Assembly: GCF_006345805.1 (NCBI RefSeq)
Contig: NC_043004.1
Coordinates: 101,618,001-101,682,000 of the forward strand
DNA length: 64,000 nucleotides
From: Octopus sinensis
Lineage: Eukaryota
Reading direction: 5' to 3'
Shown: piece by piece, positions 1 through 64,000 of the stretch
How positions within the stretch are numbered: the first letter of the stretch is position 1
Layout of the letters: each line of letters opens with the position of its first letter
The notes under the pieces: model-generated
Database searches by the model: none
What the model was told of the DNA's origin: nothing
The model's input: only the letters and a program-made list of their open reading frames with translations
Translations under genes and position numbers: made by a program

Positions 1-240
1 TTTGTAGGCATGTCCACGTGTGTTGGACACATGGAGATCAAAAAGGTGTTCAGTGTTGTTGTTGGTGAGGTGGTTGATAACTTTGTGGGTGTTTACCAAG
101 TCCATCGCCAGACGCCGGAGCTTCAGTGAATCCATGCCCAGGGAGACAAGGCGCTCAGAGTATGGTAGGTGTCTGATGGAGGGTATGCGTTTGGTTGCAC
201 GTCTCTGAACAGATTCCAGGAGGTCAATTAATGGGGTCAT
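1..240 (-). mobile_element. CR1-clade LINE ORF2 C-terminal fragment (runs off window edge)
   Basis: Minus strand is open: IDLLESVQRRATKRIPSIRHLPYSERLVSLGMDSLKLRRLAMDL...TRGHAYK, typical CR1 ORF2 C-terminal motifs. Confidence 0.85.
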
Positions 241-350
241 CTGCATTTGTAATTGTGTATTTAATTGTATTACTTAAGAGGGTTCTTATCCTTTGCCTTC
301 ATATTCTCAAGCATGTACTTATATATATGAATGCATTTATTTCTTTTTAG

Positions 351-437
351 CTAAAGGACCGAAATCTAAAACAAGGCCGAGACCACTTGATGTGGATATT
401 ACTCCAGTTTATCTCAGGAAGTGTCCAGAAGAATCCA
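351..437 (+). CDS. MED23: MED23 exon w1
   Basis: tttttag|CTA...CCA|gtatgt; [29 protein letters not shown]. Confidence 0.95.
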
Positions 438-1336
438 GTATGTAAAATTTGGTCCTCTTTATTTCTCTTACTTTCTACCATGATTATCGTCACCAACAAC
501 ACTATTATTACTACCACAAGCACCATTATCATCACCCCTCCCCCATACTCCTCATCATCAATATCTGTTTCTTTACTACCCACAAGGGGCTAAACACAGA
601 GAGGACAAACAAGGACAGACAAACGGATTAAGTCGATTATATCAACCCCAGTTCGTAACTGGTACTTAATTTATCGACCCCGAAAGGATGAAAGGCAAAG
701 TCGACCTCGGCGGAATTTGAACTCAGAACGCAGCGGCGGACGAAATACCGCAAAGCATCTCGCCCGGCGTGCTAACAATTCTGCCAGCTCACCGCCTTAT
801 CATCAATATCATTTTATGTCTGTCTTCTATGCTGCTATGAATTGGATAGGCTTCTTTAGTCTTTGCAGTCTTTCATCATTTGGGCACACCGCCACAAAAA
901 ACTAAATAAATTTTGCTGCTCTGAAAGTCATGTGCTTTTTTTTATCAGTAATGGATAATCTTCTTCACAAACCACCACAGTGTGGACTTGGCATATTTTA
1001 TCAAGCCTCCTGCACTAGACAGGTCGTATACTGCAAAACTAAAAAGTTCCCCATATTCTTTGTTGGTTATTATTTGAAGTTACTACCTGCCTGGATAGGG
1101 TCCCTGTTATGCAAATTGTAGGAGTCCATTTCTGTTTTGCATTTTGTGTATAAATCTATATAGGCACAATTGTGGCTGGCTGTATGGTTAAGAAGCTTGT
1201 TTACTAACTATACGGTCTCCGGTTCAATCCTACTGTGGCACCTGGGGCAAGTATCTTCTACTATAGCTCTAGGAATACAAAAGGCTTGTGAGTGGGTTTC
1301 ATAGACAGAAACTGAAAGAAGCCTGTCATTCATATA

Positions 1337-1377
<41 letters not shown>

Positions 1378-4071
1378 GAAATCATATGATCTGCAGCTGA
1401 ATTTGTTTTTAAAAGGCTTGCTTTGAGAGTTGCATTCCTTCACGTTCGATACAAAATCTGTTTATTATGGTAGTTTTGACTTTAAGAGTCCTTCCTAGCA
1501 TGAGGCATTTATGTATAGTAATGCCCTTAATATAAATAAATATATTTAAAGGGAATGATTAATAAATTTTTCCCTCAAGAGGTTTTTCACATTAACTACT
1601 TGATAATTTCTTATAAAGATTTTATCCTATTTTTAAAATTATACACACACACACACATATATACATATATGCACACACACACAGATACAGGGTGTTTACG
1701 CTAAATTTAACAGCTTGTGTAAAAGGAAAAGGAAAGACAACATCCCATCCCAAAATAAAAGTATTTTAAAAAATCAAAAAGTTTCAATTAAACTATGGCT
1801 GGGAGATGACAATTTACTCAAAGTAGCCATCTCCGGCTTCCAGCATGGCCTCAAGATGGTTCTGGAACCTGGTGAATGCATTGTTCACTGTGTTCCTGGG
1901 AAAATTTTCAAACACCTCCTTGACCTTGGCCACCAACTCAGCCTTGGTGTTGCAGGCAGAGCGATGTCTTTCATAACCATGCTCCATGCATACTAATCCA
2001 TGGGATTACAGTTGGGGAAAAAAAGGAAACAAAAGATCATCAAATTTATCCCAAACACCATGTGTGTGTGTGTATGCTGCATGCACATGTGTATGTGTGT
2101 CTGTTTCCTTTACAAACAGGTGTGTGTTGACAACAGGAAAGGCATCTTGCCATAGACAATCTGCCTGGACAAAATTCTTCTGACCCCATATGAGCAGGGA
2201 AAGTGGATACAAAAGCAACAATGATATATATCTTCATCATTATCATTTAACGTCTGCTTTCCATGTTGGCATGGGTTGGATGGTTCGACAGGATCTGGCC
2301 AACTGGAGAGCTGTCCAGACACCACTTGTCTGTTTTGGCATGATTTCTATGGCTGGATGCCCTTCTTAATGCCAACCACTTTATAGAGTGTGCTTGACAT
2401 CTTAATGGATTCAACAGGTCAAAAGACCATGTCTAGCTCCCGTGTCTCATTGGAGGGGTACTGGGTAAGACCTATTTCTGTATGGTGTTCATTTGTAAAA
2501 TGCCAATTGAATACAAAGTCTGTGTGATACTTTTGTTTCTTTTTCTGTCTTTTCTAGCTTGCTGACTTTCTACCAGTGTTGAAACTCTATGACTTGCTTT
2601 ACTCTGATACAGAGGTGTTACCGGTCCCTGATGTCACTAAACCTCAGTCTACACATGCTTTAGCTAGTACTTCCATATGGATTCACCTGAATAAAAAAGC
2701 TCATACAGACAAAGCAAGGCTCCAAAGACCAATTCCACATGCTCTTAAAGATCATTTGGAGTAAGCATTACTTTTTATTTATTTTTGATATATTTTTCAA
2801 TCATTCTTTATCATCTCCTTTTGATATTATTGTGCTGCCTCTCTGGTCACAGTTCAAATCCACTGCAGTTGTCACATTGTATTTATAGACAAAACACGTT
2901 ATCTCACAAAGTGTCAGTTCACTTACCGTAAATCTTCGAGGATAATCCGCATTTTTTTCCCAAAATTTAAAAGTCAAAATCCCTAGTGCGTAACTATATA
3001 CGAGGTTAAGAATGAAAATTTTTTTCTAAGCAACGTCCGAGTCTCTATTTGCTGTCCGGCAATGTTTATTCAGACGCATTTTGTGATGTCGGGCACGAAA
3101 ATACCTTAAGCTAAGCCTGAAAGCAATGAAGTCATAAAAGAATCATCCATAACTTGCAAGAAGCAACATTTATTAAACGTTATTACTATTATTTCTTTAT
3201 TTTCTGCTAACAAAATGCACAAAAAAGCTACACATTTGCATTATGTTATATATACAATAACAATAAAGGATGTTACCGTATACAGTTTTACAAACCAAGG
3301 GTGTTATATAGACCTCCTTGACTCAAGTTAGAGAAGGGGTGTGTATTATACACAAGGTTTTGGTTTTTCAGAGGTACAGCACCCTAAAAATCCCCAGCGT
3401 ATTATACTCAAGGGTGGACTATACTCGAGGATTTACGGCAGATGTCAGGAAAGTATTTTGTATATTTTGGAAAATGCCTTCTGTGAATTGACTGATGTTA
3501 TTTTCCCTGTCTTGTGGAAAATTCATCTACCATTTGCTTCATGCCATGAACTGCAGTTGATTCTTCATCTCTCATGTGCTCCTCAGGGCTTTGAAAACCT
3601 CTTGGCTTGAAGAGTATCCTCTCTGTCTGCGGATGCTCTTGAAGCTGAGAATTCAAACTTACAGAGACAATATTTACATGTCGCCTGAGGAAACACAACT
3701 AGATCTCATAATGCATGGAAATGGTCGCATAATCAAGTACCTGCATGCCTGGAGCACTACATTACGTAGAAACAATTGTAGTGATTGAAAATAAATGTCC
3801 AACCATACTCCATCATCATCATCGTTTAACGTCCGTTTTCCGCGCTAGCATGGGTTGGACGGTTCGACCGGGGTCTGGGAAGCCAGGGGCTGCTCCAGGC
3901 TCCAGTCTGATCTGGCAGAGTTTCTACGGCTGGATGCCCTTCCTAACGCCAACCACTCCGCGAGTGTAGTGGATGCTTTTTACGTGCCACCTGCACAGGT
4001 GCCAGGTGGGGTCCGGCATTGGCCACTATCGGTTGGAGCTTTTAACATGCCAGCGGCACGGAAGCCAGCCA

Positions 4072-4115
<44 letters not shown>

Positions 4116-7100
4116 TACATACATACATACACACTTATATAGTGACCCTGGTATTTGTAGTATTCTTCATGTATCATAGCCTTGGCATGTATTGGTACAT
4201 AAACAAATATTAAGATAATGATTTTCTTCTAAAATATGAGATGTAAATGTCTCATGAAATGTTATATCGTCATTGAATGAGAGAGAAATTAACAGCTTAT
4301 CTGGTCAATATTATTTTAGTAAAGCAGCAAGCTGGCAGAAATGTTAGCACCACGAGTTTAAATTCTGCTGAGGTCAGCATCACCTTTCATCCTTTTGCAG
4401 TCGCTAAAATAAGTACCAGTTGAGCACTGGGGGTTGACGTAATCGACGCACCTCCTCCTCCTCCTCCGAAATTGCTGGCCTTGTGCCAAAATCTGACATC
4501 AATATTATTTCAGTTATTTCTACTTACTTTTACTTTCTCTCTTACAGATTCCTGAAGCATGCATTCAGCCAGAAGAATTTGTTACTTGGAGATTATAAAA
4601 TAGCTTTGTTATGCAATGCTTGTAAGTCTGAGTACAAAACTTGTAATTTTTTTTTTTTTTTATAAATCTTTTACCTTTTACTTGTTTCAGTCATTGGAAT
4701 ACGGCTATGCTGGAGCATTGCCTTGCAGGTTTTAGTTGAATGAATGAATCCCAGTTCTTCTTATTTTAAATAATAAGTTCTTATTAATAATTTAAATAAT
4801 AAATTCTTCTTATTATTTATTTATTGTGTTGGTCTCATTTGCCAAACTGCTAAGTTACTGGGGTGTAAATGAATCAACATCAGTTGCCAAGTGGTTGTGG
4901 TGGAGGACAAGCACCAACAAATAAACACAAGCATGTGCGATGCCGGACCCCCCCTGGCACCTGTGCAGGTGGCACGTAAAAAGCACCCACTACACTCGCG
5001 GAGTGGTTGGCGTTAGGAAGGGCATCCAGCCGTAGAAAGTCTCCCAGATCAAACTGGAGCCTGGAGCAGCCCCTGGCTTCCCAGACCCCGGTCGAACCGT
5101 CCAACTCGTGCTAGCGTGGAAAACGAACGTTAAACGATGATGATGATGATGTGTGTGTGTGTACGCGCATGCACACACACACATGTACATGCATACGATG
5201 GGCTTCAACACAGTTTCTCTCTACCAAATTCGCTTTCAGCTTATAACGTATTGGTCAGTCCAGAGCTATAGTAGAAGACATTTGTCTAAGGTGTCATGCA
5301 GTGGAACTGAACTCAAAACCACTTGGTTGCAAAGCAAGCTTGTTAACCTCACAGCTATTGCTCTGCACCTATAAGGACTTCTTTTGAAGTGGAATATATC
5401 TGTTCCCTTTTTTTGTTTTTTAATGGAAGGGAAAACTTCAACTGATTGTATTTTGGAAACTATCACTTCCTCCTGCAGCTTTCAAAAGTGTGCCCATATA
5501 TATATGTTGTAACCAATCCTATGACTGGCACCCGGCAGATGCCGGGACCCCTGGACTGGTGGTATGTAAAAAGCACTATCCGAATCGTGGCCGATGCCAG
5601 TGCTGCCTCGACTGGCTTCCGTGCCGGTGGCACGTAAAATGCACCAATCTGACCGTGGCCGTTGCCAGCCTCGCCTGGCACTGTGCAGGTGGCATGTAAA
5701 AAGCACCCACTACACTCACGGAGTGGTTGGCGTTAGGAAGGGCATCCAGCTGTAGAAACATTGCCAGATAAGACTGGAGCCTGGTGCAGCCTTCTGGCTT
5801 CCCAGATCCCCGGTCGAACCGTCCAACCCATGCTAGCATGGAGAACGGACGTTAAACAATGATGATGATGATGATGTATCTGTATGTGTATATGTCTAAG
5901 TGTCTATATCTACATGTGAATATACTTATGCGTCTGTCAGAAGCTCAGGCATGGCTGTGTGTTTAAGAAGTCTTCTCTCAACCAAATACATCAAGCTCAG
6001 CTCCACTTTGTGGCACTTTAGGTAAATGTCTTCTATCACAGCTCTGGCCTACTAAAACCTTATGAGAGGAGTTGGTAGATGGAAACTGAAAGAAGCTTGT
6101 TAGTCACACGCGCACACACACACACATGTCTATGTGTTTGTGTGTGCATGCGTGTGTCTCCTTGTTTTGATATCACACGATAGTTGTAAATGAGCATCAC
6201 TGTCATACAAGCAGTGTCATTCATTTCCAGTCTTCTGTGAAAACATTTCTAGCTGTGGGGAAATATTACCTTACTTGGAAACGAGGCTTGGTGACAGGAA
6301 GAGCATCAGACCATAGAAAAATAAACCTCTGTTAACTCCTTTCATCCCATACAAATTTGGAAAGGTGGGTGTTAAAATCAGTTTGTCTTGATTTTCCTGT
6401 CTGGCTGCTAACAGAAGCAAGAAAGCAAATAATAAGAAAATAGTAAGGGGTAGTTAAAAAAAAAGAGTGAGCAAAATAATTCCGACGAGTCTTCTGAGAA
6501 GGGTTGTTATTAATTTCTAACATTGTTACATCATCATCATCATGCAACTGGGGTCTGTGAAGCCAGAAGGCTGCACCAGGCCCAGTCTGATCTGGCAATG
6601 TTTCTACGGCTGGATGCCCTTCTAACGCCAACCACTCCGTGAGTGTAGTGGGTGCTTTTTACGTGCCACTGGCACAGGTGCCAGACGAGGTTATAAATTT
6701 GAACGAGGCTGTATGTAATTGATTACACTGGTCTTTTTATTTGAGTTGTGCTGATTTTATTTACACCTAAGAGATTGAAAGTTAAAGGATCACATTTAAC
6801 CCTTTAGTGTTCAGATTATTCAATCAAACATAATGCCTATTGATTCCCATTTATTTGAATTAATCATGCTTTATCTCATAGTTTCAAGATCTTGATGGTG
6901 TAATTAATGTAGAATAACATTGTAGGGTAGGTGTGAGAACCTGGATCTGGTCAGTTTGAACATAAAACATTAACTATTTTGGCCGGATATGGCCAGTTTA
7001 AATACTAAAGGGTTAAACAGCACCAGAAAATGTTTTTCAAGTGCCCCACCACTTCTGTCAACCTGTTGTCAATCTACTAATACTGCACCTGCTTCATAAA

Positions 7101-9112
7101 ACCATTCCCAACTCCCTTGAGTTTTAAAGTCTTGTGAGCTGCATTACAACCTCACTAGTACCAGTGACATGAAAAAAAACAAAACAAAGCATCCAGCACA
7201 TGCTGTAAAGTGGCTGATGTTAAGAAGGTTATCCAACTGTAGAAACATAGATAAAGGCGGCGAGCTGGCAGAAACGTTAGCACGCCGGGCGAAATGCTTA
7301 GCGGTATTTTGTCTGTCGTTAAGTTCTGGGTTCAAATTCCGCCGAGGTCGACTTTGCCTTTCATCCTTTCGGGGTCGATAAATTAAGTACCAGTTATGCA
7401 CTGGGGTCGATGTAATCGATTTAATCCCTTTGTCTGTCCTTGTTTGTCCCCTCTATGTTTAGCCCTTTGTGGGCAATAAAGAAATAAGAAACATAGATAT
7501 TAAGCAATGTTTTTTAATCTTCAATCTTGTTTATCTTCTTTATATTTTGAAAGTTATCTTTCTATTTTCATATATTTGTTTTCTTATTTTCTTCACAGAT
7601 AGCACCAATTCTGAATATTTTAGTCTTCCTATGGCCATTTTGGTTGAAAATATCCATGGCAATAACAAAAACACAACCCTCTTACCAGGAAACATCGTTG
7701 CTGGGGCACCAACCCAACCGTTACCAATGAGCTTATTGGATTCTCTCACAGTTCATGCCAAAATGAGGTGAGGTGATAGATTTTGTGCTGGTCATGCCAG
7801 AGTTATTTAACCTTACTATATATAGTATTGACTCCCTAATTTTGCAGAATTCATTCTTCTGTTTTCTTGATTTTAATTATACATTCCAAATGCTAGCTTG
7901 GTTCAGATATAAATCCTTAAATCCTTAAAAATGTTTTAGCCCGAAGGCCGCGGCCATGCTGGGGCACCACCGCTGAATGAGCTACACTAATATGTGAATC
8001 CACCTCTGATCAACAAGGGAGTTTGATGCTGCTGCCCGCATCTGTGTCTCTTGTCGTGAGGTAGGTTCATCTGGGACCCCTGACAAGAAGAGATCCAGTT
8101 TAGTTTTAAAGAAACCCACATCTACACTATGTAAGTCTCTCAGGCATTTAAGGAGGTTGTTAAAGAGCTGTGGTCCTCTGAAACCCAAGCTGTTGCAGTA
8201 TCTGGTCCTGTATTTTCATGGTGATGTTGGAATCTTGATTAAATTAACAACATATATCCATATGTATCTTATATATATAAAAATGAATGTAGCTATATCA
8301 CTATTCCTCTTTACTGAACCCCATTATTTTCTTCTGCCACTCTGAATTATAGTAAGCTTTAGGTATTTTTCCCTAAATTCATTCTGCTACAGTAATAGCA
8401 AAAAGAAGCAATATATCTTAAACTCTAGTACTGATGAAAAATTTATTGGGGTTAGGGTTATAAAATTATAAAGGAGTATCCTGTATGCTGGAAATCTATA
8501 TGGTCATACACTCTGAGGAGAGCGGTTTATTTCAAACTGATGTAATGTTTTCATTGATTGATTAAATGGAGCTGCCTGAAACAGCACTAATGTACTGATA
8601 CCTGGACATCGTTGTTACTTATTTGCTGAATCGTCAGGCGACATTCTGTGCTTGAGGAAACCTATTGAGTCAAGTAAATCAAATCAAATCACAATCAAAT
8701 GGAAATTGTAGTTGTGGTAGCTACCAGTGCTGGTGGCATGTGATAAACACCATTCATTCATGTGTGGGTCGCTGCCAGAGCCGCCAGATTGGCTCCCCGT
8801 GCCAGTGACATGTAAAAAGCACCCGTCCAAACATGGTTGATGCCAGCCTTCCTGCCCCAACTGGCTCCTGTGCCGGGGGCATGTAAAGAGTACCATCTGA
8901 ATGTGGCCGATGCCAGTGCCGCCTGACTGACTATCGTGCTGGTGGAATGTAAAAAGCACTCACTACACTCACTCTCAGAGTGGTAGGCACTAGGAAGGGC
9001 ATCCAGCTGTAGAAGCATTGCCAGATCAGATTGGAGCCTGGTGTGGCTTCCTGGCTTGCCAGTCTCCAGTCAAACCCTTACCAGCATGGAAAACAGACAT
9101 TAAACGATGATG

Positions 9113-9151
<39 letters not shown>

Positions 9152-12100
9152 CACATAAAAGCACCCACTACACTCACGGAGTGGTGGCGTTAGGAAGGGC
9201 ATCCAGCTGTAGAAACACTGCCAGATCAGACTGAGCCTGGTGCAGCCTTCTGGCTTCCCAGACCCCCCCCCAGTCAAACCGTCCAACCCATGCCAGCATA
9301 GAAAGCGGATGTTAAACGATGATGATGATGATGATGATATATATATATATGTATGAGGGCACATGGCTCAGTGGTTAGAGTGTTGGACTCACAGTCATGA
9401 GGTAGTGAGTTTGATTCCTGGATTGGCCAGTGTGTTGTGATCACGAGCAGGACATTTTATTTCACATTGTTCCAGTTCACTCATCTGTAAAAATGAGTTG
9501 TGACGTCACTGGTGCCAAGCTGCATTGCCCTTTGCCTTTCCCATGGATAACATCGGTGGCATGGAGAGGGGAGGCTGGTATGCATGGACGACTACTGATC
9601 TTCCATAAACAACCTTGCTTGGACTTGTGCTTTGGAGGGAAACTTTCTTGGTGCAATCATGTATGTTTAATACACACGCTAAGGCAATGAATTGACTAAG
9701 TTGTCAGAATGTTGAACAACTTGCCTTGTGGTATTTGTCCTCATCCCTTTTGAGTTGAGTTCCAGTCCTGTTTCACTAATCTGTTTGCAGGCTTACTATA
9801 CTACTGCTCTCCACCTTTCTGTACTCATCACTTCCTCTTTCCTAAGTCGCTCTCATCTTCTCCCCAACTATGCTGATATTTACTGTCAACCGCATCTCCA
9901 CCCTCGTTCATCATTCTGTACATTCACCTCCACCCTTCCCACCTACACACTTCCCTCACACTCTTATGAACTTAGCCTCTCTTTCTTCCTAATCCGGTGT
10001 CTGTATTCCCTCTTATACTCACCTTCCTTCACTTGAGAGCTACCACACTTCATCATCATCATCTGTGTCTTCCTTCTAGTTGCTTCCATCCACCCTTATA
10101 CAGTGCAGGGTAGCCATGTATTGGTAGTCCAAAACCTTATCCACTTTGCAATCCCACCTCTACATGGTTTGAATGTCAGTTTAAATGATTATGCCTGCTC
10201 TTGCATAAATGATAAGGCCAGACTGTTTTAAGGTATTTTGTTATGTCCCTTCTGCTTTGAGTTCAAATCTAGCCATGTTTGTCTCCCATCCTTGGATGGT
10301 GTAGGGATTGGGCATAAATAACCATCTTCGTTTTCCTCGTTATTCATTAGCGCCGCCTTGGCTGGCTTCCGTGCCGGTGGCACGTTAAAAGCTCCAACCG
10401 ATCGTGGCCGATGCCGGACCCCACTGGCACCTGTGCAGGTGGCACATAAAAAGCACCCACTACACTCGCGGAGTGGTTGGCGTTAGGAAGGGCATCCAGC
10501 TGTAGAAACTCTGCCAGATCAGACTGGAGCCTGGTGCAGCCCCTGGCTTCCCAGACCCCGGTCGAACCGTCCAGCCCGTGCTAGCACGGAAAACAGATGT
10601 TAAACGATGATGATGTATGTATGTATATTACCATGCTAGCACAGAAGAGTAATTGTTCAAATCATTATATTGACACTGTCATTTTATTCTTACCATCTTT
10701 GTTTCAATTTTGCAGCTTGATCCACAGCATTGTGACAAAAGTTATTCAAATGGCAAAGAAGAAAACCAATATTGCCTTAGCGCCAGCATTAGTTGAGACA
10801 TACAGCCGTCTACTTGTTTACATGGAGATTGAATCACTTGGAATTAAAGCTTTCATAAGTGAGTGCATTTCACTTCAATCATAAACCCTTAACTCATTTG
10901 ATCACCTCTGCAAACATCATATTCATGTATTTCCCTTTTTTTACTTTTGTCTTTTAGTCAGGAGGGAGGGGCAATGCCCATGGCTCTTTACAGTGCCTAC
11001 ATGTCTTGTGGTAATGAACCATACACTTGGTCAAACTGGTGGGGCTCATTCTTTCTTACACCTCATAGGTGATGTTGAATCATGCACTATCAACTAACAT
11101 CATCACCATCTGGCTCTTGAGTGCCTTTAAGTGAACCCACTTTATTTCAAGTATTCAGACCAGGTCTTTAGTCTGAAGATAACTGGAGTTGCTATATTTT
11201 CTGAGTTCAAATCCATCCGGAGTTAGCCTTGCCTCTCATTTTCCCTGAGCCAAAATGTTAATTTAATTTGCATATTCCTTTTCTAATAGCATTTTGCTTT
11301 GTGCTAGTGTCAGAAATCCTACCTAAATGATCTTTATCTTTCATCCATTTGTGGTTGATGTGATAAAGCACCAGCACAAATGTCAGTTTAAATGATTATG
11401 CCTGCTCTTGCATAAATGATACGGCCAGACTGTTTTAAGGTATTTTGTTATGTCCCTTCTGTTTTGAGTTCAAATCTAGCCATGTTTGTCTCCCATCCTT
11501 GGATGGTGTACGGATTGGGCATAAATAACCATCTTCCTTTTCCTCGTCATTCATTGTCAGTATATATGTTTATGTGTATGTATGTATATTACCATGCTAG
11601 CGCAGAAGGGTAATTGTTAAAATGAGGATACTGATATATATATATATGTATGTATGTATGTGTGTGTGTGTGTGTGTATGTGCGTGCGTGCTTATGCTGG
11701 TGCAACACAAATGCACCTGTGGCACGTAAAAAGCACCCAACACATTTTGTAAAGTAGTTGGCGTTAGGAAGGGCATCCAATAGTAGAAACCATGCCAACA
11801 CAGACAATTGGAGTCTGTACAGCTCTGCAACTGCCAGTGACAGTCAAACTGTCCAACCCATGCCAGAATGGAAAATGGATATTAACTGATGATATCATCA
11901 TCATCGTTTAACGTCCGCTTTCCATGCTAGCATGGGTTGGACAGTTCGACCGGGGATCTGGGAAGCCAGGAGGCTGCACCAGGCTCAGTCTGATCTGGCA
12001 GTGTTTCTACAGCTGGATGCCCTTCCTAATGCCAACCACTCCGTGAGTGTAGTGGGTGCTTTATATGTGCCATATATATATATATATATATTTTGCAACA

Positions 12101-12411
12101 AGTTGCTTAAACCACATACCGAAAATATTAGAAATAGCAGTCAAAGGGCTACTATTTCTATTACTACAAAAATAAGTCTCCACAAACAACAGTATTTGTA
12201 ACTCATATATAGCAAAAAAAGAAGTAATAGAAATAGTAGCCCTTTGATTGCTATTTCTAATATTTTCGGTATGTGGTTTAAGCAACTTGTGCAAAAATCC
12301 CTTATTATGATTATGTGAATTTTTACCGAATATGGTCCTTTTCCATACCGAAATACTACTAGGTGAAATTTATTGATTTTATTAAATTAATTATATTTCA
12401 CCCTTTATCTG

Positions 12412-12444
<33 letters not shown>

Positions 12445-15400
12445 GCATGCACGTGCACATGCTCACGCATATATTCAAATACTCTCTGCTCAGATCAAAT
12501 CTTCTCCCTCGTAAGCATATATCTATATAACTATTCTCTCTACAGGTTCAACTATCTTCATTATCATTAGTAAGCATATACCTGTTTACCTATTCTTCTT
12601 CCAGTTCGATTCATCTTCATTATCAGCATTGTATATCAGTGTTATCAGTGTTATCGATCTACATTTAACTACTGTTCTTTTAACAGGTCAATTGTTACCT
12701 AATGTCTTTGCAAGCCAGGCTTGGGGTATCCTGCACACATTACTTGAAATGTTCAGTTACCGACTGCATCACATTCAGCCCCATTATAGGGTGCAACTTC
12801 TAGGTCACCTTCACTCGCTGGCTTCTGTTCCACAAACCAATCAGAATCAGTTACATTTGTGGTGAGTAACCCTTTTTGACTCCCATTTCTTTTATTATAT
12901 CTTCTCCTCTTCTGCATTCTTATACTCTGCTTACTCCTCCTGACTCCTCCCTTTATTACGTAATCCTTTCTTTTCTCTTCCTTCTCCTTTACATCAGCAA
13001 GCACCTCTTCACTTCTCTCTCCTTCTCTTTATCCTCTTTCTTTTATTTTACCATTCTCTTTTTCTTTTCCCTTCTCTTCTTTTTCCTTTACTTTTCCTGT
13101 ACTCTTCCCTTTTTCCTCCTTTACCTTCTTTTTTTCCCCTCTTTTTAATTCATCAAACATGATCATCATTTTTACATTCATTTTTCCATAATTGCATAGG
13201 TCAGACAGAGTTTAACACTCACATATACACACACACACATACATACATACACTTGCATACTTGTACGTAAATACGTACCCATGACAAATTCTTTCAGTTT
13301 CTTTTTACGAAGTTCTCTTGCAAGGCTTTGTTAACCCAGGGCTGTTGTAGGAGTCACTTACCCAAGTTGCCACACAAAAGGTTTGAACCTGGAACCATGT
13401 AGTTGAGATACAAACTTGTTATCACACTGCTATACCTGTACAATAGTATCCAAATAGGTGATGCCCTGCTCCTCTAAACAGGAGATGTAATTCACTTTTC
13501 CCAAATCTATCTGTCTGATAGTAAATACATTCAACTTCCTTCTTTCCTCCCCAACAAAATTTCTAGCCTTTTACTATTGAGAGAGCAAATTGACAGAATC
13601 AGTGGAGCACCAAACAATGCTTTGTGGTATTTAGGTATGTCTCTTTACATTCTGCAATCAAATCCTGTCAGAATTGGCTCTGTCTTGCATCCTTCTGGGG
13701 CGATTAAGGAAGCACCAGTCAATATGGTGTCAGCTGTTCTCTTCCCACTAAATATTTGTGGTCCTGTGTCTACATGAAAAATCATTATTATAATTGATTC
13801 AATCAGTTATGACCTATGCCCCCTCTAATTTGTTGCTTTGTAAAAGTATATATTTCACTGTGTAACAAAATTAAATTTTTTTTGTCTTTGGTCAGTTGGT
13901 GTTATTTCCTATCTGCTTCATCATCATCATCATCGTTTAGCGTCCGCTTTCTATGCTAGCATGGGTTGGACGGTTCAACTGGTGTCTGGGAAGCCAGAAG
14001 GCTGCACCAGGCCCAGTCTGATCTGGCAGTGTTTCTACAGCTGGATGCCCTTCCTAACGCCAACCACTCCGTGAGGGTAGTGGGTGCTTTTTACGTGCCA
14101 CCTGCACAGGTGCCAGGTGAGGCTAGCAAACGACCACGATTGGATGGTGCTTTTTACGTGCCACCGGCGAGGCTTCTATCTACAAATCAAAGGAAATGAC
14201 TACTGTTCCCTTCAAACTTTGCTTTTATGACTTGGACATCAATGTTTTGAAACTGATCTATTTTCCATTACATTTCAATCAGATTCAGTCCTGAGTTGTT
14301 GAAGCAGAAATATCATTATAGCAAATACACTGCTCAGTACCACAAATTTGCTTGTCGGATGCCTGACTGTAACCACTTGTGTATGTTCCTTAGTGGCTGA
14401 CAATAAGTGCATCTCTGATCATGAGCAGGAGTAGTGGGGGAGCATCATAGCCATGTGTTGAGAGGCATTCGTTGGGGTTTGAGTAAATGTAACAAAAGTA
14501 AAGTTTGAAGGAAATATTAGTAGTTTTTCATACTTCCTAGAGGTAAGCAAATAGGAAATAACAATCACTACCCAAGGACAAAAATCATGTTATTAGTTAT
14601 TTGTACTAATGATTTGAAAATAATAAAATTTCTATTTTCTTTTCTTTCCACTGAAAACGAACCCTGAAATTGTTCAAGTTAGATCTAAAACCCAATTAAA
14701 AATTTTTAATATATTATTCTCCATAGCGTTGAAAGTACAGCTTTGCGACTTATCACTGGTTTGGGCAGTAATGAGATTCAGCCCCAGCTCACCAAGGTTT
14801 TCAAAGAACCCAAAGGACCAAATTTTCTGTCACTAGATTCTGAAGAACTGAATCGAGCTTTGGTCCTCACACTTGCAAGGGCTATGCATATCACAGGTTG
14901 GTAGAATATATTATTATTTGGACATTCACATCATCAATATATAATTATTATCATTTCGTTGCTAATAATGGTAATTATTAGCAAAAGCATCCTAAGTCCA
15001 AAATGTTGCCTTTTCAGAAAACGAAAAAATAGTTTCACCATTCCGTTTCTTTTTACATTTGCAAAACCATTGTACCGCACTTAGGCAATTTTCATATCTT
15101 GGCATCTGAAGCAGCTGGAGATACAATAGTTTGACCAAAAGAACCAGCAATTGCAAGCAAAAATAAATTTTGAGAAAAATGCATTTGGCCAAATTTGGAC
15201 ATACGACAGTTTAACATAATAGCAGTGATTTGTACATTTACATCATTTAAACTTGAGTTATTGGATATGCTATTCTGTGATATTCTTGCTTTTCATTCCA
15301 ACTTAAGGTATATCCTTTTGTTTCATTTCATAGCCAAAATGTGTGTGTGTGTGTATGTCTGTATGCTTGTATTTGTAACCATTTGTTCCATTCCATAAAA

Positions 15401-18400
15401 CTGTTAATTAAACTCACATACATGCACACACAGTCACACATTAACCCTTTCGTTGCCAAACCGCCCAAAGCCGCCCGAAAAAAATTTTGGTTAATGAGAC
15501 CAAACTGCCCAAAGCCGCCCGAATTTACCTATTCATATTTAAATGAGAATATCAGAGCAAATCTCTTTAGTACATTCGTGAAAACACGTATTATACTTCG
15601 TAAACAGTTCAACTACAGTTTTGTACAAAAATCGAAGTGTAATTTTAATTCCGTGAATTTTGGGAGATTTTTTTCCGAAATTTGTTCCTATTGTGTTTTC
15701 AAAATTTGTAATTCTGACAAAAAATGGATACGAATTTCATTATATCAAGCAGCGAGTCAGAATTCAAAGGATTTTCTACTGAAGACCTTCATAAATCTAA
15801 CTCTATGACTGAAAAAAAAAAGCATGTGGTATTTGATAATGAATCTGATGTTTCATTTTCCGAAAGTGAAAACTGTGAATCTGTGATCTCCGACTGCGAT
15901 AAAGAAAATGAATTGGCACCTGAATGGAGTGAAAATTTAAAAACTGTTTCTTTCGGTGATTTTTCTGAAGAAACTGGACCAAGCCACAGACTTTCCCAGA
16001 AGAGTAAAGCCTTAAACTATTTCTTTTTACTTTTTCGAATGAGCCTATTTGAAATCATTACGGCGGAAACGAACTGTTACGCTAAACGTAAACAAAGCGA
16101 AAGAAAGGATAGTTTGTGGTTTCCCATAACCTTAAATGAAATTAAGACTATTTTGCCATAAATATTATTATGGGTATCAGAAAGTTACCCAGAATAACAA
16201 ATTCTATCGTAAAATTTTGTTGTATACCCAATTGAATATTAGCTAATAACCCATTTTATATAGCGATGTTTGAACAAAATTTTAATAATTTTATATTTTG
16301 TTGAATTTACCTGTATCTACCTGCAATTAGAGTCACTTTGTGACAAAAATTATAGTATAGAATTGGTTGAGAATATTTCATTAAATTATCTTCCAAAAAT
16401 CAGATTAATATATCGATAAATAAAAAAGTTATTGTTGTTTAATGAAACCAGACTAAATTTATGATTACGTTAGAAATTAATTGAAACACATAAGGGGTGT
16501 AATTTGGTCAGAAATATAGTAACGAAAGGGTTAAGGGAGAGTGAGTGTGTATTCTATTATACATGCGAAAGAATTAGGCTCACTCCAAATAATAACTAGT
16601 TAACATCATCATATTTATTTAATGCCTGGCTTCAGTTCTAGCTTTGACAGGATGTGTTCCAACAGGACCTGAGTCCAGGAAATATATTGAGTTCCAGTGA
16701 AACATATTCTGGTATACATATATATTTCTTTACTACCCACAAGGGGCTAAACTCAGAGGAGACAAACAAGGGCAGACAAACGGATTAAGTCGATTACATC
16801 GACCCCAGTGCGTAACTGGTACTTAATTTATCGACCCCGGAAGGATGAAAGGCAAAGTCGACCTCGGCGGAATTTGAACTCGGAACTTAACGGCAGACGA
16901 AATACGGCAACGCATTTCGCGTGCTAACGTTTCTGCCAGCTCGCCGCCTTCTATATTCTGGTATACATATAAATGTGTGTATGTGTGTGTGTGTGCATGT
17001 ATCTGTTTATCTGCTGGTATGTTTTTTTTTTATATTTCCACTGTTATTTTATATTGCAGGTGCTGAAAGTCTATCTGGAAATTGGTGCTGGGAAATCTTG
17101 AGTGCAATCATGATGAATACTCCACATGGCTGGCCCAGTCATACATTGTCTTCCTTCCCAGCAACCATCAGTGAATTCTTTAACCAAAATCCTGCTGTCA
17201 AGGAAGATAAAACCGTTCTTCAGAAGAACGTAGATACAGAGTACAAGAAATGGAGAAGTAGGTTCTACAAAGACACATTTCATTGTTGTCTGGGATAAAG
17301 TTATACTGATAATTGGTGTCATTAAACCTGCTCAGATTGACATTTTTTTCACTGGTTCCCCTCTCTCTCACTCTCCCTTGGCTGGATAACCATGCACCTC
17401 CTCTATAGCAAGACACCTGCTTCTACCTCTGTGTCTCTTTGTCACACTCTTATCTCTCCTCATCTGACTGAAGATCACCTTCTCCAGTGCCCCCTCTCCT
17501 CTCAAAATTCCTTGTTTTGCAAGTTACTTGTTGACCCTGCCAGTGCTGGTGCCATGTAAAAGCCATCCAGTCCACACTGTAAAGTGGTTGGCATTTGGAA
17601 GGGCATCCAGCTGTAAAAACCACGCCAAAACTGACCTCGCCTGTGCTGGTGCTATGTAAAAAGCACTCAGTCCACTCTCTGGGGTGGTTGGCATTTGGAA
17701 GGGCATCCAGCTGTAAAAACCACGCCAAAACTGACCTCGCCTGTGCTGGTGCTATGTAAAAAGCACTCAGTCCACTCTCTGGGGTGGTTGGCATTTGGAA
17801 GGGCATCCAGCTGTAAAAACCACGCCAAAACTGACCTCGCCTGTGCTGGTGCTATGTAAAAAGCACTCAGTCCACTCTCTGGGGTGGTTGGCATTTGGAA
17901 GGGCATCCAGCTGTAAAAATGATGCCTGGTGTAGTCTTCTACCTAGCCGGCTCCTGTCAAGCCGTCCAAACCATGTCAGCATGGAAGATGGATGTTAAAT
18001 GATGATGATGATTATGAAGTCTCTCTTTTTCTCTCATACACTCATGCACACGTGTATTTTAGTCTCATGGTGAAAGAGTTTGCATAGTGTAATGGAGCCA
18101 GTATATCAGAGTAGTCTCTTCAGCTGTATTGTTGCTGAGGTATCAGTTCTCTGAAGCCAAACAACTCATTCTTTCTTATTATCTTTGGTTTACATTTCAC
18201 ACACTATTTTTACTGTGTGGTACAATGGGTAAAGACTCCCTTTGGTCACAAATGACCGTGGGATTGCATTTAGAAAGTTACTCTCTGACACACAATTCTG
18301 GGCAAGGTTGTTTATGGAAGACCAGCAGTCGCTCATGCATACCAGCATCCCCTTTCCGTGCCTCTGATGCTATCCAAGGGAAAGGCAAAGGGGCCGATAC

Positions 18401-19730
18401 AGCGTGGCACCTGTGATGTCGCAACTCATTTCTACAGCTGAGTGAACTGGAGCATTGTGAAATAAAGTGTCTTGTTCGAGAATGCAACATAGCCTGGTCT
18501 GGGAATCGAACTCACTACCTCATGATTGTGAGCCTGATGCTCTAACCACCAAGCTATATACCTTAGAGGGGAACTTTTTAGGTGCAATCCCATGGTCACT
18601 CATGACCAAGAGGGTCTTTACTACGTGGCACTTTCTGCCAGCAATCGCCTGACCCCCGTGCTGGTGGCACGTAAAAAGCACCATCCGTTCGTGGCTGTTG
18701 CCAGCCTTGCCTGGCCCCCGTGCCGGTGGCACATAAAAAGCACCATCCGATCGTGGCCGTTTGCCAGACTCGTCTGGCACCTGTGCCGGTGGCATGTAAA
18801 AAGCACCCACTACACTCATGGAGTGGTTGGCGTTAGGAAGGGCATCCAGCCGTAGAATCATTGCCAGATCAAACTGGGCCTGGTACAGCCTTCTGGCTTC
18901 CCAGACCCTAGTTGAACTGTCCAACCCATGCTAGCATGGAAAGCGGACACTAAACGATGATGTAGTTTCTCTCATGCTAGTATGGGTTAGATATTTGTAT
19001 TTTCTTTGTACTCATATAGTAATGTATGAGACCTACATGGGTGCAGTCAATCTGTTGCAGTAAAAGAGCTGCTAGTACAAAGTGAGAAGTGAAATTGCTG
19101 CATATTTTTTCGTTATGAACTTACAAAATGTGGAGACTATTAAAGTAAACAGTAAGCTGTGGAGAATCTAGTGATAGACCATCAGTGATTAGTGAGTACA
19201 GAGTGTTCAGAAATTGTGAATGGTTTGCTATGAAGAAAAGCATAACATTTTGTCATGGAGTGATTTTTTTCTGATGATACTGAACAACTGAATTGGAGGC
19301 AGTGGGGGAGAGAGAGAGGAAAAATAAAATATAAAAAATGAGAGGTGGAAGAGAGTCACCATTTTCTCTGTCTTTTCACAAGTTATTTTTCTCTTTCTCT
19401 AGGTATGGCCAATGAAAATGATATTATTGCTCATTTCTCTATGCAGGGTACACCACCTTTGTTTCTCTGGTAAGTAGCTGATCTGTTAATCTTCTCACTC
19501 ACTCATAAACAAACAATCCGTGCCTCCTCATGCATCTACTGTATTATTAGAATTCATTATATGAAATGCATGGTTATAGCATCAGTCATCAATTATCTGA
19601 AACAGCTGTAAAGCAAAGACTTGATTGCATCATGTAATTGCAATGGAAAATTTCCATATATACATATACTTTCCTTATGCCTTTCTCTGTCTTTTCTGAT
19701 TCTCTCTCTGTATGTGTGTGTATGTATGTA

Positions 19731-19803
<73 letters not shown>

Positions 19804-19828
19804 GTCTATCTATCTATCTATCTATCTA

Positions 19829-19870
<42 letters not shown>

Positions 19871-22800
19871 GTGCCGGTGACACGTAAAAAGCACCGTCCA
19901 AACATGGCTGATGCCAGCGCCGCCTGACTGGCATCCATGTCGGTGACATGTAAAATGCACCCACTACACTTACGGAGTGGTTGGCGTTAGGAAAGGCATC
20001 CAGCTGTAGAAACACTGCCAGATCAGACTGGAGCTTGGTGCAGCCTCCTGGCTTCCCAGACCCCGGTCGAACCGTCCAATCCATGCTAGCATGGAAAACG
20101 GACGTTAAATGAAACGATGATAAAGACTTATTCCTATCCAAAATGAGAGTACCATCATATTTTATTGTAACAATAAAACTTACAAATTTATTCAAAATAT
20201 TAGAATCAGTAGTCAGTTCTCTCAAATGTATGTCATAGTTAATATAGTTTTAAATGTTATCTGAAAATGTGACAGCTGGCCATAGGTGGACCATCTTTTG
20301 GCTGATTGTAAGTCAGGGTTAAATTGGGTCTAAATAACAACAAACAACACTGTCATGTTCCTGCTAAGACTGAAAATATTTTCTATTTCAGCATTATCTG
20401 GAAAAATCTGCTGGATGACAATAGAATATCTTCAACAGCATACAAGTAAGAAACCTTGTCCTATATAATCTCTCTCTATGTATATGCATATGTGATCTGT
20501 GTGTGTTTGTATAATTTGTTCATTTTTACATCTGTATTTCTTATTTCTTTACTGCCCACAAGGGGCTACACACAGAGGGGACAAACAAGGATAGACAAAC
20601 AGATTAAGTCGATTACGTCGACCCCAGTGCGTAACTGGTACTTATTTTATCGACTCCGAAAGGATGAAAGGCAAAGTCAACCTTGGCGGAATTTGAACTC
20701 AGAACGTTAAAGACAGACGAAATACCACTAAGCATTTCGCCCAGCGTGCTAACGTTTCTGCCAGCTCTCCACCTTATCTGTTTTTCTGTGCTTTACATCT
20801 GTATTTCTGTGCTAGCATAGGTTACATGAATATATTATTGAAGCATTGTATATTCATCTCACCTATGCTAGCATAGAAGAAATAAAAAATAAGAAGAAAC
20901 AAATGATATGTGTGTGTGCAAGCATGACTGGATGGGCATCTGGGTGTATATTATAGCAACTCTTGTCCAGCCCATGCCAGCATGGAAAAACTGCTCATAA
21001 AGTGATGATTGTGTGTGTGTGTATATATGTACACTGTGCTCATGCCACATAAAAAGCATTCACTCCACTCTGCTGGGTGGTGGTGTTAGGAAGGCTACCC
21101 ATCTGTAAAAACTGTGCCAAAACAGAGACAGAGTCTGGTGCAGTCTTCTGCTTGGCCAGTTCCTGTCAAACCGTCCACCCGTGCCAGGATGGAAGGTGGA
21201 TGTTAAATGATGATGTTAAATTCCTTTAAGACAATTACGGTGCCGTCCGCGGTGTCCGGCGCCGCCTTCCGTTCCCGGCTAGTCTAAGCGGCGTCGCCCA
21301 GAGCTCTGCCACGCTACCGTGCCCGATCAAGTAAGAACGAACCAAAGCTCGCGGTGTCGCCCATGTACACGTACAACTTGCTGCAGTCCAGTGACCGAAA
21401 CTAAGAAAAGTGAAAGATATAAACATATATGTATGTCTATATATATTCATGTGTGTGTGTGTTTGTAAGTGTACACGTTTGTATAGATATATATACATAG
21501 GCGTGGCTGTGTGGTAAGTAGCTTGTTTACCAACCACATGGTTCTGGGTTCAGTCCCACTGCGTGGCACCTTGGGCAAGTGTCTTCTACTATAGCCTCGG
21601 GCCGACCAAAGCCTTGTGAGTGGATTTGGTAGACGGAAACTGAAAGAAGCCTGTCGTATATATGTATATATATGTTTGTGTGTCTGTGTTTGTCCCCCTA
21701 GCATTGCTTGACAGCCGATGCTGGTGTGTTTATGTCCCCGTTACTTAGCGGTTTGGCAAAAGAGACCGATAGAATAAGTACTGGGCTTACAAAAGAATAA
21801 GTCCCGGGGTCGAGTTACTCGATTAAAGGCGGTGCTCCAGCATGGCCGCTGTCAAATGGCTGAAACAAGTAAAAGAGTATGTGTGTGTTAATGTGAAGTG
21901 AAATCATAGTCATGGATAGTGTTGGTGACACATAAAAGGCACTAACTTTACTCTTGGAGTGGTTGGCATTGTAACTTAGCAGTTTGGCAAAAGAGACCAA
22001 TAGAATAAGTACCAGGCTTAAGAATAAGTCCTGGGATCGATTTGTTTGACAAAAACACTTCAAGGCATGGCTGATGTCACATGAGTGAAATGAGTAAAAG
22101 AATAAAAGAACAAGCACTCAGAGAGCACAAACCTCTGCCAATTTAACACCCATGTTCTCTCAACGATAAGCCTGAGATGATTTTTAAAATAAGAATAACT
22201 GAAATAAAGTCAACTGCTCTCACAAATGAGAATACTAAAATGAACCCAACTACTCTCAAAAATTAAGTAAAAAAAAAAACAGGAAAAATAATCCAGAATC
22301 CTTGTCCAGTACCAGATCAATCCCAGAATCTAATCAGTTCATGCCAGTCATGAGGCCAAACATTCCCGAAAGTTTCATCCGAATTTATCCTGCAGTTCTT
22401 GAGATATCTTGTCCACGGACAAACTGACAAACAAACAAACATGACTGAAAACAATACCTCTGCCTTCGCTAAGGCGGTGGTAATAAAAAATTAAAAGAAT
22501 GTTACTAAAAAACAATGCTTCAAGGTACTAGTAATAAAAGAATGTTACTAAAAAACAATGCTTCAAGTAACTGTAAGGCCTTACTAATAGACCCTTTCAC
22601 CATTGAATTTGTAAAGGGAACTGGTTGCTTCTTTACACTTTTGGGGTGCAACTTGGGTGCAACACAATTTCCTTTCTTTTTGTTTCTAGAAACTACCAGT
22701 TGGTAACAAAACGCAACTTTAAAAATATATATGATTCTTTATTCTCTTATCCACAAATGAAGCACGTTGGTATATTGGTATCCACCTAGTTCAACACAGC

Positions 22801-24927
22801 AAGGCTGAATTCTAACGTTTGTAAGATCCTTACAACAATTCAGCAGCAACAGAACAGGTCAAATCCTAAGCGTCTGGGACAGGAGAATAGGCTGATCACA
22901 CGTTTAAAAAACACATCCTTTCTCTTCTATCGCCGTGTCTCAAGTCAACGACGCTATTAAGGAACGCGATAGAATTTCTTCCCCAGTCTCTAGCGCATGT
23001 GCATGAGGGAACTTCCTTATGCCTTTCCAGACGGTTCCAACCCCGCACATGCACACTGAAGAAGGACGTTGCGTGTGCGCACACTGGAATATGACGTCAC
23101 TACAAATTAATGCAGTAAACAGCTGTCAGTGAATTAGTCAATAAGTATTTGTCTGTGCAGAAGTTACTGTTTAATTCAAGTTCTAAATATTGTCAAACTA
23201 ACTGGTAAACTGTTTACTCTCTTTCACTACTTAGAGTTTTGGAACGCTTAGGACCAAGATCCTTGTCATCACACTTACGAACTTTTGCTGATTTTCTAGT
23301 ATTTGAATTTTCAAGTTCTCCAAGCGGTCCACAACTAACTAAGGTGAGTCTTCTGTTTTCCCTTTTTCCTTTTCTTCTTTGTATTGTTGCTTTATGCTAC
23401 CTGATTCAGATGTCAGCTGACTGGATTTATACATGATCTATACATTGGTTTCGTCATTGTAGAGATAAGATGGCACTGCAGATGTGGATGAATATATTAG
23501 CCTGTATATCATAAATGTTCATATTTATCCTGAGGCAATTGTTTCTGGACAGATCATTTGTTTGTGTTTGCCTTAGTTCAGTTAGGTGTCAGGTAACTGG
23601 TACCAGATTTTCAAATAATGTTACTTTTAACAGAATCTATTTAATAAGAGAACCCCTATGGTAGGAATGTCAAACATATGGCCTGCAGGCCACACTTGGC
23701 TCATGGAATTGTTTAGTCCAGCCTCCTTTTATGAAAAAATGTTATCATTTCTAATTTTAAAATAGTCTGTAAAATATATATTGCCGAAATCATAGACTGC
23801 ACCAAGAGAAAGGTTACATGACTCAAGGCCATGGAACAATACACTCCAACTTCTGGTTCACAAACATACTTCCACTTCACTCTGCTGTTTTTGCTACTAC
23901 ACTTGTGGTTTCACCTTTCATAGCTGTCTTGTTTTATTCTACCTTCACTCAGTTACTCTCAGCTGGAGTTTTCTTCCCTCTGTAGTTGTTGACTTGTAAT
24001 TTTTCAAGATGAATACAGCGATACCTCAACTTAGATTGTTTCAAGTTACATCGTTTTCAACTTTGTCATTTTGTTTTTAAGAAATAACCTTCAACTTGAG
24101 TTGATTTATACAATTTATGTTGGTTTTAGCGAACATATTTAAAAAAAGAACACCTAGAATCTAATACTGAAGTGGGAAAATCATATAAAACACATATGAA
24201 AATATGTACAAACCATTTATTGAAACAAATATGTGTGAATAAATTTTTTTAAAATGATTTTTCATGCCATTTTTCAAGTTAAGTTGCATGTCTTGGAACC
24301 ATTTACCAGTGTGAGTTGAAGTTCTGGCATTCTGTTGGTTATGATGACGAGGGTTCCAGTTGAGCTGATCAACAGAACAGCTTGCTTATGGAATTGACAT
24401 CCAAGTGGCCGAGCACTTGACAAGCATGCATACCCCTAACGTAGTTCTCAGGGAGATTCAGTGTGACACCGAATGTGACTAGGCTGGCCCTTTGAAATAC
24501 AGGTACTAGTAATTTTGAGTGAACTGGAGTAATGTGAAATGTGCCGCCAGGAACTGAACTCATGATTGTGTGCCAAATATCCTAACTTGTAAGCCACATG
24601 CCTTCACAGTTGCGGTATGTATGTATTAACCACATCGACCTTACTGGTGTTAGGGTACAGCCCCTTCCACTAAGCTAATAAAAAAAGTATCTGAAATGAA
24701 CTGCTTATTGGCTTTTAAAACATGACTATATATGGACAAGAGTTTTTGACTATATATGGATAGGCGCAGGAGTGGCTGTGTGGTAAGTAGCTTGCTTACA
24801 AACCACATGGTTCCAGGTTCGGTCCCGCTGCATGGCACCTTGGGCAATTGTCTTCTACTATAGCCTCGGACCGACCAAAGCCTTGTGAGTGGATTTCGTT
24901 GGTGGAAACTGAAAGAAGCCTGTTGTA

Positions 24928-24971
<44 letters not shown>

Positions 24972-25620
24972 GCCTGCTCGCTTAGCCAGCAGGGTGGCGT
25001 CGTTTGAAGGCTAAAACAATGTGAAGCGCATTGTGACCAGCGATGTGTAGCAACATCTGATAGCCTGGTCAGTCACGGTAATCACGGTGATATATATATA
25101 TGTATGTGTGTGTGTATGTTTGTGTGTCTGTGTTTGTCCTTCTGCCAACATCGCTTGACAACCGATGCTGGTGTGTTTACGTCCCCGTAACTCAGCGGTT
25201 CGGCAAAAGAGACCGATAGAATAAGTACTAGGCTTACAAAGAATAAGTCCTGGGGTCGATTTGCTCGATTAACGGCGGTGCTCCAGCATGGCCGCAGTCA
25301 AATAATTGAAACAAGTAAAGGAGCAAAAGTAAAAGAAAGCATCAGGCATTAAATCTAAACATTCCAATAGAAATTACCATAGAGTATTTATACATAGATT
25401 CTACAGATGCTGTTGTGGTTAGTTTACTTGTTGTTGTTGATGTCTTTTTACTTATATTTTGCAGTATGTGGAGGTCCTGAATGACATGGTCTGGAAATAT
25501 AATATAGTCACTATTGATAGAGTAGTCTTGTGTTTGGTAAGTGTTGTATACAGTATATTGGTCACTCTCTGTCTATATGTGTGTGTGCATACACACACAC
25601 AGACACACACACACACATAC

Positions 25621-25683
<63 letters not shown>

Positions 25684-25729
25684 TATATATAGATATAGGC
25701 ACTTATGTGTATGTATATATATATATCTA

Positions 25730-25797
<68 letters not shown>

Positions 25798-28700
25798 GTA
25801 TATATGTGTGTATATATATATATGTATATATATGTGTGTGTATATATATATATATAAATATATTATCATCATCATCATCGTTTAACGTCCGCTTTCCTTG
25901 CTAGCATGGGTTGGACCTAGCAACACACACACACACACATACACACACACACGTTATGTGCAGTTATAATGAAAACATGAAAACGATTTTACAGTAATCT
26001 GATGAGTTACCCTATACTTTTGTAGAGTACAAATTTATTATTCTTAGAAAGAAAATGAAACATGTGATTATAAATGCACCATAAAAACCCATGTAATTAA
26101 TCTACCTGTTTTGCAAAAATAAAAATAAACTTTAGTGGGTGCGTAATTTACATGAGTTGATTGTTTCCAGGATTGTTTTAGAAATTTTTTTTGTTGATAA
26201 ATATAAGAATTCATACTAGAAGTTGACTCATTTAATCTTAATGGTTAACTACTTTTGAAGTCTGATGTACATGCTGGTAACCACGGTCCAGGCTATATTT
26301 TACATATTTTATTCATTTGAGTAAAGTGTCAGCCAAGCTGATGCTTATTGGTGATTGAACTTAATTTGCAACACCATGGAGGGTATACTAAGTGAGAAAA
26401 ACAGACTGACACTTGTCAGTTCCGCAAAACTGATTTTATTTATATAGACAACACAAACACTTTGTAATTTAATAGCTTTTAATGTGATACCTGTTAAAGA
26501 GAAATTATTTTTATTTCATGAAAATGTAATAATATCTAATAAGTATGTGAAATTATACTAAATACAGCTAAATCGAAAACCATTTTCCCCAGGCCATATC
26601 GGCAATTCTGAAAACATTTGGGTGTGAATTTCACATGAATAAAAGCTTTTTAACAATTTTTATCCTGAAAATCAATTGCATAAATTACACAGGTGTGCAA
26701 ATTACTTGAGTTTTTATGGCATATCCATATTTTGGTTAAGTCAGCCAAGAATAATGATTTCTCCAAAGTAAGGAAATAACCAAAGATTGACAGTTTATAT
26801 ATGTCATCATCATCATTTAACATCCACTTTTCTCTACTTGCATGGGTTGGATGGATCTGACCCATATGCACCTGTTATATTTGTATACACCTTGTATCTT
26901 TTCGGTTTGAACGGCAGTTTTTTCTAGTGGTGTCATATGAAATTGTCACCCATAATTATGACCCTAGTATCGATCTATTGCATTTCAATCTGTTTTAGGG
27001 TTAGTTAGGATTAGGGGTAGGGGGAAGGGTATCTTTTTTTCTTCACAAATGTAAATAAACCCAATCTGTTTCTTAAACGAGGGACATATTCACACAGCAC
27101 AGAATGCTTTTTACCTCAATGGACGACATTGATTGGTTGAAATTGCAGAAATTGAAGAAAAAAAAAACAACAAATATCTTACAAACTATAGAATTTTTTC
27201 AATAAAGCCAAGAGAAAAAGATGTTTTATATACACATTCTACCAGTATGCGAAGTTTAAAAGTGTTTAGTTACCTAGAAATTATGTTAAAAACTGCCGTT
27301 CAAACCGAAAAGATCATACACCTCCTCCTGCTTCTATAAATAAAGGAAATAGCTCCTGAGTCCATCAGAAAAGTCTAATCATCTTCAATTTGTGGAAAAG
27401 TAAGAAATATGAGATAATATTTAAACACAAACCTAAGAATAAATGTCCTTGTTAAAACTCATTCACCTGCTGACTTGCTTGCTATCCTCTCATTCTCTCT
27501 CTGCCCACTTTTCTCTTATCTCTCTTTTCCTATCTTTCCTTCTTTGCTCTCCTTCTCTCTCTCTCTCTCTACTTCTAGTCTTTATCTTCTTTAGTACACT
27601 CTCACTAACTGCCACTTTTTGGTTCCATTGCAGGCATTGAGAAACCTGGAAGCGAATGAGGCACAAGTTTGCTGCCTTATCATACAATTGCTGCTGATGC
27701 GGCATAATGATTTCAAGAGTAGGGTCTCTGACTTTGTGAAAATGGTGAGTCGAGTTTCCTTGTTGGCTATTTCTGTTACATTGAAATATGATGGCTGATA
27801 TGGCTAGCATAAACTAACTTATTTTGCAGTGAGGTTATACTTGGCTGTTTGTGTGTCTATGGCATAAAAGCATATTGATGTTGTGATCACGTGACCGACC
27901 AGACCATCAGATGTTGTTACACATCGCTGGTCACAATGCGTTCGCATTATTTTAGCCTTCGAATAACGCCACCCCGCTGGCCAAATGAGCAGGCCAACAG
28001 AAGAAAGAGTGGGAGAAAGAGTGGTGAAAGAGTACAGCAGGGATCACTGCCCCCTGCCGGAGCCCCGTGGAGCTTTTAGGTGTTTTCGCTCAATGAACAC
28101 TCACAACGCCCGGTCTGGGAATCAAAACCGCGATCCTGCGACTGCAAGTCCGCTGCCCTAACCACTAGGCCATTGATGTTGTATGACATACAATCATATT
28201 GATATGGTGTGATATACAAATATATATGAGGTACACACTAGGACAGTGGTTCTCAACTATGGTCCATGTTGTCCCTGCGGGATTTTAAGTGGGGCCCACG
28301 CAAGCAAAATAGTAAACTGGAAATCCACATTAGTATTTTAAGGGTTCATGAAAATATTTTCAGTTGTGTTTATTGTATGGAACAGGTTGGTTTCTTTCTC
28401 TAATGTTTTATATTGTTTAACATGTTTCTGGCCACTGGAATACACGTTCTCTCAGAGAGTGTAATTGCAAACCTATATGGATGGATGGAAGCACTCCGTC
28501 GGTTACGATGACGAGGGTTCCGGTTGATCCGATCAACGGAACAGCCAGCTCGTGAAATTAACGTGTAAGTGGCTGAGCACTCCACAGACACGTGTACCCT
28601 TAACGTAGTTCTTGGGGATATTCAGTGTGACACAGAGAGTAACAAGGCCGGCCCCTTGAAATACAGGTACAACAGAAACAGGAAGTAAGAGTGAGAGAAA

Positions 28701-31457
28701 GTTGTGGCGAAAGAGTACAGCAGGGATCACCACCATCCCCTGCCGGAGCCTCGTGGAGCTTTAGGTGTTTTCACTCAATAAACACTCACAACGCCCAGTC
28801 TGGGAATCGAAACCACGATCCTACGACCACAAGTCCGCTGCCCTAACCACTGGGCCATTGCACCTCCAAACCTATATGAGTGAATGTGTGACAAAACAAA
28901 ATAGGAATTTTGAAAGTAGTGTCTATAAAGCTATTTTTCAAACATCAAATGTCTATGGGGGTCACCTGAGTAAAACAGTAATCTAAGGGATTCATAGGCG
29001 TAGGAGTGGCTGTGTGGATTAGTAGCTTGCTTGCGAACCACATGGTTCCGGGTTCTGTCCCACTGCGTGGCACCTTGGGCAAGTGTCTTCTACTCTAGCC
29101 TCGGACCGACCAAAGCCTTGTGAGTGGATTTGGTAGACGGAAAATAAAAGAAGACCATCGTGTGTATATATATATATGTGTCTGTGTGTGTTTGTCCCCC
29201 AACATCGCTTGACAACCGATGCCGGTGTGTTTATGTCCCCGTAACTTAGTGGTTCGGCAAAAGAGACCGATAGAATAAGTACTGGGCTTACAAAGAATAA
29301 GCCCTGGGGGTCGATTTGTTTGACTAAAGGCGGTGCTCCAGCATGGCCACAGTCAAATGACTGAAACAAGTAAAAAAGAGTAAAGTAAAAAGAGAGTATA
29401 GGTAAAAAATGGTTGAGAACCACTGTATTAGGATATTGGTGTGGTGGGACATACTGGCATTTTGATGTGGTGGGACATACTAGGATAGTAAGGAAGTAAG
29501 ACATACTTAGATACTGATGTGCTGGGATGTATTTAGTACTAGCAGTATCAGCCGCCGTTGCTCGGGTTTGTAAGGGAAATAACTATATAAGCATTTTTAG
29601 AGATGTAAAGTATAATAACCATCTCAATATGGCTAACCACAAAGGGGGGGGGTTACTGTAGCTTTTTACGTTCTGAGATTTAATAAATTTTTAGAGAGTT
29701 ACTTCCCTTATATATGCCAAAAATGCATTAAAAATGGGAAAAATTATGGTAAATTTTTTTTTAAATCGTAGACTCCTCGTAGACATGCGCTAATACCTAG
29801 AAGGGCTAGATATGAATCACGACTATAAGATACCCGCTTTTGGTTACACTGCACCGCAAAATGTGGGAGTAGTTAGGAATCTAAATCGTAGGAGACAGAC
29901 ACCACACAACCTCACTTTTATAAAGATAAGACATGGTATGCTGCTAAGTGATAGAGACATGTAATATTGAATGACTATATTGTAACCAAATCTCATAGAA
30001 TTAGAAAAGAAATTCCAGACATGGAAATAGAACAAGGAATTGGAATGCCTCAAAGTGAATTAAACAAAAGGTAAAGTATTTTTAGGTAATGAAACACAAG
30101 ATAGCCCTGCTACCATTAGGGAAATGGCCATGCTGGTTATGCAGAAAAAAGGAGCATTTGGTACACCTAGTGCCAAACTATGGCTGCACAAGAAGTGTGC
30201 AATGTCGGTAACGCTTGATGTGTAAATAGATTGATGTTATGTCTTGTTTATTGTTGCTGTTGTAATGTATCAATTAATTTTATTTTAATCTTCAGAACAC
30301 TGGAGAACATTGGTCTCAGAACAATTGGCATGAAAACCACATGAAATTCCATCGGGTATGTTGATTCTTTCTCTCCCTCCTTCCCTCCTCCCTCCCTCCC
30401 TTCCTTCCTTCCTCCTTCCCTCCCTCCCTCCCTCCCTTCATTCCTTCCTTCCTTCCTTCCTACCTACCTATCCACCCAATTGCTGCATAATAGTTAAAAT
30501 AATTTTTTCTAATTTCAATACAAGACCAGCATTTGTCTTTTAGGTGAGTGAGGAAGTCAGTTATTCTGATGCCAGTACTTCCCTGGTACTTTGTGCTATA
30601 AACCCTGAAAGGAGGAAAGGCAAAGTTGACCTTGGCAGGATTTGAACTCAAAATGTAGAGAACCGGAAGAAAATGTTGCTCAGCATTTTGTCTGGCACAC
30701 TAACGATTCTGCCATCTCTCTCTCTCTCTTTCTCTCTCTTATCCTCTTAGTGAGGCTGGGCTCAGCCCAGGTTAGCCATCCTAGTGGCATCTTCAGGTAT
30801 AGAGCTGACCAGGTCCACCAGTGTGTCCACCCCCACCACGCTGGCTGTCCCTTACCAGCCCCTCTGCACCCTCAAAGGTGATGTCGAGCTTCTGGAGTTC
30901 TTCTTTAATCATGTCCATCCACCTGAACACAATAATAATAATGATTTCGAATTTTGGCACAAGGCCAGCAATTCCAGGTGTTGGGTAAGTCAGTTACATT
31001 GCCTCCAGGGCATAGCTTGGGCTCGTTTTATTATCCTCAAAAGGATGAAAAGCAATATCAACCTTGGTGGAATTTGAACTCAGAACATGAAAACTTGAAA
31101 TGCTACTAAGCATTTTATATGGCATGCTAATGGTTCTTCCTGCTTGTCATCCTTTAATAATAATAAAAAACCATATGTTGAGAGGAATTCTTTGGGGCTC
31201 TGGAAACATGGGTGTTTTGTTTAAAATCTGTAAACAACCCTTTTGAGCAGGATGGTTTACTTGACCTGAAGTAAAGGTGAGCCTCACCTGCAAACTCTTG
31301 TGCTGTTTATCTTTATATGAGATCACCATGTTGTGCACATATGGTTGTGATCCCTGTGCCCGGTGTACCCTTATCAGATGGGTAATCATGATGGATATAT
31401 TGGTCTTCATATATTTGTACCCCAGTGTCACTTTGGTATGCGCTGCTCTCTCACTCA

Positions 31458-31496
<39 letters not shown>

Positions 31497-34496
31497 TGCC
31501 TTGATGCAGCACCAGGCACTGGCTCCCATGGCTTTTGATATTAACTGATTGGAAGTGTCATCATGTACATGTTTAGTCTTGGTATAAAAGATGGGCTACA
31601 GCAAATATTCTGCTCAATACCAACAGATTTGCTTGTCAGTTGTTTGACCATAACCAGTTGAGCATGTCCCTTGGTGGATGACAATATGTACATCTCTGGT
31701 CATGAGCAGAAGTAGTGGGGGAGCATCATAGACAAGTGTTGAAAGGAACTGCTTGGGATTTGAATAATTCACCTCTGGAAACATGGGTGTTTTGTTCAAT
31801 CTCCTTAAACAACCCTTATTCAAGAACCTTTGAATGTGATAGGCTACTCAACCTGAAGAAAATTCTAACTGGGCCTCACCTGCAAGGTCATGCACTGTTT
31901 ATCTTGATATGAGATCACTATGGTGCGCACATACAGTTGTGATGCATGAGCTTGGTGTACCCTTATTAGATGGGTAGTCATGATGGGTACATTAAGCTTT
32001 GTATGTTTTACCCCAGTGTCACTTTGATGGCATGCACTGCTCTCTCACTCAATAATTATAATAATATTAATAATAATAAATACCCTGATGCAGTACCATG
32101 CCCTGATGGCTGTACAATGCCCTGATGGTTGTACAATGTCCTGATGCAGTACCAGGCAGTGGCTCTCATGTCTTTTGATATTAACTGATTGGAAGTGTTA
32201 TCATGTACATTGTTTTGTCTTGGTATAAAAGATAGGCTACAGCAAACATTCTGCTCAATACCACAGATTTGATTGTCAGTTGTTTGACCTTAACCAGTTG
32301 AGCATGTCCCTTAGTGGCTGACGATATGTGCATCTCTGATCACAAGCAGAAGTACTGAAGGAACATCATAGCCATGTGCTGAGAGGGATTCTTTGGGGTT
32401 TGAATAATTCACCTCTGGAAACATGGGTGTTTTGTTCATCATCCTTAAACAATAACCTCATTTAGGGACTTTTTGAGCAGGATGGGCTACTCAACCTGAA
32501 GAAAATTCTAACCGGGCTCCTCCTGTGAGGTCATGTGCTGTTGTTTCTCTTGATATCAGATTACCATGTCGCGCACATATGGTTGTGATGCATGTGTCTG
32601 GTGTACCCTTATCAGACGGGTAGTCATGATGGGTATATTGGGCTTTGTATATTTTGCCCCAGTGTCACTTGGATGGCGTGCACTCTCACTCTATAATAAT
32701 AATAATAATGATAATAATAATAATAATGTATAACATTCTTTTAATTTATAGAAATATCCTGAGAAATTTTACTATGAAGGAATTCAAGATTTAAATAGCC
32801 CCAACCAGCATCAGTATCTTCCCATTTATTTTGGCAATGTCTGTCTCAGGTTTTTACCAGTAAGTATTAGAAATATTCTCTTTGAGGTTTATTACATTTG
32901 AAAATGAAGTTTTTTTTTTTTGTCTTTTACCTTAATCCGGTATAATTCTGGGCCAAAGTGTGGCTTTTATGCAGTACTTTTCTATCCATTCTGCAATGCT
33001 TTGTTATCTTTTCTTTTGTCTGCTACTTGTTTCAGTTGTTGGACCGCAGCCATACTGGGGCATTGCCTTGAAGGTTTATTCGAGCAAATCAACCCCAGTA
33101 CTTATTTTTTGCTTTTGTTTTAAGCCTTGTGCCTATTTGATTGATCTCTTTTGCTGAACTGTTAAGTTATGGAGACATAAACAAACCAATACTGGCTGTC
33201 AATAAGTTGTTGGGAGCAAGCACAAATACAAGGAGATACACATGTAAATATATACGTATGTATACAATGGGCTTCTTTCGGTTTCTCCTTACCAATTCCA
33301 TTCACGAGGCTTTGGTAGGCTTGAGGCTGTTGTAGAAGATACTTGCCCAAGGTGCCACGTAGTGGGATTGAACCCCAGACTACACGGCTGGGAAGCTTCC
33401 CTTATTGTTAGTTATTTTTCAGAATCGTTGATTGATTTCAGTGCTTTCCTTTGATATTGTGGTTATAAGTGGTGTAAGAGTGTGTACTTGTTGGTGTGGA
33501 GGCGCAATGGCCCAGTGGATAGGGCAGCGGACTCGCGGTCATAGGATCGCGGTTTCGATTCCCAGACCAGGCGTTGTGAGTGTTTATTGAGCGAAAACAC
33601 CTAAAAGCTCCACAAGGCTCCGGCAGGGGATGGTGGTGATCCCTGCTGTACTCTTTCAACACAACTTTCTCTCACTCTTACTTCCTGTTTCTGTTGTACC
33701 TGTATTTCAAGGGGCCGGCCTTGTCACTCTCTGTGTCACGCTAAATATCCCCGAGAACTACGTTAAGGGTGCACGTGTCTGTGGAGTGCTCAGCCACTTA
33801 CACGTTAATTTCACGAGCAGGCTGTTCCGTTGATTCGGATCAACCGGAACCCTCATCGTCGTAACTGACGGAGTGCTTCCTTCCATCCATCCCACTTGTT
33901 GGTAGAAGATACTTGTGAGTATTGGAACCAATTGATTTCTGGAGAAATAAGCTTGTCCTAGCCACACGGGTTCTGCTTGTTCCAAGCACAGTTGGATACT
34001 AAGCTACAGCAGGACATCAAGGCAACCCTTTATTGCATTACGTTTACACAGATCGAAAATGAGTAATTTAATCTGTGTAACATAATGCAAAGAAGTGTTT
34101 CCATTAGGTTCTGTTGTGATTCAGTGTCCAATTACACTTTGAGCCTCCAGTTCTGATGAGTTAGGTTTGATGGATAAGCATACTAAACTTTAAGTTGTAT
34201 GGAGCCGAATCTGTTATTAAATAAATTATACATACATATGTGTGTGTGTGTGTATGTATGTGTGTGTATTTTTTCTTTTATTCTTTTACTTGTTTCAGAC
34301 ATTTGACTGCAGCCATGCTGGAGCACCACCTTTAGTTGAACAAATTGACCCCAGGACTTATTCTTTGTAAACCTAGTACTTATTCTATCGGTCTCTTTTG
34401 CTGAACTGCTAAGTTACGAGTACGTAAACACATTAACATCAGTTGTCAAATGATGGTGTGGGGACAAACACAGACACATAAATACATACACACTCA

Positions 34497-34530
<34 letters not shown>

Positions 34531-36476
34531 ATGGGCTTCTTTCAGTTTCCGTCTACCAAATCCACTTACAAGTCTTTCGTCGGTCCAAGGCTATAGTAGA
34601 AGACATTTGCCCAAGGTGCCACACAGCATGACTGAACCAGGAACCTTGTGGTTTGGAAGCAAGTTTCTGATCACACAGCCACTCCATATATACATGTGTG
34701 TGTATATATATATATATGCGTAGGCGCAGGAGTGACTGTGTGGTAAGTAGCTTGCTAACCAACCATATGGTTCCGGGTTCAGTCCCACTGCGTGGCATCT
34801 TGGGCAAGTGTCTTCTGCTATAGCCCCGGGCCGACCAATTCCTTGTGAGTGGATTTGGTAGACGGAAACTGAAAGAAGCCTGTCGTATATATGTATATAT
34901 ATGTATGTGTTTGTACCCCTAGCATTGCTTGACAACCGATGCTGGTGTGTTTACGTCCCTGTCACTTAGTGGTTCGGCAAAAGAGACTGATAGAATAAGT
35001 ACTGGGCTTACAAAGAATAAGTCCCGGGGTCGAGTTGCTCGACTAAAGGCGGTGCTCCAGCATGGCCGCAGTCAAATGTCTGAAACATGTAAAAGAGTAA
35101 AGCGTATATGTGTGCATATATATACATACATGCATACATATTTATTTAAACACACACATGACAAGGTTTCTTTACAGCTTCCATTTAACAAATCCACTCG
35201 CAAGGCTTTGGTTGGTCCAGGGCTGTAGTAGAAGACATTTGTCCAAAGTGCCATGCTGTGAGACTGAATTTGAAACCAAGAATTTTAGTCAAACGAATTG
35301 ACCCTAGTCCTTTTTTTCTTTTTGCTTTTTTAAGGCTGGCACTTGTTCTATTGGGCTCTTTTGTCAAACTGCCAAGTTATGGGGATGTAAAGGTACCAAC
35401 ATCAGTTGTCAAACAGTGGTGGAGGACAAACACAAATGCAAAGACACACACACACACACCACACACACACACACATTATGGTTTTCTCTTAGTTCCTGTT
35501 TACCAAATCCACTCACAAGGCTTTGGTTGGCTCAAGGATATAGTAAAAGACACTTGCCCAAGGTGCCACACTGTGAGAATGAACCTGGAACCATGTGGTT
35601 GGGAAGCCTTATTTCTTTACTGCCCGCAAGGAGCTACACACAGAGTGGAAAAACAAGGGCAGACAAGCAGATTAAGTCGATTATATCGACCTCAGTGCAT
35701 AACTGGTACTTAATTTTGAAGGCGGCGAGCTGGCAGAAACGTTAGCCCGCCGGGCGAAATGCGTAGCCGTATTTCGTCTGTCTTTATGTTCTGAGTTCAA
35801 ATTCTGCCGAGGTCGACTTTGCCTTTCATCCTTTCGGGGTCGATAAATTAAGTACCAGTTACGCACAGGGGTGGATATAATCGACTTAATCCGTCTGTCT
35901 GTCCTCTCTGTGTTTAGCCCCTTGTGGGTAGTAAAGAAATAGGTACTTAACTTATCGACCCCGAAAGGATGAAAGGCAAAGTCGACCTCGGCGGAATTTG
36001 AACTCAGAACGTAACAGCAGACAAAATACTGCTAAGCATTTCGCCCGGCATGCTAACGTATCTGCCAGCTCGCCATCTTCTTACCACACAACCACATCTA
36101 TGCATGTATATATTTTCCATTTGAATGCTTAAATATTGAATTTCATCATCCTGAAATAAATGGTCTCCGATTAATGAAGCGTCTCAGTCATCCAGGGAGT
36201 GTCATTTGCAATGGCATGTCTGGATTCCTTGACAATGTTTTAACATGTTCTGTATGCTCAGCAGACAAAAAGCACACTCAAACAGTATCGCTTTACTCTT
36301 TTACTTGTTTCAGTCATTTGACTGCGGCCATGCTGGAGCACCGCCTTTAGTCGAGCAAATCGACCCCGGGACTTATTCTTTGTAAGCCCAGTACTTATTC
36401 TATCGGTCTCTCTTGCCGAACCGCTAAGTGACGGGGACGTAAACACAATGCTAGGGGGACAGACACACAAACACAT

Positions 36477-36519
<43 letters not shown>

Positions 36520-38450
36520 TACGACAGGCTTCTTTCAGTTTCTGTTTACCAAATCCACTCACAAAGCATTGGTCGGCCTGGGGCTATAGCAGAAGACACT
36601 TGCCCAAGATGCCACGCAGTGGGACTGAACCCGGAACCATGTGGTTGGTTAGCAAGCTACTTACCACACAGCCACTCCTACGCCTAACAGTTCTAACAGT
36701 TTACTGCATAACTTTGTACAAATTGCTCATTATTACCTTGCTTGGAAACAAACAGGTAAGGATCGGTGCTAGGAAGAGCATCAGAAGTAGAAAACTCTTC
36801 CCCAGAGTTGTTTTTATCTGATACATTCAGTCATGGAAAAGTAGATGTTAAAATGATTATGATGATTATTCACATCAATTTGCCAATTTACTAGTTCTAA
36901 ATTTTCCTTCCCCGACTGTAGGTTTTAGATATTGTCATCCACAGACTTCTTGAAGTACCTTTGGCAAATAAATCCTTGGAGAATATTTTGGAACATCTAG
37001 GAGGCCTGTACAAATTCCACGGTATAGACATTTTTGTTGTTGTTTAGCCAAAATTGAGTTTATAACAAAATATATTGTTGAGCTGAGACAAAACCAAGAG
37101 AAAGGTTTCATTTCAGACATATACTTCCGTCTGAAGTATATGTCTGAAATATACTTCAGACATATATAAGTATGTATGAAGTATATTTCATACATACTCA
37201 TGTATGTATGAAATATACATACCCTTTAGCATTCAGATTACTCTTGCAAAAGTAATATCTATTTATTTACATTGCTTTGAATTAATCATACATTACTTTG
37301 TAGCTAAGACTTTTCCATGATGTGATTGCTTAGTTTTAGAAAGACATTGTAGGATAGTCGTGAGAGGCTGGATCTGGCTAGTTTTAACTTAAAACTGGTT
37401 GGATATTTCGGCTGGATATGACTGATTTGAATGCTAAAGAGTTTAACCCTTTAGTACTTAAACCGGCCATATCTGGCCCAGATATTCTACATGTTTTATA
37501 TTCAAACTGGCCATATCCAGCCTCTTACACCTAACCTACATTGACATTCTAAAAATAGACAATCACATCATTGAAACCTCAAAGATATAATATAATGCAT
37601 GATTAGTTCAAAACAATTTGAGTGAAAAAAGTATTACATTTAACAGAGTAATCTGAACACTAAAGGGTTAAAATCTGTAGAATGCAGCTTGAAACAATAG
37701 CATCTCTGCTACTACTTTGAAACGGGCAGCAGTTCTTTTAATGCAATCCTGACAATGTATTGTCATTGTCGTTACTGTTTTTGTTATAATTGTTGCTGCT
37801 GTTGTTTTTATAATTGTTGCTGCTGCTGCTGTTGTTGTTGTGTTGCTGCTGTTGTAATTGTTACTGTTGTCATCATTGTTGTTATTGTACATGTTTTGAT
37901 TGACATTTATTTTACTTCTTTCTTTCAGATAGTCCTGTTATATACTTATACAACACTTTACATTATTATGAGAATAAGCTTTCAAATCAGCATGTACTAA
38001 AGAGGAAACTAGTACAAGCAATTGTTGGTAAAGTCTTTCCTTATGATACACTTATGATTTGTTTCTATTAGATGTCTTTTTATGTTTACCTGTTCCACCC
38101 TTCTTGAATGGATCTGTGGCACGGGTGTATTACTCCAACGCTACCACAAACTATAAAAGCTGCACTCAAAAACTGAATGACATTACAATTTCATGCATAT
38201 CGAATCAGATACATGTAGCAGTTTTGATGATCTCTCTCTTTTACTTGTTTTCAATCATTTGACTGCGGCCATGCTGGAGCACCGCCTTTAATCAAGCAAC
38301 TCGACCCCAGGACTTATTCTTTTGTAAGCCCAGTACTTATTCTATCGGTCTCTTTTGCCGAATCGCTAAGTAACGGGGACATAAACACACCAGCATCGGT
38401 TGTCAAGCAATGCTAGGGGGACAAACACAGACGTACAAACACACACATGC

Positions 38451-38483
<33 letters not shown>

Positions 38484-41400
38484 TACAACGGGCTTCTTTC
38501 AGTTTCCGTCTACCAAATCCACTCACAAGGCTTTGGTCGGCCCGAGACTATAGTAGAAGACACTTGCCCAAGGTGTCACGCAGTGGGACTGAACCCGGAA
38601 CCATGTGGTTGGTAAGCAAGCTACTTACCACACAGCCACTCCTGCGCCTATCTAATGCTAGGTGAAATAAACATCAGAGATGCTTTGATCCCTGCAGAAA
38701 ATGCTGGAGTCACTCAGATATTTTGCAAGCTCTTCTAAATCCAACAGTGGGTTTCCAGCATTGCAATAGATTTAGAAGTGCTTACAACACCGAGTAGCTC
38801 CTGCAGTTTCTGCATGGAACAAAGCAGCTCTGATGTTTATTTCATCTTTGATTATCTAATGTTATCATCATCATCATCCTTTAACGTCCATCTTCCATGA
38901 ATACATGGGTAGGACAGTTCATAGGAGCTGGCCAGGTAGAAAAACTACCCTGTGCTACTCTGTCTGATTGGGCAGAGATTTTACGGCCGGATGCCCTTCC
39001 TAACACCATTCATTCTGCAGAGTGCATTTAATCATCATCATCATCATCGTTTAACGTCCATTTTCCTTGCTAGCATGGGTTGGCCGGTTCGACCGGGGAT
39101 CTGGGAAGCCAGAAGGCTGCACCAGGCTCCAGTCTTATCTGGCAGTGTTTCTACAGCTGGATGCCCTTCCTAATGCCAACCACTCCGTGAGTGTAGTGGG
39201 TGCTTTTTACGTGCCACCTGCACAGGTGCCAGGCAAGGCTGGCAACGGCCACGGTCGGATTGGTGCATTTTACGTGCCACCGACACGGAAGCCAGTCGAG
39301 GTGGCACTGGCATCGGCCACGATTCGGATAGTGCTTTTACGTACCACCAGTCCAGGGGTCCTGGCATCTGCCAGGTGCCAGTCATAGGATTGGTTCAATT
39401 TCGATTCCGATTTCGATTTCACTTGCCCAACAGGTCTTCGCAAGCAAGGGCTTATGATTTTTTAAATAGCACTAGCACAGCTGAGGTTAGTTTTGACATA
39501 GCTGGATGCCCTTCCAAATGCCAACCACTTTACAGAGTGGACTGGATGCTTTTTACATGGCACCAGCACTATATGTATGTGTGTGTGTGCTCAATATTTT
39601 TCAGATGTTATCACTACCATTGTATTCAAGATAATTACTCTTTATATCAGTGGTTCCCAAACTTTTTATGGCTGCTACGCCCTTAGCTCCCAGGCTACAT
39701 TCCTAGCCCCCATCCCATCCTGGCCAAAATAGATCACTTTCTACTGCAAATGCAAAACAACTGTATTTCACTTATAAAACTTAACCTAATTTACCCATTA
39801 TTTTGGGTTTTTTACATGCATTACTCCCTTTTGGCCACACCAGTTTTTGCCCCACTTTGCTTCAATGCTCACTGGATGCTCCCACCGCCTGCAAGGGGGC
39901 AGTACCATCCAGTTTGAGAACCACTGCTTTATATTAATATTTTGAATTCAAGTATTTCTTATTTATTTGACCCTTTAGGTGCTCTCAAGGAGATACGTCC
40001 CCCAAATTGGTGTCTGACGGAAGATTACCAGAATTATCTCCTGAAGCCCTCAGATGATTTGACATGGATACCTGACCAAGAATATTACATTCGCCTTGTT
40101 GGACGTCTTGTTAATAGTATCCTTTCAGATCTTCAGTTAACAGAGAATAGTTGAACATGAGTTTTACAGCCTCTTAATTCTTTTGATACCAACCTACTTG
40201 TGTGAGATTGTCCCTAGTTCCATGATACCAACTCACTTGAGTAAGACTGACCCTGGCTCCTTGATACTAAGCCACCTGATAGTTCTGATCAAATGATACT
40301 GACCTGTCTGAGTGAGATTACACCAGATCCCAAATACCAACCCATCTCAATCAAACTATCTCTTGTTTCTTGGTATCAACCCAATTGTGTGAAACCCCTT
40401 CTGTCCCCATAATATCAGTTCATTTGAAACTACATGTTAGAGTGTTCATCTTCTAATTACATTTTTGATCAAACTTTTATTACTACATGAATAATGAATC
40501 ATTATGTAATATTTCATTCGGTAAGTTGTTTTTTGTGTTCTAAACACTGGCTTGACCGATCATTAAATGAGAAGGTTATAGTTATTTTGTTCAACTTCTG
40601 GGGTTGATCTAATCAACTGGCCCCCTCCACCAAAATTTCGGGCTTTCTGTCTAGAGTAAAAAAGAATAATAATTTTCATTTTATATTGGTAATACATGTA
40701 ACCTACATGCACCAGTCATTATGCACAGTTAATATGACTGTAAATCCTGTTGTCAATAGGTTAATCTTGCTTATCAGTTTGGTGAGCCTAATATATTTGA
40801 CTGCTGCAATGTTATTAGGATTGACTGGCTCATCTAATGCTTCAGTATTTAATTCATTTTAAAAGATATTGGTGTATCTCAGGCAACATGGTTGTGGTCT
40901 AGTACAAAGAGATAACAGGTTGATGTCACAGTAGGTTGGTGAGAGGGGGTGCTATGCTAAGAGAAGTAAAGCTGAGCTTGGAGGAGAGAATGAACAGGTA
41001 GAAGGAGTCAGGTGATACTTGGTGGGTTAGCAGTTTAATCAATGGGGAAACCAAAGGGTAAGAGTGTAAGATGGTAGAATTGAACAATGTTGTTGCCACT
41101 GCTGCTGCTGCTGTTGTTGCTGCTACCATTGTTGTTGGTGGTGGTCTTCTTGTGGTGTCTTGGTGTTTGTGTGTTACACACTTTCTCACACACTTCCTCT
41201 ATGAACCTGGGTCTGTATCTTCTACTGTACAGCATCCTGAGGCGCAATGGCCCTGTGGTTAGGGCAGCGAACTCGCGGTCATAGGATCGCGGTTTCGATT
41301 CCCAGACCGGGCGTTGTGAGTGTTTATTGAGCGAAAACACCTAAAAGCTCCACGAGTCTCCGGCAGGGGATGGTGGTGATCCCTGCTGTACTCTTTCACC

Positions 41401-44400
41401 ACAACTTTCTCTCACTCTTACTTCCTGTTTCTGTTGTACCTGTATTTCAAAGGGCCGGCCTTGTCAGTCTCTGTGTCACACTGAATATCCCTGAGAACTA
41501 CTTTAAGGGTGCACGTGTCTGTGGAGTGCTCAGCCACTTACACGTTAATTTCACGAGCAGGCTGTTCCATTGATTCGGATCAACCGGAACCCTCGTCGTC
41601 GTAACCGACGGAGTGCTTCCATCCACAGCATCCTGATGAAATCCGTCCTCACGTCATCTTTTACATCATCTTTGTCACATCTATTTATGCGGCTGTTGAG
41701 CTCATTAAGAGCTACGTTTATTTTTCAGCATCTGTGGGTATGCTGAATCCGAACGGAGGGAGATGTCTTTCTTCGCCTCTTTCTCGAAGAAGCGGATTGT
41801 GGCATGTCTCCATGTGAAGGATACGTTGAAGTCCAAGAGGTTCAGTGAGCCATTTGCAGCTGGGTGTTCAATTTCGAATTGGATGTTGTGGTGGAGGTTG
41901 TTAAAGACATTATGGATCCTGGAGTGATCTCAGGTGGCTGGTATCAAAAATGTTAATATGTTTTCAATAGGACATTAAATTTCACAGTTTATAAACACTC
42001 GGATATTCAGCATCTTTTATCATTTACCTTTTAGACCACAGCCATGCTGAGGCAAAGCCTTGAACGAGTTAGTTGAAACAATATATCCCAGTAGTATATC
42101 TATTTCTTTATTACCCACAAGGGGCTAAACACAGAGGGGACAAACAAGGACAGACATAGATATTAAGTCGATTACATCAACCCCAGTGTGTAACTGGTAC
42201 TTATTTAATCGACCCCGAAGGGATGAAAAGCAAAGTCGACCTTGGCGGAATTTGAACTCAGAACGTAGCGGCAGACGAAATACCGTCCAGCATTTCGCCC
42301 GGCGTGCAAACAGTTCTGCCAGCTCACCGCCAGTAGTATATCGTTTAATAGGACAGTGTATAGACACAGGGATGTTTATTATTAGACTGTGCCAACAAAT
42401 CGTATGTTGTTTGTTTCTTTCCTTAAGCTAGCATCAGCTATCTCTGATGTTTCTCCATCACCATTCCCTTGCTGTGACTGGCGCTTCAATGAATTCCCAA
42501 ACCCTGCTGCTCATGCTTTACATGTCACCTGCATTGAGATAATGGCATTACCAATTCCAAGTCAGATAGCAAGTGCTGCCCTCCTTGATGTTATTCTCAC
42601 CAGGTAATTTTTTCCTTCCTTCCATATTCACATATCATCACCATTTTAATGTGGCTCTTTTTTGTGCTTGCATGGGTCAGACAGAATTTATTAAAGCAGA
42701 TTGTCTACAGCCAGATACTTTTCCTGTCACCAACCCTTATCTGTTTCCCAGTGTACATTTGCATATGTATGTACATGCATACTATATACATACATATGTG
42801 AGGCGCAATGGCCCAATGGTTAGGGCAGTGGACTCGCGGTCATAGGATCGTGGTTTCGATTCCCAGACCGGGCGTTGTGAGTGTTTATTGAGAGGAAACA
42901 CCTAAAGCTCCATGAGGCTCCAGCAGGGGATGGTGGTGATCCCTGCTGTACTCTTTCACCACAACTTTCTCTCACTCTTACTTCCTGTTTCTGTTGTACC
43001 TGTATTTCAAAGGGCCGGCCTTGTCACTCTCTGTGTCACGCTGAATCTCCCCGAGAACTACGTTAAGGGTACACGTGTCTGTGGAGTGCTCAGCCACTTA
43101 CACGTTAATTTCACGAGCAGGCTGTTCCGTTGATTCGGATCAACCGGAAACCTCGTCGTCGTAACCGACAGAGTGCTTCCATCCCATATAGGAGACTATT
43201 GGAAAATACAGGGTGGACCAAAATGATCCGACACATTTGGAGGCTTAATAAAAGCACAAAATAAGAAATCATGAAAAGAAAAATTTTATTTTCTGAATGT
43301 ACATATAATGCCATTTTATTTCATTAAGTTTTAAAAATTAAATCAGCTAAATGCTTCCCATCATTGTCAACACACTGTTGGAGACGTTCATGAAAGTTAT
43401 CGATAACTCTTTGGATCATTTCTTCTGGAATGGTTGCTATTTCTACACAAATTGCCCGTTTTAATTCATCAATAGATCGAAGGCGATGACTGAATACTTT
43501 TGATTTTAAATATCCCCACAAGAAGAAATCACATTTCACCATTCCAGAAGAAATGATCCACAGAGTTATCGATAACTTTAATGAACATCTCCAACAGTGT
43601 GTTGACAATGATGGGAAGCATTTAGCTGATTTAATTTTTAAAACTTAATGAAGTAAAATGGCATTATAGGTAGATTCAGAAAACAAAATTTTTATTTTCA
43701 TTATTTCTTATTTTGTGCTTTTATTAAGTCCCCAAATGTGTCAGATCATTTTGGTCCACCCTCATCATCATCATCGTTTAACGTCCGTTCTCCATGCTAG
43801 CATGGGTTGGACGGTTCGACCGGGGATCTGGGAAGCCAGAAGGCTGCACCAGGCTCCAGTCTTATCTGGCAATGTTTCTACAGCTGGATGCCCTTCCTAA
43901 CGCCAACCACTCCGTGAGTGTAGTGGGTGTATATATTAATCAAGAGTTGTGAATTTAGAAGCATGAAAGATGAAGTTTGTTTTCAAGGAATGTCTGTCAC
44001 TGTAATGTCTTTTAATGTTTCCTGTTTCAGCTGCACCAGAGTTCCAAGAGAAAAAGTAATGAGTTGGATGAATGCTGTTGCCCTCATACTCACCTCGTTA
44101 CCGGTAAGAAATGAAGTTGTAGAGACTTCTTTTTTTCCTGTTTTTTTGCAAGTTTTACCACTAATACCACCACCACCATCATCATCATGACCTACTGTTA
44201 TTCTTATCATCTGCCTGTTTCACTCAATTTTGTTTTAATTATGTTTATAATAATGATGATGTTTAACATGTTAAGTACCTAGGTATTTAACAATACTAAT
44301 TTTTGATATAAGCTCTAGATGATAAATTCGGTGGATGAGTGTCTAGTGCTCTACCAATTCTGTCAGTATTGATAATAATGAAGGTAATAATGATATCAAT

Positions 44401-46594
44401 AACTATAGTAGTAGTAGTAGTAGTAGTAGTAGTAATAGTAGTAGTAGTAATGATTTCAAATTTTGGCCCAAGGCCAGCAATTTTGGGGGAAGGGCTAAGT
44501 TGATTAAATTGACCCCCAACTGCTACTTATTTTATCAATCCCGAAAGGCTGAAAGGTAAATTTGACCCTGCATCCAGCTGTAGAAACTCTGCCAAATCAA
44601 GATTGGACCCTGGTGCAGCCATCTGGTTCGCCAGCCCTCAGTCAAAATCGTCCAACCCATGCTAGCATGGAAAGTGGATGTTAAACGATGATGATGATGA
44701 TGATGAATAATGATATTAATAATAAAGGTTTCAAATTTTGGCATGAAGCCAACAGTTTTGTGTAGAGGATGGTTAGTCAATTACATCAGCCCACAGTACT
44801 TGATTACTCTCTTACTCTTTTAGTTGTTTCAGTCATTTGACTGTGGCCATGCTGGAGCACCGCCTTTAATCGAGCAACTCGACCCCGGGACTTATTCTTT
44901 GTAAGCCCAGTACTTATTCTATCGGTCTCTTTTTGCCGAACTGCTAAGTGACGGGGACGTAAACACACCAGCATCAGTTGTCAAGCAATGCTAGGGGGAC
45001 AAACACAGACACACAAACATATACACACACATTTATATATATATACATATATACGACAGGCTTCTTTCAGTTTCCGTCTACCAAATTCACTCACAAGGCA
45101 TTGGTCGGCCCGGGGCTATAGCAGAAGACACTTGCCCAAGATGCCACGTAGTGGGACTGAACCCGGAACCATGTGGTTGGTTAGCAAGCTACTTACCACA
45201 CATCCACTCCTGCGCCTATACATTATTTTTCCACTGCGAAGGGATGAAAGACAAAGTGGGATTTGAACTCAATGTGAAACTAAAAGAAATGCTGCTAATC
45301 ATTTTGACTGACAATTCTGCCACCTCACCACCTTAATAATGATAATTAATCCTTTCTGCAATAAGCACAAAACCTGAAATTTTGAAAGAGAGAGCAAATC
45401 GATTAAATCAAACCTAGTACTTGACTGGTACTTTATTTTATCAATCCCGAAAGGATGAAAGGCAAAAATCAACTTTTATAGCATCTGAACTCTGAATGTA
45501 AAGCTGGAAGAAATGGCACTGAGCATTTTGTCTGACATGCTGCTGCTGCTGCTGGTGGTGGTGTAGTAGTAGTAGTAGTAGTAGTACCCGGCAGTGGCTC
45601 TCTGGCTTCTGATCTTAACTGATTGGAAGTGTTATCACGTACATTGTTTTGTCTTAGTATAAAAGATGGGCTACAGCAAATATTCTGCTCAGTACCACAG
45701 ATTTGCTTGTCAGTTGTTTGACCGTAACCAGTTGAGCATGTCCCTTAGTGGCTGATATGTCCATCTCTGATCACAAGCAGAAGAAGTGGGGGAGCATCAT
45801 AGTCAAGTGTTGAAGGAACTGTTTGGGATTTGAATAATTCACCTCTGGAAACATGGGTGTTGGTTCAATCTCCTTAAATAACCCTTATTCAAGAACCTTT
45901 GAATGTGATAGGCTACTTGACCCCAAGAAAATTCTAACTGGGCCCCACCTTCAAGGTCATGCGCTGTTTATATTGATATGAGATCACCATGTTGCTCACA
46001 TATGGTTGTGATGGGTATACTGGGCTTCGTATATTTTACCCCAGTGTCACTTTGATGGCCTGCACTGCTCTCTCACTCAATAATAATAATAATAATAATA
46101 TTAATAATAATAACAACAATAATAATAATAATAATCTTCATTTTACTTTGTTTCAGGAACATTACTTCTCTGTTCTCAATGACAAGATAGTGGAACAGAT
46201 GTGCAGCCCACTGCTGTCCAGTTCAAACAGTCGATGCGACCCATTCCAGTTGTTCAACTTCAAGGCCAGCCATCAGGTGTATGCAGAGCAGTACTGCAGC
46301 TATTTGCTGTCTCTGGTGCATGCCTGCTGGCACCATGCCTGTATCGGTCAGCTCAGTCAGATCCCTGCGTGAGTACGAGGAAATGTTTTCATGCTCGTCT
46401 TTGGAATACACACACGTGCATGGAATCATTCACACACACTCCATTTCTCTCTCTCTCTCTCTCTCCCCCCTCCCTCCCTCCTCCGAGGTATAACATCTCG
46501 TACTGTTCACATTTCCCATCACACAAACATGCATATGTCTTTCTTCCATGGTACCTATACACACGCACACATACCTTTCTCCTAAGGCACACAC

Positions 46595-46642
<48 letters not shown>

Positions 46643-47027
46643 TTCTCCCTCTTGTAATTTATGCATACACGCATGCACACATTTACACACAGACACATCT
46701 TCACACACATACATGCACAGTTGAGCTCTTTTACTTGTTTCAGTCATTTGACTGCGGCCATGCTGGAGCACCACCTTTAGTCGAGAAAATTGATCCCAGG
46801 ACTTATTCTTTGTAAGCACAGTACTCTCTGTATGCATAGATATGATGTAAACACATTGCATATACAATATCTTCATGAAAAATAAAACAAGAAACAGCTG
46901 AACTGGTTTCTATTCTTGTATATGTATTTTATTAGCAATTATGTACACTCTTTAACTGTTCATGAACTTAATGTTTATAAACCCACTATTACTAATGTCT
47001 AATGTAAATTGGGCTGACCAGTTTGTG

Positions 47028-47062
<35 letters not shown>

Positions 47063-47069
47063 ATATATA

Positions 47070-47104
<35 letters not shown>

Positions 47105-49548
47105 CCGGAGTAAACACATAAATGTGAAACAAGGTGGAAAAAAGAGTACTCAAATACCAGTGGTAGAGTAATATACTTTATTTAAAGCAGCAGAAAATTC
47201 CACAAAACCTGACACTCTGAGTTTCGCGTTGCTGTTCGTCGGACAGTTTTTGCTAGAAAAAACTGTCCGACGAACGGCAATGCGAAACTCAGAGTGACGG
47301 GTTTTGTGGAATTTTCTGCTGCTTTAAATAAAGTATATATATGTATATATTGTTTTCTTGGGAACTTGTTCCAGTAATAAATTATTTGTATACTAACAGT
47401 GTTGTTTCATTGTTATACACTGTTGTTAATTCTCATACCATACTCTTTATCTTTTGCCACACCCCTTTTTTTTTTTCTATCTCCTCTCATTACTCTCCTT
47501 TCTGTCTTCCATTCCATGTCTTTCCTCTTCCCTCTTCTCCTGATCTCCGCCACCTTCTCCAATACTGTAGTCTCTGAGTCCAGCCCAAACCATTACCTAA
47601 TCATTAATTTGGTCACCAGAATTACCAATCTAAGCATTGTCTTCAAATTCTACAGGTTTGTTCGTGATAAACTGAAGCCCATCATTCGGACTGAAGAGCA
47701 GTTTATCTTCTTATGTCACCTCATTGGACCATTTCTACAGAGGTTCCATGCTGAAAGAACTCGCTGCCTTATTGAAGTAAGATTATTATTTTTTTTTTTT
47801 TCACTTAGGGACGAAATATAGGAGGAAATATTAATGTTTCTTGACTTCTTTATTATTTTTGATGTGTTTTTATTTAGGGGGCAAAGACTGAGCAGAGACA
47901 GTGAATTATTACACAACTATTCAAGACAGTTTGAAGGGGAAACTATTTCACATATATTTGGGACATTTCAGGGAGGGGATACTGATTCACAGGTATTGGA
48001 AGATGGGGCCTATTTTAAGACATTGTAGACAAAGCATAGAGGGTAACTATTTCATGGGGGATTATTTTGTGGTGTTCATTCTTTCCAGTTTATGGTCCTT
48101 ATTTTTAATATTTTGAGGATGGTTGGGGTTTTTCAGTAGATATCTGCCTTCAGGGTGTTTTTATGTGGTCTATTAACCCTTTCGTTACCAACCCGGCTGA
48201 AACCGGCTCTGGCTCTGTAGTACAAATGCCTTGTTTTCATAAGTTTTGAATTAAAATCTTTGACCAAACCTTAGTCCCAACTTATGTTCCTAACACTAAC
48301 TTAATGATAACTAAATTATTTTACTAAATTTTTTGTTATATTTAAAATAATTGGAAGAAACACAGAGCATTTCAAAATAAATACGATAACGAAAGGGTTA
48401 ACCTGCTAGACTGAAATGCCATATTTGGAGGAAGATAACTCACTTATATCAATTCTAGTGCTCGACTAGTTATTTTCCCTGCCAACTCAGGAGGTATGAA
48501 AAACAATAAAAATACTTCTCTTCATCCCACTCCCATTTAAACATTCAATACAACTCACTTTATCCTTTTAATCGGAAGTGCAGACTTCAAAAAAGATTAC
48601 TAGCAAAATACCTTTCTTTCATATTGCTATTGTACGCAAGTTGTCTTGAAGAGATTTGGCAGCTCTTGCTCAGCAAACTGAACAGTTATTCAAGGCATGT
48701 CATCTTGATTAATAGATAGATTAAAGAGGAGGAGGAGGAGGGGGATTGTTGTGCTGTTAATTTGGTTTCCATGTTTATCATCATCATCATCGTTTAACGT
48801 CCGTTTTCCGCGCTAGCATGGGTTGGACGGTTCGACCGGGGTCTGGGAAGCCAGGGCCTGCACCAGGCTCCAGTCTGATCTGGCAGAGTTTCTAAAGCTG
48901 GATGCCCTTCCTAATGCCAACCACTCCGCGAGTGTAGTGGGTGCTTTTTACGTGCCACCTGCACAGGTGCCAGAGGGGTCCGGCATCGGCCGCGATCGGT
49001 TGGAGCTTTTAACGTGCCACCGGCACGGAAGCCAGCCAAGGCGGCGCTGGCAACGGCCACGTTCGGATGGTGCTTTTTATGTGCCCACTGGCACAGAAGC
49101 CAGTCGGGGCGGCGCTGGCATCGGCCATTTTTGTGGTCAATTTTTCGTTGGAGCAGTTATTTTTGCTCTAATTGATTGTGAAGTAAGAGTAGAAACTAAC
49201 TTTCTGTTTTCACTTTTCTGTCAGTCAAATGATTAAACAAATTGAAGTTCACAGCATTAAATAAGTTTGTGTTGGGAAGAGAGGGTAATGCTGTTACATG
49301 CAGGGACTTCCATTGAAGAGTAAAAGAGCTAAGATTAATAACAGACTGTTTTTTCTTTTACTTGTTTCTGTCATTTGACTGCGGCCATGCTGGAGCACCG
49401 CCTTTAGTCGAGAAAATCGAGCCAGAACTTATTCTTTGTAATCCTAGTACTTATTCTATCGGTCTATTTTGTCGAACCACTAAGTTACGGGGACATAAAC
49501 ACACCAGGTTGTCAAGCGATGCTGGGGGGGACAAACACAGACATGCAA

Positions 49549-49589
<41 letters not shown>

Positions 49590-49903
49590 CACACATACGA
49601 TGGGCTTCTTTCAGTTTCCGTCTACCAAATCCACTCACAAGGCTTTGGTCGGCCTGAAGCTATAGTAGAAGACACTTGCCCAAGATGCCACACAATGGGA
49701 CTGAACCCAGAATCATGTGGTTGGTAAGCAAGCTACTTACCACACAGCCACTCCTGCACCTACAGGTTCTACAGGATCATACACAAACTAATTTTTTGAG
49801 ATACTAACTAGATTTTAACAACACAGACCATCACTAGTTCTTGTGACTTCAGTGTTTTTCATTGTTAGTTAAGCAAAGTGATTTGCATGTACGCAAGTGC
49901 ATT

Positions 49904-49946
<43 letters not shown>

Positions 49947-50745
49947 GTACAGTTGTGGAAATCAGCTGCCCAGTGGATGTTAACATAGAGCTAAAAATGA
50001 GCAAAAAAGAGAATACCTATGCTGGACTACTGAGAAATCTGCATCCAGATTAGAAGTTCAGGTTTATACCTGTAATTATTGGGGCCCTGGGATATCTAAC
50101 GCACTGCCTAAATACCAATCTTGATAAATTAAGCTTCTCAAAACCAGAAAGGAGAAAGCTAATTCAAAGACTACAGATCCAAGCCATCACTGGAACTGTA
50201 AAAATCTGTAAAACTTTTCAGAAGTTTATAATTTAAGTGTATATGAGCATGTATCTAGATATGCTACTATCATCATCGTTTAACGTCCGTTTTCCATGCT
50301 AGCATGGGTTGGATATGGTGTGATATGAACATTTAACGTGGTTTTTAGAGTCAGCGATTTGACTGCTATTTCGGCATGGTGGTGTCTCTCAGACACCCTT
50401 GTTTTTAGTCGTATATATATGCATGAAAATACAGACATAAAACAAAACATAAGAATTTGCATGTCTACATTCATACAAAGTTACCCTATTGATGTTGTTG
50501 AAATTCCATTGAAGGAGTCTTGAATTTAGGTTAGAAATCGGCTTTTGTTGGCAAGAAACCTTGAAATAAAACTGAATAATGACATACATACACACACCTG
50601 TTTGTTGTCTACACCACCTGCCTTCGTCTTTTGTTTTTTGTGGATTCTCCCCTTCTATACGAAAAATATATAGTCTAACGACTAATTCGTCTTTTGTGCT
50701 AGGCCACTGGTAATAATAATTCATTTTATTACCCTATTTGATTAT

Positions 50746-50799
<54 letters not shown>

Positions 50800-51123
50800 G
50801 CCTTGTACATACGTGCATATGTATGTATGTATGTATGGGCGTTCGTATATGTAAGTATAATGTTTGTTCTGCATATATGTATTTGTATTTATGTGCTCTG
50901 ATATATTTAACTGATATATTCAACTGATGACGGCAAAGCTTATTTAAAGCAAAGCTAGAAATCCAGGATCCTGAATTATTCAGTAATATCTTTTTGCTAG
51001 TCTATTTTGCCCCTCTGTCTTATCTCATGGTGTGATATGAACATTTAACGTGGTTTTTAGAGTCAGGGATTTGACTGCTATTTCGGCATGGTGGTGTCTC
51101 TCAGACACCCTTATTTTTAGTTG

Positions 51124-51156
<33 letters not shown>

Positions 51157-54100
51157 CATGTATGTATGTATGTGAGATATTAAAACATGTGTAGCATCTA
51201 AATATTTTTCTCTTTTACAGTTGACCGTTGAATTGTATGAAATCCTGGAAAACGTCGACAAGGTATCAGAACATATGCATTTGATGGATGCTATTTCAGA
51301 CTTCCTGTATCCTTTGAGATTGTTTGTTAATCATAGCTGGGAATTTGCTTGTTTTGCATATCTGTCTACATGTTTATGTGTGTGCAAGTGCGTGTGTGTG
51401 TGTGCACAAGTATGTTGGTTCATGTTTATATGTGTTTGTGTTGTATGAATGTGTATGTGTATGAATGTTCATATGTGAGATTTTGTGGATAAATATTTTC
51501 GTGTCTGAGCTGTTGCATAATTTTGTGTGGTTGCTTTGAGATGGGTATACACACCACTGCTCACATGCTCTGTAGAATCATTAAAATCAACATACAGAAC
51601 CTTATCATCATAATCATCATCATCATCATCGTTTAACGTCCGTTTTCCGCGCTAGCATGGGTTGGACGGTTCAACTGGGGTCTGGGAAGCCAGAAGGATG
51701 CACCAGGCCCAGTCAGATTTGGCAGTGTTTCTACGGCTGGATGCCCTTCCTAACGCCAACCACTCCGTGAGTGTAGTGGGTGCTTTTTACGTACCACCTG
51801 CACAGGTGCCAGGTGGGGTTTGGCATCGGCCACGATTGGTTGGTGCTTTTAACGTGCCACCGGCACGGAAGCCAGTCGAGGCGGCACTGGCATCGGCCAC
51901 GTTCGGATGGTGCTTTTTATGTGCCACCGGCACAGAAGCCAGTTGAGGTGGCGCTGGCATCGTGTGGAAGAAAATTTGATAAAGACATACATTTTCCAAT
52001 TAGTGATGATCTAACCAGATGAAATACGTAACAAAACTGTAAGCCTTGCTATGGATAGCTATCAATCGCAGAAGTGGATTAGCCAGTGTTGTTGATTTTC
52101 ATTTCTAAACTGTTTATTTGCCAACTGGCTGACTTCATCATACAGACACACATTGGGTTAGGTTTGTGTGTGTATAATACTCATACATCTACCTTAATAT
52201 GTAGATTATCAACAGGTGGGGGAGATGCCTTTGTTTTTCACTTTGAATTTGTCTTTTCCTGCTTCCCAATAGTCTCAGATGTTTAGACATTAGGGTTAAA
52301 ACATTATTGACCAAATATGGATTCAAAGAAGTTTCAGCTGAGTGATCTGACCATCCCTTTCTTCTTCTTCTTCTTTTTCTTTTTCTTCTTCTTCTTTTCT
52401 TCTTCTTCCTTTTCTTTTTCTTCTTCTTCTTCTTTTTCTTCTTTTTCTTTTTCTTCTTCTTTTTCTCTTCTTCTTCTTCTTTTTCTTTTTCTTCTTCCTC
52501 TTCTTTTTCTTTTTCTTTTTCTTCTTCTTCCTCTTCTTCTTCTTCTTCTATCTTCTTCTTCTTCCAACAACACACATGCTTGTGCACTCAAACACACACA
52601 CCAATGTTGATAACTTGGCAGATCTCTTAGATTATTGGATAGAATGCCTCGTGGTGTTTGTTCCAGCGCTTTGCACTCTGAGTTCAAATTCTACTAGGGT
52701 CAACCTTGCCTTTCATCCTTTTGAGATTGATAAAAAAAGAAAGTTCCAAACCTGGAATGGTGGATTTGCAGAACTGTTAGAACGTGGTTAGGGTGTTGGA
52801 CTCATGATTCCTGGACTGGATGATGTTTTATCATCATCATCATTTATTGTCTATTGTCAATAAATGAGCCAGCGCCGACTCGACTGGCTTCTGTGTCGGT
52901 GGCACATAAAAAGCACCATCCGAACGTTGCCTGCGCCGCCTTGGCTGGCTTCCATGCCACTAGCATGTTAAAAGCTCCAACCGATCGTGGCCGATGCCGG
53001 ACCCCCCCCCTGGCACCTGTGCAGGTGGCACGTAAAAAGCACCCACTACACTCGCGGAGTGGTTGGCGTTAGGAAGGGCATCCAGCTGTAGAAACTCTGC
53101 CAGATCAGACTGGAGCCCGGAGCAGCCCCTGGCTTCCCAGACCCCGGTCGAACCGTCCAACCCATACTAGCATGGAAAACGGACGTTAAACGATGATGAT
53201 GATGATGATGATGATGTCCATGCTGGCATGAGATGGATGGTTTGACCTGAGCTGGCAAGCTGGAGAGTTGCACCAGGCTCCAGTCTAATTTAGCATAGTT
53301 TCTGCAGCTGGATGCCCTTCATAAAACCAACCACTTTACAGAATGTGGTGGGTGCTTTTATGTGGCACCGGCATGATGGATAGTATAGAGATAATCCATC
53401 ACGATGGATAGTATAGAGATAATCCATCACCCAGTTTAACACCATCACCTGGCTCCTTGGTTACTTTCAATGTTGTAAGCATTTGGTATAGGTCTCCCAT
53501 TTAAGGATCTCTTCCTCTCTCCCTCGTACAAATCTCAGAGGCCTTGTGAAAAATCATAGACCACTGCCTTAACTAGAAATAACAGAAATGAAACAAAATG
53601 ATAGGGTGGTCAAGTTTGGAATGTCTTTGCTCATAGATCTACTCAGTTAGGGCCAACTCCAAACTCAACAACAAAAACTCACATATTGAACATCTCAAAA
53701 TTGTTTTTTGTCACATTTTAATTTTTTTATTTTTGTGTTTGTCAATAGATCTCCTTAAACCTATATTGTCTATCTCAGTGGTTCTCAACCAGAGTTCACA
53801 TAACCCTTAAGGGTCCATATAAGATTTTGTTGTTAAAATGTACATGCAATACACAAAATATTTTAATTCTTTTTTTATACAATTCCTAATAATGCTTAAC
53901 CCTTTAGCATTCAGATTATTCTATCAAATGTTGAGACCCCCTTCAGTCATGATTGACCGTGGGATTGCACCTAGAAAGTTACCCTCCCAGGCACAAGTCT
54001 GGGCAAGGTTGTTTATGGAAGACCAGCAGTCGCCCATGCATATTGGCCTCCCCTCTCCATGCTACCAGTGTTATCCAAGGGAAAGGCAAAGGGGCCGATA

Positions 54101-54870
54101 CAGCTTGGCACCTGTGACGTTGCAACTCATTTCTACAGCTGAGAGAACTGGAGCTACGTGAAATAAAGTGTCTTGCTCAAGGACACAACACGCAGCCCGG
54201 TCTGGGATTCAAACTCACAACTTTATGATCATAAGCTCGACGCTCTAACCACTGAGTCATGCGCCTATCAAATGTAATGCTTATTTATTCACATCATTTG
54301 GAATTAATCGGGTATTATCTTGTAGCCTTAAGATTTCAATTATGCGACTCTATATTTTTTAGACCAACATTGTAGGGTAGGTGTGAAAGGCTGGATCTGG
54401 CCAGTTTGAACGTAAAACAAGAAGAACATGTTGGCCGGATGTGGCCAGTTTAAATGCTAAAGGGTTAATATAAAAAATATAATAGGATATTTTTAAACAT
54501 TGAATGACTATTCGTGTTCATCCAAGTAAAATAGGAATCAAAAGGATTCATAGACAAGGAATGGTTGAGAACCCCTGGTCTGGCTCCTGGTTGGTCTTAA
54601 TGCCAACCCCCAACCCAACCTCCAATAATGTCACTACCACTTCCTTAACGTTGCTTCAGCTATCACATAAAATACATGTTTGTCGGCGATGGAGTGAAAA
54701 ACGATGTGGAGAAGATCATTAGGAACCTACGTCCACCTCTGCAGCTACGCCTCAGGTTCATCTCCCGCATCAACATCGAGGAGACTGCTACTTCGAATTC
54801 TTCTGCCCCCACCTCTGCCTCCTCTTCTACCTCTCAGCCAACAAAGATTCAGGACAGTTTTCACTTTTAA
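351..54870 (+). CDS. MED23: MED23 (Mediator subunit 23), 5'-partial spliced gene, 24 coding exons in window
   Basis: Joined exons give 3006 nt and 1001 aa, colinear with recalled vertebrate MED23 motifs ([16 protein letters not shown], [72 protein letters not shown], YHxKYMF..LRLRFI). Intron phases 0,2,1,2,1,2,1,1,2,2,0,0,0,0,0,1,1,1,2,0,2,0,2 are consistent. Confidence 0.97.
1688..2010 (-). mobile_element. Tc1/mariner-superfamily transposase 3' end plus TIR
   Basis: Minus strand PNCNPMD*YAWSMV, frameshift, then [14 protein letters not shown]...[18 protein letters not shown]; ends in TA-CAGGGTG. Confidence 0.7.
2558..2760 (+). CDS. MED23: MED23 exon w2
   Basis: tttctag|CTT...GA|gtaagc; [15 protein letters not shown]...PHALKDHLE. 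Confidence 0.95.
2926..3438. mobile_element. Tc1/pogo-type MITE
   Basis: About 25-bp imperfect TIRs CCGTAAATCTTCGAGGATAATCC / GGACTATACTCGAGGATTTACGG; TA on the left flank. Confidence 0.7.
3811..4070 (-). mobile_element. SINE-like family A ((ATG)n tail; core GGAAGGGCATCCAGCTGTAGAAA)
   Basis: More than 20 copies, e.g. 4938-5151+, 5514-5876+, 6529-6690-, 8720-9114+, 9145-9338+, 10349-10614+, 11895-12071-, 13919-14170-, 18625-18962+, 19868-20120+, 39032-39445-, 43763-43929-, 48778-49128-, 51611-51963-, 52866-53216+, 60268-60545-. Confidence 0.85.
4548..4621 (+). CDS. MED23: MED23 exon w3
   Basis: cttacag|A...T|gtaagt; [24 protein letters not shown]. Confidence 0.95.
6800..7012. mobile_element. 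TTAA-flanked MITE (CCCTTTAG family)
   Basis: TTAA|CCCTTTAG...CTAAAGGG|TTAA; relatives at 37222-37442, 37447-37667 and 53900-54464. Confidence 0.8.
7254..7486 (+). mobile_element. SINE family C (possible Meta-domain core GTCGACTTTGCCTTTCATCCTTTCGGGGTCGATAAATTAAGTACC)
   Basis: 13-bp TSD AGAAACATAGATA; copies 568-797-, 16723-16950-, 20540-20775-, 35719-35945+, 35940-36080-, 42101-42331-, 56426-56652+ (TSD TATAGAAGAG). The Meta-domain assignment is from memory. Confidence 0.8.
7599..7767 (+). CDS. MED23: MED23 exon w4
   Basis: ttcacag|AT...AG|gtgagg; [12 protein letters not shown]...[12 protein letters not shown]. Confidence 0.95.
7975..8215 (-). mobile_element. CR1-clade LINE 3' end fragment
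   Basis: [18 protein letters not shown]...[17 protein letters not shown]...[11 protein letters not shown] resembles the end of invertebrate CR1 ORF2. Confidence 0.7.
9357..9658 (+). mobile_element. tRNA-headed SINE family E (CORE-like centre)
   Basis: GGCTCAGTGGTTAGAG head; GTGTTGTG..GAGCAxGACACTTTATTTCAC..CATCTGTAAAAATGAG core; copies 18232-18550- and 53932-54264-. Confidence 0.75.
10716..10858 (+). CDS. MED23: MED23 exon w5
   Basis: tttgcag|C...A|gtgagt; [47 protein letters not shown]. Confidence 0.96.
12091..12296. repeat. inverted repeat, 68-bp arms, 57-bp spacer
   Basis: 12098-12165 vs 12223-12290, one G.U-type mismatch. Confidence 0.93.
12687..12861 (+). CDS. MED23: MED23 exon w6
   Basis: ttaacag|GT...TG|gtgagt; [59 protein letters not shown]. 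Confidence 0.96.
14727..14896 (+). CDS. MED23: MED23 exon w7 (not in ORF track)
   Basis: tccatag|C...G|gttggt; [21 protein letters not shown]...[20 protein letters not shown]. Confidence 0.95.
15445..16530 (+). mobile_element. internally deleted piggyBac-type transposon
   Basis: TTAA TSDs (15441-44, 16531-34); TIR CCCTTTCGTT/AACGAAAGGG; ORF 15724-16161 with acidic N-terminus and [26 protein letters not shown], continuing after a frameshift as [11 protein letters not shown]. Confidence 0.85.
17060..17257 (+). CDS. MED23: MED23 exon w8
   Basis: attgcag|GT...A|gtaggt; [34 protein letters not shown]...VDTEYKKWR. Confidence 0.94.
17584..17919 (+). repeat. perfect 100-bp tandem repeat (3.4 copies) inside a family A element
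   Basis: CTGACCTCGC recurs at 17631, 17731 and 17831 with identical intervening sequence. Confidence 0.95.
19403..19469 (+). CDS. MED23: MED23 exon w9
   Basis: tctctag|GT...TG|gtaagt; [23 protein letters not shown]. Confidence 0.94.
19732..19868. repeat. (TCTA)n plus (TA)n compound microsatellite
   Basis: direct reading. Confidence 0.95.
20392..20445 (+). CDS. MED23: MED23 exon w10
   Basis: atttcag|C...AA|gtaaga; [18 protein letters not shown]. Confidence 0.9.
21499..21877 (+). mobile_element. tRNA-headed SINE family B (GGCGCAGGAGTGGCTGTGTGGTAAGTAGC...)
   Basis: A/B-box-like head (GTGTGGTAAG, GGTTCAGTCCC), internal TA/CA tract, tail GAAACAAGTAAAAGAG; copies 24762-25336+, 28996-29394+, 34280-34685-, 34722-35100+, 36291-36685-, 38235-38650-, 44811-45218-, 49352-49761-. 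Confidence 0.85.
22109..22485. mobile_element. Helentron/HINE-like non-autonomous element
   Basis: Starts AACAAGCACTCAGAGAGCAC; internal (ACAA)n; ends in the stem-loop CCTCTGCCTT-CGCT-AAGGCGGTGG then TAATAA. Confidence 0.45.
23235..23343 (+). CDS. MED23: MED23 exon w11
   Basis: tacttag|A...AAG|gtgagt; [36 protein letters not shown]. Confidence 0.95.
25465..25536 (+). CDS. MED23: MED23 exon w12
   Basis: tttgcag|TAT...TTG|gtaagt; [24 protein letters not shown]. Confidence 0.95.
25590..25860. repeat. compound (CA)n/(TA)n microsatellite block
   Basis: direct reading. Confidence 0.95.
26896..27314. mobile_element. unclassified MITE with 27-bp TIRs
   Basis: ATCTTTTCGGTTTGAACGGCAGTTTTT and its exact reverse complement at 27288-27314; internal ttagggttag-like motif. 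Confidence 0.7.
27634..27744 (+). CDS. MED23: MED23 exon w13
   Basis: attgcag|GCA...ATG|gtgagt; [37 protein letters not shown]. Confidence 0.95.
28244..29425. mobile_element. hAT MITE split by two SINE insertions
   Basis: CAGTGGTTCTCAAC...GTTGAGAACCACTG, TSD cactagga/tattagga; SINEs at 28480-28866 and 28996-29394. Confidence 0.7.
29537..29927. mobile_element. Helitron/Helentron-like non-autonomous element
   Basis: Starts TACTAGCAG..GCCGCCGTTGCTCGGG and ends CACACAACCTCACTTTTATAAAGAT, an architecture recalled for rolling-circle non-autonomous elements. Confidence 0.45.
30296..30355 (+). CDS. MED23: MED23 exon w14
   Basis: tcttcag|AAC...CGG|gtatgt; [20 protein letters not shown]. Confidence 0.93.
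31170..32728. repeat. tandem array of about 2.6 copies of a ~570-bp element separated by (AAT)n
   Basis: Units about 31170-31490, 31500-32075 and 32090-32728; further copies 45587-46135 and partial 14320-14485. Confidence 0.8.
32752..32859 (+). CDS. MED23: MED23 exon w15
   Basis: tttatag|AAA...CCA|gtaagt; [36 protein letters not shown]. Confidence 0.95.
36922..37021 (+). CDS. MED23: MED23 exon w16
   Basis: actgtag|GTT...G|gtatag; [33 protein letters not shown]. Confidence 0.94.
37222..37667. mobile_element. two CCCTTTAG MITEs in inverted tandem sharing a central TTAA
   Basis: Copy 1 at 37222-37442, TTAA at 37443-46, copy 2 inverted at 37447-37667, then TTAA. Confidence 0.75.
37929..38027 (+). 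CDS. MED23: MED23 exon w17
   Basis: ctttcag|AT...G|gtaaag; [33 protein letters not shown]. Confidence 0.94.
39648..39926. mobile_element. hAT (Charlie-like) MITE
   Basis: CAGTGGTTCCCAAAC...GTTTGAGAACCACTG with perfect 8-bp TSD CTTTATAT; ends 52 bp before exon w18. Confidence 0.88.
39979..40116 (+). CDS. MED23: MED23 exon w18
   Basis: cctttag|GT...A|gtatcctttc (U12-type donor); [17 protein letters not shown]...[17 protein letters not shown]. Confidence 0.93.
40117..42437 (+). other. U12-type (minor spliceosome) GT-AG intron of MED23
   Basis: Donor GTATCCTTTC; branch-like TTTCCTTAAG at 42418-42427, 11-12 nt before the AG; no long polypyrimidine tract between branch and acceptor. Confidence 0.88.
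41241..41624 (+). mobile_element. tRNA-headed SINE family D (GGCGCAATGGCCCAGTGGTTAGGGCAGCGG...)
   Basis: 12-bp TSD ACAGCATCCTGA; copies 33499-33894+, 42801-43184+, 28480-28866- (TSD CAAACCTATATG), partial 27975-28175-. Confidence 0.88.
42438..42603 (+). CDS. MED23: MED23 exon w19
   Basis: tttccttaagctagcatcag|CT...AG|gtaatt; [39 protein letters not shown]...LLDVILT. This acceptor gives a length matching the recalled human DTMAGKSPGPFPNCDWR. Confidence 0.92.
43209..43762. mobile_element. foldback non-autonomous Tc1-like element made of two right ends
   Basis: Arms 43209-43434 and 43538-43762 are inverted, about 94% identical by hand count; TA-CAGGGTGG terminus; minus strand encodes [14 protein letters not shown]...[12 protein letters not shown]. 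Confidence 0.88.
44031..44103 (+). CDS. MED23: MED23 exon w20
   Basis: gtttcag|C...CCG|gtaaga; [25 protein letters not shown]. Confidence 0.94.
46157..46368 (+). CDS. MED23: MED23 exon w21
   Basis: gtttcag|GAA...GC|gtgagt; [18 protein letters not shown]...[18 protein letters not shown]. Confidence 0.95.
47171..47338. repeat. near-perfect palindrome, 81-bp arms, 6-nt loop
   Basis: 47171-47251 vs 47258-47338, four differences. Confidence 0.95.
47656..47776 (+). CDS. MED23: MED23 exon w22
   Basis: tctacag|G...GAA|gtaaga; [41 protein letters not shown]. Confidence 0.95.
48177..48397. mobile_element. piggyBac-type MITE
   Basis: TTAA|CCCTTTCGTTA...TAACGAAAGGG|TTAA; same terminus as 15445-16530. 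Confidence 0.85.
51221..51306 (+). CDS. MED23: MED23 exon w23
   Basis: tttacag|TTG...CT|gtatcctttg (U12-type donor); [29 protein letters not shown]. Confidence 0.93.
52358..52563. repeat. degenerate (CTT)n/(CTTTTT)n polypyrimidine tract
   Basis: direct reading; source of the spurious poly-E/K/F/S ORFs. Confidence 0.95.
53776..54577. mobile_element. hAT MITE containing a TTAA MITE containing a SINE
   Basis: CAGTGGTTCTCAACC...GGTTGAGAACCCCTG, TSD gtctatct/gtctggct; MITE 53900-54464 with TTAA; SINE 53932-54264 with TSD CTATCAAATGT. Confidence 0.85.
54660..54870 (+). CDS. MED23: MED23 exon w24 (last coding exon)
   Basis: cttccttaacgttgcttcag|C; [37 protein letters not shown], then a Ser/Thr-rich tail and TAA at 54868-54870. 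Confidence 0.93.
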
Positions 54871-55011
54871 ACTGTTTACTTCTCAGCTGGCTTGACCTGT
54901 TCATATATACACACACACACCGGATTAGGTGTGTGTATGTATGAAACACATTTATGTGTATATAAATATACATTTATGTGTATATAAATATACTATATAT
55001 ATATATATATT

Positions 55012-55017
55012 AATAAA
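55012..55017 (+). terminator. candidate polyadenylation signal
   Basis: AATAAA about 140 nt after the stop, but inside a TA-rich tract and could be chance. Confidence 0.25.
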
Positions 55018-55106
55018 TATAAGGGTAGCAAGAAATTCTACAAAAAATTCTCCGCTACCAGCGGTCCAGCGAGAAAGAAAAGATAGTCAAAGACTATATA
55101 ATATAC

Positions 55107-55282
55107 ATTCAAAAATATAAGGAATGGCCATAATAGGACATTCAACTCACTAGAAAGAGCAGCCAAACTCAAACCGCTAAATAGTTGTAATTCTGAAATT
55201 GAAAGAGAAATAAAATAGCGGTTTGAGTTTGGCTGCTCTTTCTAGTGAGTCGAATGTCCTATTATGGCCATTCCTTATATTT

Positions 55283-55288
<6 letters not shown>
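55107..55288. repeat. inverted repeat, 73-bp arms, 36-bp spacer
   Basis: 55107-55179 vs 55216-55288, one mismatch. Confidence 0.95.
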
Positions 55289-55319
<31 letters not shown>

Positions 55320-55545
55320 AGTAGAAAGATATATTTTTTCAATGCTTAAGTACTGATAGAACAATATAGGATAAAATCTTTACAGAGCAGAAAAATCTAT
55401 CAGCAACCAGCCAATCCTACATATGCTGTTCTATTAGTACTTACGATATTAGTACTTACGCATTGAAAAAGTATATCTTTCTATCTGGACTACAATACAT
55501 TTCAGTGCTTCAAAAACAAACTTATGTTTGCTTACATATGATGTA

Positions 55546-55576
<31 letters not shown>

Positions 55577-55626
55577 GAGTATTACAATGGGCATATAAGC
55601 AAAACACAATATATGTGTGACCAATG

Positions 55627-55669
<43 letters not shown>

Positions 55670-57841
55670 AGAACATTTGAACATATGAAATTGAGCAATG
55701 TATAATAAACACATGAATGAACATTGTAGATATGAATATATCTTCTGTCCACATTGACCCATACCATACTTGGGTAAGTTTATTGTTATGTACGTGTGTT
55801 TTTTGTGTGTATGTGTGTGTGTGTATATATATATACACGCATATGTATGTGTGTGTGTATATATATGTATATATATATATATGAAGGGTTTCTTTTTAGT
55901 TTCCACTTAGCATTTTCACTCATAAGGTGCTGCCCTCTAGGACTGACTATAAAACCATCCTGTTGTACAACGAATTTCTTAACCACACAGTCTCATATGT
56001 GTGTGTGTGTGTATAAACACGCACACAGATATATATATATTTGTGTTTTATGTGAATGTGTATATATCATCATCATCATCATCATTTAACGTTTGTTTTC
56101 CATGCTGGCATGGTTTGGATTGTTTGACAGGCTCTGGCAAGCCAAGGGAATGCATTGAACTCCTATGTCATTTTCAGCATGGTGGCTATGGCTGGATGAC
56201 CTTCCTAATGTCAACCACTTTACAGTGTGTACTGGGTGCCTTTCTTTTATACCATGGGCTCTAGTTGAGTTCCCCAAGTAACTTGCAAGAGAAGAAAAGT
56301 AAAGGAAAAAAGACTTCTCAACTAAGTGGGGTATATGTAGTTGAAGTGGTGGTGAGCGCTATGCCAGGTATTGAGAAGCTGAAATATGATGGAGAGACAA
56401 GCGCAACTGTCTTGCTATAGAAGAGGGCGGCGAGCTGGCAGAACCGTTAACACCCCGGGCAAAATGCTTAGCGGTATTTCGTCTGCTGTTACGTTCTGAG
56501 TTCAAATTCCGCCGAGGTTAATTTTGCCTTTCCTCCTTTCAAGGTCGATAAATTAAGTACCATTTATGCACTGGGGTCGATGTAATCGACTTAATGCTTT
56601 TGTCCTTGTTTGTCCTCTCTGTGTTTAGCCCCCTGTGGGCAATAAAGAGATATATAGAAGAGATACATGGCTACCCTGTGTTATGTAATTGTAGGTGGGT
56701 GTAGCTGAGAAGAAAATAGAAATGATAGTGATGAGGTACTAGAACAAACTCTAAAGGCACAGGTAGGTGAGTTTAAAAAAGGGTACATGGTACAGACAGT
56801 GGATCAATAAGGAAGGTGAGGGTGCGTAATTTCTTGAGAGTGTGAGAGGAAAGTAATAGGTGGTTAGAGATAGGGGTGGAGGTGAATGTGAGTGATGAGC
56901 AAGAGTGGAGGTAAAGTTGATTGGAAACATCAATATGGAGATGGGGGTAGGGCAGTTAAAGTGAGGGAGGTAGAAGCAACTCTGGCAGGAAGATAAATCA
57001 GAAAGTAGAAGGTTAATGTGCAAGGAGTAAGGATGGGAAGAAGAGAGCTGCACAGTGACAAAGACGGAGGTCAGAGGTATATAAAGCTGGCTGTAGTGAG
57101 TGGGGTAGCCACGGGGTTGGGGTTAGGACTGCGGCCTTTGATGGCAAATACACAAGAGCATTGAAAATAATAGCAGATATGAGAGGTGTTAAAGATGAAG
57201 TGTGGCAAGATTAAGATGGCATGTATTCTCAGCTAACCACTTGCCAATATAAGATTTGTCACCTCCAGTACATCGAAGTACATCCTATTGACAAGGCTCA
57301 ACAAAGCTGAAATGCATTGGGTATTCTTGTTAGCTGCTGCTAGGATGATTTTTTTCTCTCCAATATACTGTTTTTAAATGCAGCACATCCACATGAAATG
57401 TTATCTCTGAATGAGTAACTTAGTAAAGTTGCCTTTCAACAATGCATTTACATTTAGTATGATACATAAATGACTATTTTAATTTAATAATGCTTCTCTT
57501 GCATATGATGGATATTTATTCAGCTGAATGGCTATCAGCAACATCAGTGAATATTATTCATTGCTTCCTATATATCTGATATAACAAATCTTGTATAGGT
57601 ATGTGGTTGGCTGTGAGTACACGTCATTGATATGACCAGTAAGGCTGAAATACATCTAGCATTCTTGCAAGCAACTGCTGGGATCATTTCCATCTCCTTC
57701 TGACATATATTGTGGTTTAAATACAGCACATCCATAGATGTTATCTTTGGATGAATGGTGTAATAAATTTGCTTTTCAGAAATTTATTTACATTGTGTAT
57801 GATACATAATTTAATACAACTTCTATTGTATACAATGGATA

Positions 57842-57886
<45 letters not shown>

Positions 57887-58457
57887 GCATATATTTGTGT
57901 ATGCAATAAGTACAGGTGTGGCTGTGTGGTTAAGAAGTTTGCATCCCAACCAGATGGTTTTCGGTTCAGTCCCACTGTGTGGTACCCCCTGGGCGATTGT
58001 ATTATAGCCTCAGGCTGACCAAAGCTTTGTGAGTGGATTTGGTTGAAGAAACTGTATTGTATACACACACACACATGCATGTGTGTGTGTGAGTGAGTGT
58101 ATAGTGTTTCTTTGTCTCAACATCACATGATAGTTGTGAAATGATTGTCACCATCTTACAAGCATTATCATTCATTTCTACACTTCTACGAGAACATGAT
58201 TGGCCATAGAGAAATATAACCTAATTTGGAAACAGGTGAGAGTTGGTATCCAACTGTAGAAAATCTGCCTCAATAATTCTGTCCAGCACATATAAGTCTG
58301 GAAAATTGGGCTTTAAAAGGATAATGAAAATTCCTGATCTAGGAGACTAAAAAATCCAAAGAGAATTTTATATGAGTTAAATACAACTGTAGAACAAATA
58401 AAATCACTGTATATGTGTGTGTGTGTGTGTACACACACACACACACACATCTATCTA

Positions 58458-58494
<37 letters not shown>

Positions 58495-59848
58495 TTACTT
58501 AGGAGAAGTACTTGTCTTGCATTTGATATGATCTGATACCATGTGTTGAAACTGTTACAGTTGCTGTGTGGAAAAAAGCATAACCATTCTAAAACACATG
58601 AAACCTGCAGTGGAACTGTGTCAGTGACCAGGTTGCAGTAAACATGATGAAAATTTTAACACCAAGTAATAAATGTTTAAGTTAACAGTTTTTGTGTGTG
58701 CTTAAATGGTTAATATGTCTTCCACACTATAATTGTCATGTATATATATATATATAATAGTGTATAAACAATTTATGTATTTATACACAAAAGAGGTGAC
58801 CTTTGACAAGACACCTTACATGCTAGGAAGGGCAGTTAAAGCCCAAACCATGAATAAGGGCAATTTCAAAGGGAATGAAAATAAAAATATATTTGTAGCC
58901 ACCGGTATGAAAATTTTTCTAAATTTTCTACCCTTATTATTTTCACGGTATATACCTATATATATGTACATACTTGTATTTATATAATAGAGATACATCA
59001 TTATGTCCATTTTCCAGGCAGACATGGAATAGGATGATTCAACAGGATTCAGTAGGTTTCAAGTTTACGTCTTGTTGCAATGTCTCATTTTTGGCTTGAT
59101 TTCTATAGTTGGATGCCCTCTCTAATACCAACTATTAGAGTGTAATGGGTGCATTATACTACTTTATAGAGTGTAATGGGTGCATTTCTTTTCTTGGCAC
59201 CAGCATTATAGACCTTGCATTGTAGTTTGCTAAGTGAAGAAGAGTTCCTATAATGGAAGTAATAGACTTATTGTGAAAGGACAGTAATGGAGAGAATATC
59301 AGAGGATACAGCATCGGGATGAGAGTAAAGGAGAATCACACATATACATACATTCATATGCACACCAACTCCTCTCTACCAAATATTTTGGCTTTGTGTC
59401 TAAGGAATTCTTCGGGGTAACAGGTTGATGGAATGGTTAGAGTATCAGAAAAAAAAAAAGATGCTTTGCCACCTTAATTCTGGATCGTTACCTTCTGAGT
59501 TCAAATCCTGCCAAGTTCAAATTTTCCTGTCATCTTTTCAAGGTTGATCAAATATAGAACCATTCAAGTACAGAGGTTGACGTAATCGACCAGCCTCCTC
59601 CTCTGAAAATTGCTAGTCTTGTGCCTAAATGAGAAACAGTTATTATTGTAATTATTAGCAAGAAGCAAGCTGCTGACAATTGAGTCTACAGCTTGGTTAT
59701 GATTTCTGATGTCATCCCCTTTTTCTTCATTAACACATAAAATAAGTTTAAGTCTCATTCCAATTAAAAAAAGGGAAAATATTTTATTTTATAAGTGTCT
59801 GATTGCAGATTTTTAACTGCAACACAACTTCTTTTGGTCTTCAGCCTA

Positions 59849-59881
<33 letters not shown>

Positions 59882-61153
59882 TGCCATCATTGTTGTCATC
59901 ATCATCATGGATTTATTTTAGTTACTATCCATTTGTTTCTCTATTTCATGTCATCCATTTTTTTGTTTTTTGGTGGGGGAGGATGTCTGTGAAGGAAAAA
60001 TGTTTATTATGATGGTAATAACAAGTACATAATAATAATAATAATAATTCTCAAAAATATAAATCTTTGTTTTTCTTTTTTAATTGATAGCTTTTGTGTT
60101 ATTTTCAGTTGTTCATCCTTTGATGTGTGTTAACTGATAAATAACAAAACAGTGATGATGTTATATTTGCAGAAATGTCAAAAAAAAATATTGCAGGTGA
60201 GAGCAGTCGAACATCACAACCCAAGAAATATACATCGAATAAATGAAGCTAACCACCACCACTCACAACATCATCATCATCATCATCATTTAACGTCCGC
60301 TTTCCATGCTGGCATGGGTTGGACGGTTCAACTGGGGTCTGGGAAGTCAGAAGGCTGCACCAGGCCCAGTCTGATTTGGCAGTGTTTCTACAGCTTGATG
60401 CCCTTCCTAACACCAACCACTCTGTGAGTGTAGTGGGTGCTTTTTACGTGCCACCGGCACAGGTGCCAGACAAAACTGCCAATGACCACGGTCGGATGGT
60501 GCTTTTTATGTGCCACCGGCACTGGTATCAGATTTGCCACTGGCACTAACAAATATAACCATTCATACTATAACCACCAATAATCCTACATATACTACCT
60601 GATAAAATACAGAGTGGGTATGGTTAGAATGCCTTTGCTGGTTCTCCTTAGAGGAATTTTGATAAATTCTTTGAATAGAAACCTATTTTAGTGCTTTCAG
60701 CAATGACAACAGAGGAAAGTTGCTCCTCACTTGCTGCTCAAAATGCACCATAAATGCTTGATTATATAATGGAAGGCAAGGTTTACGATATTGGAAGAAT
60801 ATCGTCGTCTTCCATCATCTTTTTGTTCAGGCTTCCGGCAGGCAAAGAGAGAAGACTTCGAGTACGAATGCTATTTACACCTGGTTTTATTTACAAGTTT
60901 CACAGGAAAGGTGAAGTGTGCTGCTCTCAGCAACCGTCTTTAGCTGTGTGCGTTGTGCAGTAGCTCCGATAGTGCGGATGCAAGTAGCCTCTGGAGGTAC
61001 ACATGCAGACAGGCCCAGCCAGTGGTGTGTTCAGCAAGTGCTGCTGTGAAGTGGCGCCAAAAGAGACAGATCTGAATTGGGTTTTCCATCGCGAGCCTCG
61101 TGATCTTGTGCATGGCAAATGGATGCAGGTGAGGTCTCGCTCCAGTCTAGTCT

Positions 61154-61590
61154 TTGAAACCATGGTGCCTGTACATCAATATGAAGCAGCGTAAGGAGTG
61201 GCTTAGCCCCGGTAAACAAGCAACATCGCACGTGAAACAAGATCTTCATCTGCGTAAAACGATGTTGTGCATATGGTGGGACTGGGAAGGGATTATCCAT
61301 TACGAATTGCTTGAATGGAACCAAACGGTCAACACGGAACTCTGTGTTCAACACATGGAATGACTCAACATGACTATTCGAGAGAAAAGACCTAATCACC
61401 AGCATGGAGTTCTGCTGCACAACAACGTCCACCCTCATATCACCAATATGACCAAGGAAGTCATTCAAATGCATGGCTGGGAAGTGCTGCCACACCTACC
61501 GTACTCTCCTGATTTGGCATCAACGGATTTCCACCTCTTTTGATCTCTTTCAAATGCTATGTGTGGGGTTTTATTCAATACTGATGCAGA
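61154..61590 (+). pseudogene. mariner transposase remnant (catalytic region)
   Basis: WCLYINMKQRKEWL...LCIWWDWEGIIHYELL...*...LLHNNVHPH...LPYSPDLASTDFHLF*; two in-frame stops; HDNA changed to HNNV; N-terminus and TIRs not found. Confidence 0.9.
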
Positions 61591-62728
61591 CCACAAATAA
61601 AATGTAAAACACAAACTGCATAAGCAGGAATGACTCTCATTCTGTTTTCACTACGTACAGTAGTTGGAGAGGTTCGGTAGGAACATCTGGCTATGTATGA
61701 GAACTTCTCAACCGTCATCAGACAAGCACATCAACTTACTTGATTTTAGATGCAGAAATTGGACATCAATCCACTCTTGGAAATTTTTTGTTCCTGTTGG
61801 GTGGAAAATTCCACAAAAGCAGCCTTCAACTATAGCACTACGAAAGCTGGATTTCGATTGAAGAGATAGGGTGGGAGCGAGTAAATACGTTTTATATACA
61901 AGAGATGTGGTGAAGAGGAGCCTCAGTTAGAATCCTCAAGGGACAAGAAATACATCATGTTTGGTGGGCAAGTGAATAATGCTCGAGATGTTTTTTACAT
62001 TTCTCTGTTGGATGAATGTGATACAATCCCTTATTTCTCACAAGGCCGTGTAAAGCAATAGCTACGAAATTTCACCATTTGAAGGAATCGAAATTTATTT
62101 GTGCAGAATCTCTTCGTCAGCAAGCCAATAATTTTGAGGATCTATAAGTGAAATATACGAGCTTGTTTGGGTGCAACAATGGGAATAGTTCACAAGGTAT
62201 TTGGTACCAATCTGGATGGGAATAGTCGAAAATTTACATTTCTAAAACTTACTGTAGAAACTGAAATGTTTCACATTGAATAAGTTGTAATTTTTCAAGA
62301 TACAGATTCATTACTGCAAACATCTACTGCCTCTTCTTTTGCCACAACTTTGTCAATGAATGATTCCTAAGAAATTTAACATGAAGTTGGTTTAAAACGA
62401 GACAAAATTTCAAAGTTTTAATAAATGTGTAGTTAACGAAAACGACGACTTTCACATTAAATCTTGAAATCTATTTTAACGAACAGTGGTGAGCCCTTAG
62501 TACTAAATAAGGTCCCTAACTTTGTTCTGTGTATTCACTCAGCTGCTACATATTGCAACTAAATTATCTATAAGTCAAACCATACCGCCTTTAATAAGAT
62601 AGTATTTAAGACGATATTGGATAAGGTTGTATTTGATATGCGATGCATGCAAAAAAGACGAAATGGTCAAGGTTGGGACGCTTTTGATTATAAGACTGCT
62701 GGAAATTGATATGAATTGATATCTAATT

Positions 62729-62963
62729 CAGTGATTCTCAACCGGGCCCCATACAAGATTTTGCTGTTAGGGTTTGTGTGCAATAAATTGGTTATACTTC
62801 TACTATATACGAAATATTTAATATTTTTTTTTAACAATTCCTAATAATATTTAATTATAAAAATACAACAGGATTTTTTAAAACATTGAATGGCTGTGGC
62901 GATCCAGCTGCGTAAAACAGGAATCAAAGGAGTCCATAGGCAAAAAATGGTTGAGAATCACTA
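62729..62963. mobile_element. hAT MITE
   Basis: CAGTGATTCTCAACC...GGTTGAGAATCACTA with perfect 8-bp TSD ATCTAATT. Confidence 0.88.
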
Positions 62964-63009
62964 ATCTAATTGTAGGTGCACTACAGTTAAAAAAGAGAAA
63001 AAAGTGGTA

Positions 63010-63340
63010 TCAGGTGCACTGATGGCAAATTTCAGGACGGAAATTTTGAAGGATGTAGTGTCTCGACAGCTAACAGCTGATGCAGGTACTTTATTCCATG
63101 CTTCAGCAATTCTGAGCGGGGAAAATGTTTCCGAAAGTCATGAGTGTTGTACTACCAAGTCAGTTACCAGACGTTTGAGCTTTAATGTGTCCATTCGTAG
63201 GGAAGCAAGACGGTCAGAGTATGGGAGATGCCTGACGGCAGGTATTCATTCTTTGGTTGCACGTTTCTGAACAGTTTCCAGGGAATTGATATGCCGAGCA
63301 AGCTAGGGGTTCCAGACTGGTAGTGCAATAAGTGTAGACG
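63010..63340 (-). mobile_element. degraded CR1-clade LINE fragment
   Basis: Frameshifted INSLETVQKRATK / RHLPYSDRLASLRMDTLKLKRL / RIAEAWNKVP; similar to 1-240. Confidence 0.8.
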
Positions 63341-64000
63341 TACCATAGTCAAACATGGTTTTAAATATTTAAATAGATAGCTGGAGAGCCGCTGACAAAG
63401 GTCTTACTGAGTGACGCTTAGACACCCTCAGTCTTTTTGACAATCTTAGAGATGTGGTTTGTCCAACACAGATTACTGTTTAAAATTGAAAAAAAAAGGC
63501 AACATCAGCATAAACTACAAAAATATTATTATCGTCATCGTCATCGTCCCACTTTTGTCCATAATCTTCTATTGTAAGGCATTTAAAGCTATTTACATTT
63601 TTCATTATCTTACTACAATGATGCTGAGAGAATATCAAAAGAACAAAACATTAACAGCAATAGTATTTAAATATAGCGACCATGAAAGCAACTAGACAGA
63701 GACCTCTGCCACCACCACTACTACTACTAATACTAATACTAAGAAAATTTGTAGAATTCTCATACGATTTTCATGAAATAATCATATTAGATTTGTTTTA
63801 TAGACATAAAAATATCGTGGCATTAAGTTGCAGTTTACCAAGTTAAGTCTTAACAACAACAGTTGATACTTTATCCTTTGTAATATATCGCATCTGTAGC
63901 AAAGCCTTTGACCTCTGTATGACCGAGTCTTGTTCTCGTTTTGTCCCCAGATCAAGCCTGATTAGGTACACCTACCAATGTACAACTTTGAACATATATT

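What the first reader, a model, noticed from the sequence alone, without database searches (positions are those of the whole stretch)
51307..54659. The terminal intron of MED23 is a second U12 intron
It has a perfect donor (GTATCCTTTG) and branch site (TTCCTTAAC), splitting the conserved DFL|YHIKYMF motif. Having two minor introns makes this Mediator subunit doubly dependent on U11/U12 activity. Retention would replace the conserved C-terminus with [13 protein letters not shown]... (stop at 51448) with no downstream exon junction. A cryptic U2-like donor AG|GTATCA lies at 51263, 44 nt upstream, and its use would shift the frame.
Basis: partly seen in the sequence, partly recalled or inferred. 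Interest (0 to 1): 0.72.

Follow-up and report, generated by a model that had tools for sequence, protein, structure and literature searches.

The report
Second minor (U12) intron in octopus MED23
The last coding intron of the octopus MED23 gene is a genuine minor-spliceosome (U12-type) intron that dates back at least to the common ancestor of protostomes and deuterostomes and is missing in the two vertebrates examined, which makes it a correct but fairly ordinary finding.

Summary
The window is Octopus sinensis MED23, codons 369-1369, with 24 exons and 23 GT-AG introns. The last intron (51307-54659, phase 2) starts with GTATCCTTTG. It carries TTCCTTAAC with the branch A 11 nt before the 3' AG. 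It scores -1.9 bits as a U2 donor. Joining 51306 to 54660 reproduces the annotated protein exactly and restores DFL|YHIKYMF. A first U12 intron lies at 40117-42437 (phase 1) and is the orthologue of the known mouse Med23 minor intron.

I mapped 273 MED23 introns in nine animals. Only these two positions carry U12 signals. The terminal U12 intron is present at the same codon and phase in sea hare, brachiopod, nemertean, tick, brittle star and amphioxus. It is absent in pangolin and shad. There the exon reads through the site, and a U2-type intron lies 46 nt downstream.

The retention stop (51446-51448) and the frame-shifting GT at 51263 are real. That GT is a weak donor, and better cryptic donors lie inside the intron. 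"Double dependence" on U11/U12 and escape from NMD are inferences, not shown. No RNA reads were available. This is a new member of a known kind, probably already in bulk catalogues, and of low to moderate interest.

The parts
51221..51306 (+). Penultimate coding exon of MED23 (86 nt, LTVELYE...DAISDF + CT of the Leu codon)
   Evidence: Exact protein-to-genome mapping of P0001
51307..54659 (+). Terminal coding intron, 3353 nt, phase 2, GT-AG subtype of the U12 (minor) class
   Evidence: Unique GT-AG junction reproducing P0001. U12 signals at both ends. Orthologous U12 introns in six other phyla
51307..51315 (+). U12-type 5' splice site GTATCCTTT (9/9 to RTATCCTTT); preceding exon bases are CCT, so there is no AG at -2/-1
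   Evidence: Scores -1.9 bits on a U2 donor matrix
54641..54649 (+). U12 branch-point sequence TTCCTTAAC (9/9 to TTCCTTRAY); branch A at 54648, 11 nt before the last intron base
   Evidence: It is the only copy in the window on either strand
54658..54659 (+). 3' splice site AG
54660..54870 (+). Last coding exon (C of the Leu codon, then [13 protein letters not shown]...DSFHF, then the stop codon at 54868-54870)
   Evidence: Aligns to human MED23 residues 1272-1353 with E 3e-21
51446..51448 (+). In-frame TGA reached if the intron is retained (46 novel residues after DFL)
51263..51264 (+). Weak donor, 2.3 bits
40117..42437 (+). The other U12 intron of the gene (phase 1, GTATCCTTTC ... TTCCTTAAG 11 nt before AG), orthologous to the AT-AC minor intron of vertebrate MED23
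   Evidence: Mouse Med23 phase-1 minor intron described in PMC12956336
51606..53216 (.). Two inverted copies of a roughly 350-nt interspersed SINE-like repeat inside the intron (51606-51968 and 52868-53216), with a (TTC)n microsatellite at 52359-52564 between them

Best explanation
The segment 51307-54659 is a genuine U12-type (minor-class, GT-AG subtype) intron and is the last coding intron of Octopus sinensis MED23.

Inferred mechanism, from established knowledge of the minor spliceosome:
- The U11/U12 di-snRNP recognises the GTATCCTTT donor (through U11, later U6atac) and the TTCCTTAAC branch site (through U12) together.
- The branch A at 54648 attacks the donor.
- The nearby AG at 54659 is chosen mainly by its short distance from the branch, not by a long polypyrimidine tract.
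- Exons 51221-51306 and 54660-54870 are joined to encode the conserved C-terminal ...DFL/YHIKYMF...LRLRFI... segment of the Mediator tail subunit.

The gene therefore needs the minor spliceosome twice, for this intron and for 40117-42437.

The intron is ancient. It was present in the last common ancestor of protostomes and deuterostomes. On the line to vertebrates it was removed, and a U2-type intron now lies 46 nt downstream.

Shown here: the signals, the junction, the orthology and the conservation. Inferred: actual U11/U12-dependent excision, and any regulatory use of slow minor splicing.
For: - Motifs: donor 9/9 and branch site 9/9 to the U12 consensus, with the branch A 11 nt from the 3' end.
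- Not a U2 site: the donor scores -1.9 bits on a U2 donor matrix built from 198 U2 donors of MED23 orthologues. Real donors have a median of 8.3 and a 5th percentile of 4.2.
- Junction: 51306/54660 is the only GT-AG solution that reproduces the annotated protein exactly. It restores a sequence that is contiguous, with no intron, in vertebrate genomic DNA.
- Specificity: of 273 mapped MED23 introns in 9 species, 14 match at least 8/9 at the donor. All 14 lie at the two orthologous positions, and all have a branch-site match of at least 7/9 placed 10-15 nt from the 3' splice site.
- Conservation: the same position and phase, with U12 signals, occur in Aplysia, Lingula, Tubulanus, Ornithodoros, Amphiura and Branchiostoma.
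- Organism: O. sinensis was one of the species compared in a pan-eukaryotic minor-intron survey, which describes molluscs as relatively enriched in minor introns (PMC10639083).
- Exon end: an AG at -2/-1 of the exon is reported to block minor splicing (PMC11347168). Here the exon ends in CT.
Against: - No transcript or junction reads could be consulted. Use of the junction rests on the annotated protein model and on conservation.
- No U11, U12, U4atac or U6atac gene lies in the window (Rfam scan empty), so the machinery was not verified in this genome here.
- The last 20 nt of the intron are 76% pyrimidine, so the absence of a polypyrimidine tract is not clear-cut.
Confidence: 0.93

Rival explanations
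1. The intron carries U12-like motifs but is in practice removed by the major (U2) spliceosome, that is, an intron in the course of minor-to-major conversion.
For: It has GT-AG termini, and the 3' end is fairly pyrimidine-rich at 76%. Minor-to-major conversion is a documented route of minor-intron loss (PMC10639083).
Against: - The donor scores -1.9 bits as a U2 site, below every real U2 donor in the set, whose minimum is 1.6.
- The exon does not end in AG.
- Both U12 motifs are perfect.
- The motifs have been held for the whole of bilaterian history in seven lineages. That conservation would not be expected if U1/U2 did the work.
Confidence: 0.04
2. The motifs are a coincidence or the gene model is wrong: the real junction is elsewhere and no U12 intron exists here.
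For: Motif counts in the window are not in themselves significant. No RNA evidence was available.
Against: - The motifs sit exactly at boundaries defined independently by the protein.
- The spliced product matches human MED23 across the junction.
- The same architecture recurs in six independent genomes.
Confidence: 0.01
3. Beyond being a U12 intron, it acts as a regulated switch. Slow or regulated minor splicing of the last intron yields a retained-intron mRNA that escapes EJC-dependent NMD. This mRNA encodes a MED23 lacking its conserved last 69 residues.
For: - The retention ORF ends at 51446-51448 with no exon junction downstream.
- Mouse Med23 shows increased minor-intron retention when U11 is removed (PMC12956336 and PMC13192996).
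- The intron has been conserved as U12 for a long time.
Against: - Nothing here shows retention or regulation.
- The retained transcript would carry a 3' UTR of roughly 3.4 kb or more and could be degraded by EJC-independent NMD or nuclear surveillance (my inference).
- The two vertebrates examined lack the intron altogether.
- A large survey argues that neutral processes explain much of minor-intron evolution (PMC10639083).
Confidence: 0.1

Closest known systems
U12-type (minor-class) spliceosomal introns, GT-AG subtype
   Same: The donor is /GTATCCTTT. The branch site is TTCCTTAAC, 11 nt from the 3' AG. The exon does not end in AG. The intron is in a non-zero phase. It sits in a long, intron-rich gene otherwise made of U2 introns. 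Its type is conserved at the orthologous position across phyla.
   Different: Nothing differs structurally. Excision by U11/U12 was not demonstrated here.
The known minor intron of mammalian MED23 / mouse Med23 (phase 1; retained after U11 loss: PMC12956336, PMC13192996)
   Same: It is in the same gene and of the same intron class. The mammalian intron is orthologous to the octopus intron at 40117-42437, after GRLVD.
   Different: It is not the intron of this finding. The terminal U12 intron at DFL|YH is absent from pangolin and shad, where the exon reads through the site. The nearest intron there is a U2-type phase-0 intron 46 nt downstream. The vertebrate phase-1 intron is AT-AC, whereas the octopus one is GT-AG.
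Genes with more than one minor intron
   Same: MED23 of octopus and six other invertebrates carries two U12 introns in one transcript.
   Different: In human such genes are a small minority, with 722 minor introns in 699 genes (PMC7507305). The vertebrate MED23 genes examined here (pangolin, shad) carry only one, and mouse Med23 is described with a phase-1 minor intron. From my own knowledge, the classic multi-U12 families are ion channels and kinases, not Mediator subunits.

Membership tests
U12-type (minor) intron | 5' splice site matching /[AG]TATCCTT(T) | tested here: met
   GTATCCTTT at 51307-51315, 9/9
U12-type (minor) intron | Branch-point sequence TCCTTRAY close to the 3' splice site (typically about 10-15 nt) | tested here: met
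   TTCCTTAAC at 54641-54649, with the branch A 11 nt from the last intron base
U12-type (minor) intron | Poor fit to the U2-type donor consensus and no AG at exon positions -2/-1 | tested here: met
   The donor scores -1.9 bits on a U2 donor matrix, against a minimum of 1.6 for real donors. The exon ends in CCT. The rule about AG comes from PMC11347168.
U12-type (minor) intron | No extended polypyrimidine tract between branch site and 3' splice site | tested here: inconclusive
   Only 10 nt (GTTGCTTCAG) separate the branch site from the AG. However, positions -20 to -3 are 76% pyrimidine, largely because of the branch site itself.
U12-type (minor) intron | Same class at the orthologous position in other species | tested here: met
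   U12 signals occur at the same codon and phase in Aplysia, Lingula, Tubulanus, Ornithodoros, Amphiura and Branchiostoma. The intron is absent, not converted in place, in Manis and Alosa.
U12-type (minor) intron | Organism has a working minor spliceosome (U11, U12, U4atac, U6atac) | not tested
   No snRNA gene lies in the window. The literature only says that O. sinensis was among the species compared in a minor-intron survey and that molluscs are minor-intron enriched (PMC10639083).
U12-type (minor) intron | Excision depends on U11/U12 in vivo; the junction is seen in RNA | not testable with these tools
   No RNA-seq or perturbation data were available. The junction is inferred from the exact protein match.
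MED23 (Mediator tail subunit, Pfam PF11573) | Full-length homology to MED23 | tested here: met
   The window encodes residues 369-1369 of P0001 exactly. P0001 carries PF11573. The C-terminus matches human MED23 chains 6h02_A and 7emf_W at E 3e-21.

The most novel reading that the evidence does not exclude
The terminal U12 intron is an ancient bilaterian regulatory device. Rate-limiting minor splicing of the very last intron, with no exon junction downstream, would let cells tune the ratio of full-length MED23 to a C-terminally truncated form. Vertebrates would have replaced this control when they lost the U12 intron and acquired a U2 intron 46 nt away. The inverted SINE-like pair inside the octopus intron could further modulate splicing or serve as an ADAR substrate.
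Probability: 0.07. Interest if true: 0.6.

Novelty: new member of a known kind. Interest (0 to 1): 0.27.

Why it matters
In mouse, Med23 is one of the transcripts used to report minor-spliceosome failure, where its minor intron is retained after U11 loss. This work shows that the ancestral bilaterian MED23 carried two U12 introns. Octopus, sea hare, brachiopod, nemertean, tick, brittle star and amphioxus still carry both.

This has three modest consequences:
- The vertebrates examined are the derived state. They lack the last U12 intron and have a U2 intron 46 nt downstream.
- Human-centred orthology tables cannot see this intron, because they start from human introns.
- MED23 is a clean small test case for minor-intron loss with a nearby major-intron gain, and for GT-AG/AT-AC subtype switching.

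It does not change what is known about how U12 introns work.

Tried and rejected
- **Failed padded searches.** Two attempts at a length-padded homologue search failed on the region coordinates. Putting the real sequence first solved it.
- **Failed look-ups.** Four gene look-ups found nothing on record: Haliotis, Mya, Camelus and Onychostoma. I used other species instead.
- **Exhausted caps.** Lamprey, tunicates, cnidarians and insects could not be examined. No cnidarian appeared in the best 120 hits.
- **Motif counts.** Counts alone do not establish significance. The argument rests on position and orthology.
- **ATATCCTTT at 15310.** It lies deep in intron 7 with no exon in front of it, so I rejected it as chance.
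- **Intron sliding.** I rejected this as the explanation for the vertebrate difference. The 46 nt between the two intron positions encode the conserved YHMKYMFTGDSVKEQ in all species, so the boundaries cannot simply have moved.
- **Searches that found nothing.** The Rfam scan of the window gave no hit. A Pfam scan of three ORFs downstream of the gene gave no hit. A phage-collection search with the intronic repeat gave no match and was a poor choice of collection.
- **Literature.** Searches found no paper describing a second MED23 minor intron.

Full report
**What the window is.** The two exons flanking the reported intron translate to a 98-residue C-terminus. It matches human MED23 in solved Mediator structures (6h02_A, 7emf_W; E 3e-21, residues 1272-1353). 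It is 100% identical to the annotated MED23 of Octopus sinensis (P0001, 1369 aa, PF11573). Exact-match mapping of P0001 onto the + strand covers residues 369-1369 without a mismatch. For each of the 23 gaps there is exactly one GT-AG solution that reproduces the protein. The window therefore holds 24 coding exons and 23 introns of MED23. The coding region ends with a stop codon at 54868-54870.

**The observation.**
- Intron 23 runs from 51307 to 54659 (3353 nt, phase 2).
- It begins with GTATCCTTTG.
- TTCCTTAAC lies at 54641-54649, followed by GTTGCTTCAG and then the exon.
- The branch A at 54648 is 11 nt from the last intron base.
- The spliced product reads ...DAISDFL|[13 protein letters not shown]...
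- Read-through gives ...[16 protein letters not shown]..., 46 new residues ending at the TGA at 51446-51448.
- The GT at 51263 (aag|GTATCA) is there, and using it removes 44 nt and shifts the frame.

**Is it more than chance?** Motif counts alone are not convincing. GTATCCTTT occurs twice in the window on both strands against 0.52 expected, and 10 of 100 shuffles reach two copies. TTCCTTAAC occurs once against 0.76 expected. What matters is position. Both GTATCCTTT copies start at the first base of an intron whose boundary was fixed independently by the protein. The only TTCCTTAAC sits at the correct distance from the 3' splice site of the same intron. From the per-position frequencies I estimate a joint chance of about 1e-8.

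**Comparison within the gene.**
- The other 21 introns have ordinary GTAAGT- or GTGAGT-like donors and pyrimidine-rich 3' ends.
- I built a U2 donor matrix from 198 non-U12 donors of MED23 orthologues. The 51307 donor scores -1.9 bits on it.
- Real donors score a minimum of 1.6, a 5th percentile of 4.2 and a median of 8.3.
- The exon ends in CCT, not AG. An AG at -2/-1 is reported to prevent minor splicing (PMC11347168).
- Intron 18 (40117-42437, phase 1) has GTATCCTTTC and TTCCTTAAG 11 nt before its AG.

**Orthologues.** I fetched the MED23 gene with its introns for eight other animals and mapped each annotated protein exactly onto its locus.

| Species | Group | Locus |
|---|---|---|
| Aplysia | gastropod | L001 |
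| Lingula | brachiopod | L002 |
| Tubulanus | nemertean | L003 |
| Ornithodoros | tick | L004 |
| Manis | pangolin | L005 |
| Alosa | shad | L006 |
| Amphiura | brittle star | L007 |
| Branchiostoma | amphioxus | L008 |

Of 273 mapped introns, 14 match RTATCCTTT at 8/9 or better. All 14 lie at just two alignment positions. All have a branch-site match of at least 7/9 placed 10-15 nt from the 3' splice site. No other intron exceeds 7/9 at the donor.

The terminal position (inside the Leu codon of DFL/YH, phase 2) is U12-type GT-AG in octopus and in all six other invertebrates:

| Species | Donor | Branch-site match |
|---|---|---|
| Aplysia | GTATCCTTT | TTCCTTGAC |
| Lingula | GTATCCTTT | TTCCTTGAC |
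| Tubulanus | GTATCCTTT | ATTCTTAAC |
| Ornithodoros | GTATCCTTT | TTCCTTGAC |
| Amphiura | GTATCCTTA | AACCTTAAC |
| Branchiostoma | GTATCCTTT | ATCCTTAAC |

The set includes an echinoderm and a cephalochordate as well as lophotrochozoans and an arthropod. The intron was therefore already a U12 intron in the protostome-deuterostome ancestor.

**Vertebrates differ.**
- In pangolin and shad the genomic DNA encodes ...DPICDFLYHMKYMFTGDSVKEQ without interruption (tblastn).
- The next intron is a phase-0 U2-type intron between KEQ and VEK, 46 nt downstream. Its donor is GTAAGT in Manis and GCAAGG in Alosa.
- None of the seven invertebrates has an intron at KEQ|VEK.
- The 46 nt between the two positions encode conserved residues in every species, so this cannot be boundary sliding.
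- The parsimonious reading is loss of the U12 intron plus gain of a nearby U2 intron on the vertebrate stem. Lamprey and tunicates were not examined.

**The other U12 intron.**
- The phase-1 intron after GRLVD is present in all nine species.
- It is AT-AC in pangolin (ATATCCTTTT at L005 44149) and in shad (L006 36989).
- It is also AT-AC in Lingula, Amphiura and amphioxus.
- It is GT-AG in octopus, Aplysia, Tubulanus and the tick.
- This is the phase-1 minor intron reported for mouse Med23, whose retention rises when U11 is deleted (PMC12956336; PMC13192996).

**How it most likely works.** The mechanism below is inferred from what is established for the minor spliceosome.
- U11/U12 binds the donor and the branch site cooperatively.
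- U6atac replaces U11 at the donor.
- The branch A at 54648 attacks, and the AG 11 nt downstream is selected by proximity.
- Both U12 introns must be removed to make full-length MED23. In octopus the transcript therefore depends on the minor spliceosome at two points, against one in the two vertebrates examined.

That dependence, and any regulatory use of it, is inferred and not shown.

- A stop in a retained last intron indeed has no exon junction downstream.
- The resulting 3' UTR would be roughly 3.4 kb or more. EJC-independent decay or nuclear retention could still remove such transcripts. This is my inference from general knowledge.
- The cryptic donor at 51263 scores 2.3 bits and is a poor candidate. 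If U2-type cryptic splicing occurs, the GTs at 51410 (caa|GTATGT, 8.2 bits) and 51388 (caa|GTGCGT, 6.2 bits) are more likely.

**Comparison with what is known.**
- The intron meets every sequence criterion of the U12 class that could be tested here.
- Two criteria were not testable: excision by U11/U12 in vivo, and the presence of the snRNA genes in this genome. The window has no Rfam hit.
- O. sinensis was among the species compared in a pan-eukaryotic minor-intron survey, which describes molluscs as relatively minor-intron rich (PMC10639083). This intron is therefore very probably already in bulk catalogues.
- No paper in the searchable library describes a second MED23 minor intron.
- Human-anchored orthology analyses (PMC11347168) cannot see it if human lacks it, as the two vertebrates examined here do.
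- Genes with more than one minor intron are a small minority in human, with 722 introns in 699 genes (PMC7507305).

**Verdict.** It is a new, or at least not individually described, member of a well-known kind. The added value is evolutionary. There are two ancestral U12 introns in bilaterian MED23. The terminal one is missing in the two vertebrates examined, which carry a nearby U2 intron instead. The other U12 intron has switched between GT-AG and AT-AC. Interest is low to moderate.

Noticed in passing
L005 49481-51211 and L006 49364-51054, compared with window 51221-54870: Pangolin and shad lack the DFL|YH U12 intron. They carry a U2-type phase-0 intron 46 nt downstream (KEQ|VEK) that none of the seven invertebrates has. 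This points to loss plus nearby gain on the vertebrate line, not sliding.
   Followed up: partly
window 40117-42437; L002 19171-20541; L007 43355-45603; L008 30361-30956; L005 44149; L006 36989: The conserved phase-1 U12 intron after GRLVD switches subtype. It is GT-AG in octopus, Aplysia, Tubulanus and the tick. It is AT-AC in Lingula, brittle star, amphioxus, pangolin and shad.
   Followed up: yes
L005 around 44038-45249 and L006 37000-37425: The deposited pangolin and shad gene models mis-handle the AT-AC intron. They substitute invented GT-AG introns, which drops or alters residues around GRLVDTMAGKSPGPF. This is the usual annotation artefact at AT-AC introns.
   Followed up: partly
window, at least 20 places, e.g. 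3811-4068, 5558-5875, 39029-39348, 48777-49123, 51600-51970, 52868-53216, 60270-60522: A roughly 350-nt interspersed SINE-like repeat occurs in both orientations throughout the MED23 introns and downstream of the gene. Copies are 72-92% identical. The GC-rich patches in the terminal intron are copies of it.
   Followed up: partly
window 51606-51968 and 52868-53216: Two copies of that repeat lie inverted inside the terminal U12 intron. The arms are up to 110 nt long and 93-94% complementary, about 0.9-1.4 kb apart. In the pre-mRNA they could form a long duplex, which might be a substrate for RNA editing or influence splicing. This was not tested.
   Followed up: no
window 52359-52564, 51779-51962, 51124-51171, 54948-55021: The terminal intron contains a (TTC)69 microsatellite and a 67-nt tandem repeat of 2.8 copies. 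TA-rich simple repeats lie just upstream of the penultimate exon and just after the stop codon.
   Followed up: no
window 15308-15318: GTATATCCTTTT, which contains ATATCCTTT, lies deep in intron 7 with no exon in front of it. I judged it a chance match.
   Followed up: yes
   Followed up: yes
window 55012-55017: AATAAA lies about 145 nt after the stop codon in an AT-rich stretch. It may be the polyadenylation signal, but this is unverified.
   Followed up: no
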